This document shows positions 1-64,000 of a DNA stretch of 64,000 bases, in pieces. The position numbers and the translations under genes were made by a program. The DNA lies in assembly GCA_041671145.1 (NCBI GenBank), contig JBAZBZ010000007.1, positions 34,461-98,460 of the forward strand. The letters run 5' to 3'. Positions within the stretch are counted from its first letter, which is position 1. Each line of letters begins with the position of its first letter. The DNA is from Bacteroidales bacterium. Its GTDB lineage: Bacteria > Bacteroidota > Bacteroidia > Bacteroidales > JAHJDW01. The notes below the pieces were generated by a model. It was not told the origin of the DNA, ran no database searches, and was given only the letters and a program-made list of their open reading frames with translations.

Positions 1-674
1 TGCTTTATTTTTGGAATTTCGGAAATGGTATTACATCTGCTCAAATGAGTCCATCATATATATATAATGATGCCGGAAATTATAATGTAACACTTACAAT
101 AAAATATCCTAAAACAAAAAGAACATCAACATCCGGTCTTGCTGTTGTAGTTAAAGCATCGCCGAATGCTGAATTCACATGGGCGGTTAACGATGGCAAA
201 TACTCTTTCAGTCCTAATAACAGGAACTCTGATAAATACATATGGAACTTCGGTGATGCCGGAAATTCTGATGAGTTGTATCCCGAACATCAATTTGTTA
301 CAAACGGCAGCTATAATGTTCAGCTTACTGTAACTAATGGCAACGGATGTTCTGTAAATAGTTTAAAGAAAGTAGATGTAAAAATAAAATTGTTTAGAAT
401 GGCAAATGCTTTTTCACCCAACGGTGATGGGTTAAATGATAAAATAGGACCTGAAGGAAATTTGTCTAACTACGAATTTAGAATGAGAATTTTCGATAGC
501 AGAACAGGAAATAAGGTATTTGAAACAACAGATTTTACAAAGAAATGGGATGGAATAATACAAAATAATGGGCAAAAAGCTGCACCTGGTCTTTATGTTT
601 GGGAAGTAATTTTAAAAGACCAAAATGGAAACATCAACCCGCCAGAAAGAGGTACCATAACACTATTACCATAA
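1..674 (+). CDS. Secreted PKD-repeat protein with T9SS type-B (gliding-motility CHU_C-like) C-terminal sorting domain; 5' end cut by the window edge
   Basis: Frame stays open back to base 3 (LYFWNFGNGITSAQ...). Two W-N-F-G-x-x-G ... Y-N-V-x-L-T-V PKD-type repeats. C-terminal FSPNGDGLND ... WDG ... GLYVWE block typical of Bacteroidota type-B sorting domains. Confidence 0.7.
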   Translation, partial: LYFWNFGNGITSAQMSPSYIYNDAGNYNVTLTIKYPKTKRTSTSGLAVVVKASPNAEFTWAVNDGKYSFSPNNRNSDKYIWNFGDAGNSDELYPEHQFVTNGSYNVQLTVTNGNGCSVNSLKKVDVKIKLFRMANAFSPNGDGLNDKIGPEGNLSNYEFRMRIFDSRTGNKVFETTDFTKKWDGIIQNNGQKAAPGLYVWEVILKDQNGNINPPERGTITLLP

Positions 675-710
675 TGAATCTTTTTTCACTTTCAATACAT
701 ATAATTAGTC

Positions 711-740
711 AGAAGCCCCGTTTTTTCGGGGCTTCTTTTT
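711..740 (+). terminator. Rho-independent terminator after the PKD/T9SS gene
   Basis: Perfect 10-bp GC-rich stem AGAAGCCCCG (711-720) / CGGGGCTTCT (727-736) with a T6 loop, followed by a T-run. Confidence 0.75.
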
Positions 741-847
741 AGTTATTTTTCTTTTGTAAATTTTTTTTGGGGTTCTAAAACTTTCCTGCGAATTCTCAAA
801 AATCCCATACAAATTCTAAAAAGTGTTTTCCTGTATATTTTATTTTT

Positions 848-855
848 TAAATTTG
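848..855 (+). promoter_or_regulatory. Bacteroidota-type -7 promoter box (TAnnTTTG)
   Basis: TAAATTTG lies 21 nt upstream of the GTG start at 876. Confidence 0.4.
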
Positions 856-875
856 CAGTCGAAAAAATAAATTAA

Positions 876-3038
876 GTGGAAAATTACGAATTCGATTTAG
901 CTTATGAATTGGTTGAGAACACCGGCAAATCTCTTTTTCTTACAGGGAAAGCAGGTACGGGAAAAACTACATTTTTAAAATACGTTGCAAATAAATCAAA
1001 AAAGAAATTAATTATTGTAGCACCAACCGGTGTTGCTGCCATTAATGCAGGTGGAGTTACCATTCATTCAATGTTTAATTTGCCTTTGCTGAGTTTCATC
1101 CCATCAAATGATTTTGTTGACCCGAATATAGCAATTAACAGAAATGAATTAATAAAACATTTTCATTACAGCAAAGAAAAACTCAATGTGCTTGTTAAAT
1201 TGGAATTGATGATTATTGATGAGGTAAGCATGGTAAGAGCCGACATGCTCGATGCCGTTGATATTGCGTTGCAATTTGCAAGAAGAAACAAAAAGCCATT
1301 TGGCGGAGTTCAGGTTCTTTTTATTGGCGATATGTTTCAATTGCCGCCTGTTATTAAGGATGAAACAAAAGAAATTCTGGATAAATATTATAAGAGTCCT
1401 TACTTTTTCGATAGTTTGGTTTTAACCGAGAATCCTCCTGTAAGCATTGAATTGCTTAAAGTTTACAGGCAGGAAGATGAAAATTTCATCAATATATTAA
1501 ATAAAATCAGACATCAGGAATACGATAAAGAAGCATTTGATATGCTGCATTTAAGGTACAATCCAACATTTGAACCCAAAGAGAACGGTTATATTTATTT
1601 AACAACTCACAATGCCACTGTTGACCGCATTAATCAAACTCAACTCGAAAAAATAAAATCACGAGCATATTTTTTTGATGCCGAAATTTCAGGTGATTTC
1701 AGAGAAAATATGTATCCGAATGACAAAAGAATTATTTTAAAAGTCGGGGCACAAGTAATGTTTATTAGAAACGACATGGGTGTTTCAAAAAAATATTTTA
1801 ATGGGAAAATGGCAACCGTAACATATTTAACTGACGATATTATAAAAGTTAAATTTGAAAATGAAAGTGATGATTATATTGTAGGAAAAGTTGAATGGGA
1901 AAATAAACAATACTTTGTTGATAAAGAAACAAACGAAATAAAAGATGATGTTATGGGAATTTTTTGTCAATATCCTATTCGTTTGGCATGGGCTGCAACC
2001 ATTCATAAAAGTCAGGGCTTAACTTTCGACAAGGCAATAATTGATGCCGGACGTTCATTTGCACCCGGTCAGGTTTACGTTGCTTTAAGCCGTTGCAGAA
2101 CGTTGGAGGGAATTACTTTAAAATCAAGAATAAATCAGGATGTAATATTTTCCGATGATGCAATAAATTCATTTCAGGATGAATTGTGGAATTTGAGTGC
2201 GATACAAGAAATTATTGAGAAAGAAAAATTGCCATATAGCTTGGAAAAAATATATAAAGCTATTAATATGCAAAATCTGATTTATGGTTTTATGGAGTGG
2301 AACAAAGTAATTGCCGAGAAAAAAATTCCCGATAGAGAAAAGGTGTTTGAATTATGTAAAAACATCAGTGATTCGTTAAGCGAATTAAGTGATGTCGAAC
2401 AAAAGTTTGTTAAGCGATTGAAAGAAATGTATGACAGCCATGAAAAAAAAGAAATTACATGGCAGCAAATTGAAGATAGATGTGTGAAAGGAATAGAATA
2501 TTTTGTAAAATTATTAAATGAAAAAGTTTTATTTCCATTTGAACAGCACGGGGAATCAATAAAGAAAGCAAAAAAAATAAAAGGATATCTGAAAATTGTA
2601 ACAGGACTTAAAGCGGAAACAACAGGAAAAATAAAACAATTAAAAGAACTTTATCTTTTAGAGAAAAAATTATACACTTCAAAACCTGAAGATGAACAAA
2701 AAAATATTGTCAAAACCAAAGAAGAAACTGAAAAAGAAAAACTATCAACTTACGACATAACATTTGCTTTATTGGAAGAAGGCAAAAGCATTGAAGAAGT
2801 TGCGGAAGAAAGACACATGGCAACGGGAACCATATATTCTCATGTTTCAAAATTAATATTGGAAGAAAAAATAATTGCTGCGAAATATATTGAGCAGGAA
2901 CGCCTTGATACAATTTTGAATATCATAAAACAACAGGAAAAACCATCGTTGAAAGCTATTAAGGAAAGTTTGGATGAAACTTTTTCTTATGGAGAAATAA
3001 ATATTGCAAGTGCTGAATTTTACAGAACAAAATCGTAA
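876..3038 (+). CDS. PIF1/RecD-like superfamily-1 DNA helicase with C-terminal helix-turn-helix extension
   Basis: Walker A GKAGTGKTT and Walker B IIDEVSM. Motifs FIGDMFQLPPV, TIHKSQGLTF and VALSRCR are typical of the PIF1/RecD (AAA_30/UvrD_C_2) architecture. GTG start. Confidence 0.8.
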   Translation: MENYEFDLAYELVENTGKSLFLTGKAGTGKTTFLKYVANKSKKKLIIVAPTGVAAINAGGVTIHSMFNLPLLSFIPSNDFVDPNIAINRNELIKHFHYSKEKLNVLVKLELMIIDEVSMVRADMLDAVDIALQFARRNKKPFGGVQVLFIGDMFQLPPVIKDETKEILDKYYKSPYFFDSLVLTENPPVSIELLKVYRQEDENFINILNKIRHQEYDKEAFDMLHLRYNPTFEPKENGYIYLTTHNATVDRINQTQLEKIKSRAYFFDAEISGDFRENMYPNDKRIILKVGAQVMFIRNDMGVSKKYFNGKMATVTYLTDDIIKVKFENESDDYIVGKVEWENKQYFVDKETNEIKDDVMGIFCQYPIRLAWAATIHKSQGLTFDKAIIDAGRSFAPGQVYVALSRCRTLEGITLKSRINQDVIFSDDAINSFQDELWNLSAIQEIIEKEKLPYSLEKIYKAINMQNLIYGFMEWNKVIAEKKIPDREKVFELCKNISDSLSELSDVEQKFVKRLKEMYDSHEKKEITWQQIEDRCVKGIEYFVKLLNEKVLFPFEQHGESIKKAKKIKGYLKIVTGLKAETTGKIKQLKELYLLEKKLYTSKPEDEQKNIVKTKEETEKEKLSTYDITFALLEEGKSIEEVAEERHMATGTIYSHVSKLILEEKIIAAKYIEQERLDTILNIIKQQEKPSLKAIKESLDETFSYGEINIASAEFYRTKS

Positions 3039-3068
3039 AGTCAATTTATTAAGATAATTATTTATAAT

Positions 3069-4598
3069 ATGGCAAGCATTGATTTATCATTAGCAGATTG
3101 GTCGAGGGCGCAATTTGCGTTAACAGCCATTTATCACTGGTTGTTTGTTCCGTTAACACTTGGTTTATCAGTGATAATGGCATTAATGGAAACCATTTAT
3201 ATAAGAACAAAAAATCCCGAATGGAAAAGAATCACAAAATTCTGGATGTCTTTATTTACTGTAAATTTTGCAATTGGTATAGCAACAGGATTGATTTTAG
3301 AATTTGAATTCGGCACAAACTGGTCAAATTTTGCATGGTTCGTCGGAGATATTTTTGGTGCGCCATTGGCAATTGAAGGATTAGCAGCGTTTTTCCTTGA
3401 AGCTACTTTTTTTGTGGTAATGTTTTTCGGCTGGAATAAAGTTAGCAGAAAATTCCACTTGCTTTCAACATGGCTTGTTGCAATTGGTTCAAATTTATCT
3501 GCATTCTGGATTTTAGTTGCAAATGCCTGGATGCAATATCCTGTCGGCACAAAATTCAATATGGATACAGCTCGAAATGAAATGCAAAATTTTTGGGATG
3601 TTGCATTTTCCCCTGTTGCCAATGTAAAATTTATTCATACTGTTACTTCAGCTTTTGTTCTTGCTTCGGTTTTTGTTATCGGAGTTAGCGCATGGTATTT
3701 GTTAAGAAAAAGAGAGTTTTTTTTAGCAAAAAAAAGTATTTATATAGGAGCTGTTTTCGGATTATTATCATCGCTTATACTGGCTTTTACCGGAGATAAG
3801 TCTGCACAGCACGTTGCAAAATATCAGCCGATGAAACTTGCTGCAGTTGAAGGTTTATACCATGGACAAAAAGGTGCGGGACTTGTTGCTATCGGAATTT
3901 TAAATCCTAAAAAAAGATTTGATAATAACGAAAATGAATTTTTATTCATGCTGAGATTTCCAAAATTACTTTCATTGTTGAGTTTCCATGATAAAAATTC
4001 TTTTATTCCGGGAGTGAACGATTTAATAAATGGAAATATTGAAAACAGAATTATTCCTGCAAAAGAAAAAATTATACAAGGTAAAAATGCTGTTCTTGCG
4101 TTGGCAAATTATAAATATGCTGCAAAAAAAAACGACACGGATTTAATGAGTATTTATAAAAATGAATTTTATGAAAATTATAAAAACATTGGTTATGGCT
4201 ATGTTGACGAAGTAAAATATCTTGTACCAAATATTCCTTTTGTTTTTTACAGCTTTCATTTCATGGTTTATTTGGGAGTTTACTTTATGCTCTTTTTTGC
4301 ATTTATAATTTATCTGTCATACAAGAAAAATTTCGAAAAGCAAAAGTTGCTTTTACGAGTTGCTGTTTGGTCAATACCTTTGGCATATATTGCATCAATG
4401 CTTGGCTGGCTCGTTGCTGAAGTTGGTCGGCAGCCATGGGTGATTCAGGATATAATGACTACGAATGCTGCAACTTCAAATATACCGGTAAAATCGGTGC
4501 AAATAACTTTTGTGATTTTTGCAATTATTTTTACAATATTATTTATAGCAAATATTAAAATTTTAACGAATTTGATAAAACAAGGACCAAAAGAATAA
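3069..4598 (+). CDS. cydA: Cytochrome bd ubiquinol/menaquinol oxidase subunit I
   Basis: N-terminal LSRAQFALTAIYHWLFVPLTLG, a Q-loop region, and the GRQPW motif near the C-terminus. Followed by cydB. Confidence 0.9.
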   Translation: MASIDLSLADWSRAQFALTAIYHWLFVPLTLGLSVIMALMETIYIRTKNPEWKRITKFWMSLFTVNFAIGIATGLILEFEFGTNWSNFAWFVGDIFGAPLAIEGLAAFFLEATFFVVMFFGWNKVSRKFHLLSTWLVAIGSNLSAFWILVANAWMQYPVGTKFNMDTARNEMQNFWDVAFSPVANVKFIHTVTSAFVLASVFVIGVSAWYLLRKREFFLAKKSIYIGAVFGLLSSLILAFTGDKSAQHVAKYQPMKLAAVEGLYHGQKGAGLVAIGILNPKKRFDNNENEFLFMLRFPKLLSLLSFHDKNSFIPGVNDLINGNIENRIIPAKEKIIQGKNAVLALANYKYAAKKNDTDLMSIYKNEFYENYKNIGYGYVDEVKYLVPNIPFVFYSFHFMVYLGVYFMLFFAFIIYLSYKKNFEKQKLLLRVAVWSIPLAYIASMLGWLVAEVGRQPWVIQDIMTTNAATSNIPVKSVQITFVIFAIIFTILFIANIKILTNLIKQGPKE

Positions 4599-4674
4599 TG
4601 ATTTCTGGTTCTATTATATTTTGAGTTTGTAAAAATAAAAATGTCAAAGATTCACAGATAAAAAAAAGATTAAT

Positions 4675-5805
4675 ATGTTTGAAACAATGTCTTTGTACCA
4701 ACTACAGCAATACTGGTGGATAATAATTTCTTTGCTTAGCGGTATTTTTGTTTTTTTAATGTTTGTACAGGGAGGTCAAACATTTATGAAAACTCTTCCG
4801 CAAAACGAAGAAGAAAAAAAAATATTGATTAATTCACTCGGCAGAAAATGGGAATTAACTTTCACTACATTGGTAATGTTTGGCGGTGCTATGTTTGCTG
4901 CGTTTCCATTATTCTATGCAACAAGTTTTTCGGGAGCATACTGGCTATGGCTGCTGATTTTATTTTGTTTTATAATACAAGCTGTTTCTTATGAATTCAG
5001 AATAAAAAAAGGAAATTTTCTCGGACATAAAATATATGAAGGTTTTTTATTAATCAACGGATGCTTTGGAAGTTTTCTTATCGGAATTGTTGTTGCAACT
5101 TTTTTCAATGGCTCGGGATTTTCTCTTAATCAAAATAATATAGTACATTGGCAAAGCAGCATGCAGGGACTCGAATCAATTTTTAATGTTTTTAATTTGT
5201 GTTTGGGAGCAAGTGTTTTATGGTTAACCCGCTTGCTCGGTTTGATGTATTTTATAAATAATATTGAAAATGAAAAAATATTAGAAAAAGCTTTTAGAAA
5301 GCTTAAATTTAATACGGTTTTGTTTTTATTGTTTTTTCTTGCATTTATTTTTCAATTATATTTATTAAAAGGGTATGAAACGGACAGCCAGTTCTCCATT
5401 GTGTTTCTCGAAAAAAATAAATATTTTCACAATCTTGTTCAAATGCCTTTAATTGGCTTTTTATTTTTAACCGGAATTGTTTTGGTAATATCCGGGCTTG
5501 CAATTTCAATATTTAAAAAGTATAAAAATGGAATCTGGTTTTCGGGTATAGGAACAATTTTAACTGTGTTTGCATTAGTTGCTATCACAGGGTTAAATCA
5601 TACTGCTTTTTATCCGTCGAACTTCGATTTGCAAAGCTCATTGACAATCGCAAACAGTTCATCAAGCAAATATACTCTTGCTGTAATGGGTTATGTAACT
5701 CTTATAATTCCGATTGTCCTGATATATATATGGTATGTCTGGAAAAAAATGGATTCAAAAAGTATTAGTGGTGATGAAATAAAAGAAAATTCTGATACGT
5801 ATTAA
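4675..5805 (+). CDS. cydB: Cytochrome bd oxidase subunit II
   Basis: Polytopic 376-aa protein directly downstream of cydA. N-terminal LQQYWWIIISLL...GGQ pattern is typical of CydB. Confidence 0.85.
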   Translation: MFETMSLYQLQQYWWIIISLLSGIFVFLMFVQGGQTFMKTLPQNEEEKKILINSLGRKWELTFTTLVMFGGAMFAAFPLFYATSFSGAYWLWLLILFCFIIQAVSYEFRIKKGNFLGHKIYEGFLLINGCFGSFLIGIVVATFFNGSGFSLNQNNIVHWQSSMQGLESIFNVFNLCLGASVLWLTRLLGLMYFINNIENEKILEKAFRKLKFNTVLFLLFFLAFIFQLYLLKGYETDSQFSIVFLEKNKYFHNLVQMPLIGFLFLTGIVLVISGLAISIFKKYKNGIWFSGIGTILTVFALVAITGLNHTAFYPSNFDLQSSLTIANSSSSKYTLAVMGYVTLIIPIVLIYIWYVWKKMDSKSISGDEIKENSDTY

Positions 5806-5870
5806 CCACATTTGTTTTTTTCTCCTGCAATTATCAGAAAGGCAGATTAGGAAAATTCCTTTATATTCCT

Positions 5871-5878
5871 TACTTTTG
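5871..5878 (+). promoter_or_regulatory. -7 promoter box (TAnnTTTG)
   Basis: TACTTTTG in the 200-bp gap upstream of the EF-G gene. This would give a leader of about 125 nt. Confidence 0.35.
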
Positions 5879-6006
5879 CGCTTATTAGAAAACAACGTAG
5901 GTGTTAAAATCCGCAATAAACAAATAACCAGTAGTTAGCAGAAATACCCCTTTAGAAAAGTTTTCCGAGAAAAATAAATTTTAAGCGGAATAAATAAAAT
6001 TTTAAT

Positions 6007-8076
6007 ATGCCACTGAATAAATTAAGAAACATTGGAATTGCTGCTCATATCGACGCAGGCAAAACAACATTAACAGAAAGAATATTATTTTTTACAGGGG
6101 TTACAAGAAAAACCGGAGAAGTTCACAACGGAGAAGCAACCATGGATTTCATGAAACAGGAACAGGAGAGAGGTATTACCATTGCTTCGGCTGCAATTAC
6201 ATGTATATGGAAAAATTCGCAAATTAATTTAATTGACACTCCGGGACATGTTGATTTCACAATTGAAGTAGAAAGGTCGTTGAGAGTTATTGATGGAATG
6301 ATAGCTGTGTTTTGCGCAGTTGGAGGAGTTGAGCCACAATCGGAAACAGTATGGAGTCAGGCAGACAGATATAAAGTTCCGCGTATTGCTTTTGTAAATA
6401 AAATGGATAGAACAGGTGCTGATTTTTTTGATGTGGTTTCAATGATGAATAAAAATCTTGATGCTAAAGCTATTCCTTTTCAAATACCAATAGGCGAAGA
6501 AGAAAATTTTAATGGTTTTATAGATGTCCTCGAACGAAAAGCATATATATTTTCCGAAAACGAATCTTATGCAAACGAAGTTCCAATAGAATATAAAGAA
6601 AAATGCGAAGAAATAAGGTCATTAATAGTTGAGAAACTTGGCGACTACGATGAAGAAATAATGGAGCTTTTTATTAACGAAAAAGATATTCCCGCTGAAT
6701 TGCTCAGAAAAGCTGCAAGAGTTACAACTCTTAAACTTATGATAACACCCGTATTTTGCGGAGCGGCATATAAAAACAAAGGAATTAAGCAATTGCTTGA
6801 TGCAGTTGTTGACTATTTGCCTTCACCTGTTGATGTGGGAGCTGTTATCGGAATTGATGTTGATGACCCCGAAAAAACACGCTCGCGTAATCCTTCTATA
6901 AAAGAACCTTTTGCTGCACTTGCTTTTAAAGTAATAAATGACCCGTTTGTTGGTCAGCAAAATTTCATAAGAATATATTCGGGTATTCTTAAAGGTGGCA
7001 TGCAGGTTTTGAATTCCACAAAAGATAAACACGAAAGAATTGGAAGATTTTTTAAAATACATGCAAAAGACAGAGTGGAGATATATGAAGCCGGACCCGG
7101 TGATATTGTTGCACTCGTTGGAATGAAATATACTAAAACAGGCGATACTTTGTGTGATAGCGAACATAAATTGCATTTAGAATCAATACATGTACCACCT
7201 TCTGTTATTGAACTTAAAATAACTCCGGCAGAACAAAAAGATAAAAGTAAACTTGGAGAATCATTGCATAAACTAACAAATGAAGACCCATCTTTCTGCG
7301 TAAGATATGATGAAGAAACGTGTGAAACAATAATTGCAGGAATGGGTGAGTTACATCTGGAAATATTAATTGACCGGCTTAAACATGAATTTGGCGTTGA
7401 TGTTGTTGTTGGCGAACCGTCAGTTTCGTACAGGGAAACAATAACTCAGGAAATAGAATGTGAATATAAACATGCAAAACAATCAGGTGGTAAAGGACAA
7501 TTTGCTCAAACAGAAATGCGCATAGAACCTAATATGGGAAAAGGATATGAGTTCATTGATAAAATAAAGGGAGGAGCAATACCGGCAGAATATGTTACTT
7601 CTGTTAATAAAGGAATCATGAAAACTTTAGAAGCAGGGGTTCTTGCCGGCTTTCCTGTTGTTGATGTTAAAGTTACATTGATTGATGGAAAGTATCATCC
7701 GGTTGATTCATCTGACATGGCTTTTCAGCTTTGTGCTTCCAAATGTTTTAAACGTGGTTTTTTAAAAGCAAATCCAATACTTCTTGAGCCAATAATGAAA
7801 ATAGAAATTAATACTCCCGATGAACACATAGGCGATATATCCGGAAATCTAAACAAACGAAGAGGCAGAATTGAAGCAATGCGAAGATTTAGAAAAGGTG
7901 CACAAAAATTAAATGGTTTCGTTCCTCTTATGGAAATGTTCGGATATGCAACACAGTTGCGAAATATTTCGAGCGGAAGAGCAAACTATTCAATGGAATT
8001 TTTTAATTATTTGCCTATACCAAAATCCGTACAAGATGAAGTTATAGAGAAAATTGAGAAAAAAAAGGAAAAGTAA
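6007..8076 (+). CDS. fusA: Elongation factor G family GTPase, probably a stand-alone paralogue (not in an rpsL-rpsG-fusA context)
   Basis: G1 [10 protein letters not shown]3 DTPGHVDF, G4 NKMDR, and EF-G domains II-V visible (e.g. [17 protein letters not shown]). No ribosomal protein genes are adjacent. Confidence 0.85.
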
Positions 8077-8259
8077 AAATCTGAAATCATCCTGCTTTGG
8101 CTGTTAGTTGCTTGATGTTTGCAAATTATATTAATATTATTTTCAAACCGACAAACATTTTTTATAAAATTCTTATTTTAGTAATATGATACTTCTGTAA
8201 GTTTATAAATAATATTATAATTTTACTTTATAAATCTTAAAATTTCCAACGATTTTTTT

Positions 8260-10383
8260 ATGGCTCAGAAACATGTTGAAATAATATCAAAACAATTAAA
8301 CCTAAGTAAAGAACACGTAAATAAAACTATTGAATTGTTCGAAGGCGGAGCAACTATACCATTTATCAGCAGGTATAGAAAAGAACAAACCGGAAGCATG
8401 GATGAGGTTACGGTTGCGGCAGTTAAAAACTTAATGGAAAAACTTATTGAAATTGATAAACGTCGTGAAACCATTATTAATTCAATAGAAGAACAAGGAA
8501 AGATGACTGATGAGTTAAAACAGAAATTAACTGAAAGTTATGTTTTATCGGAGCTTGAAGATATTTATCTGCCATATAAACAAAAACGTAAAACCAAAGC
8601 AAGTATAGCGAAAGAAAAAGGACTTGAGCCTTTGGCAATTGCTATTATGAATCAATTAGAGAAAGATATAAATTCTTTTGCCGGAAAATTCATTAATGAT
8701 AAAGTTGAAACTATTGAAGAAGCATTGCAAGGAGCCAGAGATATAATTGCCGAATTGATAAATGAAGATTTAAAAGCAAGAGATTCTATTCGCAGGTTGT
8801 TTATTAATGAAGCAAAAATATATTCGAAAGTAATTAAAGGTAAAGAAACAGATGGTGTTAAATTTATAGATTATTTTGATTACAACGAATTGCTTAAAAG
8901 TTGTCCATCGCACAGATATATGGCTATGTGCAGAGGAAATGAAGATGAAATACTAAGAGTTTCGGTTGAACCGGAAGAAGAAAAAGCTATTAAAATATTA
9001 GAAAATATTTTTATTAAATCTTCAAATGAATGTTCAAAACATTTGAAGAAAGCAATTACAGATTCATATAAACGACTTTTATATCCATCAATAGAAAATG
9101 AAATTAAAGCAATAACAAAAGAAAAAGCAGATGATGAAGCAATAATCGTATTTACCGAAAATCTTCGTCAGTTGTTGCTTGCACCGCCTTTGGGGCAAAA
9201 GAGAGTTCTGGCAATTGACCCTGGATTTAGAACAGGTTGCAAAGTTGTATGCTTAGATGCACAAGGAACATTGATGCACAACGCAACCATATATCCTCAT
9301 CCACCGCAAAAAGAAACAGGAGCTGCCGCAGCAAAAATAAATCAACTTGTGAATGCATATAAAATAGATGCAATCGCAATTGGCAACGGCACAGCAGGTC
9401 GCGAAACAGAAACATTTATAAAGAAAGTGAAATTTGAACGCGACATAAAAGTTTTTGTTGTAAGCGAGAATGGCGCATCTGTTTATTCCGCCTCGTCGGT
9501 TGCCAGAGAAGAATTTCCTGAGTATGATGTAACCGTTAGGGGCTCTGTTTCTATTGGAAGAAGATTGATGGACCCGTTGGCTGAACTTGTTAAAATAGAT
9601 GCTAAGTCAATAGGTGTGGGGCAATATCAACATGATGTTGACCAAACAAAACTTAAAAATAGTTTGGACCAGGTTGTAACGCTTTGTGTTAACAAGGTTG
9701 GTGTTAATTTGAATACTGCCAGCAAACAACTGCTGACTTATGTTTCGGGTTTAGGATCGGTTTTGGCTCAAAATATAATTGATTATAAAAAAGAAAAAGG
9801 AGTTTTTAAATCGAGAAAAGAACTTATGAAAGTTGCCCGTATGGGCGATAAGGCATTTGAGCAATGTGCCGGTTTTCTTCGCATTCCCGATGCCAAAAAT
9901 TTATTGGATAATAGTGCCGTTCATCCCGAAAGATATAAATTGGTTGAGAAAATGGCATCTGACCTTAATACAACTGTTGATGTTCTTTTGAAAGATGATG
10001 CTGTTCGTTCAAAAATAGATATTAATAAATATGTTTCTGATGAAATTGGTTTGCCAACACTTCGGGATATTATTCAGGAGCTTGCAAAACCCGGAAGAGA
10101 CCCGCGTGAAACCATTAAGGTGTTTGAATTTAATCCAAATGTTCATTCGGTTAAAGACCTCGTTGTTGGCATGACATTGCCCGGAATTGTTACAAACATA
10201 ACTCGTTTCGGTTGTTTTGTTGATGTCGGTGTTCATCAGGACGGTCTTGTTCATATTTCACAACTTGCAGATAAATTTGTTTCCGACCCGAATGAAATTG
10301 TAAAATTGCATCAGCATGTTAAAGTAAAAGTTTTAGAAGTTGATGAGGAAAGAAAGAGAATACAATTGTCTATGAAAATTTAA
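8260..10383 (+). CDS. tex: Tex-like transcription accessory protein (YqgF/HHH/S1 domains)
   Basis: N-terminal TIPFISRYRKE motif, YqgF-like LAIDPGFRTGCK, and a C-terminal S1 domain (GIVTNITRFGCFVDVGVHQDGLVHISQL). Confidence 0.9.
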   Translation: MAQKHVEIISKQLNLSKEHVNKTIELFEGGATIPFISRYRKEQTGSMDEVTVAAVKNLMEKLIEIDKRRETIINSIEEQGKMTDELKQKLTESYVLSELEDIYLPYKQKRKTKASIAKEKGLEPLAIAIMNQLEKDINSFAGKFINDKVETIEEALQGARDIIAELINEDLKARDSIRRLFINEAKIYSKVIKGKETDGVKFIDYFDYNELLKSCPSHRYMAMCRGNEDEILRVSVEPEEEKAIKILENIFIKSSNECSKHLKKAITDSYKRLLYPSIENEIKAITKEKADDEAIIVFTENLRQLLLAPPLGQKRVLAIDPGFRTGCKVVCLDAQGTLMHNATIYPHPPQKETGAAAAKINQLVNAYKIDAIAIGNGTAGRETETFIKKVKFERDIKVFVVSENGASVYSASSVAREEFPEYDVTVRGSVSIGRRLMDPLAELVKIDAKSIGVGQYQHDVDQTKLKNSLDQVVTLCVNKVGVNLNTASKQLLTYVSGLGSVLAQNIIDYKKEKGVFKSRKELMKVARMGDKAFEQCAGFLRIPDAKNLLDNSAVHPERYKLVEKMASDLNTTVDVLLKDDAVRSKIDINKYVSDEIGLPTLRDIIQELAKPGRDPRETIKVFEFNPNVHSVKDLVVGMTLPGIVTNITRFGCFVDVGVHQDGLVHISQLADKFVSDPNEIVKLHQHVKVKVLEVDEERKRIQLSMKI

Positions 10384-10389
10384 AAAGCT

Positions 10390-10439
10390 GCCACAGATTC
10401 ACAGATTATAAAAAAGTTTTTTTTCTGTGAATCTGTGGC
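10390..10439. terminator. Bidirectional terminator hairpin between the convergent tex and ABC-F genes
   Basis: Perfect 16-bp inverted repeat GCCACAGATTCACAGA (10390-10405) / TCTGTGAATCTGTGGC (10424-10439). The loop is A/T-rich and T-runs are present on both strands. Confidence 0.75.
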
Positions 10440-10456
10440 AATTTTAAGATTACAGA

Positions 10457-12319
10457 TTACGTCTTTTCACTCAACTCAAGCCAGCGATTTGATTTTTCTT
10501 CAAGTTGTTTTTGTATTTCGTTGTAACGAATAGTATCTGTAGTTAATTGTTCATTAGTGCTATTTCCCAAACTAAAAGCTAACTCGATAATTTTTTTTTC
10601 ATTCTCTAAAATTTCAATTTCTTTTTCTAATGCTTCAATTTCAATTTTTTCTTTAAATGTGAGTTTTGCTTTATTTTTTATTTTAGGAATTTCGCTTTTT
10701 GTATTTTCGTTTTTATTTATTGCTGCTGCATTTTGTTTGAGCTGCTCACAATAATCTCTGTATGCAAAATAATTTCCCGGAAAATCTTTAACCACACCAT
10801 TTCCTTCGAAAACAAATAAATGGTCAACTATTTTGTCAATAAAATATCTGTCGTGAGTAACTACAACAACGCATCCTTTAAAAGAGGTAAGGTAATCTTC
10901 CAAAACATTTAATGTTAATATATCGAGGTCGTTTGTCGGTTCATCAAGAATAAGAAAGTTGGGATTTCGCATCAAAACAGTTACTAAATATAATCTTCGT
11001 TTCTCTCCTCCGCTTAATCTGCTGATAGAATTATAATGCATTGAATAAGGAAACATAAAATAATTCAGGAATTGTGCTGCGGTAACAATACTGCCGTTTC
11101 CCATATCAATAACTTCTGCAATTTCGTTTACTACATCAATTACTTTTGTATCCTCATTAAAAGTTATACCTTCCTGTTTATAATAACCGAATTTAATGGT
11201 TTCTCCTATTTCAATTCTGCCTGAAGCGGGTTTTAAATCTCCTGAAATAATATCTAAAAAAGTAGATTTTCCTGTTCCATTTTTTCCAACAATTCCTATC
11301 TTTTCGTTTTTATTAAAGTTATATGTCAAGCCGTTCAATATTTTGAGTTCACCCCAATTATAACAAATATCTTCAAGTTTAATAATTTTATTACCCATTC
11401 TTGAACTCTGAATATTTATTTTAATTTTATTATTCTGAATTTTATTTTCTGCTTTTGATTTTAATTCATAAAAACTATCGATTCTGTATTTTGCTTTTGT
11501 GGTTCGTGCCTTTGGCATTTTGCGCATCCATTCCTGTTCTTTTTTCAATAAATTGCGGGCTTGGGCAGTTTCCTTATTTAAGTTATAATATCTCTCTGCC
11601 TGCTTTTCAATAAAAAAAGAATAATTCCCATTATATCTAAAAACGGAGCCATTGTCTAATTCAATAATTTCGTTGCAAACCCTGTCTAAGAAATATCGGT
11701 CGTGGGTAACCATTAGCAAAGTTAAGTTTGATTTTGAAAGAAATTCTTCGAGCCATTCTATCATTTCCATATCGAGATGATTTGTCGGTTCATCAAGAAT
11801 CAGAAACTCCGGTTCGGTAATCAATATTTTTGCTAATGCAATGCGCTTACACTGTCCGCCCGAAAGCTCGCTTATGTTTTGTTTTAAGTTAGAAATTTTA
11901 AGCTTATCTAAAATTTGTTTAATGCGGTTTTCATATTCCCATGCATTGTGCAAATCCATTTTTTCTGAAGCAATTTGTATTTCGTTTTTATTATTGCTTA
12001 AAATTGCTTTTTCATAATTTGCAATAGTTTTGGTAATATTATTTGAAGATGAATATACTTCATCGAATATATTATTTTCGGAATTTAAAACGGGTTCTTG
12101 TTTTAAATAAGCAACAACTATATCTTTGGTAAGCTTCACGGTTCCGGAATCGGCGCTGTCAATGCTTGCAATAACATTAAGTAAAGTTGTTTTACCTGAA
12201 CCGTTTGTTGCAATTAACGCTATTTTTTGATATTGATTAACAACAAAAGATATATTTTCAAATAAAACTTTTTCTCTGTATGTTCTGGTAAGATTTTCAA
12301 CCTGTAAATAAGTCAGCAT
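10457..12319 (-). CDS. ABC-F family ATPase (two ABC domains, no membrane domain; Uup/EttA-like)
   Basis: Two Walker A sites (ATNGSGKTT, GKNGTGKST), two LSGG signatures (LSGGQCKR, LSGGEKRR), and a C-terminal coiled coil. Start moved to the ATG at 12319 (MLTYLQVENL) because a -7 box lies at 12342-12349, inside the longer ORF-track version. Confidence 0.85.
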   Translation of the reverse strand: MLTYLQVENLTRTYREKVLFENISFVVNQYQKIALIATNGSGKTTLLNVIASIDSADSGTVKLTKDIVVAYLKQEPVLNSENNIFDEVYSSSNNITKTIANYEKAILSNNKNEIQIASEKMDLHNAWEYENRIKQILDKLKISNLKQNISELSGGQCKRIALAKILITEPEFLILDEPTNHLDMEMIEWLEEFLSKSNLTLLMVTHDRYFLDRVCNEIIELDNGSVFRYNGNYSFFIEKQAERYYNLNKETAQARNLLKKEQEWMRKMPKARTTKAKYRIDSFYELKSKAENKIQNNKIKINIQSSRMGNKIIKLEDICYNWGELKILNGLTYNFNKNEKIGIVGKNGTGKSTFLDIISGDLKPASGRIEIGETIKFGYYKQEGITFNEDTKVIDVVNEIAEVIDMGNGSIVTAAQFLNYFMFPYSMHYNSISRLSGGEKRRLYLVTVLMRNPNFLILDEPTNDLDILTLNVLEDYLTSFKGCVVVVTHDRYFIDKIVDHLFVFEGNGVVKDFPGNYFAYRDYCEQLKQNAAAINKNENTKSEIPKIKNKAKLTFKEKIEIEALEKEIEILENEKKIIELAFSLGNSTNEQLTTDTIRYNEIQKQLEEKSNRWLELSEKT

Positions 12320-12341
12320 AATTTTTTTTTCCTGATAGCTG

Positions 12342-12349
12342 CAAATATA
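12342..12349 (-). promoter_or_regulatory. -7 promoter box (TATATTTG on the minus strand)
   Basis: CAAATATA on the plus strand, 23 nt upstream of the ATG at 12319. Confidence 0.4.
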
Positions 12350-12593
12350 GTTAAAAGAGCGAATAAGTGTTATGTCAGGCATAAAATGTTATAAAAATAA
12401 AAACCGAAGTACGATGTGGGAAGTACGAAAAAAATCGTAAATAAAATTGAATTAACGAAAGTGAAAATATTATATTTGTATGAGAAATAATAAAGTAAAT
12501 AATGTTTTGAAAGGTGTTCGAAGCTATACAAATTAGGGATGCCGGAATATCTTTATTAAACATTTAAGATAGTTATAAGCCATTTTAAAAGAC

Positions 12594-12734
12594 ATGTATA
12601 TGAGAAAATATTTATTTTCAATTTTGTTAACTTTAATAGCAGCGACTTCATTTGGGCAAATATTTTAGGACTTAACTTTTGATGACACCAACTACCTCGT
12701 TAGCGGCAAGTTTTATAGCGAACTGCTACTATAA
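12594..12734 (+). pseudogene. Remnant of a secreted-protein gene (signal peptide only, in-frame stop)
   Basis: ATG at 12594 encodes MYMRKYLFSILLTLIAATSFGQIF, then TAG at 12666. The same frame continues DLTFDDTNYLVSGKFYSELLL and stops at 12732-12734. A TATATTTG box lies at 12471-12478 upstream. Confidence 0.35.
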
Positions 12735-12798
12735 TTCAAAGTAAAAAATAATAGTAAAGATAAACTTTTTACTCAAAAAATATTAAAAAAATAAAGTG

Positions 12799-12806
12799 TA
12801 TTTTTG
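12799..12806 (+). promoter_or_regulatory. -7 promoter box (TAnnTTTG) for the R-M cassette
   Basis: TATTTTTG lies 25 nt upstream of the methyltransferase ATG at 12831. Confidence 0.45.
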
Positions 12807-12830
12807 CGATATTATATTAATTTTACATAA

Positions 12831-14075
12831 ATGATAGATAAAAAACCATATATAGAAACAATTATTGAAATAAGCCGCTCCTATTTGGAAGAAACATTTT
12901 CAAATAAAGAAAGGCTTATGGAGTTTTTGCAAACAGTTGACTATTTAAAAACAAAAACAAACAGAAAAGAGATTATTGATAATTTTACAGATATTTATAT
13001 TGATTTTGTTAAAAAGGATTATCAAAATCAATATAAAAAAAATAACACAAAACTTGTTAATTTTCTTGAAAATAAAGACGATGGCGTAAAAATTATATGG
13101 GGAAATTGTTTTGATGTAATGCGTGGGATGAAACCGGAATCAATTCATTTAATGGTTACATCGCCACCATATTATAACGCTCGTGAATATTCTCAATGGA
13201 AAAATTTGAATGATTATTTAGACGACATGAGAATGATAATTCGTGAGGCGTATCGTGTTTTGGACAACAATAGAGTTTTTGTTTTTAATGTGGGCGACAT
13301 TTTTGATAATGACAATATTACAACAAAATCAACATGGGGAAAAAGACGTATTCCGCTTGGTGCTTATTTTACAAAAATATTTGAGGAAGAGGGTTTTACC
13401 TTTGTAGATGATTTTATTTGGGACAAAGGTGAGGTACAAAGCGAGCGACATAAAAATGGAAACAAGCCCTATCCTTTTTATCAATACCCGATGAATTGTT
13501 ATGAACATATTTTGATTTTTCATAAACACAGAAACGATACAACACGATATCCTTGCCCTGTTTGTGGGTGTATAAAAGTTAATGGCAATGCTTATTCGGA
13601 AATTGGATTAAAAAGTTGGGAATGTAAAAATTTTGAATGTTTTGAACGCAGTGAGGCAAATCGTGGGAAAAGATTTTCGCTTAAAACGATTACTACACAG
13701 GGTAGGCAAGAAGAAAAATTTGCTATTGAAAAAGAATATATAAAAAAATGGCGCAGAGATATAATTAAAATCAATCCTGTCATAAAAATAAATTCAAAAG
13801 GAGAAAATACTTTGGGACATACTGCACCATTTCCTGCAGAAATTCCCGAATTTGCTGTAAAAATGTTTTCTTATCCAAATGAATATGTTTTAGACCCTTT
13901 TGGTGGCAGTTTTACTTCTGTAATAACAGCAAAACAACTTGGAAGAATTGGTGTTGGAATTGAATTAAATAAAGAGATGTTTGGCAAAAGCAGTATGCAA
14001 AATTTGACGAAATCTTTGCACCCGCAATTATTTAATACAAAAAATATTCAAATTTCAGAAATTAATTTATTATGA
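12831..14075 (+). CDS. Beta-class N4/N6 DNA methyltransferase (N6_N4_Mtase type) with an internal Cys-rich insertion
   Basis: Catalytic motif IV TSPPY (HLMVTSPPYYNAREY) precedes SAM motif I (HTAPFPAEIP...VLDPFGGSFTS) in beta-class order. The insertion PCPVCGC...WECKNFEC lies between them. Confidence 0.85.
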   Translation: MIDKKPYIETIIEISRSYLEETFSNKERLMEFLQTVDYLKTKTNRKEIIDNFTDIYIDFVKKDYQNQYKKNNTKLVNFLENKDDGVKIIWGNCFDVMRGMKPESIHLMVTSPPYYNAREYSQWKNLNDYLDDMRMIIREAYRVLDNNRVFVFNVGDIFDNDNITTKSTWGKRRIPLGAYFTKIFEEEGFTFVDDFIWDKGEVQSERHKNGNKPYPFYQYPMNCYEHILIFHKHRNDTTRYPCPVCGCIKVNGNAYSEIGLKSWECKNFECFERSEANRGKRFSLKTITTQGRQEEKFAIEKEYIKKWRRDIIKINPVIKINSKGENTLGHTAPFPAEIPEFAVKMFSYPNEYVLDPFGGSFTSVITAKQLGRIGVGIELNKEMFGKSSMQNLTKSLHPQLFNTKNIQISEINLL

Positions 14076-14728
14076 ATGAGTTAGAAGAAAAGAAAAAACA
14101 AGTCATTGGACTTTATGGCGAAATGCGTTTATCAATGGAATTGCACGAACTTGGTTGGCAAGTTCATAGGGCTTATATTGATGAAGGCATTGATTTTACA
14201 ATCACAAAATACTATTGCCAAAGTTGTAAAAAATACAGTAATCAATATATTCGCTACACTATTCGCAATGGGAAAACGGTTAAATGCGTTACTAATCTGT
14301 GTGAGCATTGCAAAGAAACGGAGTTAGAAGTAATTTCTCGGTATTTACAAGTAAAAACTTCCGAAGGGATTAAAACCGAAAAAGACGATGTGAGAAAATT
14401 TAGTTTCCACCCTAAAATTAGGTATAATATGGGTAAAGAGGTGTTTTATGTTTGGATTGCTATTTTTGATGACACAAAAGAGAAAAAATGCCATTTTTAC
14501 ATTCTCAATACAAAAGATGTTAAAAAATTTGATAACATAAAATTAGACACATACCAAATTACAGATAATCAAAAAACTGAATTACCAATCAAAAATGATG
14601 GTGTTGTATTAAAAAAAGGAACAGTAAATACAGGATACGACTATTCTGTATTTAACACACGGTTTTACAATGATTTTGGTGCATTAGAAATTGAAACAAA
14701 AAAACAGCAATACAAAACCAGCCGCTAA
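14072..14728 (+). CDS. Candidate type II restriction endonuclease (PD-(D/E)xK-like core interrupted by a zinc ribbon)
   Basis: ATGA start/stop overlap with the methyltransferase gene. GLYGE...HELGWQV...IDEGIDFTI followed by YLQVKTSE fits a D...(E/Q)xK nuclease core. A CQSC...CEHC insert lies between the two blocks. No family name recognised. Confidence 0.5.
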   Translation: MNELEEKKKQVIGLYGEMRLSMELHELGWQVHRAYIDEGIDFTITKYYCQSCKKYSNQYIRYTIRNGKTVKCVTNLCEHCKETELEVISRYLQVKTSEGIKTEKDDVRKFSFHPKIRYNMGKEVFYVWIAIFDDTKEKKCHFYILNTKDVKKFDNIKLDTYQITDNQKTELPIKNDGVVLKKGTVNTGYDYSVFNTRFYNDFGALEIETKKQQYKTSR

Positions 14729-14748
14729 CATGGGCTTAGTGTTAGCGG
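14722..14748 (+). terminator. Hairpin overlapping the stop codon of the candidate endonuclease gene
   Basis: 9-bp stem CCGCTAACA (14722-14730) / TGTTAGCGG (14740-14748) with a 9-nt loop. No clear T-run follows. Confidence 0.35.
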
Positions 14749-14824
14749 GCAGAAATTAGTATTTGATAATTCGGTAATTATTTGAAACGAGAGTAACGAA
14801 GAAATCGGACATTCTGGACAAACT

Positions 14825-16735
14825 CTAATTAACTACATCGCCTCTGAGTGTTCTGAATCTTTTTCGGGCTTCAATAACGAAAACACTTCCGGGATATTTT
14901 GTGAGGAGTTCCTGATAAAATTCTTTTGCTTTCGGAATATCGTTTAAAAATTTTTCATTTAATTCTGCAAGTTTAAAAAGAGCATCGTCGCCACGTATGT
15001 CGCTTTCGTATTCGTCATAAACTTTTTTGTATAATTCTGTAGCATCTTTATAATTGCCAACTGCAAAAAACAATTCTGCTTTTTTATAAACAGCATCATC
15101 GGCTATCGGATGTTGTTTGAAGAAGAGAAGAATTGAGTCAAGTGTTTTTTGAGCTTCATCATATTTATTTTGAAAAGCAAGTAAATCGGCTTTTGCATAA
15201 AGAAGGAGGGGAGTTAAATTGCTGTCGGCATCAATATTGTCGCTTATCAGCAATGAGAGTTCAATGGCATCGTTAGATATTAGTTTTGAAGTAGCGGCTT
15301 TAAGAATGTCAAGTTGCGCCTGTGCCCATTTAAAATCGCCTCTGTAAAAAGACAATTTTGCATTTTTAAATCTCGCAAAATGTCCGAGCGGGTCATTTTT
15401 TAAAGCTTTTTCAACCTGTGAATACAATAGTGTTGCTTCCCAAACTTCTCCCGTGAGAACATAAACATCGGCAAGTTCGATTTTACATTGTGCTTTTGCC
15501 TGCTGTGAACTACCTGAAATATCAATGGCTTCACTTAGTATATTTATTGCCGTATCGGTATTGTTAAGATAAAAAGCTTCGAGATGTGCGTAATCTTTCA
15601 GAAGATAAACAGTATTCGGATTTTTTCCCAGCTCTTCAATTGTTGAAGTATAAATTTTTTCAAGTTCTTTTAGTTCTTCGGTTGTATAATTTCTTTTGGT
15701 TGTAATCTTTTGCATCATTACATTTGCCAGATAAATTTTGGCGGAAATAAAATAAGGATTATCTTTTCCTTTATTTATAACATGTTGGTATGCTTTTATA
15801 GCAGTTTCATAATCTTCGTTATCCAAAAATATTTTTGCCACTTCAATTAATCTGTGTCCGTCTTCTTTAAATCTTCTGTCAATTGCTTTTGCCTGAATGA
15901 AAGCCGATTCGAAATCCCTGAGTTGAATCGCAAGCCAGACAAGCATTTCGGAGAAAATAAGATTTTCGGGATTTTTCTGAGATTTGGTGATAATAAGATT
16001 TTTCAAAATATCGGTTTTCTTATTGTCCTGGTCGTTGGTAATCACAGTTTGAAAAACACCCTGAATCTGCTCGAGATATTCGGGATTTGTTTCTATGGCA
16101 TCAAGATACTCGCCAAACATCGAAGTGTAATCATTTATTTTTCCGTAAACATTTGCCAGTTCAATGAAAAAGGGATAATAACCTTTTAATAATTTTCTTC
16201 CTTTAAGATATGTTCTTATTGCAAAATCAAATTCCTGTTTATTTTCAAAAGCTGCTCCAAGTTCGAGTACCTGCTGTTGATTTGGCATCAACTCATCAAT
16301 TATATTTTTGAATTGTTTTTCAAATTTTTTATTTTTATTTTGAAGCTTGTAAACATATCCAAGGTCAACTTTATATTTTGAGGATTCGGGATTTTGCTTT
16401 ATTTGTTTTTTTATAAATTTTTCGGCTTTATCATATTCTTTGAGTTCAATAAAACAATCAAGGTATGGCTGATAATATAAATAAGGATTAGTGTTAAAAA
16501 GTTTTGAATATAATCCTATTGCTTTATCGTACTCTTTATTTTGAAAATATTGTGCTGCAAGCTGCTCATCTTTATTTTGACGACCATTAATGTTTTGAGA
16601 AAAGGAATGATTATTAAAAATCAAAAATAAAAAAACAAAAAGAAATAAAGTTTTGAATACGCTATGGCAGATGAGTTTCAAATTATGTCCTTTGATATGT
16701 ATGGTAAACAAATTTTGAGATTGAGGATTGAACAT
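14825..16735 (-). CDS. Tetratricopeptide-repeat protein with N-terminal signal/anchor
   Basis: Hydrophobic N-terminus (FKTLFLFVFLFLIF). Many TPR-like A-x-x-Y-x-x-A-l-x-x-x-P units along 636 aa. Confidence 0.7.
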   Translation of the reverse strand: MFNPQSQNLFTIHIKGHNLKLICHSVFKTLFLFVFLFLIFNNHSFSQNINGRQNKDEQLAAQYFQNKEYDKAIGLYSKLFNTNPYLYYQPYLDCFIELKEYDKAEKFIKKQIKQNPESSKYKVDLGYVYKLQNKNKKFEKQFKNIIDELMPNQQQVLELGAAFENKQEFDFAIRTYLKGRKLLKGYYPFFIELANVYGKINDYTSMFGEYLDAIETNPEYLEQIQGVFQTVITNDQDNKKTDILKNLIITKSQKNPENLIFSEMLVWLAIQLRDFESAFIQAKAIDRRFKEDGHRLIEVAKIFLDNEDYETAIKAYQHVINKGKDNPYFISAKIYLANVMMQKITTKRNYTTEELKELEKIYTSTIEELGKNPNTVYLLKDYAHLEAFYLNNTDTAINILSEAIDISGSSQQAKAQCKIELADVYVLTGEVWEATLLYSQVEKALKNDPLGHFARFKNAKLSFYRGDFKWAQAQLDILKAATSKLISNDAIELSLLISDNIDADSNLTPLLLYAKADLLAFQNKYDEAQKTLDSILLFFKQHPIADDAVYKKAELFFAVGNYKDATELYKKVYDEYESDIRGDDALFKLAELNEKFLNDIPKAKEFYQELLTKYPGSVFVIEARKRFRTLRGDVVN

Positions 16736-16758
16736 TTGTTTTTTTTAACAACAAACCA

Positions 16759-16766
16759 CAAACGTA
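16759..16766 (-). promoter_or_regulatory. -7 promoter box (TACGTTTG on the minus strand)
   Basis: CAAACGTA on the plus strand, 24 nt upstream of the ATG at 16735. Confidence 0.4.
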
Positions 16767-16772
16767 TTTCAT

Positions 16773-17216
16773 TTATTTTTTCAATTCTCCGGCTGGAGTG
16801 AAAGCAATATATGGTTTATCTTTTTTATCGCATTTCAAATAAAGATAATACAAAGTTTCCATATTTGTTGAAGATGCCATGACTTCTTTTATAGGGCAAT
16901 CTTTAAATTCGCTTTTTTTAAAACCTTCTTTCACAGCAGCGGGCAGATTGTCGAAACTCATGCCTATTGTGGCACCGTCGCATTTGCCATCAGCAGTATT
17001 ATATGCAGTGAAACATTTGAAATTATCTATTTTGAATTTTACATTGTATGTTTTTTTTGTTTTACTCCATTTTGCAGAAGTTGCAGTAGGATATTTTTCT
17101 TTAAAAGTTTGTAATATGTTTTTCGGAACTTTTGCTTCATCAATTTTGTCTTCCTGTGCTTTTACAATTGCAAACTGCACGAATAATGCTGTTAGCAGAA
17201 TGATTAGTTTTTTCAT
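16773..17216 (-). CDS. Small secreted protein, possibly PepSY-like/BLIP-fold
   Basis: Signal peptide MKKLIILLTALFVQFAIVKAQ. Repeated K-x-Y-x-V-K / Y-Y-L-Y-L beta-rich pattern. Family call is tentative. Confidence 0.4.
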   Translation of the reverse strand: MKKLIILLTALFVQFAIVKAQEDKIDEAKVPKNILQTFKEKYPTATSAKWSKTKKTYNVKFKIDNFKCFTAYNTADGKCDGATIGMSFDNLPAAVKEGFKKSEFKDCPIKEVMASSTNMETLYYLYLKCDKKDKPYIAFTPAGELKK

Positions 17217-17236
17217 ATTTTTTTTGATTTTTAAAT

Positions 17237-18151
17237 TTATTTAACAGGCAATTTATATTTAATTCCGAATTCGCTTAAATATTCGGATAGTGAGCCGAGT
17301 CCTAATTCTTTTCTTCTTTTGTCAACATTTTTTTCATCGTCAATAGGGTAAAGTTCATTTTTCTTCGTTTTTTCGTTTAATTTAATTTGAGTACCGTAAG
17401 TTTGTTTTCTGTTTTCGGCAACGGCAATTTTATCAACGATAACAACATAGTTTGATGCACTTGCTTCTTTATTGTCAACAGCATTTTTAAAAAATGAAAT
17501 ATAATTTTTTTGTGTCAAAAGGTCGGAGTTTTGAAAAATCAGAAAAGCACTGTTCGAGGCATTATTTCCAACTTCCGACAGTTTAGGCCATCCTGTTTTA
17601 TCAAGCATTTCCATGAATCTTTTCTGCAAAGTAAAATTTATTTCATTCTTCAATCTTTGCAGTGAATCTATTTGTTTTGAATTTTTTCCGAATATTTTTT
17701 GGAGGTTTTCAATGTCTTTTACAAATGCCATGTTATAAGCATTCATATCAATAAGTTCAATTGTCGGGTCTTTCTCAAGGTTAGGATTGTTTTTCAGGAA
17801 CTGGTCGGCAAGGGAATTTTTTACCGGCAACCATTTTTTGTCTTTTCGTAAATTATATAAATCAGGGTCGCCAAGCACCATTTCAGGTATTATGGGTTTC
17901 TTCATGTATTTTTTTATATAAAAGAAAGATGAATCGGTTTTGTTGAATAATGCAAAAATTGCAGCCAATGTGTAATACCGCGAATTTATTGTAGTGTCTC
18001 TTTTTATATCTCGCTGTAAGAATTTTTTTGCTAATTTGAAATTTCCGGCTTCAAAGGCACTGTCGCCAAGTGTTGACAGGTTCTGATTTTGAGATTTAAT
18101 AACCGCAACGTTGAACAATAACATTGAAATAATAAAAAATAATTTTTTCAT
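17237..18151 (-). CDS. Secreted hypothetical protein
   Basis: Start moved to the ATG at 18151 (MKKLFFIISMLLFNVAVIKSQ signal peptide) because a -7 box at 18181-18188 lies inside the longer TTG-initiated ORF-track version. Confidence 0.5.
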   Translation of the reverse strand: MKKLFFIISMLLFNVAVIKSQNQNLSTLGDSAFEAGNFKLAKKFLQRDIKRDTTINSRYYTLAAIFALFNKTDSSFFYIKKYMKKPIIPEMVLGDPDLYNLRKDKKWLPVKNSLADQFLKNNPNLEKDPTIELIDMNAYNMAFVKDIENLQKIFGKNSKQIDSLQRLKNEINFTLQKRFMEMLDKTGWPKLSEVGNNASNSAFLIFQNSDLLTQKNYISFFKNAVDNKEASASNYVVIVDKIAVAENRKQTYGTQIKLNEKTKKNELYPIDDEKNVDKRRKELGLGSLSEYLSEFGIKYKLPVK

Positions 18152-18180
18152 AAAAAATAATTTAAAGATTATTTGGAAAA

Positions 18181-18188
18181 CAAATCTA
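18181..18188 (-). promoter_or_regulatory. -7 promoter box (TAGATTTG on the minus strand)
   Basis: CAAATCTA on the plus strand, 30 nt upstream of the ATG at 18151. Confidence 0.4.
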
Positions 18189-18308
18189 AGTAGATTTTTA
18201 TTAACTCGCAAGAATGATTGAATGTTTTATGGCTAAATTGTTGAAATGCTTAATTGTTAAATTGTTTAATTGCTAAAATATTATAATAATACGGGTATTA
18301 TAATAAAC

Positions 18309-18342
18309 AAAAAAAACGCACTGTTTTTTTAATTCAGTGCGT
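18309..18342 (-). terminator. Rho-independent terminator of the hydrogenase operon
   Basis: 8-bp stem ACGCACTG (18316-18323) / CAGTGCGT (18335-18342). On the minus strand the hairpin is followed by a U-run (plus-strand A-run 18309-18316). It lies 25 nt downstream of the mvhA stop. Confidence 0.6.
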
Positions 18343-18366
18343 TTCAATAAAAATTAAATTAATATT

Positions 18367-19830
18367 CTAATCTCTTTTAATCGTTCTTAAAATGTTTCCT
18401 TCTTTATCACGGAAATTCACAATCATCGGCATTTGTCCGGGTAAACTATGGGTTGCACATGAGAAACAAGGGTCATAAGCACGAAAAGCCATTTCCACCA
18501 TGTTAAGAATACCATCATCAACAGTAACTCCTTTTTTAATCAAACCCTGTGCTGCTTTTTTGATGGACATTGTAATTGCAGCGTTGTTATTGGTAGTTCC
18601 AACAATTATATTTGCTTTTGTAACAATTCCTTTTTTGTCGGTCCAGTAATGATGAGTTAAAGTTCCACGCTGTGCTTCAACAATGCCAACACCTTCACCA
18701 GGTATATCCCCGAGTTTTGCACGCAAATCCTTGCTTGTAATTTCGGAATCCTGAGCTAATTCAAGACATCTTTCAGCAGAATAGAGCAATTCAACAAGAC
18801 GCGCCCAATGCATTGCTAAAGTATTGTGAACGGGCTTGCCACCGAGAGTTTTATACATTTTATCATATTCAACTTGAGCAAGCGGAGTTGCCATTCCGTC
18901 AGCAGCATTCAAACGGCCAAGTGGAGTAGCATGATAAACACCGGAATCTTTTCCTTCGACAAAACCTTTCCAGCCAATTTTTTTAAGATACGGGAATTTA
19001 AGATATGTCCATGGTTCAACTCTTTCTTCTACATAATCGCGATATTCACTTGGTGAATATTTGCAATGCTCTTTACCTTCCTGGTCAACAACTCTGACTT
19101 TACCATCATAGAAATTAACTTTGTTGTTTGCATCAACAAGTCCCATGGAATATAAATTTAGTTTATAAGGACCGTTTAGAATAATATCAACATAAGTATT
19201 ATTTGCAAGAACAACATCTCCGAATATTTTTAATGAAAATTTTGCAAATTCGATAAATCCTTTTGCTTTTTGTTCAATATCTTTTCTTTCATCTTCTTTC
19301 AATCCTTTTCTAACACCACCCGGAATGTTAAGCATGACATGGGTTTGATGTCCACCGAGTAATGCCTGAATTTCCTGAGCAAGACGGCGCTGTTTTATAA
19401 CTTCGGTTCCTATTTCAACACCAACTTTTCCGATAACACCGAGAACATTGCGTTCGGCAGCGGGTGCAGTTGGACCAACAACAAAATCGGGAGCAGCAAG
19501 AGCATAGAAATGTGCAATATGACTATGAACAAAATGAGCCATGTAAAACAACTCTCTGATTTTTTTTGCTGCAGAAGTTGGCTCTACACCAAATACAGCG
19601 TCAACAGCTTTTCCCGAAGCCATGTGATGACAACCCGGACAAACACCGCAGATTTTTGTAACAATCTGTGGAACCTCCTCAACGGGACGACCTTCAACAA
19701 ATCTTTCAAATCCTCTTAATTCGGGAACCTGAAAATAAACATTTTCAACATCACCATCATCGGTAGTGAAGATTTCAATTTTACCATGACCTTCTAAACG
19801 GGTTATCGGGTCTATTGTGTATCGTTTCAT
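18367..19830 (-). CDS. mvhA: [NiFe] hydrogenase large subunit, group 3c (MvhA-like)
   Basis: N-terminal RLEGHG, a CGVCPGCHH metal-site motif, and C-terminal DPCFSCATH followed by a 26-residue extension. Operon context with mvhG and mvhD. Confidence 0.9.
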   Translation of the reverse strand: MKRYTIDPITRLEGHGKIEIFTTDDGDVENVYFQVPELRGFERFVEGRPVEEVPQIVTKICGVCPGCHHMASGKAVDAVFGVEPTSAAKKIRELFYMAHFVHSHIAHFYALAAPDFVVGPTAPAAERNVLGVIGKVGVEIGTEVIKQRRLAQEIQALLGGHQTHVMLNIPGGVRKGLKEDERKDIEQKAKGFIEFAKFSLKIFGDVVLANNTYVDIILNGPYKLNLYSMGLVDANNKVNFYDGKVRVVDQEGKEHCKYSPSEYRDYVEERVEPWTYLKFPYLKKIGWKGFVEGKDSGVYHATPLGRLNAADGMATPLAQVEYDKMYKTLGGKPVHNTLAMHWARLVELLYSAERCLELAQDSEITSKDLRAKLGDIPGEGVGIVEAQRGTLTHHYWTDKKGIVTKANIIVGTTNNNAAITMSIKKAAQGLIKKGVTVDDGILNMVEMAFRAYDPCFSCATHSLPGQMPMIVNFRDKEGNILRTIKRD

Positions 19831-19895
19831 TTTCTATTGTTTGTTTTAAATTTAATATCTTTTTATATGCAAGTTTAAAGTATAATGTTTAAGGT

Positions 19896-20300
19896 TTAAA
19901 GTTGTTCGCATTTTTTATATTTTGTGCCTTTAATTTCGGAATTTTGTAAATAATCCATTAGTCCCTGAATCATTTGGCTTATTTCTATGCAACGGGTATT
20001 GATATTTTTAAATTCATCATTTGATATATAATTCACATCAAATGCTCTATGATTTTGTGAACGCAATTCCCCTGCTGAACCTTTTGAAATTCCAAGAAAT
20101 TGAATAAACTCACCCCTTCCACCTCTTTCAAAACCTTCAGCAATGTTATCCATAATTGAACCACTTGATTTCCGTTCTTGTTTTTTTAGTTCAAAGTCCT
20201 TTGCAAATTCACCTTTACCTGATACCTGATAAATTATTTTATTTAATTCCCTTGCCTTTTTCCAAACTTCCAAATCTTCAAATCTCTTAACAGTTGCCAT
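19896..20300 (-). CDS. Four-helix-bundle protein (23S rRNA intervening-sequence protein family)
   Basis: MATVKRFEDLEVWKKARELNKIIYQV start and SAGELRSQ block are typical of this family. The gene sits between mvhG and mvhA. Confidence 0.8.
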   Translation of the reverse strand: MATVKRFEDLEVWKKARELNKIIYQVSGKGEFAKDFELKKQERKSSGSIMDNIAEGFERGGRGEFIQFLGISKGSAGELRSQNHRAFDVNYISNDEFKNINTRCIEISQMIQGLMDYLQNSEIKGTKYKKCEQL

Positions 20301-20336
20301 TTGCAGAACTTTAAACTTTAGACCTTAAACTTTAAA

Positions 20337-21311
20337 CTATTTTATATTTTTTCTAATAATAGCACTGGGTAAACTAAAGCGATAGAAAGTTCCTGCAGGG
20401 TCTTCTATATCTTCAATAATTTTTTCGATTTCAGCATCTTCTTTTGCATCAATCATTGTAGCAATAGCCGAGAGCATTTTTGCTCCGGGGTCTTTTGCTT
20501 CGGATGATGGTCCGTAACAACCGCGACATGGAGCGTTGCCTTTAATGCAGCGCACTCCGCAACCGCATCTTGTGGCTGGTCCCATGCAAATCACACCTTG
20601 TTCAAGGAAACATGTTTCGCCATCGTCTTGTATTTGCCATGGACGGTAAAATTTCTTTATAAGTTTATTGTCCGATTTTTTTCTTTCACATTCATCGCAT
20701 TGTGCTTTGTCTCTTGCTCCAACTACTGAACCTTTCGGCGGAAGTTGGGCACCGGTAACAATAGCCATAAAAACTTCAACGAGCCGTTCTGTCTGCGGAG
20801 GGCAGCCCGGCAAATAATAATCCACATCAACAACCTGGTCTAAAGTTTTTACATCATCATAAAATTCAGGAATTGTAAGTTCACCTTCGGGAACTTTATA
20901 TTTTGTTTGTGGTAAAATTTTATCGGGGTTCAATGTAGATTCGCTATCGAAATATGCTCTTCTGAAAATTTCACTTTTTCCGGAGAAGTTTGCAAGACCA
21001 GGAATTCCGCCCATGTGAGCGCATGAACCATAAGCCACCATCACTTTGGTTTTCTGTCTGAGAAGTTTTGCCATGTGTTCATTTTCACTGTTGCGAACAG
21101 CACCATTGAACAATGTTACGTCAATATTTCCGTCGGGCATTGCTTCAACGTCTTTAACTTTAAAGTCGAGAGCAATTGGCCAGAACACCAAGTCGGCATG
21201 CTCAACGACAGTGAAAAGTGCTTCATGTACGTCAAGAACTGAAACGTCGCAACCACCGCATCCTGCACCCCAGTACACCGCAAGTTTTATTTTAGGTTTT
21301 TCATTTGCCAT
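20337..21311 (-). CDS. mvhG: [NiFe] hydrogenase small subunit (MvhG-like)
   Basis: Proximal-cluster motif WGAGCGGCDVS, GSCAHMGGIPG, and a C-terminal Cys cluster (CMGPATRCGCGVRCIKGNAPCRGC). Confidence 0.85.
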   Translation of the reverse strand: MANEKPKIKLAVYWGAGCGGCDVSVLDVHEALFTVVEHADLVFWPIALDFKVKDVEAMPDGNIDVTLFNGAVRNSENEHMAKLLRQKTKVMVAYGSCAHMGGIPGLANFSGKSEIFRRAYFDSESTLNPDKILPQTKYKVPEGELTIPEFYDDVKTLDQVVDVDYYLPGCPPQTERLVEVFMAIVTGAQLPPKGSVVGARDKAQCDECERKKSDNKLIKKFYRPWQIQDDGETCFLEQGVICMGPATRCGCGVRCIKGNAPCRGCYGPSSEAKDPGAKMLSAIATMIDAKEDAEIEKIIEDIEDPAGTFYRFSLPSAIIRKNIK

Positions 21312-21326
21312 TTTATTTCCTCCTGA

Positions 21327-21752
21327 TTAAATAAATGTTTCAACTGTTTTTTTTATTTTGCTTGGACCTAAATTCCTGATGGTTTCAGTGAAAGAGTCAA
21401 TAAGTTCGGCAAATTGCTTTCCTTCGCTGGCACTTATCCATTCGAGTTTAAGTCGATTTTCTTCAATTCCCATTTGCTTAATGTATTTCTGCAAAAGATA
21501 ATATCTTCTCAAACATTTGTAATTACCTTCATGGTAATGACAATCTCCCGGATGGCAGCCACAGATTAATACTCCGTCTGCTCCTTCTTTAAATGCTTTG
21601 AGAACGAAAGTAGGGTCAACTCTTCCTGAACACATCACACGTATTGTACGTGTGTTTGGAGAGTATTTCATTCTTGATGTTCCTGCTAAATCAGCACCGG
21701 TGTATGAACACCAATTGCACAGAAACGATACTATTATCGGATTATTGCTCAT
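21327..21752 (-). CDS. mvhD: Methyl-viologen-reducing hydrogenase delta subunit (MvhD-like, [2Fe-2S])
   Basis: FLCNWCSY...MCSGRVD...[11 protein letters not shown] motif set. 4-nt overlap with the upstream hdrA-like gene. Confidence 0.85.
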
Positions 21753-23512
21753 TGATTTACCTCCTGTAATTTTTTATCAAATTCTAATGATAATGACATT
21801 GACATAATTCCTTCTATTTGTGATATTATTTGCTGGTCGGTAAAGTGCCTGCTTCTGATAGCTCCTGTTGGACAAGCAGAGCCGCATGTTCCGCAACCCT
21901 TGCATAAAATTTCGTTAACAACGGAAACTTTCTTTTCTTCATTAAAGCTTATGGCAGTGTATGGACAAACTTTAATACATGTCTGACAACCGCAACATAT
22001 ATCTTCATTTACCCATGCGGTAGTAACTTCAACGCTAACTGAACCTTTTGCAATTGTTCCGAGTATTCGTGCTGCTGCTGCTCTTGCCTGACAAATTGAG
22101 TCGGAAATATCTTTTGGTCCTTGACAACTGCCTACAATATAAACACCGTTTGTAGTTGTTGCAACAGGGTCGAGTTTCGGATGTTTTTCAATATAGAAAG
22201 CGTTGCCGCATAAGCTTATTCCGACTGCGTGAGCAATGTCTTTTGCATTATCATGTGCTTCCATGCCTGTCATGAGAATTACCATGTCAGCAGGAACTTC
22301 AACGGTTTCACCGGAAAGTTTTTCATTCATTTCAATAATTAAATCACTGCCCTCGCCCGATTTTGCTTTTCTGATTTTTGGTAAATCATTTTGCTGGTCG
22401 AACATTAAGAACATTACTTTTCTTTTTGATGTTTCCGAATATAATTCTTCGCAGCCCTTGCCCATTGCTCTCATGTCGGCATATAATTCAAATATATTTG
22501 ATTTTGGTAATGCCGACCTTAATTGATTTGCATATTTTAAAGCCGTCATACAACAGGTTCTTGAGCAGTATTCGTGATAGTCCTTGTTTCTGCTGCCAAC
22601 GCAATGTATTATTGCAATATTTTTTGGTTCGCTTCCGTCATTCTTTATAATTTTACCGCTCAATGCCATTTTTTCAAATTCGCTTGAAGTAATTACATTT
22701 GGCAATGAGCCATAACCGTAATTTGCAACCTTTTTTGCTTCAAATGCTTTTAAGCCGGTAGCAACAATTATATTTCCGAAATTAAGTTTTGTTTCCTTAC
22801 CGTTTTTCGGAGTTATTGTAGTTTCAAAGTTTCCGACATAACCATAAATTTCTTTTATATCGGTTTCTAAAAACAACTGGATATTTTTATTATTCTGAAC
22901 TCTTTTTATTAAAGGTAAAAGCATTTGTTGTGCACTCAGCATGTATGGGAATGTAAGGTCAACGTTTGCAGTATTACCGCCGAGTTTGTTTGTTCTTTCA
23001 ACAAGAAAAACAGTTTTTCCCGAATCTGCAATTTCGAGAGCCGCTGATATTCCTGCGATGCCGCCGCCAATAACCAATGTGCTGGGATTGATATCAACAG
23101 TTCGTTCATCAAGAGGTTCGTGGAAATTAACACGATTTATTGCTGCCGCAATAAGTGCTTTAGCTTTCTTTGTTGCTTCGCCCCTGTCGGTATGAACCCA
23201 CGAATCCTGTTCACGTATGTTTGCCATTTCAAAAAGATAAGGATTAATTCCTGCTTTTTGCAATGCTTTTCTGAAAGTAAGTTCATGTATTCGCGGTGAA
23301 CATGCTGCAACAACAACACGATTCAGATTATGTTCTTTTATATCTTTAACAATAAGGTCTTGCCCCGGGTCAGAACACATGTATTTGTAATTCTTTGCAA
23401 TCACAACATTGGGAAGTTTACCCATTTCCTCTGCTACGTTTTCAACATCCACCATTTTTGCGATGTTGGTTCCGCACCAGCAAACGTAAACACCTATTCT
23501 TGATTTTTCCAT
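21749..23512 (-). CDS. HdrA-like flavoprotein (QmoB-like when taken together with the downstream MvhD)
   Basis: Cys-containing HdrA N-domain ([10 protein letters not shown]...AACSPR), FAD motif [16 protein letters not shown]...YCSRTCCM, and a C-terminal 2x[4Fe-4S] ferredoxin ([24 protein letters not shown]). Confidence 0.85.
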
Positions 23513-23536
23513 TTTTTTATCTTTTTATATAGGTTT

Positions 23537-24679
23537 TTATTTTTCTAAGTTTTTTTTGTATGCTGCCTTTTTCAGGTTAGCGAAATAAACAGCAACAGGA
23601 CGATATGCCAGATGCGACCACTTGGAAAAAGGCACTTCAATAGTCAACATAGGCACCAGACACATTAAATGAATAAGGTAAGTTACATAAGTTGCAACAG
23701 GCATTCCTGATATTCTGAAGAAATGCAGCATGATACCGGTGAGCGTGGTTAAGAATAAAAGTACCAGAAAAGTCCAGTCGGTATAATGTGAAAATTTGCT
23801 GTTTTCTTTTGCTTTCTGAAATCTGTTGTAAATAAAATAAATTATTCCGGCAAATAATCCTACGGTTGCTATGTAACCCAAAAATCGCTGGGGATGCAAG
23901 ATAGGGTGAATTACGTCAGTTTGGAACCATTCAAGGAAAAATACAATCATTGTAAATAACACAACATAACTCAACATTAAAAATAAATGCAGAAACCAAT
24001 AGGTTTTAGAGTCATTGCATTTGTTGAATTTTTTTTGTGTAATGAAGTTCCATGCAAGAGAAAAAACTTCTGTTATATATGCAGTAAAAGGAATTTTGAC
24101 GGATTTATCTTTAACAATAATTTTCAGCCACATATTGAAAACATTTGTAACAAGAATAAAAGCGAGAACACCAGCCATAATCCAGTCGCCAAGGTGAATT
24201 CTTTTCCATGGGGCAATTTTGTTGATTAAAACACCTCCGTCTCTTCCAAGCCAGCTTCCTTCACCGGAAGGAAAGAAAGTAAAACTCACATAAAGTATCA
24301 GAACAAAAATTGCAATAGCAAAAATTGCTCCTATTTCAAACATCTTTGATGTATAAATTCTTTTTGCAAATCCTGTCCAGTCGTAAACAGTCGTGAGGTA
24401 TCTTCTCATTGTCATCATTGTTTCGCCGGGGTTTGCGTTTCTGGGGCATGTTTTTGAACAATCACCGCAGTAATAACAAAGCCATGGTTCAACGCTGCCT
24501 GCAATTGTGTCTTTAAGTCCCATTTGCATGGCTCTATATCCTTTTCTGGGAAACAGGAAGCCCTGTTCTGTCAATGGGCATGTTGCAGTGCAGTTACCGC
24601 AATGGAAACATTCGTTCCATGTACCTTTACCAAATTTTTCAATATCTTTTACAAGATTTGGATTAACTCTTTGTATCAT
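23537..24679 (-). CDS. Fused 2x[4Fe-4S] (HdrC-like) / polytopic heme-b-type membrane subunit (HdrE/NarI/DsrM-like), i.e. QmoC-like
   Basis: N-terminal CFHCGNCTATCP and CYYCGDCSKTCP. At least 6 hydrophobic helices follow, carrying His residues (HLGDW, HLFLM, LHFFR, IHLMC), with a NarI-family-like end PFSKWSHLAYRP. 4-nt overlap with the upstream hdrA-like gene. Confidence 0.7.
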   Translation of the reverse strand: MIQRVNPNLVKDIEKFGKGTWNECFHCGNCTATCPLTEQGFLFPRKGYRAMQMGLKDTIAGSVEPWLCYYCGDCSKTCPRNANPGETMMTMRRYLTTVYDWTGFAKRIYTSKMFEIGAIFAIAIFVLILYVSFTFFPSGEGSWLGRDGGVLINKIAPWKRIHLGDWIMAGVLAFILVTNVFNMWLKIIVKDKSVKIPFTAYITEVFSLAWNFITQKKFNKCNDSKTYWFLHLFLMLSYVVLFTMIVFFLEWFQTDVIHPILHPQRFLGYIATVGLFAGIIYFIYNRFQKAKENSKFSHYTDWTFLVLLFLTTLTGIMLHFFRISGMPVATYVTYLIHLMCLVPMLTIEVPFSKWSHLAYRPVAVYFANLKKAAYKKNLEK

Positions 24680-26490
24680 ATTTTTTCCTCCGATAAAGTA
24701 AGTTTCTTAACTTGTGATTCTATTTCCGCAAGTGATAAATCCTTAACACTTTTATTTATTTTACCTCTTACAATATTTTGTAAAACACGGGAAGCAGCGG
24801 CAGATGCTTGTGCCACTGTATCGGGAATGTCTTTTGGTCCCTGGCAAACGCCGGCAATTGATATTCCGCCTGTAAATGTATTCACAGGATTGCTGATATA
24901 ATTTGCTTCCATAAACCATCCATCTTCAGTTTGTGAAATTCCGAGCATTTTTGATAATTTTGCTGCATCTTCTCTTGGTTCCAAACCGACTGCAAGTATT
25001 GCCATGTCGACTTCCTGCTCAATTAATTTGCTTGCTAAAATATCTTCACCGCGCAACATTAATTTATTGTTTTTTCCTTCAATTTTTGCAGTTCTTCCGC
25101 GGATTATGCTTACACCTTCGTGTTTGATTCTTTCATAAAATTCTTCGTAGCCCTTGCCGAATGCACGCATATCAATAAAATATTCGAAGACCTTTGCATC
25201 GGGTAATTTTTCAACAACAAGATGTGCAAGTTTTAATGAATACATGCAGCAAACCTTTGAGCAATATTTATTGTAGTTTTCATCGCGGCTTCCGATACAA
25301 TGGATAATTGCAACACTTTTAGGAACATCAGCATCGCCTTTGAAAACCCAATTGTTTTTTTTATCCTGACTTCTGTAAACAATATTTCCACCAGTTGGTC
25401 CGGCAGCATTCACTAATCTTTCAAATTCAAGTGATGTAACAACATTTGGCAATTTGCCGTATCCGAATTGTTCTGCGCGTTTTGCATCAAAAACTTTGAA
25501 GCCGGTTGCAACAATTATATTACCAACATTGATTTCAACTTCTTCATCTTTCTCATCTAAATTTATGCAGTCGGGAACAGGGCATATTTTCACGCAAACC
25601 TTGCATTTCCCGCTTTTAACATAAGTACAGCTTTCACCATCAATCAAATATTTATTGGGAACTGCCTGCGGAAAAGGGATATAAATAGCTTTTCGCATTG
25701 CAGTGCCTTCATCAAATTCGCTTGGTGCGTTTCCTGGGCATTTTTCAGCGCAAGTGCCGCAACCGATACAAGTTTTTAAATTTACTCTTCTGGCTTTCTT
25801 CAGGATTATTACTTTATAGTTGCCGGGAGTTCCTTTAATATCTTTAACTTCGCAATATGTCATCAGTTCAATATTGGAATGTTGACCAATTTCAACCATT
25901 TTCGGAGTGAGGATACATGCCGCACAGTCGAGCGTGGGGAATGTTTTATCAAACATTGCCATGTGTCCTCCTATTGTTCCTGACTTTTCAACCAAAAAAA
26001 CTTTTTGTCCTGCATCAGCAATTTCAAGTGATGCCTGAATTCCTGCAATTCCTCCTCCTATAACCAATGTGTTCGGATTTACGGAAACTTCTGCTGTTTG
26101 TGTTGCCTCTTCAAAAGGTACTGCATTTACAGCACATGCGAGAATTGCTTTGGCACGCTCGGTATCGCTGTTCCTGATTGCTCCGTGTTCCCTGAATGAA
26201 GCTATTATTACATCTTCGGCTTTGTTACCGGCTAAAACCATTGCTTTTGTGAAAAAACTTTTTTCCATACCCGGTTTATCGCCTGCAATAACAAACCGCT
26301 TGATGTTTTTCTCTTTTATTTTTGCAGCAACATTAGTTGCATCGGACAATGAAATTTCATCAGCGTTCCAAATAGCAACAACATTATAATAATTTTTTAT
26401 ATAAGATGTAACTTCTGTAAAATTCACTTTATCTTCATATCCGTTTGCTGAACTTTGAAAATAGATGCCGGTTGATTTTGTGTCTGCCAT
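24676..26490 (-). CDS. HdrA-like flavoprotein with inserted ferredoxin domain (first gene of the operon)
   Basis: FAD motif VIGGGIAGI, inserted CIGCGTCAEKCP / CKVCVKICP clusters, and HCIGSRDENYNKYCSKVCCM. The N-terminal domain lacks the Cys ligands seen in the paralogue. Confidence 0.85.
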   Translation of the reverse strand: MADTKSTGIYFQSSANGYEDKVNFTEVTSYIKNYYNVVAIWNADEISLSDATNVAAKIKEKNIKRFVIAGDKPGMEKSFFTKAMVLAGNKAEDVIIASFREHGAIRNSDTERAKAILACAVNAVPFEEATQTAEVSVNPNTLVIGGGIAGIQASLEIADAGQKVFLVEKSGTIGGHMAMFDKTFPTLDCAACILTPKMVEIGQHSNIELMTYCEVKDIKGTPGNYKVIILKKARRVNLKTCIGCGTCAEKCPGNAPSEFDEGTAMRKAIYIPFPQAVPNKYLIDGESCTYVKSGKCKVCVKICPVPDCINLDEKDEEVEINVGNIIVATGFKVFDAKRAEQFGYGKLPNVVTSLEFERLVNAAGPTGGNIVYRSQDKKNNWVFKGDADVPKSVAIIHCIGSRDENYNKYCSKVCCMYSLKLAHLVVEKLPDAKVFEYFIDMRAFGKGYEEFYERIKHEGVSIIRGRTAKIEGKNNKLMLRGEDILASKLIEQEVDMAILAVGLEPREDAAKLSKMLGISQTEDGWFMEANYISNPVNTFTGGISIAGVCQGPKDIPDTVAQASAAASRVLQNIVRGKINKSVKDLSLAEIESQVKKLTLSEEKI

Positions 26491-26636
26491 ATTTTATATT
26501 TTTTACTTTTAATAATAAAATCTAAAAAACCAAGTAATGCATTGGTTCCATGTTAAAATTACTTAAAAATTTTCGAATTAACCAGTCACTTTATGAAAGT
26601 TGTAATTATATTAAATCATAATTGTTAATAATTTAA

Positions 26637-26644
26637 CAAAAGTA
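26637..26644 (-). promoter_or_regulatory. Candidate -7 box (TACTTTTG on the minus strand) for the hydrogenase operon
   Basis: CAAAAGTA on the plus strand, about 147 nt upstream of the ATG at 26490. It is the only exact TAnnTTTG match in the divergent spacer on this strand. Confidence 0.3.
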
Positions 26645-26704
26645 AAAAAAAAATAATAATAGCAAATTTTATTAAAGATTTTTTTTTACTTAATTATAAG
26701 ATTC

Positions 26705-26712
26705 TACATTTG
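26705..26712 (+). promoter_or_regulatory. -7 promoter box (TACATTTG) for the hyp cluster
   Basis: It overlaps the TTG that the ORF track uses as the hypF start, which argues for a downstream start codon. Confidence 0.4.
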
Positions 26713-26784
26713 CAAGGGTTTATAATTTTATTTTTTTTGATATTAAGAGATATACTTAATGTAATTTTAAATAAAATACTTATT

Positions 26785-29052
26785 GTGTTTGAAAACAAGG
26801 ACATATCATTATTATTACATATAAAAGGACTGGTTCAGGGAGTGGGCTTTAGGCCTTTTGTATATAGAATAGCCACCGGTCTTGATTTAAAAGGTTGGGT
26901 TGAGAATAGGAACGATGGTGTTTTTATAAAAATTGAAGGCAGTGAAGAAAAAACAAAAAGTTTTCTGCAATTATTAAAAGCCGAAGCACCGCATGCATCA
27001 ATAATTTCAGATATTAAAATTACTCAATCGGAATTTGAAAATTTTCAAAGATTCGAAATAGTCAGAAGTCATAATATTTCGGAAGAAATAACGGATATTA
27101 GTCCTGATATTGCTGTTTGTAATGATTGCCTTAAAGATTTTAAAAATCAGCAGCATAGAATAAATTATCCATTCATAAATTGTACTAATTGTGGTCCGCG
27201 TTTTACTATTATTCGGGATTTGCCTTATGACAGAGATAAAACCACAATGAGCAAATTTATAATGTGTGAAATTTGTAAAAAGGAATATACTGATGTTTTA
27301 GACCGTCGGTTTCATGCACAACCTGTTGCATGTAATAATTGCGGCCCAAAATATGAGTTGTTTTGTGAAGACAATGTTATTTTAGAGTTTAATTTGATTT
27401 TGAAAAAAACTGCTGAGTTGATTGATAAAGGAAAAATAGTTGTAATAAAAGGTCTTGGCGGATTTCATATTGCTTGTGATGCATTGAATGGTGATGTTGT
27501 TAAAAGATTAAGAACATTAAAGCAACGCGACAGAAAGCCGTTTGCTGTTATGTTTTCCGATTTAAAATCAGCAAAAGAATATACCGAGATGAGTGAGGAA
27601 GAAGAAAATTCTCTTACATCATGGCGAAGACCAATAGTTATTTTAAAAGAAAAAAAAGAAAAAAAAATTCCTGTAGAAGTCAGCAATGATTTGGGAACAA
27701 TAGGAGCAATGTTGCCATATATGCCTTTTCATTATTTATTGTTTGAAAAATTAAAAACAAAAGTAATTGTATTGACAAGCGGAAATATTTCGGATACGCC
27801 AATAATAATTGACAATGAAAATGCAAAAAAAAAATTATCGGAAATTTATGACGCATTACTTTGTTACGACAGGGATATTTATAACAGAACTGATGATTCG
27901 GTTGTTTTTGTTGCAAACGGAAAAGAAAGAATAATAAGGCGTTCGCGCGGATATGTTCCGAATGCAATTAATCTGAATTTTAGTGTTGACGGAATAATTG
28001 CAGCAGGCGGCGAACTGAAAAATACATTTTGCATTGGAAAAAAAAATCAGGCAATATTAAGTCAACATATCGGCGATTTGAAAAATGTTGAGACATTTGA
28101 ATTTTATAAACAAACCATTGAACAGTTTAAGAAGCTTTTCAGGATTAATCCGAAATTATATGCAGCCGATTTGCATCCCGATTATTTGTCAACAAAATAT
28201 GTAAAAGAAATTGATGACATTGAAAAAATATTTATTCAGCATCATCATGCACATATTGCTTCGTGCATGGCAGAACATAATCTTGATGAAAAAGTAATTG
28301 GCGTTAGCTTTGATGGCACGGGTTATGGCGATGATGGAAACATCTGGGGAAGCGAATTTTTTATTTGTGATTACAAAGAATATAAAAGAATGAATCATTT
28401 CGAATATATTCAGATGCCAGGCGGTGATAAGGTTGCAGATGAACCATGGAGAATGGCGGTTTCGTATTTGTATAAATATTATGAAAAAGATTTTCTGAAA
28501 TTTGATTTGCCTTTTTTGTTACAAATTCCAAAAAATAACATTGAGCTTTTAATTACAGCAATTGACAGAAAAATAAATTGTCCTCTGACTTCCGGTGCAG
28601 GGAGATTATTTGATGCGGTTTCTGCTTTAATTAATTTGTGCACCGTTTCAAATTTTGAAGCTGAAGCACCAATGCGTCTTGAGGCAATAATTGAGGCGAA
28701 TTGCAATGAAACATATTCTTATGAAATAAATAATACAATTTCTTTTAAAAAAACTTTTTGGGAAATAATAAATGACATAAATAAGAATATTCCTGCTTCA
28801 ATTATTTCGGCGAAATTTCATAATACAGTAATTCATGTTATTTTGGAAGTAGCCGAAAATATGAGAGAAGAATATAAAATAAATAAAATTGTTTTATCGG
28901 GTGGAGTTTTTCAAAACAGGTATTTATTGACAAAGGTTGAAAAGGAATTGTTGGAAAATAAATTTGAAGTTTATTCTCACAGCAAAGTCCCTTCAAATGA
29001 TGGTGGGATTGCTTTGGGGCAACTATCGATAGCAGCAAAAAAAACGGATTGA
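26785..29052 (+). CDS. hypF: [NiFe] hydrogenase maturation carbamoyltransferase HypF
   Basis: Acylphosphatase motif GLVQGVGFRPF, two zinc-finger pairs (CNDC...CTNCGPRF, CEIC...CNNCGPKY), then YrdC-like and Kae1-like domains. Start placed at GTG 26785, 12 codons before the acylphosphatase motif, with TTG 26737 as the alternative. The stop is firm. Confidence 0.85.
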   Translation: MFENKDISLLLHIKGLVQGVGFRPFVYRIATGLDLKGWVENRNDGVFIKIEGSEEKTKSFLQLLKAEAPHASIISDIKITQSEFENFQRFEIVRSHNISEEITDISPDIAVCNDCLKDFKNQQHRINYPFINCTNCGPRFTIIRDLPYDRDKTTMSKFIMCEICKKEYTDVLDRRFHAQPVACNNCGPKYELFCEDNVILEFNLILKKTAELIDKGKIVVIKGLGGFHIACDALNGDVVKRLRTLKQRDRKPFAVMFSDLKSAKEYTEMSEEEENSLTSWRRPIVILKEKKEKKIPVEVSNDLGTIGAMLPYMPFHYLLFEKLKTKVIVLTSGNISDTPIIIDNENAKKKLSEIYDALLCYDRDIYNRTDDSVVFVANGKERIIRRSRGYVPNAINLNFSVDGIIAAGGELKNTFCIGKKNQAILSQHIGDLKNVETFEFYKQTIEQFKKLFRINPKLYAADLHPDYLSTKYVKEIDDIEKIFIQHHHAHIASCMAEHNLDEKVIGVSFDGTGYGDDGNIWGSEFFICDYKEYKRMNHFEYIQMPGGDKVADEPWRMAVSYLYKYYEKDFLKFDLPFLLQIPKNNIELLITAIDRKINCPLTSGAGRLFDAVSALINLCTVSNFEAEAPMRLEAIIEANCNETYSYEINNTISFKKTFWEIINDINKNIPASIISAKFHNTVIHVILEVAENMREEYKINKIVLSGGVFQNRYLLTKVEKELLENKFEVYSHSKVPSNDGGIALGQLSIAAKKTD

Positions 29053-29090
29053 ATTTTGTTTAATATATTTTTTTATTTAAAAAGATTTAT

Positions 29091-29098
29091 TAATTTTG
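29091..29098 (+). promoter_or_regulatory. -7 promoter box (TAATTTTG)
   Basis: Lies 44 nt upstream of the ATPase ATG at 29142. Followed by an imperfect palindrome AGATTTGCA/TGCAAATTT (29102-29126). Confidence 0.35.
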
Positions 29099-29141
29099 GG
29101 CAGATTTGCAGTTGAATTGCAAATTTGTCCAAATTTAAAAT

Positions 29142-30308
29142 ATGTTAATTACCAGAAAAATAGAACCGGAATTAAAATCAATTGCCAAAGTTTATCCTGT
29201 TATTACAATTACGGGACCGAGGCAATCGGGAAAAACTACTTTGGTGAAAAAGATATTTGGCGAAAAAAAATATGTCAGCATTGAAGACCCAGACAATAGA
29301 GAATTAGCTAAAAGCGATCCCGTGGGATTTTTAAACCGCTTTCCTGATGGAGCAATATTCGATGAAATACAAAGGGTACCCGATATTTTATCATATATTC
29401 AAGGAATAGTTGATAAAAAGAAGAAAAAAAACATGTATGTATTGACAGGAAGCAATCAATTTCAATTACTCGATGGCATTAATCAATCTCTTGCAGGCAG
29501 AACAGCATTATTAAAACTTTTACCTTTTGATATTTCAGAAACTCTTAATTTTCATAAAAATTTTTCAGTAGAAGATTATATTTATTCGGGATTTTATCCT
29601 GCCGTACATTCTGAAAAAATAGAACCGGTAAAAGCATACAGAAATTATTATGAAACATACATAGAAAGAGATGTAAGGCAATTGATAAATATTAAAGATT
29701 TGATGCTTTTCAGAAAATTCATCCGATTGTGTGCAGGCAGGACAGGGCAGATTTTTAATGCGAGCCAATTGGCAACAGAAACCGGCACTTCTGTTAACAC
29801 AATTAAGTCATGGATTTCAATTCTTGAAGCTTCTTATGTTATTTATTTGTTGCCACCATGGTTTGATAATATTTCCAAGAGATTAATAAAATCACCAAAG
29901 TTATATTTTATTGATGTTGGTTTAGCTTCGTATTTACTCGGCATTGAAAACAAGCAGCATATTATAAATCATCCTTTGAGGGGGAATTTATTTGAAAATT
30001 TAGTTCTGATGGAATTAGTAAAGCAAAGATTAAATGATGGATTTGAACCTAATTTTTATTTTTTCAGAGATAAACACGGTAATGAAGTTGATATTATTTT
30101 TGGCAATGCAAAAGATTTAATTGCAATTGAAATAAAGTCATCCGAAACATATCACAGTAGTTTTTTGAAAGGAATAAAATATTTCGAAAAGTATTATAAA
30201 AAAAACATGAAGAATGGATTTGTTATTTATTCCGGTAAAAATGAACAATCAATAGAAAACATAAATCTTGTGAATTTTTTAAAAACGCAAAGTGTTTTAG
30301 AAAAATAA
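29142..30308 (+). CDS. AAA-family ATPase of the AAA_14 + DUF4143 type
   Basis: Walker A GPRQSGKTT, Walker B AIFDEIQ, and the C-terminal pattern typical of DUF4143 proteins (...FENLV..EL.K...). Located between hypF and hypC. Confidence 0.8.
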   Translation: MLITRKIEPELKSIAKVYPVITITGPRQSGKTTLVKKIFGEKKYVSIEDPDNRELAKSDPVGFLNRFPDGAIFDEIQRVPDILSYIQGIVDKKKKKNMYVLTGSNQFQLLDGINQSLAGRTALLKLLPFDISETLNFHKNFSVEDYIYSGFYPAVHSEKIEPVKAYRNYYETYIERDVRQLINIKDLMLFRKFIRLCAGRTGQIFNASQLATETGTSVNTIKSWISILEASYVIYLLPPWFDNISKRLIKSPKLYFIDVGLASYLLGIENKQHIINHPLRGNLFENLVLMELVKQRLNDGFEPNFYFFRDKHGNEVDIIFGNAKDLIAIEIKSSETYHSSFLKGIKYFEKYYKKNMKNGFVIYSGKNEQSIENINLVNFLKTQSVLEK

Positions 30309-30324
30309 TTTAAATTTTAAATAT

Positions 30325-30549
30325 ATGTGTTTAAGCATTCCTGCTCAGATTCAAAGTATTGAAGGCGATATGGCGAAAGTCAGCATAGGTGGAACAATTG
30401 TTAATGCAAGTTTACAATTGCTCGATGAACCTAAAGTGGGTGAATTTGTTTTACTTCATTCCGGCTTTGCAATTTCAAAACTCAGCAAGGAAGAAGCTGC
30501 CGAAACGATAAAATTATTGAGAGAACTGGGGGAAATTGACAATGAATAA
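30325..30549 (+). CDS. hypC: Hydrogenase maturation chaperone HypC
   Basis: 74 aa beginning MCLSIPAQI, the essential N-terminal Cys motif. Confidence 0.85.
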   Translation: MCLSIPAQIQSIEGDMAKVSIGGTIVNASLQLLDEPKVGEFVLLHSGFAISKLSKEEAAETIKLLRELGEIDNE

Positions 30550-30643
30550 TTAATAATGAAAGAATATTAATACCTCTGTTTAATATTTAACTACCGGTAT
30601 AAATAAAGAGCGATAACTTAAAACTATAAACTGAAAACTGAAT

Positions 30644-31723
30644 ATGAAATACATTGACGAATACCGCGATAATACTTTAGTTTATAATCTTGTCAGAAGA
30701 ATAAAAAAGATTTCTAAAAAAGAAATTTCCCTGATGGAAGTTTGTGGTGGTCACACGATGTCAATTCAGAAATTTGGCATTCCTTCATTGTTGCCGGAAA
30801 ATATCAGATTGATTTCAGGTCCGGGTTGTCCGGTATGTGTTACAAGCAAAAAATTTATTGATAAAGCAATCGCATATTCCTCAATGAAGGATGTTGTAAT
30901 CACTACATTTGGCGACTTAATCCGCGTTCCGGGTTCAAAATCATCACTTGAAAAAGAAAAAGCAAATGGTGCAAATATTCAGATTGTTTATTCGCCGCTT
31001 CAGGCATTACAGATTGCTAAAGATAATAGAAATAAAAAAATAATTTTTCTCGGCATAGGTTTTGAAACTACTTCTCCCACGAGTGCTGCTGCAATTGCAA
31101 AAGGTTATGATGAAAAAATAAATAATTTTTTCCTTTTAAGTTCGCACAAAATAATGCCTCCTGCAATGTCGGCATTGATTGATGAAGGTGTAAAACTAAA
31201 CGGATACATTTGTCCCGGTCATGTTAGTACAATTACCGGAAGTGCCATTTACGAACCTATTGCTAAAAACTATAATCTTGGTTGTGTGATTTCGGGGTTT
31301 GAACCGACAGATATTTTGCAGACAATTCTGATGCTGGTTAAGCAATTTGAAAACAACGAAGCAAAAGTAGAAATACAATACAAAAGAGCTGTTAAACCTG
31401 AAGGAAATGTCAAAGCGAAGCAATTGCTGGATGAGGTTTTTGAGTTACGTGACGATTGGTGGCGCGGATTGGGAATTATAACAAACAGCGGAAATACTTT
31501 AAAAAAGAAATATGAAGCATTTAATATCGAAAAGGTGATTCCTGTTGATGTTACCGAACCCGAAGAACCCAAAGGAAGTGTTTGCGGTGAAATTTTAAAA
31601 GGATTAAAAACCCCTAAAGAATGTAAATTATTTGGAACTGTATGTACTCCATCAGAACCAATTGGCGCTTGCATGGTTTCTGGAGAAGGAGCATGTCAGG
31701 CGTATTTTAAGTACAATAAATAA
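30644..31723 (+). CDS. hypD: Hydrogenase maturation protein HypD
   Basis: EVCGGHT, GPGCPVCV, GFETT and PGHVS motifs. Confidence 0.9.
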   Translation: MKYIDEYRDNTLVYNLVRRIKKISKKEISLMEVCGGHTMSIQKFGIPSLLPENIRLISGPGCPVCVTSKKFIDKAIAYSSMKDVVITTFGDLIRVPGSKSSLEKEKANGANIQIVYSPLQALQIAKDNRNKKIIFLGIGFETTSPTSAAAIAKGYDEKINNFFLLSSHKIMPPAMSALIDEGVKLNGYICPGHVSTITGSAIYEPIAKNYNLGCVISGFEPTDILQTILMLVKQFENNEAKVEIQYKRAVKPEGNVKAKQLLDEVFELRDDWWRGLGIITNSGNTLKKKYEAFNIEKVIPVDVTEPEEPKGSVCGEILKGLKTPKECKLFGTVCTPSEPIGACMVSGEGACQAYFKYNK

Positions 31724-31740
31724 TGAATAAATAAATAATA

Positions 31741-32757
31741 ATGAATAATGAAAAGATTTTATTAAACCATGGTAGTGGAGGAAAACTCACACACGAATTA
31801 ATTTCGGGATTGTTTGTTAAATATTTCGATAATGATATTTTGAGGAAGCAAACCGATTCTGCTATAATTAATGTTGACAGTAATTTGCTTGCATATACAA
31901 CCGATTCGTATGTTGTTGAGCCGATTTTTTTCCCGGGTGGTGATATAGGGAAGCTCGCTGTTTGTGGCACTGTTAATGATTTATCGGTTTCGGGTGCAAA
32001 GCCACTTTATATTTCTTGCGGATTTATTATTGAAGAAGGTTTTTTATTTTCAGAACTCGAAAGAATTGTAAAATCAATGGCTGGTGAAGCAGAGAAAGCA
32101 GGAGTAATAATTGTTACAGGCGACACAAAAGTTGTTGATAAAGGTAAATGCGACAAGATTTTCATTAATACATCTGGCATTGGAATTCTTGATGAAAAAA
32201 GAAAAAACATAAGTTATGGTTCAGAGATTAAAGTTGGTGATAAAATTATTGTAAATGGAAACATTGGTGAACACGGGGCTGCAATATTGTGTGCAAGGAA
32301 TTCATTGGAATATTCTTCTGATGTGAAATCTGATTGTGCTTCGTTGAATAAATTGATTTCAGAGGCACTTCAGGTATCAGACAAAATAAAATTCATGCGA
32401 GATGCAACAAGAGGCGGCTTAGCAACCGTTTTGTGCGAACTTGCTGAAAAAAATAAATTCGGAGTTGAACTTGACGAATCACAAATTTCTGTTCGGGAAA
32501 GTGTGAGGGGGTTGTGCGAAATATTCGGGTATGACCCGCTATATATGGCAAATGAAGGAAAGGTTGTTATGGTTGTTGGAAAAGAAGATGCAGAAAAAGT
32601 TTTAAAAAAAATAAAACAAAATGAACTTGGTGAAAATGCAGCAATAATTGGAGAAATAACCGGAACAAACAATAAACTTGTTGTCATGAAAACAGGAATA
32701 GGGGGGAAGAGAATTATTGATATGCTTGCAGGAGAACAGCTACCGAGAATATGCTGA
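31741..32757 (+). CDS. hypE: Hydrogenase maturation protein HypE
   Basis: PurM-like fold motifs and the C-terminal PRIC motif. Confidence 0.9.
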   Translation: MNNEKILLNHGSGGKLTHELISGLFVKYFDNDILRKQTDSAIINVDSNLLAYTTDSYVVEPIFFPGGDIGKLAVCGTVNDLSVSGAKPLYISCGFIIEEGFLFSELERIVKSMAGEAEKAGVIIVTGDTKVVDKGKCDKIFINTSGIGILDEKRKNISYGSEIKVGDKIIVNGNIGEHGAAILCARNSLEYSSDVKSDCASLNKLISEALQVSDKIKFMRDATRGGLATVLCELAEKNKFGVELDESQISVRESVRGLCEIFGYDPLYMANEGKVVMVVGKEDAEKVLKKIKQNELGENAAIIGEITGTNNKLVVMKTGIGGKRIIDMLAGEQLPRIC

Positions 32758-32889
32758 CAATATTTCAAGAAAAATATATTCATAAAAAGTAACATTTTGT
32801 TAGTAACATTTTGTTACTTTGTAAAAATAAATTATTATGAAAAAGACACCTTTTCAAAAAAAACGGATTTGAAATTTTAAACCGTTAAT

Positions 32890-33231
32890 ATGCACGAATT
32901 ATCAATTGCACAAAATATTATTGAAATTGTTGAAGAAAATGCACGGAAATTAAAATTAAAAATAATTTCTGAAGTTGAAATTGATGTTGGAACGATTTCG
33001 GGTGTTGTTCCCGAAAATCTTGAGTTTGCAATGGATGTTTCTGTAAAAGATACAATACTTGAGAATGCAAAAATCAAATTAAATATTATCAAAGCAAAAG
33101 CAAAATGTCTGAAATGTTCGAACGAGTTTGAAATTGAAGAAATATATTCATTCTGCCCCAAATGTAACAGTTTTGAATTTGAGATTATACAGGGTAAAGA
33201 ATTAAAAGTAAAATCAATAAAAGTTGATTAG
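32890..33231 (+). CDS. hypA: Nickel insertion protein HypA
   Basis: MHELSIA N-terminus and the zinc site CLKC...CPKC. Confidence 0.85.
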   Translation: MHELSIAQNIIEIVEENARKLKLKIISEVEIDVGTISGVVPENLEFAMDVSVKDTILENAKIKLNIIKAKAKCLKCSNEFEIEEIYSFCPKCNSFEFEIIQGKELKVKSIKVD

Positions 33232-33296
33232 AAAAAATGTTTGATGTTTTTTAATAGGACAATAGCGAATAAAAGTATTAAATATATACAAATGAT

Positions 33297-33304
33297 TAAA
33301 TTTG
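33297..33304 (+). promoter_or_regulatory. -7 promoter box (TAAATTTG), possible internal promoter for hypB
   Basis: Lies 31 nt upstream of the hypB ATG at 33335. Confidence 0.35.
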
Positions 33305-33334
33305 CAAATCTGAAATTCTAAATCCTAAATCAAA

Positions 33335-34240
33335 ATGTGTGATACTTGCGGATGCGGTCAGCCCGATGACCATATAAAAATAAGAAAGCCCGGAGAAGAG
33401 CATGAACACAGGCATGAACATTCTCACGAGCATAGTCATGACTTTGAGCATGAGCACGAACATGAACATGATAAAAAAAAACATAAACACAAACACGAGC
33501 ATAATTATGAGCATTCACACGAACATAAATCTCATGAGCACTCACACAAGTACGAGCATGATGAGCACACTTACGAACACGCTCAGTCAAAAGAAATAAA
33601 AATCGAACAGGATATAATGCAAAAAAACAATTTGCTTGCAGAAAGAAATCGCGGGTATTTTGAAGCAAAAAATATTTTTACATTAAATCTTGTAAGTTCA
33701 CCTGGTTCAGGTAAAACATCTCTTCTCGAAAAAACAATAAAAGATTTAAAAAAAAAATTATTTTTTTTTGTAATAGAAGGCGACCAGCAAACAATGAACG
33801 ATGCAAAAAGAATTGAAGCAACAGGTGCTGCGGTAGTTCAAATAAATACGGGAAATGGCTGTCATCTTGATGCTGATATGATTAATAAAGCTGTTAAAAA
33901 ACTTGATGTTAAAGAAAATTCTGTTTTGGTAATTGAAAATGTCGGAAATCTTGTTTGTCCTGCATTATTTGATTTAGGTGAATCGAAAAGAGTTGTGATA
34001 ATAAGTGTAACGGAAGGTGAAGATAAACCACTCAAATATCCTAATATGTTCACAACTTCAGATATTTGCATTATCAATAAAACCGACCTTTTGCCTCATG
34101 TTGATTTTAATGTGAAAAAAGTAAAAGAATACGCATTGAGGATTAATAACAAACTTGATTTTTTTGAAGTATCAGCAAAAACAGGTAATGGAATGGATGA
34201 ATGGTATGAATGGCTTTTGAAATTTGGAGGTAAGAGGTAG
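33335..34240 (+). CDS. hypB: Nickel metallochaperone GTPase HypB with a long His/Glu-rich N-terminal tract
   Basis: MCDTCGC N-terminal site, a His/Glu-rich tract of about 60 aa (HEHRHEHSHEHSHDFEHEHEHEH...), P-loop GSGKTS, and ENVGNLVCP. Confidence 0.9.
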   Translation: MCDTCGCGQPDDHIKIRKPGEEHEHRHEHSHEHSHDFEHEHEHEHDKKKHKHKHEHNYEHSHEHKSHEHSHKYEHDEHTYEHAQSKEIKIEQDIMQKNNLLAERNRGYFEAKNIFTLNLVSSPGSGKTSLLEKTIKDLKKKLFFFVIEGDQQTMNDAKRIEATGAAVVQINTGNGCHLDADMINKAVKKLDVKENSVLVIENVGNLVCPALFDLGESKRVVIISVTEGEDKPLKYPNMFTTSDICIINKTDLLPHVDFNVKKVKEYALRINNKLDFFEVSAKTGNGMDEWYEWLLKFGGKR

Positions 34241-34315
34241 GAAGTAGGAGCTAAGAGGTACGAGTTGTGAGTTTTTGGCTGTGAGTTAGAAATTATTAAT
34301 TATTAGTTAAATAAA

Positions 34316-35593
34316 ATGTTTGGAGAAATTTTTTTAGTATTATGTTTGATAGTATTGAATGGCATATTTGCGATGTCTGAAATTGCAATTATTTCTTCGA
34401 GAAAATCGAAACTTGAAGATTTGATGAGAAAAGGAAATAAAAATGCAAAAGCAGTATTATTTCTTATTGACACACCGAGTAAATTTTTATCAACTATTCA
34501 GATTGGAATTACATCAATAGCTATTTTAATTGGATTTTTTGGAAGCATGGAACTTACCATAAATACTCAAAACATTTTAAGCAATTCGGGATTGATAAAC
34601 CCATATTCTCATAATCTCGCAATTGCAATTGTCGTAATCATCATTACTTTTTTATCAATTGTTATTGGTGAATTAATACCGAAAAGAATTGGAATGTCAA
34701 ATCCCGAAGCAATTTCATTAATTGTAGTAAAACCCGTAATGTTGCTTTTAAGGATTACCACACCCTTTGTTTGGTTATTAAGCTTTTCAACAGATTTTAT
34801 TTTTAATGTATTTGGCATAAAGAAGAAATATAAGTCACAGGTTACAGAAGGAGAAATAAAAGCATTAATTGAAGAAGGAACAAATGTTGGTGAAATACAG
34901 GAAATAGAACAGGATATTGTTGAAAGGGTTTTTCATTTGGGTGACCAGAGAATTGCAGCTTTGATGACAAATCGCACAGATATTATTTGGCTTAATGTTA
35001 ACGATACTGTGGAAACAACTAAAAATAAAATTGCCACAAATAATCATTCTGTTTATCCATTGTGTAATGAAGATATTGACGATGTAATGGGAATTGTTTA
35101 TTCAAAAGATTTATTCATTGCACTTTTGAATGAATCCAATCTTGATTTAAAAAAATACATGAAACCTGTTAATGTGATACCAAGCGACCACAAGGCATAC
35201 CAGGTTTTGGAAAAATTCAAGGAATCAAAAATTCATTATGCTATTATAGTTGATGAATATGGAACAACGGAAGGTGTAGTTACAATTAACGACATACTTG
35301 ATGCATTGGTTGGCGATATAACCGGCGCGGACGAACCTGAAGTTGTGAAACGTTCTGACGGCAGTTGGCTGATTGATGGAAGGATGGCTTTTTTTGAATT
35401 TATTCATGAATTTGAAATAGAAAATTATGATTATTCGAAAATTTACTTTCATTCAATGGGTGGTTTTGTAGTACACCAATTAAAAGCAATTCCGAAATCA
35501 GGTGATAAATTCGATTGGCATGGATATAGATTTGAAATTGTTGATATGGATGGGAACAGAGTGGATAAAATTCTGCTGATGAAAATCAGTTAA
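34316..35593 (+). CDS. CNNM/DUF21-CBS-CorC_HlyC family membrane protein (hemolysin-family/divalent-cation transport type)
   Basis: N-terminal 4-TM DUF21 region (FAMSEIAIISSRK), a tandem CBS region, and a C-terminal CorC_HlyC-like domain. Confidence 0.8.
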   Translation: MFGEIFLVLCLIVLNGIFAMSEIAIISSRKSKLEDLMRKGNKNAKAVLFLIDTPSKFLSTIQIGITSIAILIGFFGSMELTINTQNILSNSGLINPYSHNLAIAIVVIIITFLSIVIGELIPKRIGMSNPEAISLIVVKPVMLLLRITTPFVWLLSFSTDFIFNVFGIKKKYKSQVTEGEIKALIEEGTNVGEIQEIEQDIVERVFHLGDQRIAALMTNRTDIIWLNVNDTVETTKNKIATNNHSVYPLCNEDIDDVMGIVYSKDLFIALLNESNLDLKKYMKPVNVIPSDHKAYQVLEKFKESKIHYAIIVDEYGTTEGVVTINDILDALVGDITGADEPEVVKRSDGSWLIDGRMAFFEFIHEFEIENYDYSKIYFHSMGGFVVHQLKAIPKSGDKFDWHGYRFEIVDMDGNRVDKILLMKIS

Positions 35594-35643
35594 AAATAAT
35601 TGTATTTTTCATTAACGAAACATCAATGATTAAAAGCGTTTAA

Positions 35644-36309
35644 TTATGGCTGTTTTTCTGCTATAATTAAATCATTTGTCTCTTCTACTTTTTCAATCAC
35701 CTTAACTTTCAGTCCTTCCTCTAAAAAATTATTTTTAATTTTACTAAACAATTCATGTGTCATTGTTTCTTTCATTGTGTTATAAATAATTTTACCGTTA
35801 GGATTCAGATGAGTTGTCAAGCTATTAATAAATTTTATTTCAGTAAATATTTCGGGAATGGTATTAATTATAAAAATATCAATAATGATTAAGTCAAAAG
35901 TATCATTATTGTTTTTTAAATAATCTGATGCGTCGGAATGAATAATATTAATATTCTTAAACCTATTTATTTCAAATTCATTTATTGCTATTGAAATTAT
36001 TTCGGAATCAATGTCAACCAACTCAATAAAGGCACTAGAGTTAAAATCTTTTCTTATGGTTTGAACAATTGAACCTCCTCCTAATCCCAAAACTAATATC
36101 TTTTCAATGTTTTTACTGAATCCGATTTCAAGCAGTCCTTTGTGAAGAATTTTTTGCAGTGAACCATAAGAATAGTTGCTTTTATTAGTGTCTAAGGTTT
36201 TTTTTCCATTAATAAGATTTATCTCTAAGTTGCCATTTATTTTTGAAGTGTAACTTTTTAATCGAAATGGGATTATATAACTAAATGCTTTTTTTATATT
36301 CTTGTGCAT
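35644..36309 (-). CDS. Class I SAM-dependent methyltransferase / spermidine-synthase-like protein
   Basis: SAM motif ILVLGLGGGS followed by acidic-residue motifs (VDIDSEI, IIIDIF). Function is not assignable. Confidence 0.5.
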   Translation of the reverse strand: MHKNIKKAFSYIIPFRLKSYTSKINGNLEINLINGKKTLDTNKSNYSYGSLQKILHKGLLEIGFSKNIEKILVLGLGGGSIVQTIRKDFNSSAFIELVDIDSEIISIAINEFEINRFKNINIIHSDASDYLKNNNDTFDLIIIDIFIINTIPEIFTEIKFINSLTTHLNPNGKIIYNTMKETMTHELFSKIKNNFLEEGLKVKVIEKVEETNDLIIAEKQP

Positions 36310-36401
36310 AAAATGTGTTGTGTTGTTTTTATAATATTCAAAAGACGGAATATTTTTTTTATTAAATAAAGTAGAACAATATTTTTATATACTCAAAAGT
36401 A

Positions 36402-37439
36402 TTATACTTTTTTTAAAGTAAAAGCAAAAGTAGAACCAACGCCAACAGTGCTTCTTACGTTTATAATTTGTTTATGAGCTTCAATAATGTGTTTTACAAT
36501 TGCAAGTCCGAGTCCTGTTCCACCTTGTTCACGCGAGCGGCTTTTATCGGTTCTGTAAAATCGTTCAAAAATTCTTGATAAATTTTTTTCTTCAATACCA
36601 ATTCCATTGTCGGAAACTTCAACTAATATATTTTCATCCATATCAAAAAAACTGATTTTTGTTTGTCCATCGGTATTGCCATAAATAATAGAATTGTTTA
36701 TAAGATTGGTCAGAACCTGTTGAATTCTATCTCTATCAGCCAAAACCCTTATTGGTTTATCATGATTTTCGGCAATTTTTATTGTTATATTTTTGGCTTT
36801 TGCTTTTAATTCAAGTTCTTCAATCACTTCTCTGGCTAAATAAACCATATCGAATTCTTTTATTTCAAGTTTTATTTCACCCGATTCCAATCGCGAAATT
36901 ATATCCAAATCATTAACTATATTGATTAACCTTTCAATGTTTTTTTCTGTTCTTTCAAGATATTTCATGTTTATTTCAGGGTCATTCAAGCCGCCATCTA
37001 TCAATGTTGAAATATATCCCTGTATCGAAAATATTGGTGTTTTTAATTCATGTGAAATATTTCCTATAAACTCTTTTCTGAATTTTTCGAGTTTTTTTAA
37101 TTGTTCAATTTCATCTCCGCTTTTTTCAATCCATTCTTCCACATCTTTATTCACAATCTCAAAAATATCTTTCTCGGATTTTTCTTTTTTTTCAGTTTTA
37201 TTAAGTTTAAAATTATGAATGGTTTTGTAAATCAATTTTATTCTTTTGTTAACCAATTTCTCAAAAGTATAATCAAAAGCAATGAACGATACGCAAAATA
37301 CTGTTATGGAAATTATAAAAATAAAAGCCCAGTAAATTTCATCGAACAAAGCATAGTTTGCGAAAAAGCTGATAATACCTACTATTATGGAAATTATCAG
37401 ACACGTTATTACCGAAATATTTCTTGTAGAGTTATTCAT
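36402..37439 (-). CDS. phoR: Sensor histidine kinase, PhoR-like by operon context
   Basis: Two N-terminal TM helices, H-box SHELKTP, N box LTNLINNSIIY, and G boxes DNGIGI / GGTGLGLAI. Last gene of the pst-phoU-phoB operon. Confidence 0.7.
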   Translation of the reverse strand: MNNSTRNISVITCLIISIIVGIISFFANYALFDEIYWAFIFIISITVFCVSFIAFDYTFEKLVNKRIKLIYKTIHNFKLNKTEKKEKSEKDIFEIVNKDVEEWIEKSGDEIEQLKKLEKFRKEFIGNISHELKTPIFSIQGYISTLIDGGLNDPEINMKYLERTEKNIERLINIVNDLDIISRLESGEIKLEIKEFDMVYLAREVIEELELKAKAKNITIKIAENHDKPIRVLADRDRIQQVLTNLINNSIIYGNTDGQTKISFFDMDENILVEVSDNGIGIEEKNLSRIFERFYRTDKSRSREQGGTGLGLAIVKHIIEAHKQIINVRSTVGVGSTFAFTLKKV

Positions 37440-37489
37440 TCATTTTTAAGAATATACTCTGACAGGTTGAAAAAATCTGTCAGGTCAAG

Positions 37490-38161
37490 TTAAACCTCAA
37501 ACTTATATCCCACACCTTTAATAGTTTTAATAACATCATCACCGAGTTTTTCCCTTAATTTCCTGACATGAACATCAAGTGTTCTTTCGCCAACAATTGT
37601 GGAAGTGCCCCAAACTCTGTTCATTATTTCATCTCTTGTAAACAATCTGTTTGGTTTTGATGCAAGGAAAACAAGAAGTTCGAATTCTTTTTTTGGTAAT
37701 GAGATATTTTTATTTTTTTTAATAACAATATAATTTTCTTTATCAATTTTAATTTCGCCAAAATCGATGATATTTGTTTTGACTTCATCTGATGAAACCC
37801 TTTTGATTAAAGCTTTTATTTTACTTATCAAGATTCTGAGTTTTATGGGTTTTGTAATATAGTCATCTGCACCTGCGTCATAACCGGCAATCTGGGAATA
37901 ATCTTCTGAGCGTGCTGAAAGAAAAATTACCAGAATGTTTTTTAGAATATTTATTTGTTTAATTTCCCTGCATGTTTCAATACCATCCATTTCGGGCATC
38001 ATAACATCAAGAATTATTAAGTTGGGAATTATTTCTTTTGCAATTTGTATGGCATCTTTGCCGTTTGTGCATGTGTGAACTTCGAAGCCTTCTTTAATGA
38101 GATTATATTTAAGAAACTCTAAAATATCGGGTTCATCATCCACTATTAAAATTTTTTCCAT
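37490..38161 (-). CDS. phoB: OmpR/PhoB-family response regulator
   Basis: Receiver domain (DDEPDI...LDVMMPEMDG) and a winged-helix C-terminus (LDVHVRKLREKL...GVGYKF). Directly downstream of phoU. Confidence 0.75.
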   Translation of the reverse strand: MEKILIVDDEPDILEFLKYNLIKEGFEVHTCTNGKDAIQIAKEIIPNLIILDVMMPEMDGIETCREIKQINILKNILVIFLSARSEDYSQIAGYDAGADDYITKPIKLRILISKIKALIKRVSSDEVKTNIIDFGEIKIDKENYIVIKKNKNISLPKKEFELLVFLASKPNRLFTRDEIMNRVWGTSTIVGERTLDVHVRKLREKLGDDVIKTIKGVGYKFEV

Positions 38162-38181
38162 AAATAATTTATTATTTAATG

Positions 38182-38856
38182 TTAATCAATAATATTTTCA
38201 TGTTTAATAATCTTGCCGTCAATCCAGAAAACAACAGATTCGGCAATATTTACAGCATGGTCGGCAAGGCGTTCAATTTGTTGTAAAACAATTATTAAAT
38301 TTGTTGCAACAACAATAACTTCTGATTTTTTGGTCATTTCGTTAATTATTTTTGAATGCAACTTTTGATTCAAATCTTTTATAAAATCTTTATTTAGCAA
38401 CAATTCTTTAGCTTTAACAACATCTTTTTCAATGTAACTTAAAATTGCTTTTGAGAAAATTTCTTTTGAATGATTTGCTATTTCGTTAATTTTAAATTTA
38501 GTGATTATTTCGGGTTGTTCCCTTATACTTTCAGCTCTTTTAGCAATGCTTAATGCAATATCTGCAATGCGCTCAAGTTCATTGTCGATTTTAAGTGATG
38601 ACATTATTAAACGCAGGTCAGATGCTACGGGCTGAACAAGAGCGAATATTCTTTGACAAAGTTTATCAATTTTCACATCTATATCATCAATTTTATTTTC
38701 ATTTTCTTCAATTTGTTTAACCAAATCCTTATTGCCGGTTAACAATGCCGTTATTGATTTTTCAACCTGAATTTCCACAAGGTCCGACATTTCTATAATT
38801 CTTTTTCTCAGTTTCTCTAATTCTTGTTCGAAATGAGTTTGCATAAATGGAGTCAT
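38182..38856 (-). CDS. phoU: Phosphate signalling regulator PhoU
   Basis: Two PhoU repeats (DxxxDxxxxxI... E-x-x-x-D motifs: NELERIADIA, QIERLADHAVNIAE). Confidence 0.85.
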   Translation of the reverse strand: MTPFMQTHFEQELEKLRKRIIEMSDLVEIQVEKSITALLTGNKDLVKQIEENENKIDDIDVKIDKLCQRIFALVQPVASDLRLIMSSLKIDNELERIADIALSIAKRAESIREQPEIITKFKINEIANHSKEIFSKAILSYIEKDVVKAKELLLNKDFIKDLNQKLHSKIINEMTKKSEVIVVATNLIIVLQQIERLADHAVNIAESVVFWIDGKIIKHENIID

Positions 38857-38915
38857 ATATTTAAAGTTTTAAAATTACTAAATTTTTATAATTATTACAT
38901 TTATTAATTTTCAAA

Positions 38916-39674
38916 TTAACCAAATCTTCCTGTTATATAATCTTCTGTTTGTCTTTTCTCGGGGTTTGTAAATATTTTTTTAGTTTTATCGTATTCTATA
39001 AGTTCTCCAAGATAAAAGAAAGCCGTCCGGTTGCTCGTTCTTGCTGCCTGCTGCATATTATGAGTAACAATTACTATTGTATATTTTTCTTTTAATTGAA
39101 AAATTAATTCTTCTATTTTGCTTGTTGATATGGGGTCTAATGCACTTGCAGGTTCATCCATTAAAATAATTTCGGGATTAACGGCAAGAGCTCTGGCAAT
39201 GCAAAGTCGCTGTTGCTGTCCTCCCGATAAACCAAGTGCCGAATCATATAACCGGTCTTTTACTTCATCCCATATTGCTGCATTTTTTAATGATGTTTCA
39301 ACAATTTCATCAAGTTGTTTCTTGTCTTTTATACCGTTTATTCTCGGTCCATAAGCAATGTTATCGTAAGTAGATTTTGCAAAAGGATTGGATTTCTGAA
39401 AAACCATTCCGATTTTTTTTCTCAAATTAACAACATCAACATTTTGAGCGTAAATATTTGTTCCGTCAATTAATATTTCTCCTGTTATTTTTACATTATC
39501 AATCAAATCATTCATTCTGTTCAATGTCCTTAAGAATGTGGATTTGCCGCATCCAGAAGGACCAATCAAAGCAGTAACCCTGTTTTGAGGGATTTCAATA
39601 TTAATATTTTTCAACGCTTGCTTATCGCCGTAGTATAGTGAAAGATTATTTATTTTTATTTTTATTTCTGCCAT
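38916..39674 (-). CDS. pstB: Phosphate ABC transporter ATPase PstB
   Basis: [29 protein letters not shown], and the PstB-typical C-terminus YITGRFG. Confidence 0.9.
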
Positions 39675-39682
39675 GACTAAAC

Positions 39683-39836
39683 AAATTGTGAAATTGTGAA
39701 TTTGTGAAATTGTGAGTTAAGCATTTTTTATTTTTTAGTCTTTTGTTTTCAAATTGTCAAATTGTTAAATTGCTTAATCGTTGTTTTTATAATTTATTTT
39801 TGTTTGTGATTTTTAACAATTGAGCAATTTAACAAT
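39683..39836. repeat. Structured pstB-pstA spacer: 4 tandem 8-mers plus a 22-nt inverted repeat
   Basis: AAATTGTG / AAATTGTG / AATTTGTG / AAATTGTG at 39683-39714. ATTGTTAAATTGCTTAATCGTT (39761-39782) pairs with AACAATTGAGCAATTTAACAAT (39815-39836) at 20 of 22 positions. Confidence 0.7.
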
Positions 39837-39842
39837 ATAATT

Positions 39843-40739
39843 TTAAACTTTTTTTCTTCTTATTCTTGCTCTTATGATAACTGCCGTAAAGTTCAATGTA
39901 AAAGTCAATAATAATAAAACCATTGTTGTTGCATACTGAATAGGCATTGTTGCATCAACATTAGTTGATTGGGTTGACATGATGTAAATATGATAACCAA
40001 GATTCATAAACTGGTCGCTTAATGACGTTGGTAATGATGCAAGATAATAAGCCGCGCCTGTGAATAGAATGGGTGCAACTTCGCCTGCACCGCGACTTAC
40101 AGCAAGTATCGTTCCTGTCATAATTCCGGAAATAGAACCGGGAATTACAACTTTTATTATAGTTTGCCATTTTGTTGCACCAAGTGCTAAGCTTGCTTCC
40201 CGCATTTCTTTTGGCACTGCTCTCATTGCTTCTTCAACCGATACAATAACTACAGGCAATGTTAGCAAAGCCATGGTTAAACTTGCCCAGAGAATATTGG
40301 GTTGTGCCCATTTCAAAGTTCCGCCAAGAAAAATATTATCAATGTTTCCGCCAACAAATTTTATAAAAAATCCTAATCCGAATAACCCGAATATTATTGA
40401 AGGTACAACAGCAAGAGTTCTCACAGCAAAGCGAATTGTTTTTGAAATAACTGAATTCTCTTTTGCATATTCCGTTAAGTATATTGCAGTGATGGTTCCG
40501 AAAGGCACCGCAGCAATTGACATAACTATTACCATTAATGCTGTTCCGTAAATTGCCGGAAATATTCCTCCTTTTGTCATTCCGTCCGTAGGAAACTTTG
40601 TTAAAAATTCCCATGTGAAATTACTTCTCCCGTTATAAATAATTATCGAAATCATAATTACTATAATTGCAAGAATTAAAATCACAGAAAACCCTGTTAA
40701 GCCAATAATTATTCTACCTTTTAATTTATTTCTATTCAT
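39843..40739 (-). CDS. pstA: Phosphate ABC transporter permease PstA
   Basis: 6-TM permease with the EAA-type loop (EASLALGATKWQT). Confidence 0.85.
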   Translation of the reverse strand: MNRNKLKGRIIIGLTGFSVILILAIIVIMISIIIYNGRSNFTWEFLTKFPTDGMTKGGIFPAIYGTALMVIVMSIAAVPFGTITAIYLTEYAKENSVISKTIRFAVRTLAVVPSIIFGLFGLGFFIKFVGGNIDNIFLGGTLKWAQPNILWASLTMALLTLPVVIVSVEEAMRAVPKEMREASLALGATKWQTIIKVVIPGSISGIMTGTILAVSRGAGEVAPILFTGAAYYLASLPTSLSDQFMNLGYHIYIMSTQSTNVDATMPIQYATTMVLLLLTFTLNFTAVIIRARIRRKKV

Positions 40740-40756
40740 TATTTAGTTGTCAATAG

Positions 40757-40820
40757 TCATTGGTCATTAGTCATTAGTAAAACTTCGACATTCGATATTC
40801 AGTGTTCGATATTCGATATT
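40757..40820. repeat. Stuttering short-word repeats in the 240-bp pstA-pstC spacer
   Basis: GTCATTGGTCATTAGTCATTAG, then TTCGACATTCGATATTCAGTGTTCGATATTCGATATT. Confidence 0.6.
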
Positions 40821-40979
40821 ATTTATTTTATTTTTTTTCTTTTTCTCTGCGCCTTAGCGTCTTTGCAAAAAACTTTTTTATTTTCAAATTAATTTGTGAA
40901 CTTGCGAAAACAACGAACCACAAACGACAAACTACTAACTATTTTCATTATTCACTATTAATTATTATTTATTATTTTT

Positions 40980-42173
40980 TTAACTCTTCCCTTGAATTCT
41001 TTTTACCAATTTTCCTTTCACGTAAAATTCAGCTATTGCATTTAGAGTAAAAGTAAATATGAATAATAAAGAGCCGATTAAAAACAAAACATTATAATGA
41101 GTGTCGCCAAAAACGACTTCAGCCATTTCCGCACCTATTGTTGCCGATAATGTTCTTACCGAGTCGAATGGGTTTAATGAAATCATTGCTGCATTTCCTG
41201 TTGCCATCAGAACTATCATTGTTTCACCAAAAACTCTGCCTGTTCCTAAAAGTATTGCGGCAAATATACCGGGTGTTGCAGCAGGAAGAGTGACAAAGAA
41301 AGCAGTTTGCCAGCTTGAAGCTCCTAAAGCTAAACTTGCTTCCGTGTATGTTTTGGGAATAGCAGTTAAAGCATCTTCAGTAATAGTGTAAATTATAGGA
41401 ATAGCAGCTAAAGCCATTGCTATCCCGCCTACAAAAGCATTTAATCGTGTTTCATAACCAAATACATTTTGAAAAAAAGATGCTAATACCATTAATGCGA
41501 AAAAGCCTACTACTACTGAAGGAAATCCGGCAAGAAGTTCAACAGCAGGTTTAATTATTTCCTTCATTCTTTTTGAAGCAAAATTCGATGTGAATAACGC
41601 CGCAAGAATTGCAACCGGAGCTGCAAACAACATTGCAATTATTGTTATTTTAAATGTTCCCAGAAACAAAGGCAATAATCCGTATTTGGGGTCGTCAGAA
41701 ACAGGTTGCCATATTCTGCCTGTTAAATTTCTGAATGATGCTCTGTCTTCAGGTGTTTCTTTTCTTTCTTCTTCTTTGATTTTATTATTATCTGTGACGG
41801 CTCCATATTGTTCCTGTCCGTTTGAATTTGTTGGAGTTTCTTTTTTTGTTTCAACTCCATAAGTTTCTTGTCCGTTAGAGTTAACATTTTCTGTTTTAGA
41901 ATTTGTTGAAATGATTTTTTCTGTCTTTGCTTTTTTTGTTTTGTAAAATATGGGAAGTGATTCTCTGAATACGAATACGAAAATTAAAATTATTATTGTT
42001 ATTGATAAAAAGGCAATCAGAGTAATCAGCTTTTCTGCCAAAAACTCCGAAAGCCTGAATTTCTTTTTTAATGATTCGGAAGTAAAACCCTTTTGCGGAG
42101 AATAGTCCAATGTATTCTCATCCTTCGGTTTTAATTCCTCGTCATCATTATTTATGTTTTCAAAATAATTCAT
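40980..42173 (-). CDS. pstC: Phosphate ABC transporter permease PstC with an extended low-complexity loop after TM1
   Basis: EAA-type loop EASLALGASSWQT. About 70 extra residues after the first TM contain a duplicated NSNGQE(T/Q)YG unit. Confidence 0.85.
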   Translation of the reverse strand: MNYFENINNDDEELKPKDENTLDYSPQKGFTSESLKKKFRLSEFLAEKLITLIAFLSITIIILIFVFVFRESLPIFYKTKKAKTEKIISTNSKTENVNSNGQETYGVETKKETPTNSNGQEQYGAVTDNNKIKEEERKETPEDRASFRNLTGRIWQPVSDDPKYGLLPLFLGTFKITIIAMLFAAPVAILAALFTSNFASKRMKEIIKPAVELLAGFPSVVVGFFALMVLASFFQNVFGYETRLNAFVGGIAMALAAIPIIYTITEDALTAIPKTYTEASLALGASSWQTAFFVTLPAATPGIFAAILLGTGRVFGETMIVLMATGNAAMISLNPFDSVRTLSATIGAEMAEVVFGDTHYNVLFLIGSLLFIFTFTLNAIAEFYVKGKLVKRIQGKS

Positions 42174-42181
42174 TTTGCATT

Positions 42182-42311
42182 CAAGTACTTCGAGTACTTA
42201 AAGTTTTCGAAACATTTATATTTATATTATTTTTTTTAATTACTCTAAGTTTTTAAGAAAATCCATCATTTTTTTTTTTACTTTAAGTACTTTAGGCACT
42301 CGAAGTACTTG
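42182..42311. repeat. Long-range inverted repeat spanning the pstS-pstC spacer
   Basis: CAAGTACTTCGAGTACTTAAAG (42182-42203) is the reverse complement of CTTTAAGTACT...CGAAGTACTTG (42281-42311), apart from a 9-nt insertion (TTAGGCACT) in the right arm. Confidence 0.65.
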
Positions 42312-42321
42312 AAATACTTTT

Positions 42322-43155
42322 TTACTTAACCGGAAAGTAGCCAACTTCAACAACTAATTTCTGGCCTTCAGGACCTAAAATCCAGTCAATATATTTCTTT
42401 ATTTCACCGGTTGGTCTGTTTTTTAAATACATGTATAAATACCTTGAAATAGGGTAAACATTGGATTTGATGTTTTCGGCAGTTGGCAAATATGCTGTAC
42501 TTTTATCATCTTTTTTTACTTTGCAATCTTTAACACCTTCAGCATAAGCAGCGCCACCATAGCCAATTCCGTATTTGTCTTTTTTTACTGCATTCACAAC
42601 AGCAGCAGTTCCGGGAAGCGTTTGGCAGCTTGCAGCATAATCAGCTTTTACAACATTGTCTTTAAAATAAACATAAGTACCAGAGCTGTTTTCACGACCA
42701 TATAATTTTATTGCAGCATCGGGTCCGCCAATTTCTTTCCAGTTTTTTATTTTGCCGGTATAAATTCCACTTAATTGTTTTATTGATAATTCGGTTACCG
42801 GATTTGAATTATTTATGAAAATTGTTATTCCGTCTTTTGCACAAGCAATTTCCACTCCCATTGAATTATAGCGTTCTTTTAGTTTATCAATTTCCGATTG
42901 TTTCATCTGACGGCTTGCATTTGCAATGTCAGTTGAACCATTAATTAATGCAGCAATTCCTGTTCCTGAACCGCCACCTGTAACCTGAATTTCAACATTA
43001 GGATTTGATTTCATGTAAACTTCAGCCCATCTTTGAGCAAGAATTACCAATGTGTCCGAACCTTTTACTGTTATTTTTTGCTTAACCATAAAAGCTGTTG
43101 CAATTGTAAACACTACTCCCAGTGCAATTGCTGTTATTATATTTCTTTTTTTCAT
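42322..43155 (-). CDS. pstS: Phosphate-binding lipoprotein/periplasmic protein PstS
   Basis: Signal peptide. GSDTL...GGGSGTG...ANASR motifs of the PBP-like_2 phosphate-binding fold. Confidence 0.85.
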   Translation of the reverse strand: MKKRNIITAIALGVVFTIATAFMVKQKITVKGSDTLVILAQRWAEVYMKSNPNVEIQVTGGGSGTGIAALINGSTDIANASRQMKQSEIDKLKERYNSMGVEIACAKDGITIFINNSNPVTELSIKQLSGIYTGKIKNWKEIGGPDAAIKLYGRENSSGTYVYFKDNVVKADYAASCQTLPGTAAVVNAVKKDKYGIGYGGAAYAEGVKDCKVKKDDKSTAYLPTAENIKSNVYPISRYLYMYLKNRPTGEIKKYIDWILGPEGQKLVVEVGYFPVK

Positions 43156-43213
43156 ATTTTTTTTTATTTTTATTGATTAATTTTTTTTATTAGTGAATCT
43201 GTGGCATGTTTTT

Positions 43214-44815
43214 TTAAAATTTAGCTTGTACTCTTACAGAAAGCATATTGTCTTTTACATCTTTCCCTAAATTGCTGACAACAGTTGCTGTCGATGTTTT
43301 GAAAGCAGCATTATTGCTTTTTTCATTTTGTGGCATATCATATTGAAGAGTTATTCTTATGTTGTCATTAAAGTAATACTGCCATGCAAGAGCTATAGTA
43401 CTTATAGCGATATCACTTGAAGTATTTACGCCATCACCTTTAACTTTAGTATTTGGGTCATAAACATCATATCTTAAAACAAACTGATTTTTCTTACCAA
43501 TGTTTTTAATAAAATACACATAGAATCCTGAAAATTGCCTGATTTTGAAAGGAGAGATAGTTGTTTTAGCTGTTCCGTTTAAGTATGTAGTTGGGTTTGT
43601 AGAATTTTTTGTAGATGTAACAGTATTCACAGTTATTGCACCATCTGAACCAATCGTTGTTGAGCTTTTTCCGGTTAATGTATCTATTTTATATGTTGTA
43701 GATGCTGTAGTTGTTGAGCCGCTAACAATGTTTTGTCCTGCAATAAATTCACCTTTTATAGCTAAACCGCCAAGTATATCAAGATATATTCTCATTTCAC
43801 CGCCAAACCATTGTTTTTTTAAGCAAGCACCGGGTGTTTTCGTACTATCAATTGAATATTTATCTGTTGCAACAGAAGCAGGGGAATCAAATCTTTTAAC
43901 TGAAGTATAATTTGAATTTTGAATATATAGTTTATAGTTTGAACCAATTAAACCTGTATTAATATCAGAATTTACATTTCCAAAATAGCCGTGAGTACCA
44001 ATATCAATACCCAACCAACTTATTGATTTAAGTTTAATTGTATAATAAGCGCGAGCCATAACATCTTTTTGCGGGTCATTATCCACTGCATCAATAGTTG
44101 CTTTGTTAGTTGAAGTTCTTGTAAAAGCGTTTGCAAAGTTGCCATTTAGTAAAGCAAGTTGAACATGAAGAGGAATTTTTGGCGAGTTGTATTCTATTTT
44201 TGTGCCAATTTCTCTTTCGCCCGGATATAGTTTTTGAATTACCATTGAGCGTTCTAATACTTCTCTTGAGCTGGAAGAATATTCAACTTCATAATTTGGT
44301 CTGTTAAACTGACCAGCCCATAAGGCAAGACCTTTACAGAATTTAAAGTTAGCAAGTGCATAAGCATCTTTTAATGCTAACCCACCTGTACTTAAATCGG
44401 GTTGAAGAACAAATGCTATTCCATCAGCTGGCTCATAAGTAAATTTTATTCTGGCTCTACGAAGGAAGAATGTATTATTGTTGCTCAATCCGTATTGAGG
44501 AAACGCACCGGTTAATGTTGTTGCTCCACCATTCTGTGCTTGAAATTGTCCGAATGTCAAAAGTGCACCTTGATATCCTTTTCCGCTGGTTGTGTAATCA
44601 TAGCCCTCTCTGTGTTGCCATTGTGCCTGAATGTAGCCAGATATTTTGATTTTGGCAAGTTTGAATAAATCGGCTTCATCTGTTGAAAGCCGCTCATCGA
44701 GAGCATTTAGTTTTGCATTGTGTTCGTCAATTTTTTCTTTTAATGTATCTAAATTGACTTGCGAAAATCCGCTCAGTGATATCGCCATTAATGTTGAAAT
44801 TAAAATTCTTTTCAT
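43214..44815 (-). CDS. Outer-membrane porin, phosphate-selective porin O/P-like, first gene of the Pho operon
   Basis: Signal peptide, N-terminal coiled coil (LDTLKEKIDEHNAKLNALDERL), then alternating beta-strand pattern ending in ...SVRVQAKF. Position immediately upstream of pstS. Confidence 0.55.
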   Translation of the reverse strand: MKRILISTLMAISLSGFSQVNLDTLKEKIDEHNAKLNALDERLSTDEADLFKLAKIKISGYIQAQWQHREGYDYTTSGKGYQGALLTFGQFQAQNGGATTLTGAFPQYGLSNNNTFFLRRARIKFTYEPADGIAFVLQPDLSTGGLALKDAYALANFKFCKGLALWAGQFNRPNYEVEYSSSSREVLERSMVIQKLYPGEREIGTKIEYNSPKIPLHVQLALLNGNFANAFTRTSTNKATIDAVDNDPQKDVMARAYYTIKLKSISWLGIDIGTHGYFGNVNSDINTGLIGSNYKLYIQNSNYTSVKRFDSPASVATDKYSIDSTKTPGACLKKQWFGGEMRIYLDILGGLAIKGEFIAGQNIVSGSTTTASTTYKIDTLTGKSSTTIGSDGAITVNTVTSTKNSTNPTTYLNGTAKTTISPFKIRQFSGFYVYFIKNIGKKNQFVLRYDVYDPNTKVKGDGVNTSSDIAISTIALAWQYYFNDNIRITLQYDMPQNEKSNNAAFKTSTATVVSNLGKDVKDNMLSVRVQAKF

Positions 44816-44857
44816 GTTTTAATTTTTTTGTTAATAATTCATTGTTGTTTAACAATA

Positions 44858-44935
44858 CAAAAGTCAAGGGTTAATATTTCGTAAACATTAAGAAAAGGTT
44901 AATTGTTGAATAATTTTACGTTAATTGAATGTTAA
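44858..44935 (-). promoter_or_regulatory. Pho-box-like promoter module A (variant -7 box plus phased TTAAC repeats)
   Basis: CAAAAGTC (minus strand GACTTTTG) at 44858-44865. (G/A)TTAA pentamers start at 44870, 44887, 44898, 44920 and 44931, i.e. offsets 12, 29, 40, 62 and 73. Lies 43 nt upstream of the porin ATG. Confidence 0.5.
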
Positions 44936-45060
44936 GAGAATTTTGAAATGCATTTATTAGCAAGAGTTTTGAAGCAAGAATAAAAAAATAAAGAGTTGTT
45001 AATATTGAATAGCCAATACTTTTCAATTACTATAAAAAATATATTTTAACCAAATATAAA

Positions 45061-45156
45061 TTATCTACTAAAAAAGAAAATTACAGTTAGAAAAACAAAA
45101 TATAATATCCAATATATTTTTGTTTTCATTAATTCAATTAATAAATAAGGTTTCAT
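45061..45156 (-). CDS. Possible 31-aa hydrophobic peptide downstream of promoter module B
   Basis: ATG at 45156, TAA at 45061-45063; MKPYLLIELMKTKIYWILYFVFLTVIFFFSR. Too short for the ORF track and no homology evidence. Confidence 0.2.
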   Translation of the reverse strand: MKPYLLIELMKTKIYWILYFVFLTVIFFFSR

Positions 45157-45183
45157 GATTTTTAATTTTAAAATTTCATATTG

Positions 45184-45261
45184 CAAAAGTCAGATATTAA
45201 TGTTTTATAAACATTAAGGGGAAGTTAATTGTTGTATAATATTAAGTTAAGTTAATATTAA
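45184..45261 (-). promoter_or_regulatory. Pho-box-like promoter module B (colinear duplicate of module A)
   Basis: CAAAAGTC at 45184-45191. (G/A)TTAA pentamers start at 45196, 45213, 45224, 45246 and 45257, the same offsets (12, 29, 40, 62, 73) as in module A. Confidence 0.45.
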
Positions 45262-45391
45262 ATGGTACTTCTAAAAAGTATTCACTAATTTGCATTATTC
45301 GCAATTATAAACTGATATTTTTATACTTGTCTGAAATGGATAAGCAGCTTAATTTTTTGTACAATAATCATTGAAGCTTAAGCAGCAGATA

Positions 45392-46789
45392 TTATTTGAT
45401 AAAGTATTTAAATAATAAAAACAGTCCTCCTGAAAGTGTAACAGTAACCGGAATGGTAATAAGCCAAGTGAGTAAAATATTTTTTACGGTTTTTGATTGA
45501 AGATTTTTCAGACCGCCTTCATAAACCATGCTTCCTGCAACACCGGATGATAGAACATGCGTGGTACTTACAGGTAGTCCCAAAAGAGTAGATAATTGAA
45601 TTGTGCTTGCAGCAACAATTTCAGCACTTGCACCCTGAGCATAATTCAAATGCGTTTTACCGATTTTTTCACCGATGGTAACAACAATTCTTTTCCATCC
45701 GAACATTGTACCTAAACCCAGCGAAATGGAAACCATCAATATAGCCCACAATGGAGCAAATTCGGTATATGCTTTTAATTCTTTAATATTTGATTTTAAT
45801 TTGTGAATTTCTTTTTCATCAAGATTGCTCTTGCAGGTTGTTATTGTCGGGGTTAAACTTGCCAAACTTAAAATATTTTTTCTTAATTCAAAACTGTATT
45901 TTTTCGTGTCAACATCGGGAGTTTGAATGATATTTAAAATCTTTTTAATTGCTCCAATGTTCACTTGTGCTTTGTAAACAGCAATTGTGTCTTTCGGTAG
46001 CATTTTTTTCTTGTTGGCTTTATTCAGATACCATTCTATATCATTTACACTGCCAATCATATTAGCCGGATTTTTTGTGGAATTTAAAGCAAATTGAGTG
46101 GGCAAAATGCTTATTAAAATTATCATAATAAGACCAATTCCTTTTTGTCCGTCGTTGGAGCCATGAGAATAACTAACGCTTGTACATGTAAGAACTAATA
46201 TTCCTCTTATCCAGAAAGGTGGCTTTTTGTGTTCATCGGCTGAATGGAAAAATTTCTTTTTTCTTATTATTTTATGAAAAATATACATAAGAAAAATTGT
46301 TATCATAAATCCAATCATTGGAGATACAAGTAATGACAAACCGGCATCAATTATTTTATTCCAGTTTAGCTCAACTGGGGTTGGCGAGGTGATAATGAAT
46401 GCAATTCCAACTCCGAAAATTGAACCAAGCAATGTGTGAGAGCTTGAACAGGGTATGCCCAAATACCACGTTCCGAAATTCCATATTACAGCAGTTAAAA
46501 TGAGTGATGAAACCATTGCTATGTTATTATAAACATTCTGGTCAACCAATGCTTGTAATGGCAAGAGATTAATAATACCCATAGCAACAGCAAGTCCTCC
46601 AAAATAAACACCGAGAAAATTCCATACACCCGACCAGATTACTGCTGTTCGTGGTTTTAATGATTTTGTGTAAATAACGGTTGCAACTGCATTTGCGGTA
46701 TCATGAAAACCGTTAATGAATTCGAATATACATGCTGCTAATAAACATGCGATTAACAGAAGTGCTAAACCTAAATCTAATCCAAACAT
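45392..46789 (-). CDS. pit: PiT-family (PHO4) inorganic phosphate transporter, paralogue 1
   Basis: GFHDTANAVATVIY and SHGSNDGQKGIG signatures. 465 aa. Confidence 0.85.
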   Translation of the reverse strand: MFGLDLGLALLLIACLLAACIFEFINGFHDTANAVATVIYTKSLKPRTAVIWSGVWNFLGVYFGGLAVAMGIINLLPLQALVDQNVYNNIAMVSSLILTAVIWNFGTWYLGIPCSSSHTLLGSIFGVGIAFIITSPTPVELNWNKIIDAGLSLLVSPMIGFMITIFLMYIFHKIIRKKKFFHSADEHKKPPFWIRGILVLTCTSVSYSHGSNDGQKGIGLIMIILISILPTQFALNSTKNPANMIGSVNDIEWYLNKANKKKMLPKDTIAVYKAQVNIGAIKKILNIIQTPDVDTKKYSFELRKNILSLASLTPTITTCKSNLDEKEIHKLKSNIKELKAYTEFAPLWAILMVSISLGLGTMFGWKRIVVTIGEKIGKTHLNYAQGASAEIVAASTIQLSTLLGLPVSTTHVLSSGVAGSMVYEGGLKNLQSKTVKNILLTWLITIPVTVTLSGGLFLLFKYFIK

Positions 46790-46808
46790 ATTTTTTTTTA
46801 ATTTGTTA

Positions 46809-46886
46809 CAAATATTTAAATTTAAGGTTAACTGGATTTTAAGTTAAGTTTAATGGGAAGTTAATTCTATGTTAAATTAATGTTAA
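46809..46886 (-). promoter_or_regulatory. Pho-box-like array upstream of PiT paralogue 1 (shared divergent spacer with the glycosyltransferase gene)
   Basis: Degenerate -7-like CAAATATTTA at 46809-46818. (G/T)TTAA pentamers sit at offsets 18, 29, 40, 51, 62 and 73 from it (GTTAA at 46827, 46860, 46871, 46882; TTTAA at 46838 and 46849), a strict 11-bp phase. Confidence 0.45.
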
Positions 46887-47117
46887 TAATTTAGCCATGA
46901 TTTAAATACTTACTTTATCTGACAGTTTTTTTCAGTCTGACAGAGTATAATAATAATTTTTTTAAAAATTGTTAAATTGATAAATTGATAGATTGTTAAG
47001 AATAGTATTGCTATACGAAAAGGTTAAAACAACAATTAAACAATGTAACCATTTAAAGTATTATTGTAAATAAAAAAAGTTTAAATTAGCATTTAATAAG
47101 TAAGAAATTCAAAAAAA

Positions 47118-48206
47118 ATGAAGTTCGTATTTTTTGTTCAGGGTGAGGGAAGAGGGCACATGACACAAGCGTTGTCACTCAAAACAATAATTGAAAAACG
47201 CGGACATACTCTCGAAAAAGTTTTTGTCGGTATAAGTAGCTCAAGAAAAATTCCCGATTATTTTGTTAATAAAATAGAAGCGGAAATCATTCAAATAAAG
47301 AGTCCGAATTTTATAAGCGATAAAAAACGCAAATCAATTAAAATTTTTCCTTCGATTATATTCAACTTATTTAAAATGCCCGATTTCATTGGCAGTATGA
47401 ATTTAATAAATAAGGAAATTAAAAAAATAAAGCCTGATGTGATTATTAATTTTTATGAACCGCTTTTCGGTTTGTGTAATTGGTTTTATGGCAATAAAAT
47501 TCCTGTTGTTTGCATCGCTCATCAATATATATATCATCATAAAGATTTTGTTTTTCCGGAAAGATTTGAAACCGAAAAGAAAATGTTGAAAGTATTTGCA
47601 TCTCTGACTGCATTGAGAGCGAAAAAGAAACTTGCACTTTCTTTCTATCCTTTAAAAAATAAGAATGATAAATTAATTGTAATTCCACCGTTTTTGAGAG
47701 AAGAGGTTTTGAATTTAAAAATTTCAAAAGAAGATTTTTTGCTTGTTTACCTTTTAAATGAGGGTTATGTTGAGGATATAATAAAATGGCATGATAAAAA
47801 TAAAAATATAAAATTGCATTGCTTTTCCGATTGGAAAGAAATTAAAAATGATGAGTTTGTTTATGATGAAACGCTGTGTTTTCACAAATTAAATGATGTT
47901 AAACTTCTTGATTTGCTCAGTCGTTGCAAAGGACTTGTAACCACTGCCGGCTTCGACATTATTTGCGAAACAATGTATTTGGGAAAACCGGCTTTTATGG
48001 TTCCGGTAGAAAACCAATTTGAGCAATTCTGCAATTCCATTGATGCGCACAGAGCAAATGCAGGCATTTGCGATAACAAATTTGATATATCAAAATTTAT
48101 TAAATTTATCAATTCATATAAAAATAATAATTCCGAATACCGCCAATGGGTGGAGGGTTCAATTGATATTGTTATGAGAGAAATTGAATCGGTATTTACA
48201 GATTAA
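47118..48206 (+). CDS. GT-B glycosyltransferase of the MJ1255/MGDG-synthase-like (GT28-like) type
   Basis: N-terminal FFVQGEGRGHMTQALSL and C-terminal LVTTAGFDIICETMYLGKP motifs are typical of this family. Confidence 0.65.
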   Translation: MKFVFFVQGEGRGHMTQALSLKTIIEKRGHTLEKVFVGISSSRKIPDYFVNKIEAEIIQIKSPNFISDKKRKSIKIFPSIIFNLFKMPDFIGSMNLINKEIKKIKPDVIINFYEPLFGLCNWFYGNKIPVVCIAHQYIYHHKDFVFPERFETEKKMLKVFASLTALRAKKKLALSFYPLKNKNDKLIVIPPFLREEVLNLKISKEDFLLVYLLNEGYVEDIIKWHDKNKNIKLHCFSDWKEIKNDEFVYDETLCFHKLNDVKLLDLLSRCKGLVTTAGFDIICETMYLGKPAFMVPVENQFEQFCNSIDAHRANAGICDNKFDISKFIKFINSYKNNNSEYRQWVEGSIDIVMREIESVFTD

Positions 48207-48226
48207 AGTTTTTAGCAATAAAAACT

Positions 48227-48234
48227 TATCTTTG
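48227..48234 (+). promoter_or_regulatory. -7 promoter box (TATCTTTG)
   Basis: Lies 24 nt upstream of the ATG at 48258. Confidence 0.4.
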
Positions 48235-48257
48235 CAAAAAAAAAATCAGAAAATAAA

Positions 48258-49142
48258 ATGGAGCAGTTCAAAAAAGCGTTATTTGTATTAAATCCGGTAT
48301 CTGTTGGAAAAAGAAATAAAAATATTTCAGAAAAAATAAAATCAATTATCGGAGAAAAAATAAATCATAAAATAATTATTTGGGAAAACGCAAAGCATGA
48401 TATCGGAAGCATTGTGAAAGCCGAAATGAATAAAGAAAATTATGACTTGATTGTTGCTGTTGGTGGCGATGGAACTGCAAATGAAATAGCATCGGTACTC
48501 ACAAACACAAATGTTACATTTGCATTAATACCATCGGGTTCGGGAAATGGTCTTGCCCGCCATCTTAAAATTCCAATGAAGCCGGATGATGCTTTACATC
48601 TCCTGTTAAATGGAAAGGTGAAAAATATTGATACATGTTATATAAATGAGCATCCGTTTTTTTGTACGAGCGGTATAGGTTTTGATGCACATATTGGAAA
48701 ATTATTTGTCAATAGTGTTGAACGCGGTTTCAATAGTTATCTTAAAATCGTCATTAATGAAGTTTTTAATTATAAACCTAAATTGTATGAATTGGAAATT
48801 GATGGTAATAAAATTTCCGTAAAAGCTTTTCTAATTACTTTTGCAAATGCAAATCAATATGGCAATAATGCTGTAATTGCTCCTGAAGCCGATATTCAGG
48901 ATGGAATTATTGAGGTTACAGTTATAAAACCGTTTAATGTTTTTCAGGCAATTATAATGGCAGTGCGATTGTTTGCCCGCAATATTAATAAGTCCTGCTG
49001 TGTTGAAACGTATAAAGCAAAAAATATTAAATTATTTTCTGTAGAAAACAATGTAATTCATTTTGATGGCGAACAGGGCGAAATATCAGGAAATTTAGAA
49101 TTAAAAAATCACAAACAAAGTTTAAGGGTTTTGGTAAAATGA
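48258..49142 (+). CDS. Diacylglycerol/lipid kinase family protein (YegS/DAGK catalytic domain)
   Basis: NPVSVGKR..., VAVGGDGTANE and PSGSGNGLA motifs. Confidence 0.8.
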   Translation: MEQFKKALFVLNPVSVGKRNKNISEKIKSIIGEKINHKIIIWENAKHDIGSIVKAEMNKENYDLIVAVGGDGTANEIASVLTNTNVTFALIPSGSGNGLARHLKIPMKPDDALHLLLNGKVKNIDTCYINEHPFFCTSGIGFDAHIGKLFVNSVERGFNSYLKIVINEVFNYKPKLYELEIDGNKISVKAFLITFANANQYGNNAVIAPEADIQDGIIEVTVIKPFNVFQAIIMAVRLFARNINKSCCVETYKAKNIKLFSVENNVIHFDGEQGEISGNLELKNHKQSLRVLVK

Positions 49143-49193
49143 AAATTGCCATAGATTTACAGACAATGCTTTTTTATACTAAGTACTTCCTTC

Positions 49194-50591
49194 CTATCTT
49201 GCAAAACTTCTAAACAATAAAAACAATCCGCCGGAAAGAAGGATTGTTACGGGAATTGTAATTATCCATGTAAGAATAATGTTTGTAATTGTTTTTCTCT
49301 GTAAATTTTTAATGCCTCCTTCATAAACCATGCTTCCTGCAACGCCGGAAGACAAAACGTGAGTAGTGCTTACAGGTAATCCTAAAAATGAAGAGAATCC
49401 TATTGTGCATGCGGCTACTATTCCTGAGCTGGCACCCTGTGCATAATTCATGTTAGTTCTTCCTATTTTTTCTCCTATAGTTACTACTATTCTTTTCCAT
49501 CCGAACATTGTTCCAAGTCCGAGAGAAAGCGAAACTAAAAGAATTACCCACCATGGAGCAAACTCGGTGTATGACTTAAGCTCTTTTATATTTAATTTAA
49601 GTTTGTATAATTCATCTTTATTAAGATTAGTTTTGCAAGTTGTTAATCCGGGAGTTAAACTTTCCAGATTTAAAATGTTTTTTCGTAATTCGAAATTGTA
49701 TTTTTTTGAATCAACATCAGGATTTTGCAGATTATTCAAAATATTTTTTATTGTGGCAATGTTCATTTGCGCTTTAAAAACAGCAATAGTATCTTTTGGC
49801 AGCATTTTGTTTTTATCGGTTTTGTTAAGGAACCACTCAATAGCATTTGCGCTACCAATCATGTTTGATGGATTTTTGGAAGGGTTTATTGCAAATCGTG
49901 CCGGTAAAAAGCATATTAAAATTATCATAAACAAACCTATTCCTTTTTGTCCATCGTTTGAGCCATGTGAATAGCTGACGCTCGTACAGGTGAGAACCAG
50001 AAGTCCTCTTATCCAGAACGGAGGTTTTTTATGCTCCTCGGGTGTGTGAAAGAATTTCTTTTTTTTAATTATTTTTTTTAAAAAAAACATTAATATAATT
50101 GTTACTCCAAATCCAATTATCGGTGAAACGAGCAAAGAAAGTCCGGCATCAATTACTTTATTCCAGTTCGGTTCTACAGAATTTGAAGTAGTAATCATAA
50201 AGGCAATTCCTACCCCAAAAATTGAACCAATTAATGTGTGTGAACTTGAACAAGGTATTCCGAGATACCACGTGCTAAAATTCCATATTACAGCTGTTAA
50301 TATGAGTGATAATATCATTGAAACGCTGTGATAAATATTCTGGTCAACCAATGCCTGTAGTGGTAAAAGGTTAATAATTCCCATTGCAACAGCAATACCT
50401 CCGAGATAAACACCAAGAAAATTCCATATACCCGACCATATCACTGCGGCATGTGGTTTTAATGACTTTGTATAAATAACTGTTGCAACAGCATTTGCCG
50501 TATCATGAAATCCATTGATGAATTCAAACGTGCAGGCAGCAAGTAAGCAAACGAACAGCAGAATAAATAAACCTAAATCCAATCCTAACAT
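49194..50591 (-). CDS. pit: PiT-family inorganic phosphate transporter, paralogue 2
   Basis: Same 465-aa length and gap-free colinearity with paralogue 1. Most positions are identical by eye. Confidence 0.85.
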   Translation of the reverse strand: MLGLDLGLFILLFVCLLAACTFEFINGFHDTANAVATVIYTKSLKPHAAVIWSGIWNFLGVYLGGIAVAMGIINLLPLQALVDQNIYHSVSMILSLILTAVIWNFSTWYLGIPCSSSHTLIGSIFGVGIAFMITTSNSVEPNWNKVIDAGLSLLVSPIIGFGVTIILMFFLKKIIKKKKFFHTPEEHKKPPFWIRGLLVLTCTSVSYSHGSNDGQKGIGLFMIILICFLPARFAINPSKNPSNMIGSANAIEWFLNKTDKNKMLPKDTIAVFKAQMNIATIKNILNNLQNPDVDSKKYNFELRKNILNLESLTPGLTTCKTNLNKDELYKLKLNIKELKSYTEFAPWWVILLVSLSLGLGTMFGWKRIVVTIGEKIGRTNMNYAQGASSGIVAACTIGFSSFLGLPVSTTHVLSSGVAGSMVYEGGIKNLQRKTITNIILTWIITIPVTILLSGGLFLLFRSFAR

Positions 50592-50832
50592 AATATCAAT
50601 TTTTTGTTAAAATTATATTAAAACCAATTCAACACAAAAAATTTGTCAAAAAAAATACTTGATTGTTAATAAAAAAAACAGAAGAGTAATAATATAAGTT
50701 ATTCGTTAAAAATGTTTGTGGTTTGTCATTAATTCGGTTTTTCTCGTAGCTCTTGACTCATAGCTCGTAGCTATTGTTAAAGGTTTATTAATAGGTGGGG
50801 ATAAAGAGTATCATTATTAAAAAGCAAAGTAC

Positions 50833-51561
50833 TCAAAATCCCAGAAATTCAATTCCTAATCCGCAAATAAGAATTGTTCCGCCTGCAATTGCGTGCATAT
50901 AACGTTCCATTTTATGCATCGGAATAAAATTAAATCCGAACAATGAGATTAACACAATTGTGAGCATTGTTGCAATTGTGAAAAATGAAAATACGAGAGT
51001 TACAATGAGCATACCTGAAATACTTTCTTGTGCCGCAGGATACATAAGTATGGGAATCAGCGGTTCGCAGGGACCGAAAACAAAAACCGTAAATAATACC
51101 CATGGAGTTAAATTTATTTTTTTTTCTTCTTTGTGTGTGTGTTCATGTTTTTCGCCATCATGTGAATGTTTGTGCAAATGTTTATGTAAATAAATTTCAT
51201 TATTTTCGTGAATATGAAAATGTTTGTGTGGTTTGTTTTTATATGCTTTCCATAATCCCCAGATAAAATAAATTAATCCAAACAAAATAAAAAGCCATGC
51301 AGCAACATTGCCACGATAACCTTCAATAAATTCTAATTTTGCAACGGCAATGCCTGTTGCAATACCAACAAGCCCTATTACAACGGAACTCCCCACATGC
51401 CCAATGCCGCATAAAATTGTTATCCATATTGTTTTTGAAACTGACCAATTGCGGGCTTTTGACATAACTATAAAAGGAACATAATGGTCAGGTCCTGTCA
51501 GCGTGTGGAAAAATCCGATTGATGCTGCTGTGATTGTAAGTAATATTAATGCTTCGTTCAT
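50833..51561 (-). CDS. NicO/RcnA-like nickel/cobalt transporter with His-rich cytoplasmic loop
   Basis: GFFHTLTGPDH (H-x4-P/G-x-H type) in TM1, FGPCEPLIP in the second half, and the loop KPHKHFHIHENNEIYLHKHLHKHSHDGEKHEHTH. Operon with nikR. Confidence 0.6.
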   Translation of the reverse strand: MNEALILLTITAASIGFFHTLTGPDHYVPFIVMSKARNWSVSKTIWITILCGIGHVGSSVVIGLVGIATGIAVAKLEFIEGYRGNVAAWLFILFGLIYFIWGLWKAYKNKPHKHFHIHENNEIYLHKHLHKHSHDGEKHEHTHKEEKKINLTPWVLFTVFVFGPCEPLIPILMYPAAQESISGMLIVTLVFSFFTIATMLTIVLISLFGFNFIPMHKMERYMHAIAGGTILICGLGIEFLGF

Positions 51562-51576
51562 TTGTGTGTGTTAGTT

Positions 51577-52356
51577 TCAAAATCGTATTGTAAATCCTGC
51601 TATGCCCGTATAATCACATTCGGATTCGCTTAATCCTTGTTTGTATCCTGAACTTAATTCAATATCTTTTATTATCATATAATATAAGCCAATTAATCCA
51701 AAGATAACGGGAGTGTTGTTCTCTTTATCGGGATTTTTTTCAATACCGAAATTCAAAACGGGATGAAAACCTTTAAATAATTCGTAATCGAAAGATGTGC
51801 AAACATCCCATATGTGCATTTTTGAATTACATTTATTGAAATTGGTTAAATACCCGAAATTCAGATTAAATATAGTTTTGTCATTTTTTAATGTATAAAC
51901 AAAATACAATGATGCATTCCATTCACCGCATCCGAAATCATTTTTGTAATTACCGCTTGGGAAAATTATTCCGGGTTTGATTACAAATAGGTGTTTGTTG
52001 TTTTTTAAGAACTGATATTTGAATTCAAAACCAATGTCTGAAATACCATACTCTTTGTGATTTATTGTATCTGATTTTATTTTGTGCCATGCTAATGGAA
52101 CACCTAAAACAATATCAAGTTTATCATTAAAGCCGTATGTGAATATCAAATCAGAATATGAATTTTTATTAATATGTCTGAGCGTATTGTCAATTTCATT
52201 TCCATAACAAGCTTCAACTTGCTTTATCTTTTTGCCAACAAGTTCGGCGTTATCAGTAATTAAAGGAAGCTGAGCATAAGTTGAAAGAATGGAAAAATAA
52301 AAAAGGAAATGAATGAAGCAAATTATTGTTACTTTTATGTAATTTCGTGTTACCAT
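51577..52356 (-). CDS. Outer-membrane beta-barrel protein (MetA-pathway/'transporter' family-like)
   Basis: Signal peptide ending ...STYAQ, alternating-hydrophobic strands, C-terminal ...GFTIRF. Family call is tentative. Confidence 0.4.
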   Translation of the reverse strand: MVTRNYIKVTIICFIHFLFYFSILSTYAQLPLITDNAELVGKKIKQVEACYGNEIDNTLRHINKNSYSDLIFTYGFNDKLDIVLGVPLAWHKIKSDTINHKEYGISDIGFEFKYQFLKNNKHLFVIKPGIIFPSGNYKNDFGCGEWNASLYFVYTLKNDKTIFNLNFGYLTNFNKCNSKMHIWDVCTSFDYELFKGFHPVLNFGIEKNPDKENNTPVIFGLIGLYYMIIKDIELSSGYKQGLSESECDYTGIAGFTIRF

Positions 52357-52370
52357 AAATTCAAAAAAAA

Positions 52371-52772
52371 TTATTCCAAATCCGTCATCACAAGCTTACC
52401 ATGCTTAATTCCCTTTGTTCCTATTATTCTTTCTGACAAATTAATCAAATCTTTTGATTTTCCTTTAACAGCAATAGTTTCGAGGCATAAGTCATGAGCA
52501 ATATGGACATGTTGGGTTGAGAGAATCAAATCATGAAAATCGTGCTGGATGTGCATTAAAATATTATTTAGTTCTCTTTTGTGGTGGTCGTAAACAATAA
52601 CAATTGCACCGGCAACTGCCTTGTTATTATCCCACTTTTCTTTTACATTATTGTTCTTAATAAGATTACGGATTGCCTGCGAACGATTGGGAAACTTGTT
52701 TTGCTTAACAAGTGCATCGAGCGATTGCAAAATGCTTTTTTCGAGTGAAACTCCAAATCGTTTTATTTGCAT
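52371..52772 (-). CDS. nikR: Nickel-responsive transcriptional regulator NikR
   Basis: Ribbon-helix-helix N-terminus (RFGVSLEKSILQSLDALV...NRSQAIRNLI) and a C-terminal ACT-like domain with His residues (VYDHHKRE...HIQHDFH...HVH). Confidence 0.8.
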   Translation of the reverse strand: MQIKRFGVSLEKSILQSLDALVKQNKFPNRSQAIRNLIKNNNVKEKWDNNKAVAGAIVIVYDHHKRELNNILMHIQHDFHDLILSTQHVHIAHDLCLETIAVKGKSKDLINLSERIIGTKGIKHGKLVMTDLE

Positions 52773-52800
52773 TGTAGCACTTTTTTATTAAATAGTGGCA

Positions 52801-52808
52801 CAAAATTA
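52801..52808 (-). promoter_or_regulatory. -7 promoter box (TAATTTTG on the minus strand) for the nikR operon
   Basis: CAAAATTA on the plus strand, 29 nt upstream of the nikR ATG at 52772. Confidence 0.4.
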
Positions 52809-52842
52809 AAAATATAATTTTATTAAAAAAATAAAATTAATG

Positions 52843-52867
52843 TATAATTATACAAATAAAAATTATA
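52843..52867. promoter_or_regulatory. NikR-operator-like palindrome
   Basis: TATAATT (52843-52849), an 11-nt spacer, then AATTATA (52861-52867). This matches the published Helicobacter NikR consensus TATWATT-N11-AATWATA exactly. It lies in the nikR/argG divergent spacer. The background is very AT-rich. Confidence 0.4.
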
Positions 52868-52886
52868 ATTATAAATTTATTTTTAT

Positions 52887-52894
52887 TATTTTTG
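52887..52894 (+). promoter_or_regulatory. -7 promoter box (TATTTTTG) for argG
   Basis: Lies 37 nt upstream of the ATG at 52931. Confidence 0.4.
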
Positions 52895-52930
52895 TAAAAA
52901 AAATGAATTAACAAATAAAAATTTAAACAC

Positions 52931-54169
52931 ATGAAAAAAGATAAAATAGTATTGGCATACAGCGGTGGATTGGACACTTCTGTAATTTTAAAATGGTTGT
53001 TGGAAAAAAATTATGATGTAATAGCATATATTGCTGATGTTGGACAAGATGAAGATTTTGAAGCAGCAAAGGAAAAAGCTTTAAAGATAGGTGCTTCAAA
53101 AGTTTATATCGAAGATTTGAAAGAAGAGTTTGTTGAAGATTTTATTTTTCCTGCAATAAAAGCAAATGCAGTGTATGAAAACAGATACTTGCTTGGCACA
53201 GCTCTTGCCCGTCCTTTGATTGCCAAAAAGCATATCGAAATTGCTGAAAAAGAAAATGCAGATTATGTTGCACATGGTGCTACAGGTAAGGGAAATGACC
53301 AGGTTCGTTTTGAGCTTACTTTTTACGCATTGAATCCGAAAATAAAAATTATTTCTCCATGGAAAACGCAAGAGTTCTTGAATGAATTTAAGGGTAGGAC
53401 AGACATGTTGAATTATGCTGAAAAGCACAAAATACCGGTAAAAGCATCATTGAAGAAACCATACAGCGAAGACGATAATCTGATGCACATCAGCCACGAA
53501 GCAGGAATCCTTGAAGACCCAAAATATACTCCCGAAAAAGATATTTATGTTAAAATGAAGCTCCCTCAATACGCACCTGATAAAGAAACTAAAATTGAAA
53601 TTCATTTTAAAAATGGGTTACCTGTTAAGGTTGTTAATCGTGATGATAAAACTCAATACACAAAACCATTAGAGTTGTTTCAATATTTGAATAAAGTGGG
53701 AGGGGAAAATGGAATCGGACTCGAGGATTTGGTTGAAAATCGTTATGTAGGTATTAAATCGCGCGGTGTGTATGAAACTCCCGGTGGAACAATCCTTTTG
53801 AAAGCACACATGGACATTGAAGGAATAGCAATGGACAGAGAAGTTATGAAATTGCGCAACATGCTTTCGCCTGTTTTTGCTGAAATAGTGTATAACGGAT
53901 ACTGGTACAGTCCCGAAATGGATTTCCTGATGGCTGCAATTAATAAAAGTCAGGAATTGATTGATGGCATTGTATATTTAACTTTATATAAAGGAAACAT
54001 ATTGGTTGATGGCAGGGAATCTCCGAGTTCATTATATAATAAAGAGATGTCGAGCATGGATATTGAAGGTGGCTTTGACCAGAAGGATAGTGCTGGATTT
54101 ATCAGGATTAATGCTGTTCGACTAATGGCTCATAACGAAATTATGAAAAAGAAGAACAGCAATAAATAA
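52931..54169 (+). CDS. argG: Argininosuccinate synthase
   Basis: [12 protein letters not shown]-binding motif, [13 protein letters not shown], and [19 protein letters not shown]. Confidence 0.9.
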
Positions 54170-54217
54170 TAACAATTTAATAAAATATTTGGTACTGAAT
54201 AGTTACAAATATTTTTG

Positions 54218-57200
54218 TCAGAACCACCTAATCAAATTCAAATCTTGCCTGTGTATTAAATTAGGATTTTTAGGGAAGATTCTGAAGCCATAATTATATG
54301 TACCTGCCTTATCGGAGGGAACGTCGCAGATGAACTTTACTTGCCTGTCGTTAATTTTTTCAAACGTAAGTTCAAGTTTATAAATAATTTCAGGTTGCTC
54401 GCTTGCTATATCGGTAAAAATTATTTCAATACCTATGTCATCAACTGAAAGTTCGTTCAAATCGAGTACAACTTCTGCATGAAAGTCATGTCCGAGTTTT
54501 AGTGCATTGTTCGCAACATCCGGACTTGTTGCTACGGAAACTATTTCGATGCTTTCCCATCCTCTCGAAACAACTTTTTTCCAATGCGCAAGTTTTTTTG
54601 CAAGCATAAAGTCATTTTCTTTGAGGTTTAAAGAATTTTTATATAATTTATTATAAAATTTGTTATAATAATCTTCAATCATTCTCTTTGTATTGTATTT
54701 CGGGGCTATTTCGGCTATTGCTTTTTTAATATATGAAATCCATTCTTTGGGAATACCATTTGCGTCTCTTTTGTAGAACATCGGTATTATTTCATTTTCA
54801 AGAATATTATAAATTGTAACGGCATCAAGTTCATCCTGAAATTCTTCGTTATTGTATGCTGCTTTTTCTTCAAGTGCCCATCCTGCTTTTTCAACATACC
54901 CTTCAGCCCACCATCCGTCCATTACACTAAAATTAAGTACACCGTTCATAGTTGCTTTTTCTCCGCTTGTTCCTGAAGCTTCAAGCGGTCGCCTCGGATT
55001 ATTAAGCCATACATCAACACCCTGAACAAGTTTTTTTGCAAGTTCCATGTCATAATTTTCAACAAATAATATTTTACCCATAAACTCAGGTCTTCTTGAA
55101 ATGTCAAAAATTGCTTTGATGGATTCCTGACCTGCTTTATCCTGTGGATGAGCTTTACCTGCAAAAATAAATTGCACGGGTTTCTTTTTATCATTAACAA
55201 TTTCATTCAATCTGTTAATGTCTTTGAATAACAAATAAGCTCTTTTGTATGTTGCAAAACGCCTTGCAAAGCCGATAGTGAGTATATCGTCTTTTGTTGT
55301 TTTAACAATTTCTATAATTTTATGGGTGTTTTCCTGACGCTTTGTCCAGCTGTTTATGATTCTGTTATTAACATATACCATTAACTCTTTTCGTAGCTTC
55401 TGTCGTATATCCCATATTGTTTTATCGGGAACTTCGTGAATTTTTTTCCAGAATTTTTTTTCTGATTGATTTTCTAAAAATCCTTTTTCAAAAGTTGTTT
55501 CATAAAGTTCACGCCATCTTCCTGCTGTCCATGTGGGGTAATGCACTCCATTGGTTACGTAACTTACGTGTGACTCTTCGGGGAAATAACCTTCCCAAAG
55601 GTCTGAAAACATTTTTTGCGAAACCCTTCCGTGAATTTTGCTTACTCCGTTGATTTCACTTGATAATCGTGCGGCAAGATAGCTCATTGAGAATTTTTCA
55701 GTACTGTCGTCAGCATGCAATTTTCCTAAGCTCATAAATTCGTTCCATGTTAAATTAAGCCGGTCGGGGTAATGCGAGAGATATGTTCTTAGCATATCTT
55801 CAGAAAAGGCATCATGTCCTGCCGGAACAGGGGTATGAGTTGTAAAAAGATTTGAAGATTTTACAATTTCCATTGCTTCGAGGAAAGAACGGTTTTCGTT
55901 TTGCATCACTTTTCTAAGTCGTTCAACACAGAGAAATGCTGCATGTCCTTCGTTACAATGATAAATATCAGGATTCAAATCAAGTGCATCCAATAATCTT
56001 ATTCCGCCAACACCGAGTAAAAGTTCTTGTTTCAAGCGATTTTCCCAATCTCCTCCGTATAATTGATAAGTTATTGAACGGTCGCTCTCTGAGTTTTTAT
56101 CGTAATCAGTATCTAAAAGATACAAAGGAACTCTGCCTACATCAACTTTCCAGATTCTTGCGTAAATGGTACGTCCCGGAAATGCAAGTGTTATTTCTTT
56201 CCATTCACCATTTTCATCTTTAACGGGTTTAAGAGGTGTTTGCGAATAATGCTGAGGTTCAATAACACTTAATTGTGCTCCGTTTAAAGATAATTGCTGA
56301 ATAAAATATCCGTTTCTGTATAATAAGCTTATCCCAATTATATCATGATTGCAATCACTTGCTTCCTTTAAATAATCTCCTGCCAGAATTCCCAGTCCTC
56401 CCGAAAAAGTTTTCAGGGAATCGTGAAAGCCGAATTCCATAGAGACATATGCTATTTTCGGTTTGTCTTTTTCAGAAGATTTGGAAATATAATCAGTAAA
56501 TTCTTTGTGAACTTTTTTTAGTTTGTCAGTAAAAATTTTATCTTTTTCAAATTTCAGAAATTGTGAATAATGCATCGAATTAATCATTGCAACAGGATTG
56601 TGATTTGTTTTATTCCATAATTCACAATCCATATATTCAAATAATTCTTCACTTTCAGGATTCCATGTCCACCAAAGATTGCTTGCAATTTCCTTAATTC
56701 CTTCCAGCGATTTGGGTACATTTGATTCAATGTTGATGCGACGCCAAATAGGCTTGTGTTGTGATTCTACTTTGTGCAGGGTTATTTCAGGATAAAGTTT
56801 AGCTTTAAATGTAGATGCTCTTTTTTGAACTTTGCTCAATGCGATATTATATGCTTGCTCGTAATATTTTATTAGATTTTTCCACAAAGCAATTCTTGAC
56901 ATAACAAATGCCTGCTCTCGTGATTTGGCTCTTCCTTCTTCGGATCTATTGATATAATCCTGTAATTCATTAACTATTTCTGAAACCACATAATCATTAT
57001 TATTCTCTGTTCTTTCAATTACAGCAGCACCTTCGGTCATTTTGTCGTAAATGGTTTTAATCCACATGCCAAAACCTGAAAGAGTTGTGGTAACAGTGGG
57101 TACATGAAAAGCCAAGCTTTCGAGCGGGGTATATCCCCACGGTTCGTAATATGAGGGAAATACTGTTACGTCAATTCCTATTAAAACATCGTAATAGTGC

Positions 57201-58465
57201 ATGTTGAAAAGTCCATCGTAACCGTTCAGATAGCATGGTACAAAAATCACTTTTACTTTATCTTCAGGAAGATTTCGTAAATTGTTTTGAGATAATCTTT
57301 TTAATATAGGGTCAGATTCTTTATTTTGAATCCTGTGAGTAAGATGTTTGTCAATTGTAGGTTCATTAAAATCGGGATTTTCCATACGGTCTAACACTAC
57401 TTTTCTTGGTCCGTAATGGCCTGCAGGAACTAAAATATATGCAATTATATCATTTTTTAAATCTTTATTCTGGTTTAGTTTGCTGAGGGCATCAATGAAC
57501 AGGTCAATTCCTTTATTGTGAAATTCATATCTTCCGCTGATTGCAACAAACACACTGTCTCGTGACAACTTTTGATTTAAAAGTGCTTCACCAACTTTAA
57601 ATAATTTTTCTTTGGCTTGCATTCTTTTTTCATCAAATAAATTTTTAGGGGGAACAAATGAATCCTCAAAGCCATTAGGAGTGATAACATCCACGTCTTT
57701 TTTTAGCAGTTGGGCGCATTCTTTTGCAGTAATCTCGCTGACAGTTGTGAAGCAATCTGCAGTATTTGCAGAAGTTTTTTCAAGCGAATGTTTTGCTGTA
57801 ACATGAAACTGGCTTGCTTTTTCATCTCCGTTATATTCAGATAAATTTTCATAAAGAGGAAGTCCGTTTCCTGAAATGCATCGTCCTGCAACTGTTGCAT
57901 GAGTTGTAAATATGGTTCCGATTTGCGGCACATTATCGTGCAGGTAAAGCAAACCGGTACCTGTCATCCATTCATGAAACTGGGCAACTACTTTATCGGA
58001 TAAACTGTTGTTAAATAAATAAAAATTTTCAATTAATGTTCCTGCTGCATAACCAAATAATGCAGGTTCAACATAATCCCATTGCCCTGAAATAGAATCA
58101 AGGTTATATTTTTCCCAGAAACCGGCAAATATTACATCCTTTTGCGGAAATAGTGTGGTGAAATCAATTAATATCGCAACAGGTCTTCCTTCAATATTCC
58201 ATCTGCCTACTTTTATCCTGAATCCTTTGCTTTCTGCCTGTTCCCGCCATGACTTAAATAAAAATTTATCTTCAGTAAAATCAGGATTGTCCGATGTGCT
58301 TTCTTTCCAGACATCAGGTCCGATAAATATTAAATTGTTTTTATGTTGTTTTGTTAAGGTTAAAGCTTTCGTAGAAATGACTGTATATATTCCACCAACT
58401 TTGTTACAAACTTCCCAACTTACTTCAAAAATGTAATCGGGATTAATAATTTTGCTTTCAGGCAT
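54218..58465 (-). CDS. Fusion protein: GT3-type glycogen synthase (N-terminal ~550 aa) + GT35 alpha-glucan phosphorylase (C-terminal ~850 aa)
   Basis: N-terminus EVSWEVCNKVGGIYTVISTKA (eukaryote-like glycogen synthase). C-half IAYVSMEFG...GGLGILAGDYLKEASD and EASGTSGEKATMNG (PLP-lysine region) of alpha-glucan phosphorylases. One uninterrupted 1415-codon frame. Confidence 0.85.
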   Translation of the reverse strand: MPESKIINPDYIFEVSWEVCNKVGGIYTVISTKALTLTKQHKNNLIFIGPDVWKESTSDNPDFTEDKFLFKSWREQAESKGFRIKVGRWNIEGRPVAILIDFTTLFPQKDVIFAGFWEKYNLDSISGQWDYVEPALFGYAAGTLIENFYLFNNSLSDKVVAQFHEWMTGTGLLYLHDNVPQIGTIFTTHATVAGRCISGNGLPLYENLSEYNGDEKASQFHVTAKHSLEKTSANTADCFTTVSEITAKECAQLLKKDVDVITPNGFEDSFVPPKNLFDEKRMQAKEKLFKVGEALLNQKLSRDSVFVAISGRYEFHNKGIDLFIDALSKLNQNKDLKNDIIAYILVPAGHYGPRKVVLDRMENPDFNEPTIDKHLTHRIQNKESDPILKRLSQNNLRNLPEDKVKVIFVPCYLNGYDGLFNMHYYDVLIGIDVTVFPSYYEPWGYTPLESLAFHVPTVTTTLSGFGMWIKTIYDKMTEGAAVIERTENNNDYVVSEIVNELQDYINRSEEGRAKSREQAFVMSRIALWKNLIKYYEQAYNIALSKVQKRASTFKAKLYPEITLHKVESQHKPIWRRINIESNVPKSLEGIKEIASNLWWTWNPESEELFEYMDCELWNKTNHNPVAMINSMHYSQFLKFEKDKIFTDKLKKVHKEFTDYISKSSEKDKPKIAYVSMEFGFHDSLKTFSGGLGILAGDYLKEASDCNHDIIGISLLYRNGYFIQQLSLNGAQLSVIEPQHYSQTPLKPVKDENGEWKEITLAFPGRTIYARIWKVDVGRVPLYLLDTDYDKNSESDRSITYQLYGGDWENRLKQELLLGVGGIRLLDALDLNPDIYHCNEGHAAFLCVERLRKVMQNENRSFLEAMEIVKSSNLFTTHTPVPAGHDAFSEDMLRTYLSHYPDRLNLTWNEFMSLGKLHADDSTEKFSMSYLAARLSSEINGVSKIHGRVSQKMFSDLWEGYFPEESHVSYVTNGVHYPTWTAGRWRELYETTFEKGFLENQSEKKFWKKIHEVPDKTIWDIRQKLRKELMVYVNNRIINSWTKRQENTHKIIEIVKTTKDDILTIGFARRFATYKRAYLLFKDINRLNEIVNDKKKPVQFIFAGKAHPQDKAGQESIKAIFDISRRPEFMGKILFVENYDMELAKKLVQGVDVWLNNPRRPLEASGTSGEKATMNGVLNFSVMDGWWAEGYVEKAGWALEEKAAYNNEEFQDELDAVTIYNILENEIIPMFYKRDANGIPKEWISYIKKAIAEIAPKYNTKRMIEDYYNKFYNKLYKNSLNLKENDFMLAKKLAHWKKVVSRGWESIEIVSVATSPDVANNALKLGHDFHAEVVLDLNELSVDDIGIEIIFTDIASEQPEIIYKLELTFEKINDRQVKFICDVPSDKAGTYNYGFRIFPKNPNLIHRQDLNLIRWF

Positions 58466-58776
58466 ATCTTCTATTTTTTTAATTTATTTTGTAAAAATAG
58501 TGAAAAATAAAAATATAAAAAACAAAATTGATTTTAAAATAACTTTTGTTCAATAAAAAAATATTATTTTTTTTCTTTGTGTTTCTTTGTGCTGTACTTT
58601 GATTGCCTTTGTGGTTGAATATTTTCACTTAACCGCAAAGTCACACTGGGGTTTTTGCAAAGTAACTCAAAGGACTTATAAAAAAACTTTTATTAAAACA
58701 AAAAAATGAACTTTAGTTTAGGTTTCAAACGACTGTTTTTAATTTAATTTATTTAATTGAAAAATTTAACTTTGCA

Positions 58777-58784
58777 AAAAAAAG
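58777..58784 (+). promoter_or_regulatory. -7 promoter box (TAACTTTG) abutting the start codon
   Basis: Ends 3 nt before the ATG at 58788. Confidence 0.3.
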
Positions 58785-58787
58785 AGC

Positions 58788-60830
58788 ATGGAAAAAAACA
58801 AAAAAAATATTATAATATTGGCAATTATATTTGTAATTGCGATTGTAGTAACCTATTCAAATCATTTCAACAATGGGTTTCATTTTGATGATTCACATAC
58901 GATACAAAATAATATATATATAACTAATATCAATAATATTCCCCTGTTTTTTAAAGATGTTCGGACTTTTAGTTCAATACCTTCACATTGGGGTTACCGT
59001 CCATTAATTACTACAACGTTAGCGATAGATTACTGGCTTGGCGGTGGATTGAACCCTTTTTATTTTCATTTTTCTACATTTATGTGGTATGTTTTAATGT
59101 GTGTTATTTTATTTTTTGTTTATAAAAATATATTAAATAAGTCAATTAATCACAAATGGACTGGTTATATGGCAATTGTTTCTGTTGGTTGGTATGCTTT
59201 GCATACTGCAAATGCTGAAACAATAAATTATATTATATCAAGAACAGATGTTTTGTCAACGCTGTGTATTGTAGCATCATTGTCGATATTTATTTCATAT
59301 CCAAATCTCAGAAAAAAGTTTATTTATATTATACCGGCTGTTATTGGAGTTTTCTGCAAGGAAACTGTTTTGGTGCTTCCTTTAATTTTGTTTTTCTATA
59401 TTATTTTATTTGAAAAAGAACTATCGCTATACGATTTATTTAAGAATAAAAATTTTAAAATAATATTTAAAACTATTTTAATAATTGTTCCGTTATTAAT
59501 TTTTGTTCTGATTTTTCAAATTTATACATTAGCGAAAACACCTCCAATACAAGGATTATCAAATCCTGTTTTTTATTACATTTTAACTCAAACATATATT
59601 TGGGTTCATTATTTTATTACTTTCTTTCTGCCTTTTAATCTTAGTGCAGATACCGACTGGGGAGTAATAACAAATATTTTTGATGACAGAATAATTGTAG
59701 GATTGATTTTTATTGGATTATTAATTTTTACAATATTTAAAACATCTCAAAAGAAAGAAACAAAACCAATAGCATTTGGTTTGCTATGGTTTGCACTTGC
59801 ATTATTACCCACATCAGTTGCTCCGTTGTCGGAGGTAATGAATGACCACAGGATGTTTTTCCCATTTATAGGACTCGCTTTCAGTGTTGTGTCGTGCATG
59901 AGTTTATTATTATTAAAATATGAAAATTTAATTGCCTCTAATAAAAAATATCAGGAATTGATTTATATTATTGTTTTTGTTGTATTATCATCTTATGCTT
60001 ATGGAACGTATCAGAGAAATAAGGTCTGGAAAGATGAAGAATCTCTTTGGCATGATGTTACTATAAAAAGCCCTATGAATGGAAGAGGTTTAATGAACTA
60101 TGGCTTAACACAAATGGGAGCTGGCAAATATGATGTGGCATTGTCATATTTCGAAAAAGCTTTAATATATAATCCTTATTATTCTTTGCTGTATATAAAT
60201 CTTGGAGTTCTTAAAAATGCCATGAATAAACCCGCCGAAGCAGAAGAATATTTTAAAAAAGCAATTACTTATGGCATTGGCGGGCATGAGCCGTATTATT
60301 ATTATGCTAACTTTTTATTCCAGCATAACAGGATAGGGGATGCAAGACAAATGGCAGAAAAATCTTTAAGCATAAGTCCTGATTTTATTCAAACAAGATA
60401 TTTGCTTATGAATATGTACAATGAACTTGGTTTGTGGGATAATCTGGGAACATTGGTTGAACAAACTTTACAAATAGTACCTAACGATGCTGTAACATTG
60501 AGCTACTTGGAAGCAAGCAGAAAAAAAATGACAAAGATTGATGAAAGTATGGAAAATGCAAAGAAAAACCCAACACCCGAAAATTATTTAAGCTTGAGTT
60601 TGACATATTATCAAAAAGGATTGTATGAAAAATGCATTGAAGCATGCAATGAGGCATTGAAATTAAAACCCGATTACTCCGATGCCTATAATAATATATG
60701 TTCGGCTTATAATGTACTCGGTAAATATGATGAAGCAATTAAAGCATGTGAAAAAGCAATAAAAATAAAGCCCGACTACCAGCTTGCAAAGAATAATCTG
60801 GCATGGGCAAAAAGCCAAATTAAAAAATAA
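58788..60830 (+). CDS. GT-C-type membrane glycosyltransferase with C-terminal TPR domain (TMTC/PMT-like architecture)
   Basis: First-loop acidic motif FHFDDSH after TM1, about 10 TM helices, then about 250 aa of TPR repeats (AxxYFEKALxxNP..., ALKLKPDY..., AIKIKPDY...). Confidence 0.6.
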   Translation: MEKNKKNIIILAIIFVIAIVVTYSNHFNNGFHFDDSHTIQNNIYITNINNIPLFFKDVRTFSSIPSHWGYRPLITTTLAIDYWLGGGLNPFYFHFSTFMWYVLMCVILFFVYKNILNKSINHKWTGYMAIVSVGWYALHTANAETINYIISRTDVLSTLCIVASLSIFISYPNLRKKFIYIIPAVIGVFCKETVLVLPLILFFYIILFEKELSLYDLFKNKNFKIIFKTILIIVPLLIFVLIFQIYTLAKTPPIQGLSNPVFYYILTQTYIWVHYFITFFLPFNLSADTDWGVITNIFDDRIIVGLIFIGLLIFTIFKTSQKKETKPIAFGLLWFALALLPTSVAPLSEVMNDHRMFFPFIGLAFSVVSCMSLLLLKYENLIASNKKYQELIYIIVFVVLSSYAYGTYQRNKVWKDEESLWHDVTIKSPMNGRGLMNYGLTQMGAGKYDVALSYFEKALIYNPYYSLLYINLGVLKNAMNKPAEAEEYFKKAITYGIGGHEPYYYYANFLFQHNRIGDARQMAEKSLSISPDFIQTRYLLMNMYNELGLWDNLGTLVEQTLQIVPNDAVTLSYLEASRKKMTKIDESMENAKKNPTPENYLSLSLTYYQKGLYEKCIEACNEALKLKPDYSDAYNNICSAYNVLGKYDEAIKACEKAIKIKPDYQLAKNNLAWAKSQIKK

Positions 60831-60835
60831 AAATA

Positions 60836-62386
60836 TTGACTGATGTAAATTTTTATAAAAAATATAATTTCGTTATTCCATTTCTGTTATTTCTTTTTTT
60901 GTTTATTAATGGAGCAATAGGAATTGATTTCGGCTATCACTGGGATGAAGAAATTTTTGTTGAGCAGGCAAGTGACTCATTTAATTCAGGCGTTTTTTTG
61001 CCACACTTATATATTTATCCTTCATTTTGTTATTATTTAGTTGTTTTTGCAGGCGGGATTTACAAAATATTTAACAGCGAAACCCCAATTAATGCACTTT
61101 TATTAAGTTCTGATTTTTATGTTTTCATAAGATATATTTTTCTCTTCATCTCTTCTTTGACGGTAATATGGGTTTATTTGCTGACCTTAAAAATTACAAA
61201 GAAAACTTTTATTTCTCTTTTTGCGGGATTATTGTTTTGCTCTTCATTTGAATTCTGCTATCATTCGCGATGGGCAGTTTCGGATTGCATTGCCGTGCAG
61301 TTTGCATTTCTTTCAACTCTGATTTTATTTCTCGATACCAACTTTAAAAGAAAAATAATTTGGAGTTCGCTTGTGGCAGGTATTGCGATTGGTACAAAAT
61401 ACACAGCCGGAATTGTTTGTATTAATATTTTGTTTTACATATTTTATGATTTTTTTAATAAAAAAGAAGCGGAAAATTCAATTAAAGAATTATTAAGGTT
61501 TGTTGCTTTTTGTTTTATCGGTTTTATAATAACTACACCGGGAGCAATATGTGAACCATTTTTATTTGCAGGTAGCTTAATACATCAAAAAAATATTTAT
61601 TCTACCGGTCACTATGGATATACAATTCAAAGCGGATTTCCTCATTTTATGAAAATAATAGAATATGTAGTATTTGTGCTATTTTCTGACATGTCTTTTG
61701 TTTCAGTTTCGTTTTTTATTTTAATGGTTTTAGGAATAATATACATTATATCTAAAAAAGAACTACATGTTGCTGTTATGTTTGCAACAATGTTGATATA
61801 CATAATTTTTATATCAACATTCAAAGTAATGATTGTAAGGAACCTTTTATATGTTTTTCCTGTTTTTATTGTTGTAGCGGCACTCGGATTTGATTACCTC
61901 TTAGGTTTAATACGGAAACAATATGTTTTTATATTAAAATTTGTATTTGTTATTTTTATTGGGTTTTCAATAATTAGCGTTGTAAGTTCATCAATTAGCA
62001 TATATAATAAAAATAAAATTGATTATGCTCGTGAAGTTAAAAATTACATTTTAAAAAATCCGGATAAGAATTTTATTTTTTCACCACAAATTTCTTCTTT
62101 AATTAATATTAAAAATTCAAATGAAATAATTTTAAATAATTCATATTTGATTTTTTTAAAAGATGAAATTTCTTGCGATAAATATATTGCAAACAAAAGA
62201 AAGCAGTTCGAAAAAGTAATAGGAGTTAAAGATATTAACCTTGATTATTACCCGACTTGGCTGGGTTCAAATAGAATTATAATAATGAAAAACGATAAAA
62301 GCAATTATGTTGAAAAATTAAAAACAGTCATTTTTCAAAAACAAAAGGCAGAAGGAAATATTCAAGATAAATTATCAAAAAAATGA
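60836..62386 (+). CDS. GT-C-type (ArnT/PMT_2-like) polytopic membrane glycosyltransferase
   Basis: TTG start. First-loop motif DFGYHWDEE, many TM helices, and a soluble C-terminal ~130 aa. Confidence 0.5.
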   Translation: MTDVNFYKKYNFVIPFLLFLFLFINGAIGIDFGYHWDEEIFVEQASDSFNSGVFLPHLYIYPSFCYYLVVFAGGIYKIFNSETPINALLLSSDFYVFIRYIFLFISSLTVIWVYLLTLKITKKTFISLFAGLLFCSSFEFCYHSRWAVSDCIAVQFAFLSTLILFLDTNFKRKIIWSSLVAGIAIGTKYTAGIVCINILFYIFYDFFNKKEAENSIKELLRFVAFCFIGFIITTPGAICEPFLFAGSLIHQKNIYSTGHYGYTIQSGFPHFMKIIEYVVFVLFSDMSFVSVSFFILMVLGIIYIISKKELHVAVMFATMLIYIIFISTFKVMIVRNLLYVFPVFIVVAALGFDYLLGLIRKQYVFILKFVFVIFIGFSIISVVSSSISIYNKNKIDYAREVKNYILKNPDKNFIFSPQISSLINIKNSNEIILNNSYLIFLKDEISCDKYIANKRKQFEKVIGVKDINLDYYPTWLGSNRIIIMKNDKSNYVEKLKTVIFQKQKAEGNIQDKLSKK

Positions 62387-62398
62387 GATTGAATGAAA

Positions 62399-63604
62399 TC
62401 AATTTTTAAATTTAATGGCTTCCAAGCATTCATTATAACAATTCTTTATTAATTGCTTTATTTCATTTTTGTAAAGTGCGTGAATTAAACTAAATAAAAG
62501 CAATAACACAAAAATGTAATATCCATATCCATACCTATCAATAATCATATCCGTTATTTTTTGATTAAAACTTTTTGAAGCGAAAGTATAGTGTAATTCG
62601 CACCAATCAAATGTCAGAAATAGCAGTCCCCAAATATTGAATAAAATGCTATAAATATTTGGATAAAAGGCAGTAAATAATAGTGGAATTACTAAATACT
62701 GATTTGTTATTGCCGAAGAAAAAACAAAAATACACAAAAGATAAAATAGAAAACTTTCGAAAATATTTCTTTTCCTGAAGCAAATTCCGCATATTATCAC
62801 TGCCACAAAGAAAAACAAACGTGGTGCAAATTCAGTCATGTTGATTAAAGAAATAATCTTATTTATTAAAGTTGAATTTATAAATGCATTATAAAAAGGA
62901 GCATTATTAAAAGAAGGATAATTAAAAACATTTTGTTTTATACTTTCATATCCTCCGTTGGGCAAAAACGGAACAAACGATAAAAGAAACATTGAAAAAG
63001 GTACAATTATAAATATTAGTTTTTGATTAATTTTGTTTGTTTTAAAAAACATCCATATAGGGAAAAAAATAAAAATATGTTTTGTTACCAATGACAATCC
63101 TATAATAGCGGAGAAAACAAAAGTTTCCTTGATTGACATATTTTCAATTTTTTTATTTCTTCCCACATAAAAAACCGCAAGCAAAGCAAATAAAATAGCC
63201 AAATTATCAATTTGGCAATGATACCCGCTAATAATAATTGATATCGGAGAAAACAGAAAAAATAAAGAAGCAAAATAATTTTTTCTTGTAAATACTAGAA
63301 AAGCAATTAAAACATCAATCAAAGAAAGAAAAAGAGACATTTCATATCTGAAATTAAAACATAAAGATTTTATTCCTCCTAAAATGAAATATCCTATCGG
63401 AGCGTAGTTGCTAATTTTGGGAATTTCGGTGTAAAAATTTTCTCCTTTTAAAGCAGCAGTTGCAGACATGTCAAGTGTTTCAAAATCCAAACTGTGTCCC
63501 CTGAGTGAACATAACATACGAATAGCTATTGCCAATAAAGCAAAAAAGCAAAATAAAATGTTTTTGTTCTTTGAATCAATATATGAATTTATTTTTTCTA
63601 TCAA
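62399..63604 (-). CDS. Polytopic membrane protein, GT-C-like (DUF2029-type) candidate
   Basis: TTG start and about 11 hydrophobic helices. Family assignment is weak and rests mainly on context with three other GT-C genes. Confidence 0.35.
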   Translation of the reverse strand: MIEKINSYIDSKNKNILFCFFALLAIAIRMLCSLRGHSLDFETLDMSATAALKGENFYTEIPKISNYAPIGYFILGGIKSLCFNFRYEMSLFLSLIDVLIAFLVFTRKNYFASLFFLFSPISIIISGYHCQIDNLAILFALLAVFYVGRNKKIENMSIKETFVFSAIIGLSLVTKHIFIFFPIWMFFKTNKINQKLIFIIVPFSMFLLSFVPFLPNGGYESIKQNVFNYPSFNNAPFYNAFINSTLINKIISLINMTEFAPRLFFFVAVIICGICFRKRNIFESFLFYLLCIFVFSSAITNQYLVIPLLFTAFYPNIYSILFNIWGLLFLTFDWCELHYTFASKSFNQKITDMIIDRYGYGYYIFVLLLLFSLIHALYKNEIKQLIKNCYNECLEAIKFKN

Positions 63605-63628
63605 AACTAATGGTTCTTTATTACTGAA

Positions 63629-64000
63629 TTAACTGTGTTTTTGCCTTCTTGCGTGTTTTATGAAAACCAAAGAAATAAAAAGAGCAATTGCAATTAAAGA
63701 GATTATTCTGCTTAAATGAAAATATAAAGGAGTAAATGAAAGTTCAACAATATGATTTCCTTTATCAACTATTAATCCTGTAAATCCAATATTTGTTGTC
63801 ACTGGTTTTACGGTATTTCCATCAATACTTACAGACCATCCCTTATCGAAAGGAATTGAGAAAAATAACATTTGCTTTTTGCTAAGTGAGATTTTTCCTT
63901 TTATGTTATTCTGGCTATATTCACTAATTGCTAACGTATCTTTTTTGAGATTAGCAATATCGTTGCCATAATCCTGCCATGAATAAAATTTAGCGGTATC
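63629..64000 (-). CDS. YfhO-family membrane glycosyltransferase-like protein, C-terminal part only (gene continues past the window end)
   Basis: The frame is open from 63871 up to base 64000 (DTAKFYSWQDYGNDIANL...). SIPFDKGWSVSIDGNTVKP...GLIVDKGNHIVELSFTP plus a final TM helix is the typical YfhO C-terminus. Confidence 0.55.
   Translation of the reverse strand, partial: DTAKFYSWQDYGNDIANLKKDTLAISEYSQNNIKGKISLSKKQMLFFSIPFDKGWSVSIDGNTVKPVTTNIGFTGLIVDKGNHIVELSFTPLYFHLSRIISLIAIALFISLVFIKHARRQKHS

Follow-up and report, generated by a model that had tools for sequence, protein, structure and literature searches.

Upstream of a porin gene and of a phosphate transporter gene in a 64,000-nt stretch of Bacteroidales DNA (hereafter, the window), TTAA-cored repeats recur every 11 bp, next to elements that resemble the -7 box of Bacteroidota promoters. 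A sequence-only reading of this DNA proposed that the repeats are the Pho boxes of the lineage. Are they a genuine regulatory signal and, if so, which protein reads them?

Phosphate genes and repeat arrays

The proposed setting, a porin-pstSCAB-phoU-phoB-phoR cluster and two PiT paralogues, is borne out by matches to Pfam and NCBIfam. The minus strand carries genes for Porin_O_P, PstS, PstC, PstA, PstB, PhoU, an OmpR-type response regulator and a histidine kinase, and two PHO4/PitA transporters lie in the same window (Table 1). The porin, whose ATG is at 44815, has the same protein sequence as the NCBI entry 'MAG: porin [Bacteroidales bacterium]'. The pst genes are separated from one another by 148-241 bp, which counts against a settled single-operon extent. 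Terminator scans of 44700-47200 and 35500-44900 found none in the intergenic gaps, the few matches being intragenic and at chance rate, and a sigma-70 promoter scan is uninformative for Bacteroidota. An Rfam search of 44700-47200, with E up to 1, gave no match, so the long intergenic region with module 2 is not explained by a known RNA element.

Table 1 Coordinates of phosphate genes, repeat arrays and -7-like boxes in the window
Feature	Position	Strand	Remarks
Presumed PhoB-PhoR pair	36402..38161	-	Best families PhoB and PnpS/PhoR
Histidine kinase	36402-37439	-	
OmpR/PhoB-family response regulator	37490-38161	-	
pstS-pstC-pstA-pstB-phoU block	38182..43155	-	Pfam and NCBIfam
phoU	38182-38856	-	
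pstB	38916-39674	-	
pstA	39843-40739	-	
pstC	40980-42173	-	
pstS	42322-43155	-	
Phosphate-selective porin, OprO/P family	43214..44815	-	Porin_O_P; first gene 3′ of module 1
Module 1 off-lattice unit TTAACCCTTGA and overlapping -7-like box GACTTTTG	44858..44874	-	Unit starts at 44874; box at 44865-44858
Module 1 array	44881..44935	-	Upstream of porin-pst cluster
Module 1 11-nt unit starts	44935 TTAACATTCAA, 44924 TTAACGTAAAA, 44902 TTAACCTTTTC, 44891 TTAATGTTTAC	-	
Sole ORF between module 2 and module 1	45061..45186	-	Putative; 41 codons from TTG, 31 codons from ATG at 45157 (MKPYLLIELMKTKIYWILYFVFLTVIFFFSR)
Module 2 off-lattice TTAAT and -7-like box GACTTTTG	45184..45200	-	TTAAT starts at 45200; box at 45191-45184
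Module 2 array	45207..45261	-	Paralogous copy of module 1, 326 bp upstream
Module 2 unit starts	45261 TTAATATTAAC, 45250 TTAACTTAATA, 45228 TTAACTTCCCC, 45217 TTAATGTTTAT	-	
PiT paralogue 1, PHO4/PitA family	45392..46789	-	3′ of module 3
-7-like box AATATTTG, PiT paralogue 1 promoter	46809..46816	-	TTTG 30 nt from unit 46842 and 63 nt from unit 46875
Module 3 array	46821..46886	-	Six 11-nt units in a row, 5′ of PiT paralogue 1
Module 3 unit starts	46886, 46875, 46864, 46853, 46842, 46831	-	
PiT paralogue 2	49194..50591	-	Best upstream dimer 6.4 bits

The repeats form three modules, each beside a -7-like anchor. The anchor sequence CAAAAGTC occurs in the 64-kb window at 44858 and 45184 only, and CAAATATTTA, at 46809, has one further copy, at 25645. 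Counted from these anchors, NTTAA pentamers fall at offsets 12/29/40/62/73 in modules 1 and 2 and at 18/29/40/51/62/73 in module 3; our position check of the three modules reproduced the anchors and every offset exactly as claimed. The accompanying claim, that the sites share one helical face at 11-bp spacing, holds for offsets 18, 29, 40, 51, 62 and 73, which lie on one lattice, and fails for offset 12, which is 6 bp off the lattice and on the opposite face of the helix.

Module 3 has all six of its TTAA slots filled, with cores that read, in unit order from 46886, TTAAC, TTAAC, TTAAC, TTAAA, TTAAA and TTAAC. One slot is without TTAA in module 1 (44913, TTATTCAACAA) and one in module 2 (45239). 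With a single-unit matrix, the module 1 units score 9.8, 6.1, 8.9 and 8.0 bits from the distal to the proximal end, and several units of modules 3 and 2 score under 3 to 4.3 bits while retaining the TTAA core. There are also out-of-phase TTAAs that the earlier description omitted, at 45241 and 45251 in module 2 and at 46816, 46822, 46844 and 46877 in module 3.

Three promoters had been proposed, and two of them stand as independent. Modules 1 and 2 are identical at 66/91 positions, with background identity outside, and module 2 is a paralogous copy of module 1; the two therefore make a single line of evidence. No long gene belongs to module 2, for which the putative 31-41-codon ORF is the only candidate. 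Close porin relatives, in which the conservation of module 2 could be followed, are absent from the protein collection, where the best is 46% identical.

Phasing of the repeats

The phasing of the repeats is non-random. As a score we took the number of TTAA in six slots 11 bp apart, at every position. In 64 kb, at least 4/6 slots are filled only at 44877/44888, 45203/45214 and 46806-46850, with a maximum of 6/6 at 46828, and periods of 5-10 and 12-17 give no position with at least 4/6, save one 4/6 at period 6. We shuffled the AT-rich intergenic regions themselves 5000 times with dinucleotides preserved; this AT-matched control, by which the sequence-only reading could have fallen, did not reproduce the phasing of either region (P = 0.0036 for 44816-45391, which holds modules 1 and 2; P < 0.0002 for 46790-47117, which holds module 3).

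A 24-nt matrix trained on other genomes only, with the window excluded (consensus cTTAACAaTTnCtTAACATtGg), has its top window matches in modules 3, 1 and 2. It finds four matches of at least 11 bits in 44816-45391, where 0.03 are expected (P of the maximum = 0.009), among them the dimers at 44880-44903 in module 1 (13.4 bits) and 45239-45262 in module 2 (11.9 bits), and it gives 19.1 bits to the dimer at 46864-46887 in module 3 (P = 0.0003 for 46790-47117). By slot score and matrix together, the motif is absent from every other promoter in the 64-kb window. A match at 60480-60503 (11.3 bits) was rejected: it lies inside a 680-aa ORF, and 1.4 such matches are expected per window. The pair at 50606 and 50617 that had been pointed out upstream of PiT paralogue 2 is present, and its best dimer is at chance level and not significant; we do not count it as a Pho box.

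Register to the core promoter

Promoters of the Bacteroidota sigma-A factor reportedly have the consensus -33 TTTG / -7 TAnnTTTG. The anchors had been described as -7-like, a description that the letters support: GACTTTTG, which occurs twice, and AATATTTG differ from TAnnTTTG at a single position, and the arrays are phased to them. The boxes precede start codons by 42, 26 and 19 nt in modules 1, 2 and 3, respectively, the ATG of PiT paralogue 1 being at 46789. In Bacteroidota loci the distance from the -7 box to the best dimer is 19, 30, 41 or 52 nt, in steps of 11, and in the window modules the box is found at 30 and 63 nt. The first T of the TTTG is 30 nt downstream of the unit starting at 44891 in module 1, and the box of module 2 is likewise 30 nt from the unit at 45217. 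The arrays hold a fixed helical register to the core promoter.

None of modules 1 to 3 has a TTTG about 17-23 nt upstream of the -7 box. Because the start of the proximal unit lies 30 nt before the TTTG in that box, the unit covers the -33 region, and the -33 position is occupied by the unit itself (TTAATGTTTAC, TTAAAATCCAG). The missing -33 TTTG fits an activator-dependent promoter.

Conservation across Bacteroidota

The motif is conserved across the phylum Bacteroidota and is associated with phosphate genes. Our comparative set consisted of the upstream regions of 78 PiT orthologues from across the phylum, and our scan sample of 1.76 Mb (both strands) of related loci plus an unbiased metagenome sample. 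An unbiased search for direct-repeat 5-mers in the 78 PiT loci returned TAACA in 22 and TTAAC in 20, at period 11, with the next candidates in at most 9 loci. On the gene strand, within 250 bp upstream of PiT, TTAAY-N6-TTAAY occurs in 32/78 loci, at a density 58 times (for TTAAC, 148 times) that of the remainder of the loci, and a spacing control across all 78 peaks at 11 and 22 bp only.

Matrix matches of at least 16 bits number 69 in the 1.76 Mb, 45 of them upstream of PiT and 24 elsewhere. All of these 24 fall outside long ORFs; eight precede Porin_O_P genes, and three others precede a DUF47/PhoU_div gene, a PiT paralogue and a lipoprotein gene. From the metagenomes we took 129 matches to the 18-mer TTAACAATTNCTTAACAT, regardless of context, and counted downstream ORFs of at least 90 aa. 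Eighteen of 66 such ORFs belong to phosphate-acquisition families (Porin_O_P, 5; PHO4, 4; PstS-type PBP, 4; Na/Pi cotransporter, 2; PPK, 1; phosphonate-binding, 1; PhoU_div, 1) and a further 6 are OmpR-type regulators. The enrichment upstream of Pho-type genes, which the earlier proposal expected across the whole genome, is present in the related loci and the metagenome sample taken here.

In the closest relative, L001, whose PiT is 84% identical, the array is orthologous to module 3 unit by unit, and the box-bearing PiT is directly followed by a response regulator (92% identical to the one in the window) and then a kinase. Also kept beside PiT in L001 are the divergent genes for a glycosyltransferase and a lipid kinase (47118-49142); upstream of them no dimer is found in their own orientation (best score <0 bits), and they are therefore not claimed as regulon members. 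The TTAACA letters are retained in genomes of 27-54% G+C, as in L055 (CTTAACACAACCTTAACATGCC), and GTAACA variants occur in some Bacteroidales. Upstream of six porin orthologues chosen by protein similarity alone, the PiT-trained matrix gives -1.6 to 9.8 bits and the conserved block reads TGTAACAtaATTGcAACAATTACTTAAT; the core therefore drifts, and TTAAC is not universal.

Comparison with known Pho boxes

In the Firmicute Bacillus subtilis, PhoP boxes are TT(A/T/C)ACA repeats that recur about every 11 bp and for which TTAACA is an allowed core; four repeats (two dimers) are typical, at sigma-A promoters with a -10 element. Modules 1 and 2, with their 2+2 units, resemble this four-repeat arrangement; the flanks differ, and the likeness may be convergent.

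The proposed likeness to known Pho boxes is real, as seen in Synechocystis PCC 6803, where the SphR box, upstream of the pst, sphX and phoA genes, consists of at least three tandem CTTAACCT repeats at 11 bp, each with a 3-bp linker (PMC1906773). Direct repeats, the 11-bp period (in the SphR box, 8 bp and a linker of 3 bp), a TTAAC core and at least three units per promoter are common to both. The unit here, cTTAACAaTTn, has an A after the core, whereas the SphR box has CT; furthermore, the SphR box is cyanobacterial and belongs to a -35/-10 promoter, whereas the present candidate boxes are from Bacteroidota, with a -33/-7 promoter.

The E. coli Pho box spans 22 bp, comprises two 11-bp direct repeats and replaces the -35 element; PhoB binds each box as a head-to-tail winged-helix dimer, and several boxes may stand in a row (PMC9306846; PMC4415409). 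Its core is CTGTCAT, in contrast to TTAACA here, and the type of core promoter also differs. A CTGTCAG-N11-CTGTCAG element at approximately 46918-46945, which resembles the E. coli core, was rejected, as its period is 18 bp and the orthologous region of L001 lacks it.

Within the phylum, B. fragilis PhoB (BF1576) is needed for the induction of pstC when phosphate is low and, in EMSA, shifts a 512-bp fragment of the pst promoter, in a study that did not define the box sequence (PMC3547664). Phosphate-starvation regulons have been measured in F. johnsoniae (PMC8115612) and B. fragilis (PMC3547664), and they give indirect support to the predicted induction of the genes here. Our literature search, with subscription journals and RegPrecise-type databases lying outside it, found no defined Bacteroidota Pho box. 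The PhoB-type switch is already familiar, and we found no description of its box sequence in Bacteroidota.

The encoded regulator and its predicted action

The response regulator in the window has receiver and OmpR-type winged-helix domains and is encoded with pstSCAB-phoU and a PhoR-like kinase. Its best-scoring families are PhoB families, although it does not reach their curated equivalog cut-offs: it scores 220 bits with TIGR02154 (cut-off 296) and 204 bits with NF053854, the Bacteroides PhoB model (cut-off 270). The kinase has PnpS/PhoR as its best family and is under the PhoR equivalog cut-off. The best solved structural relative of the regulator is RegX3, the mycobacterial phosphate regulator. 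It is approximately 35% identical to E. coli PhoB, and its recognition helix, ERTLDVHVRKLREKL, is near-identical to DRTVDVHIRRLRKAL in E. coli PhoB.

We regard the arrays as very probably Pho boxes, predicted sites for the phosphorylated form of this PhoB-type regulator; the identity of the binding protein, activation over repression and the operon extent are points that we infer. Each 11-nt unit, with its core TTAAC(A), would take one winged-helix domain, TTAAT and TTAAA being weaker variants, and two adjacent units would form a 22-bp box for one dimer, arranged head-to-tail. Bound PhoB would substitute for the -33 contact and recruit the RNA polymerase holoenzyme, as E. coli PhoB does at promoters lacking a -35 element, and the units farther upstream, which face the same side of the helix (modules 1 and 2, 2+2 units; module 3, six in succession), would add cooperative occupancy. 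Phosphate limitation would in this way switch on the OprO/P porin, pstSCAB-phoU and PiT paralogue 1, and phoB-phoR would be autoregulated if the cluster is one transcript. PiT paralogue 2 would be outside the regulon or weakly in it, and module 2 is most likely a second, distal promoter of the porin-pst cluster.

Alternative readings

The repeats could instead be sites of another phosphate-related regulator, either a different OmpR-family member or a repressor released under starvation. We consider this unlikely. It draws on the facts that the motif is tied to the encoded regulator through neighbourhood alone, that this regulator is under the PhoB equivalog cut-offs and that the repeat core drifts between clades. 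Yet an 11-bp period in direct repeats is the hallmark of OmpR/PhoB-family regulators that bind in tandem through their winged-helix domains, and the genes behind the motif are the classical Pho set. The gene for the regulator itself belongs to the pst-phoU cluster here, and in L001 it directly follows the box-bearing PiT, and B. fragilis PhoB both binds and controls pst (PMC3547664). As for a repressor, a site over the -33 region of promoters without a -33 element suits activation, not repression.

Alternatively, the feature might need no dedicated protein or be read by RNA polymerase, as phased A/T-rich curvature or an UP-like element. The repeats are indeed helix-phased and A/T-rich, and in many phage promoters unlinked to phosphate genes the dimer abuts a complete -33/-7 promoter. 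Nonetheless, we judge this very unlikely: the TTAACA letters persist in genomes of 27-54% G+C, the motif is restricted within loci to phosphate-gene promoters, and no other promoter in the window has it. A chance pattern in AT-rich intergenic DNA, for which one could cite an intergenic G+C of 18-20% and the commonness of TTAA (773 in the window), is refuted by the shuffles (P = 0.004 and P < 0.0002), by a signal at period 11 only, by an independently trained matrix that picks the same places and by the arrays kept in relatives.

Wider meaning and phage promoters

For the window, the Pho-box reading gives two intergenic regions a confident functional annotation, which is not in itself surprising. 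In the gut, soil, rhizosphere and sea, Bacteroidota have a major part in the turnover of phosphorus, and the consensus cTTAACAaTTnCtTAACATtGg, combined with the -7 positional rule, would make Pho regulons predictable from genomes and MAGs. The same combination would explain activator-dependent promoters in a phylum whose sigma factor and promoter are unusual, and would supply engineers of Bacteroides with a promoter part that responds to phosphate.

The dimer also recurs, in perfect copies, in many promoters of large uncultured marine phages (IMG/VR contigs of 167-266 kb) whose promoters are of the Bacteroidota type; there it stands 41 nt from the -7 box and directly upstream of a complete -33/-7 promoter. 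Among the genes behind them are those for a DNA-polymerase exonuclease subunit, an endonuclease, a deoxyribonucleotidase and a CobS-like ATPase. Riemerella phage RAP44, a marginal BLAST match of a phage promoter, was set aside; it has a plain -33/-7 promoter without the dimer. Since phage promoters carry the dimer, the Pho-box reading needs a special explanation there. It is possible, although on balance doubtful, that the (T/G)TAACA-N5 tandem is a phylum-wide Bacteroidota Pho box with a quantised -7 register and that host PhoB drives part of phage transcription. Cyanophages are known to carry single pstS and phoA auxiliary genes; if the wider proposal were true, host phosphate starvation would drive part of a phage transcription programme, a link well beyond those auxiliary genes.

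Three phased arrays in front of the phosphate genes

The window (32% G+C) holds a phosphate gene cluster and two paralogous PHO4/PitA phosphate transporters (PiT), and arrays of 11-nt units on the coding (minus) strand occupy two of its intergenic regions. The sequence-only reading had proposed these arrays as candidate Pho boxes, binding sites of a PhoB-type response regulator, at three promoters. Rechecked against the window sequence, its anchors and every NTTAA offset are correct. Its single 11-bp lattice holds except for the offset-12 site (plus-strand 44870 and 45196), which lies 6 bp off, and some out-of-phase TTAAs are present that were absent from its account. All three modules exist; modules 1 and 2, however, are paralogues judging by their 66 of 91 identical positions, ungapped, over array and -7 box, with background identity outside, and thus are not independent evidence. 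Their ‘empty’ slot (TTATTCAACAA or TTATACAACAA) is also conserved between them, and its likeness to ATTATTGCAACAATTAC in distant porin promoters raises the possibility of another register, interleaved with the first, in the promoters of porin genes.

Features of the phosphate region and its arrays
Feature	Position	Strand	Details
Histidine kinase	36402-37439	minus	after response regulator
OmpR-type response regulator	37490-38161	minus	after phoU
pstS, pstC, pstA, pstB, phoU		minus	in this order after porin
Phosphate-selective porin	43214-44815	minus	first in cluster
Intergenic region, modules 1 and 2	44816-45391		20% G+C
Module 1 -7-like box	44865-44858	minus	GACTTTTG
Module 1 units	44935, 44924, 44902, 44891 (starts)	minus	TTAAC, TTAAC, TTAAC, TTAAT
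Module 1 extras	44913; 44874	minus	empty slot; out-of-register TTAAC
Small hydrophobic ORF	45061-45186	minus	behind module 2; 31 codons from ATG 45157 (MKPYLLIELMKTKIYWILYFVFLTVIFFFSR) or 41 from TTG
Module 2 -7-like box	45191-45184	minus	GACTTTTG
Module 2 units	45261, 45250, 45228, 45217 (starts)	minus	
Module 2 extras	45239; 45200	minus	empty slot; additional TTAAT
PiT paralogue 1 (PHO4/PitA)	45392-46789	minus	upstream of porin-pst cluster
Intergenic region, module 3	46790-47117		18% G+C
Module 3 -7-like box	46816-46809	minus	AATATTTG
Module 3 units	46886, 46875, 46864, 46853, 46842, 46831	minus	six consecutive: three TTAAC, two TTAAA, one TTAAC
Glyco_trans_1_3 family-1 glycosyltransferase and DAG-kinase/YegS-like lipid kinase	47118-49142	plus	divergent from PiT paralogue 1
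PiT paralogue 2 (PHO4/PitA)	49194-50591		

The small hydrophobic ORF is the sole coding candidate behind module 2, downstream of which a terminator scan and an Rfam search gave no terminator and no Rfam match. The simplest reading of module 2 is as an additional, distal promoter for the porin-pst cluster; less simply, it could serve a small Pho-regulated peptide, and no porin relatives close enough to check conservation of module 2 or the ORF were found. The pstA-pstB, pstC-pstA and pstS-pstC gaps (39675-39842, 40740-40979 and 42174-42321) are unusually long (148-241 bp) and contain no terminator-like and no Pho-box-like sites; with gaps of up to 241 bp, the cluster may or may not form a single transcript from porin to phoR. 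PstC is also long (397 aa), and the porin is identical to the NCBI entry ‘MAG: porin [Bacteroidales bacterium]’ on a 133-kb contig.

Phasing exceeds chance and is conserved across Bacteroidota

When every window position was scored by how many of six 11-bp-spaced slots held TTAA, at least four filled slots were found solely within the three modules, with module 3 reaching 6/6; across the whole window, periods 5-10 and 12-17 gave no such position except a single 4/6 at period 6. When the two intergenic regions were themselves shuffled with dinucleotides preserved, the AT-matched comparison on which the proposed phasing could have failed, the observed maximum was reached in 0.36% and <0.02% of trials, and AT-richness therefore does not explain it.

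Our comparison set comprised 80 PiT-orthologue loci (48-84% identical) from species-representative genomes, nearly all Bacteroidota of many orders, with G+C of 27-54%. When every 5-mer was counted without bias as a direct repeat, for each period between 5 and 24, across the 200 bp preceding PiT, TAACA (22 loci) and TTAAC (20 loci), both at period 11, came out far above the rest. TTAAY-N6-TTAAY occurs on the gene strand at most 250 bp upstream of PiT in 32 of 78 loci, with a density 58x that of the rest of the same loci (148x for the TTAAC version), and of the spacings compared in these 78 loci the sole prominent ones are 11 bp (32 loci) and 22 bp (11 loci). Iterative refinement on the PiT upstreams, leaving the window out, produced a matrix 24 nt long and carrying 19.7 bits (consensus cTTAACAaTTnCtTAACATtGg). 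Its best matches on both strands of the window are 46864-46887 (19.1 bits), 44880-44903 (13.4), 44869-44893 (12-13) and 45239-45262 (11.9), and its maxima exceed those of intergenic shuffles (P = 0.009 and P = 0.0003). Because a matrix trained without the window picks the three modules above shuffles, their sequences are independently confirmed as instances of a conserved element. Upstream of PiT paralogue 2, matrix scoring gave no significant Pho-box site. The only other window match of at least 11 bits, at 60480 (11.3 bits), was rejected: it lies inside a 680-aa ORF, and 1.4 such matches are expected by chance.

Six porin-pst loci from other Bacteroidales (L318-L323), chosen by protein similarity alone, share TGTAACAtaATTGcAACAATTACTTAAT in their upstreams, phased at 11 bp. 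The PiT-trained matrix gives these upstreams just -1.6 to 9.8 bits; in their porin-promoter block TGTAACAtaATTGcAACAATTACTTAATcc the core drifts to GTAACA and GCAACA, and a TTAAC-based matrix under-scores such sites. In front of PHO4, these loci carry TGTAACAAAAACGTAACA (15.1 bits for L318). By this comparison the first core base varies between clades (T or G), which makes TTAAC a lineage flavour, as the sequence-only reading had implied.

Register to the core promoter

Whole helical turns separate the arrays from the core promoter. At the 69 sites of at least 16 bits in the PiT-orthologue loci, we measured how far the TTTG of a TAnnTTTG -7 box (no more than one mismatch) lies from the opening T of a dimer's second unit, a dimer being two adjacent units; the distances cluster at 19, 30, 41 and 52 nt, each one helical turn from the next. 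In every window module the proximal paired unit (44891, 45217 and 46842) lies exactly 30 nt from TTTG, and the strongest distal dimers of the window are in register at 63 nt. The Bacteroidota -33 element (TTTG) is absent from all three promoters, and the unit at 30 nt covers its expected place. The second unit of the phylum-wide consensus ends ATTGG, which may supply a TTG. Such promoters would be activator-dependent, with the activator sitting over the upstream promoter element. Similarly, E. coli PhoB covers the upstream element at promoters without a -35 (PMC1906773; PMC9306846), and the window promoters have a predicted activator site in place of a -33.

Genes behind the element

The PiT loci (1.76 Mb counting both strands) contain 69 matches of at least 16 bits, 45 of them upstream of the bait PiT. 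The other 24 all lie outside long ORFs, most with a co-oriented gene ~50-300 bp downstream: eight, spread over seven loci, lie in front of OprO/P porin genes, and three in front of genes for a DUF47/PhoU_div protein, a further PiT and an unknown lipoprotein. The share of a genome taken up by phosphate-acquisition families is far below 1%. In a context-free scan of public metagenomes for TTAACAATTNCTTAACAT (120 stretches, 129 sites), 66 downstream ORFs of at least 90 aa were compared with Pfam, and the phosphate families among their matches are Porin_O_P (5 of 66), PHO4 (4), PstS-type PBP_like_2 (4), Na_Pi_cotrans (2), and polyphosphate kinase, a phosphonate-binding protein and PhoU_div (1 each). 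Given the genomic rarity of these families, the counts amount to regulon-level enrichment, and the expected enrichment upstream of Pho-type genes is thus found across genomes, not within this one. Six further ORFs match Response_reg (OmpR-type regulators), five of them also Trans_reg_C. These regulators, preceded by TTAACAATTCCTTAACATTTATGCTATAACATTA (L104, L106, L127, L132, L154 and L193), are ~35% identical to the window regulator, and so another, more G+C-rich lineage seems to use a TTAAC-type box with apparent autoregulation.

Inspection by eye assigns ~25 of the 129 metagenome sites to a single stereotyped promoter, (a/g)atTTAACAATTTCTTAACATTAaAAgTTTGG-N19-TAtaTTAGTActGTAA, also written TTAACAATTTCTTAACATTAaAAgTTTGG-N19-TAtaTTAGTActGTAA. 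In it a perfect dimer copy precedes a -33 TTTG of the Bacteroidota type and, 41 nt (30 + 11) from the second unit, a -7-like box; it recurs several times per contig (three sites in L199; two each in L103, L164 and L185). PHROG matches behind it include a DNA-polymerase exonuclease subunit, an endonuclease, a deoxyribonucleotidase and a CobS-like ATPase. A longer version of the pattern, 29 nt with 27 bases specified, matches 116 stretches in IMG/VR, and several of these belong to viral contigs 167-266 kb long (for example, the 266-kb IMGVR_UViG_3300002092_001784); no close cultured phage was found, the best protein match being 42% identical. The perfect dimer in these phage promoters is the main argument for the competing view of the dimer as a more general promoter element. 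The phage sites fall among 45-46 metagenome sites that share this 41-nt distance to a -7-like box, and the rest of this class precedes chromosomal phosphate genes. The phages may use the host PhoB, encode their own factor or exploit the sequence for another reason.

Candidate regulator and known Pho boxes

Direct repeats of 11 bp are recognised by tandem winged-helix domains of the OmpR/PhoB family, and the regulator encoded in the cluster would bind the arrays. Its best NCBIfam scores, 220 bits for TIGR02154 (cut-off 296) and 204 bits for Bacteroides PhoB NF053854 (cut-off 270), are under both curated PhoB cut-offs, and we therefore call it PhoB-like on the strength of its context rather than a certified equivalog. 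The protein of solved structure most closely related to it is RegX3, a mycobacterial phosphate regulator. Autoregulation is suggested by L001, the nearest relative, where the regulator (92% identical) and kinase genes come immediately after a PiT gene that has an orthologous array of six units.

The B. subtilis PhoP repeat, TT(A/T/C)ACA, includes TTAACA. Of the elements described so far, the cyanobacterial SphR box comes closest: it repeats the octamer CTTAACCT in tandem three or more times with 3-bp linkers (PMC1906773), shares TTAAC core, period and multiplicity with the arrays and bears out the proposed resemblance to known Pho boxes. The E. coli box is built alike around a different core, CTGTCAT (PMC4415409). 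In B. fragilis, pstC induction requires PhoB, which shifts a 512-bp pst promoter fragment in which the site was left undefined (PMC3547664); for F. johnsoniae, a phosphate-depletion regulon is listed with no motif given (PMC8115612). We found no Bacteroidota Pho-box sequence in the openly accessible literature. With anchors, offsets and non-random 11-bp phasing all confirmed, the original observation stands as a whole. The window arrays show every sequence-level hallmark of a Pho box, and we consider it likely that they are PhoB-type Pho boxes. This usefully supplies the phylum Bacteroidota with a consensus and a positional rule, a result that will not surprise specialists.

Other features of the region

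The divergent glycosyltransferase/lipid-kinase pair, kept beside PiT in L001, is reminiscent of phosphate-starvation lipid remodelling genes; it has no Pho dimer in its own orientation. Four tandem 8-bp repeats, AACAATCT ATCAATTT ATCAATTT AACAATTT, lie ~80-110 bp upstream of the module 3 array (46966-46999, minus) and are kept in L001 (about 1664-1700), between PiT and the divergent glycosyltransferase gene. CTGTCAG-N11-CTGTCAG (46918-46945, minus), an E. coli-like Pho core but with an 18-bp period, sits in a segment missing from the orthologous L001 region. NikR-like (52371-52772, minus) and CobW/HypB-like (33335-34240, plus) genes border the region and are unconnected to the arrays.
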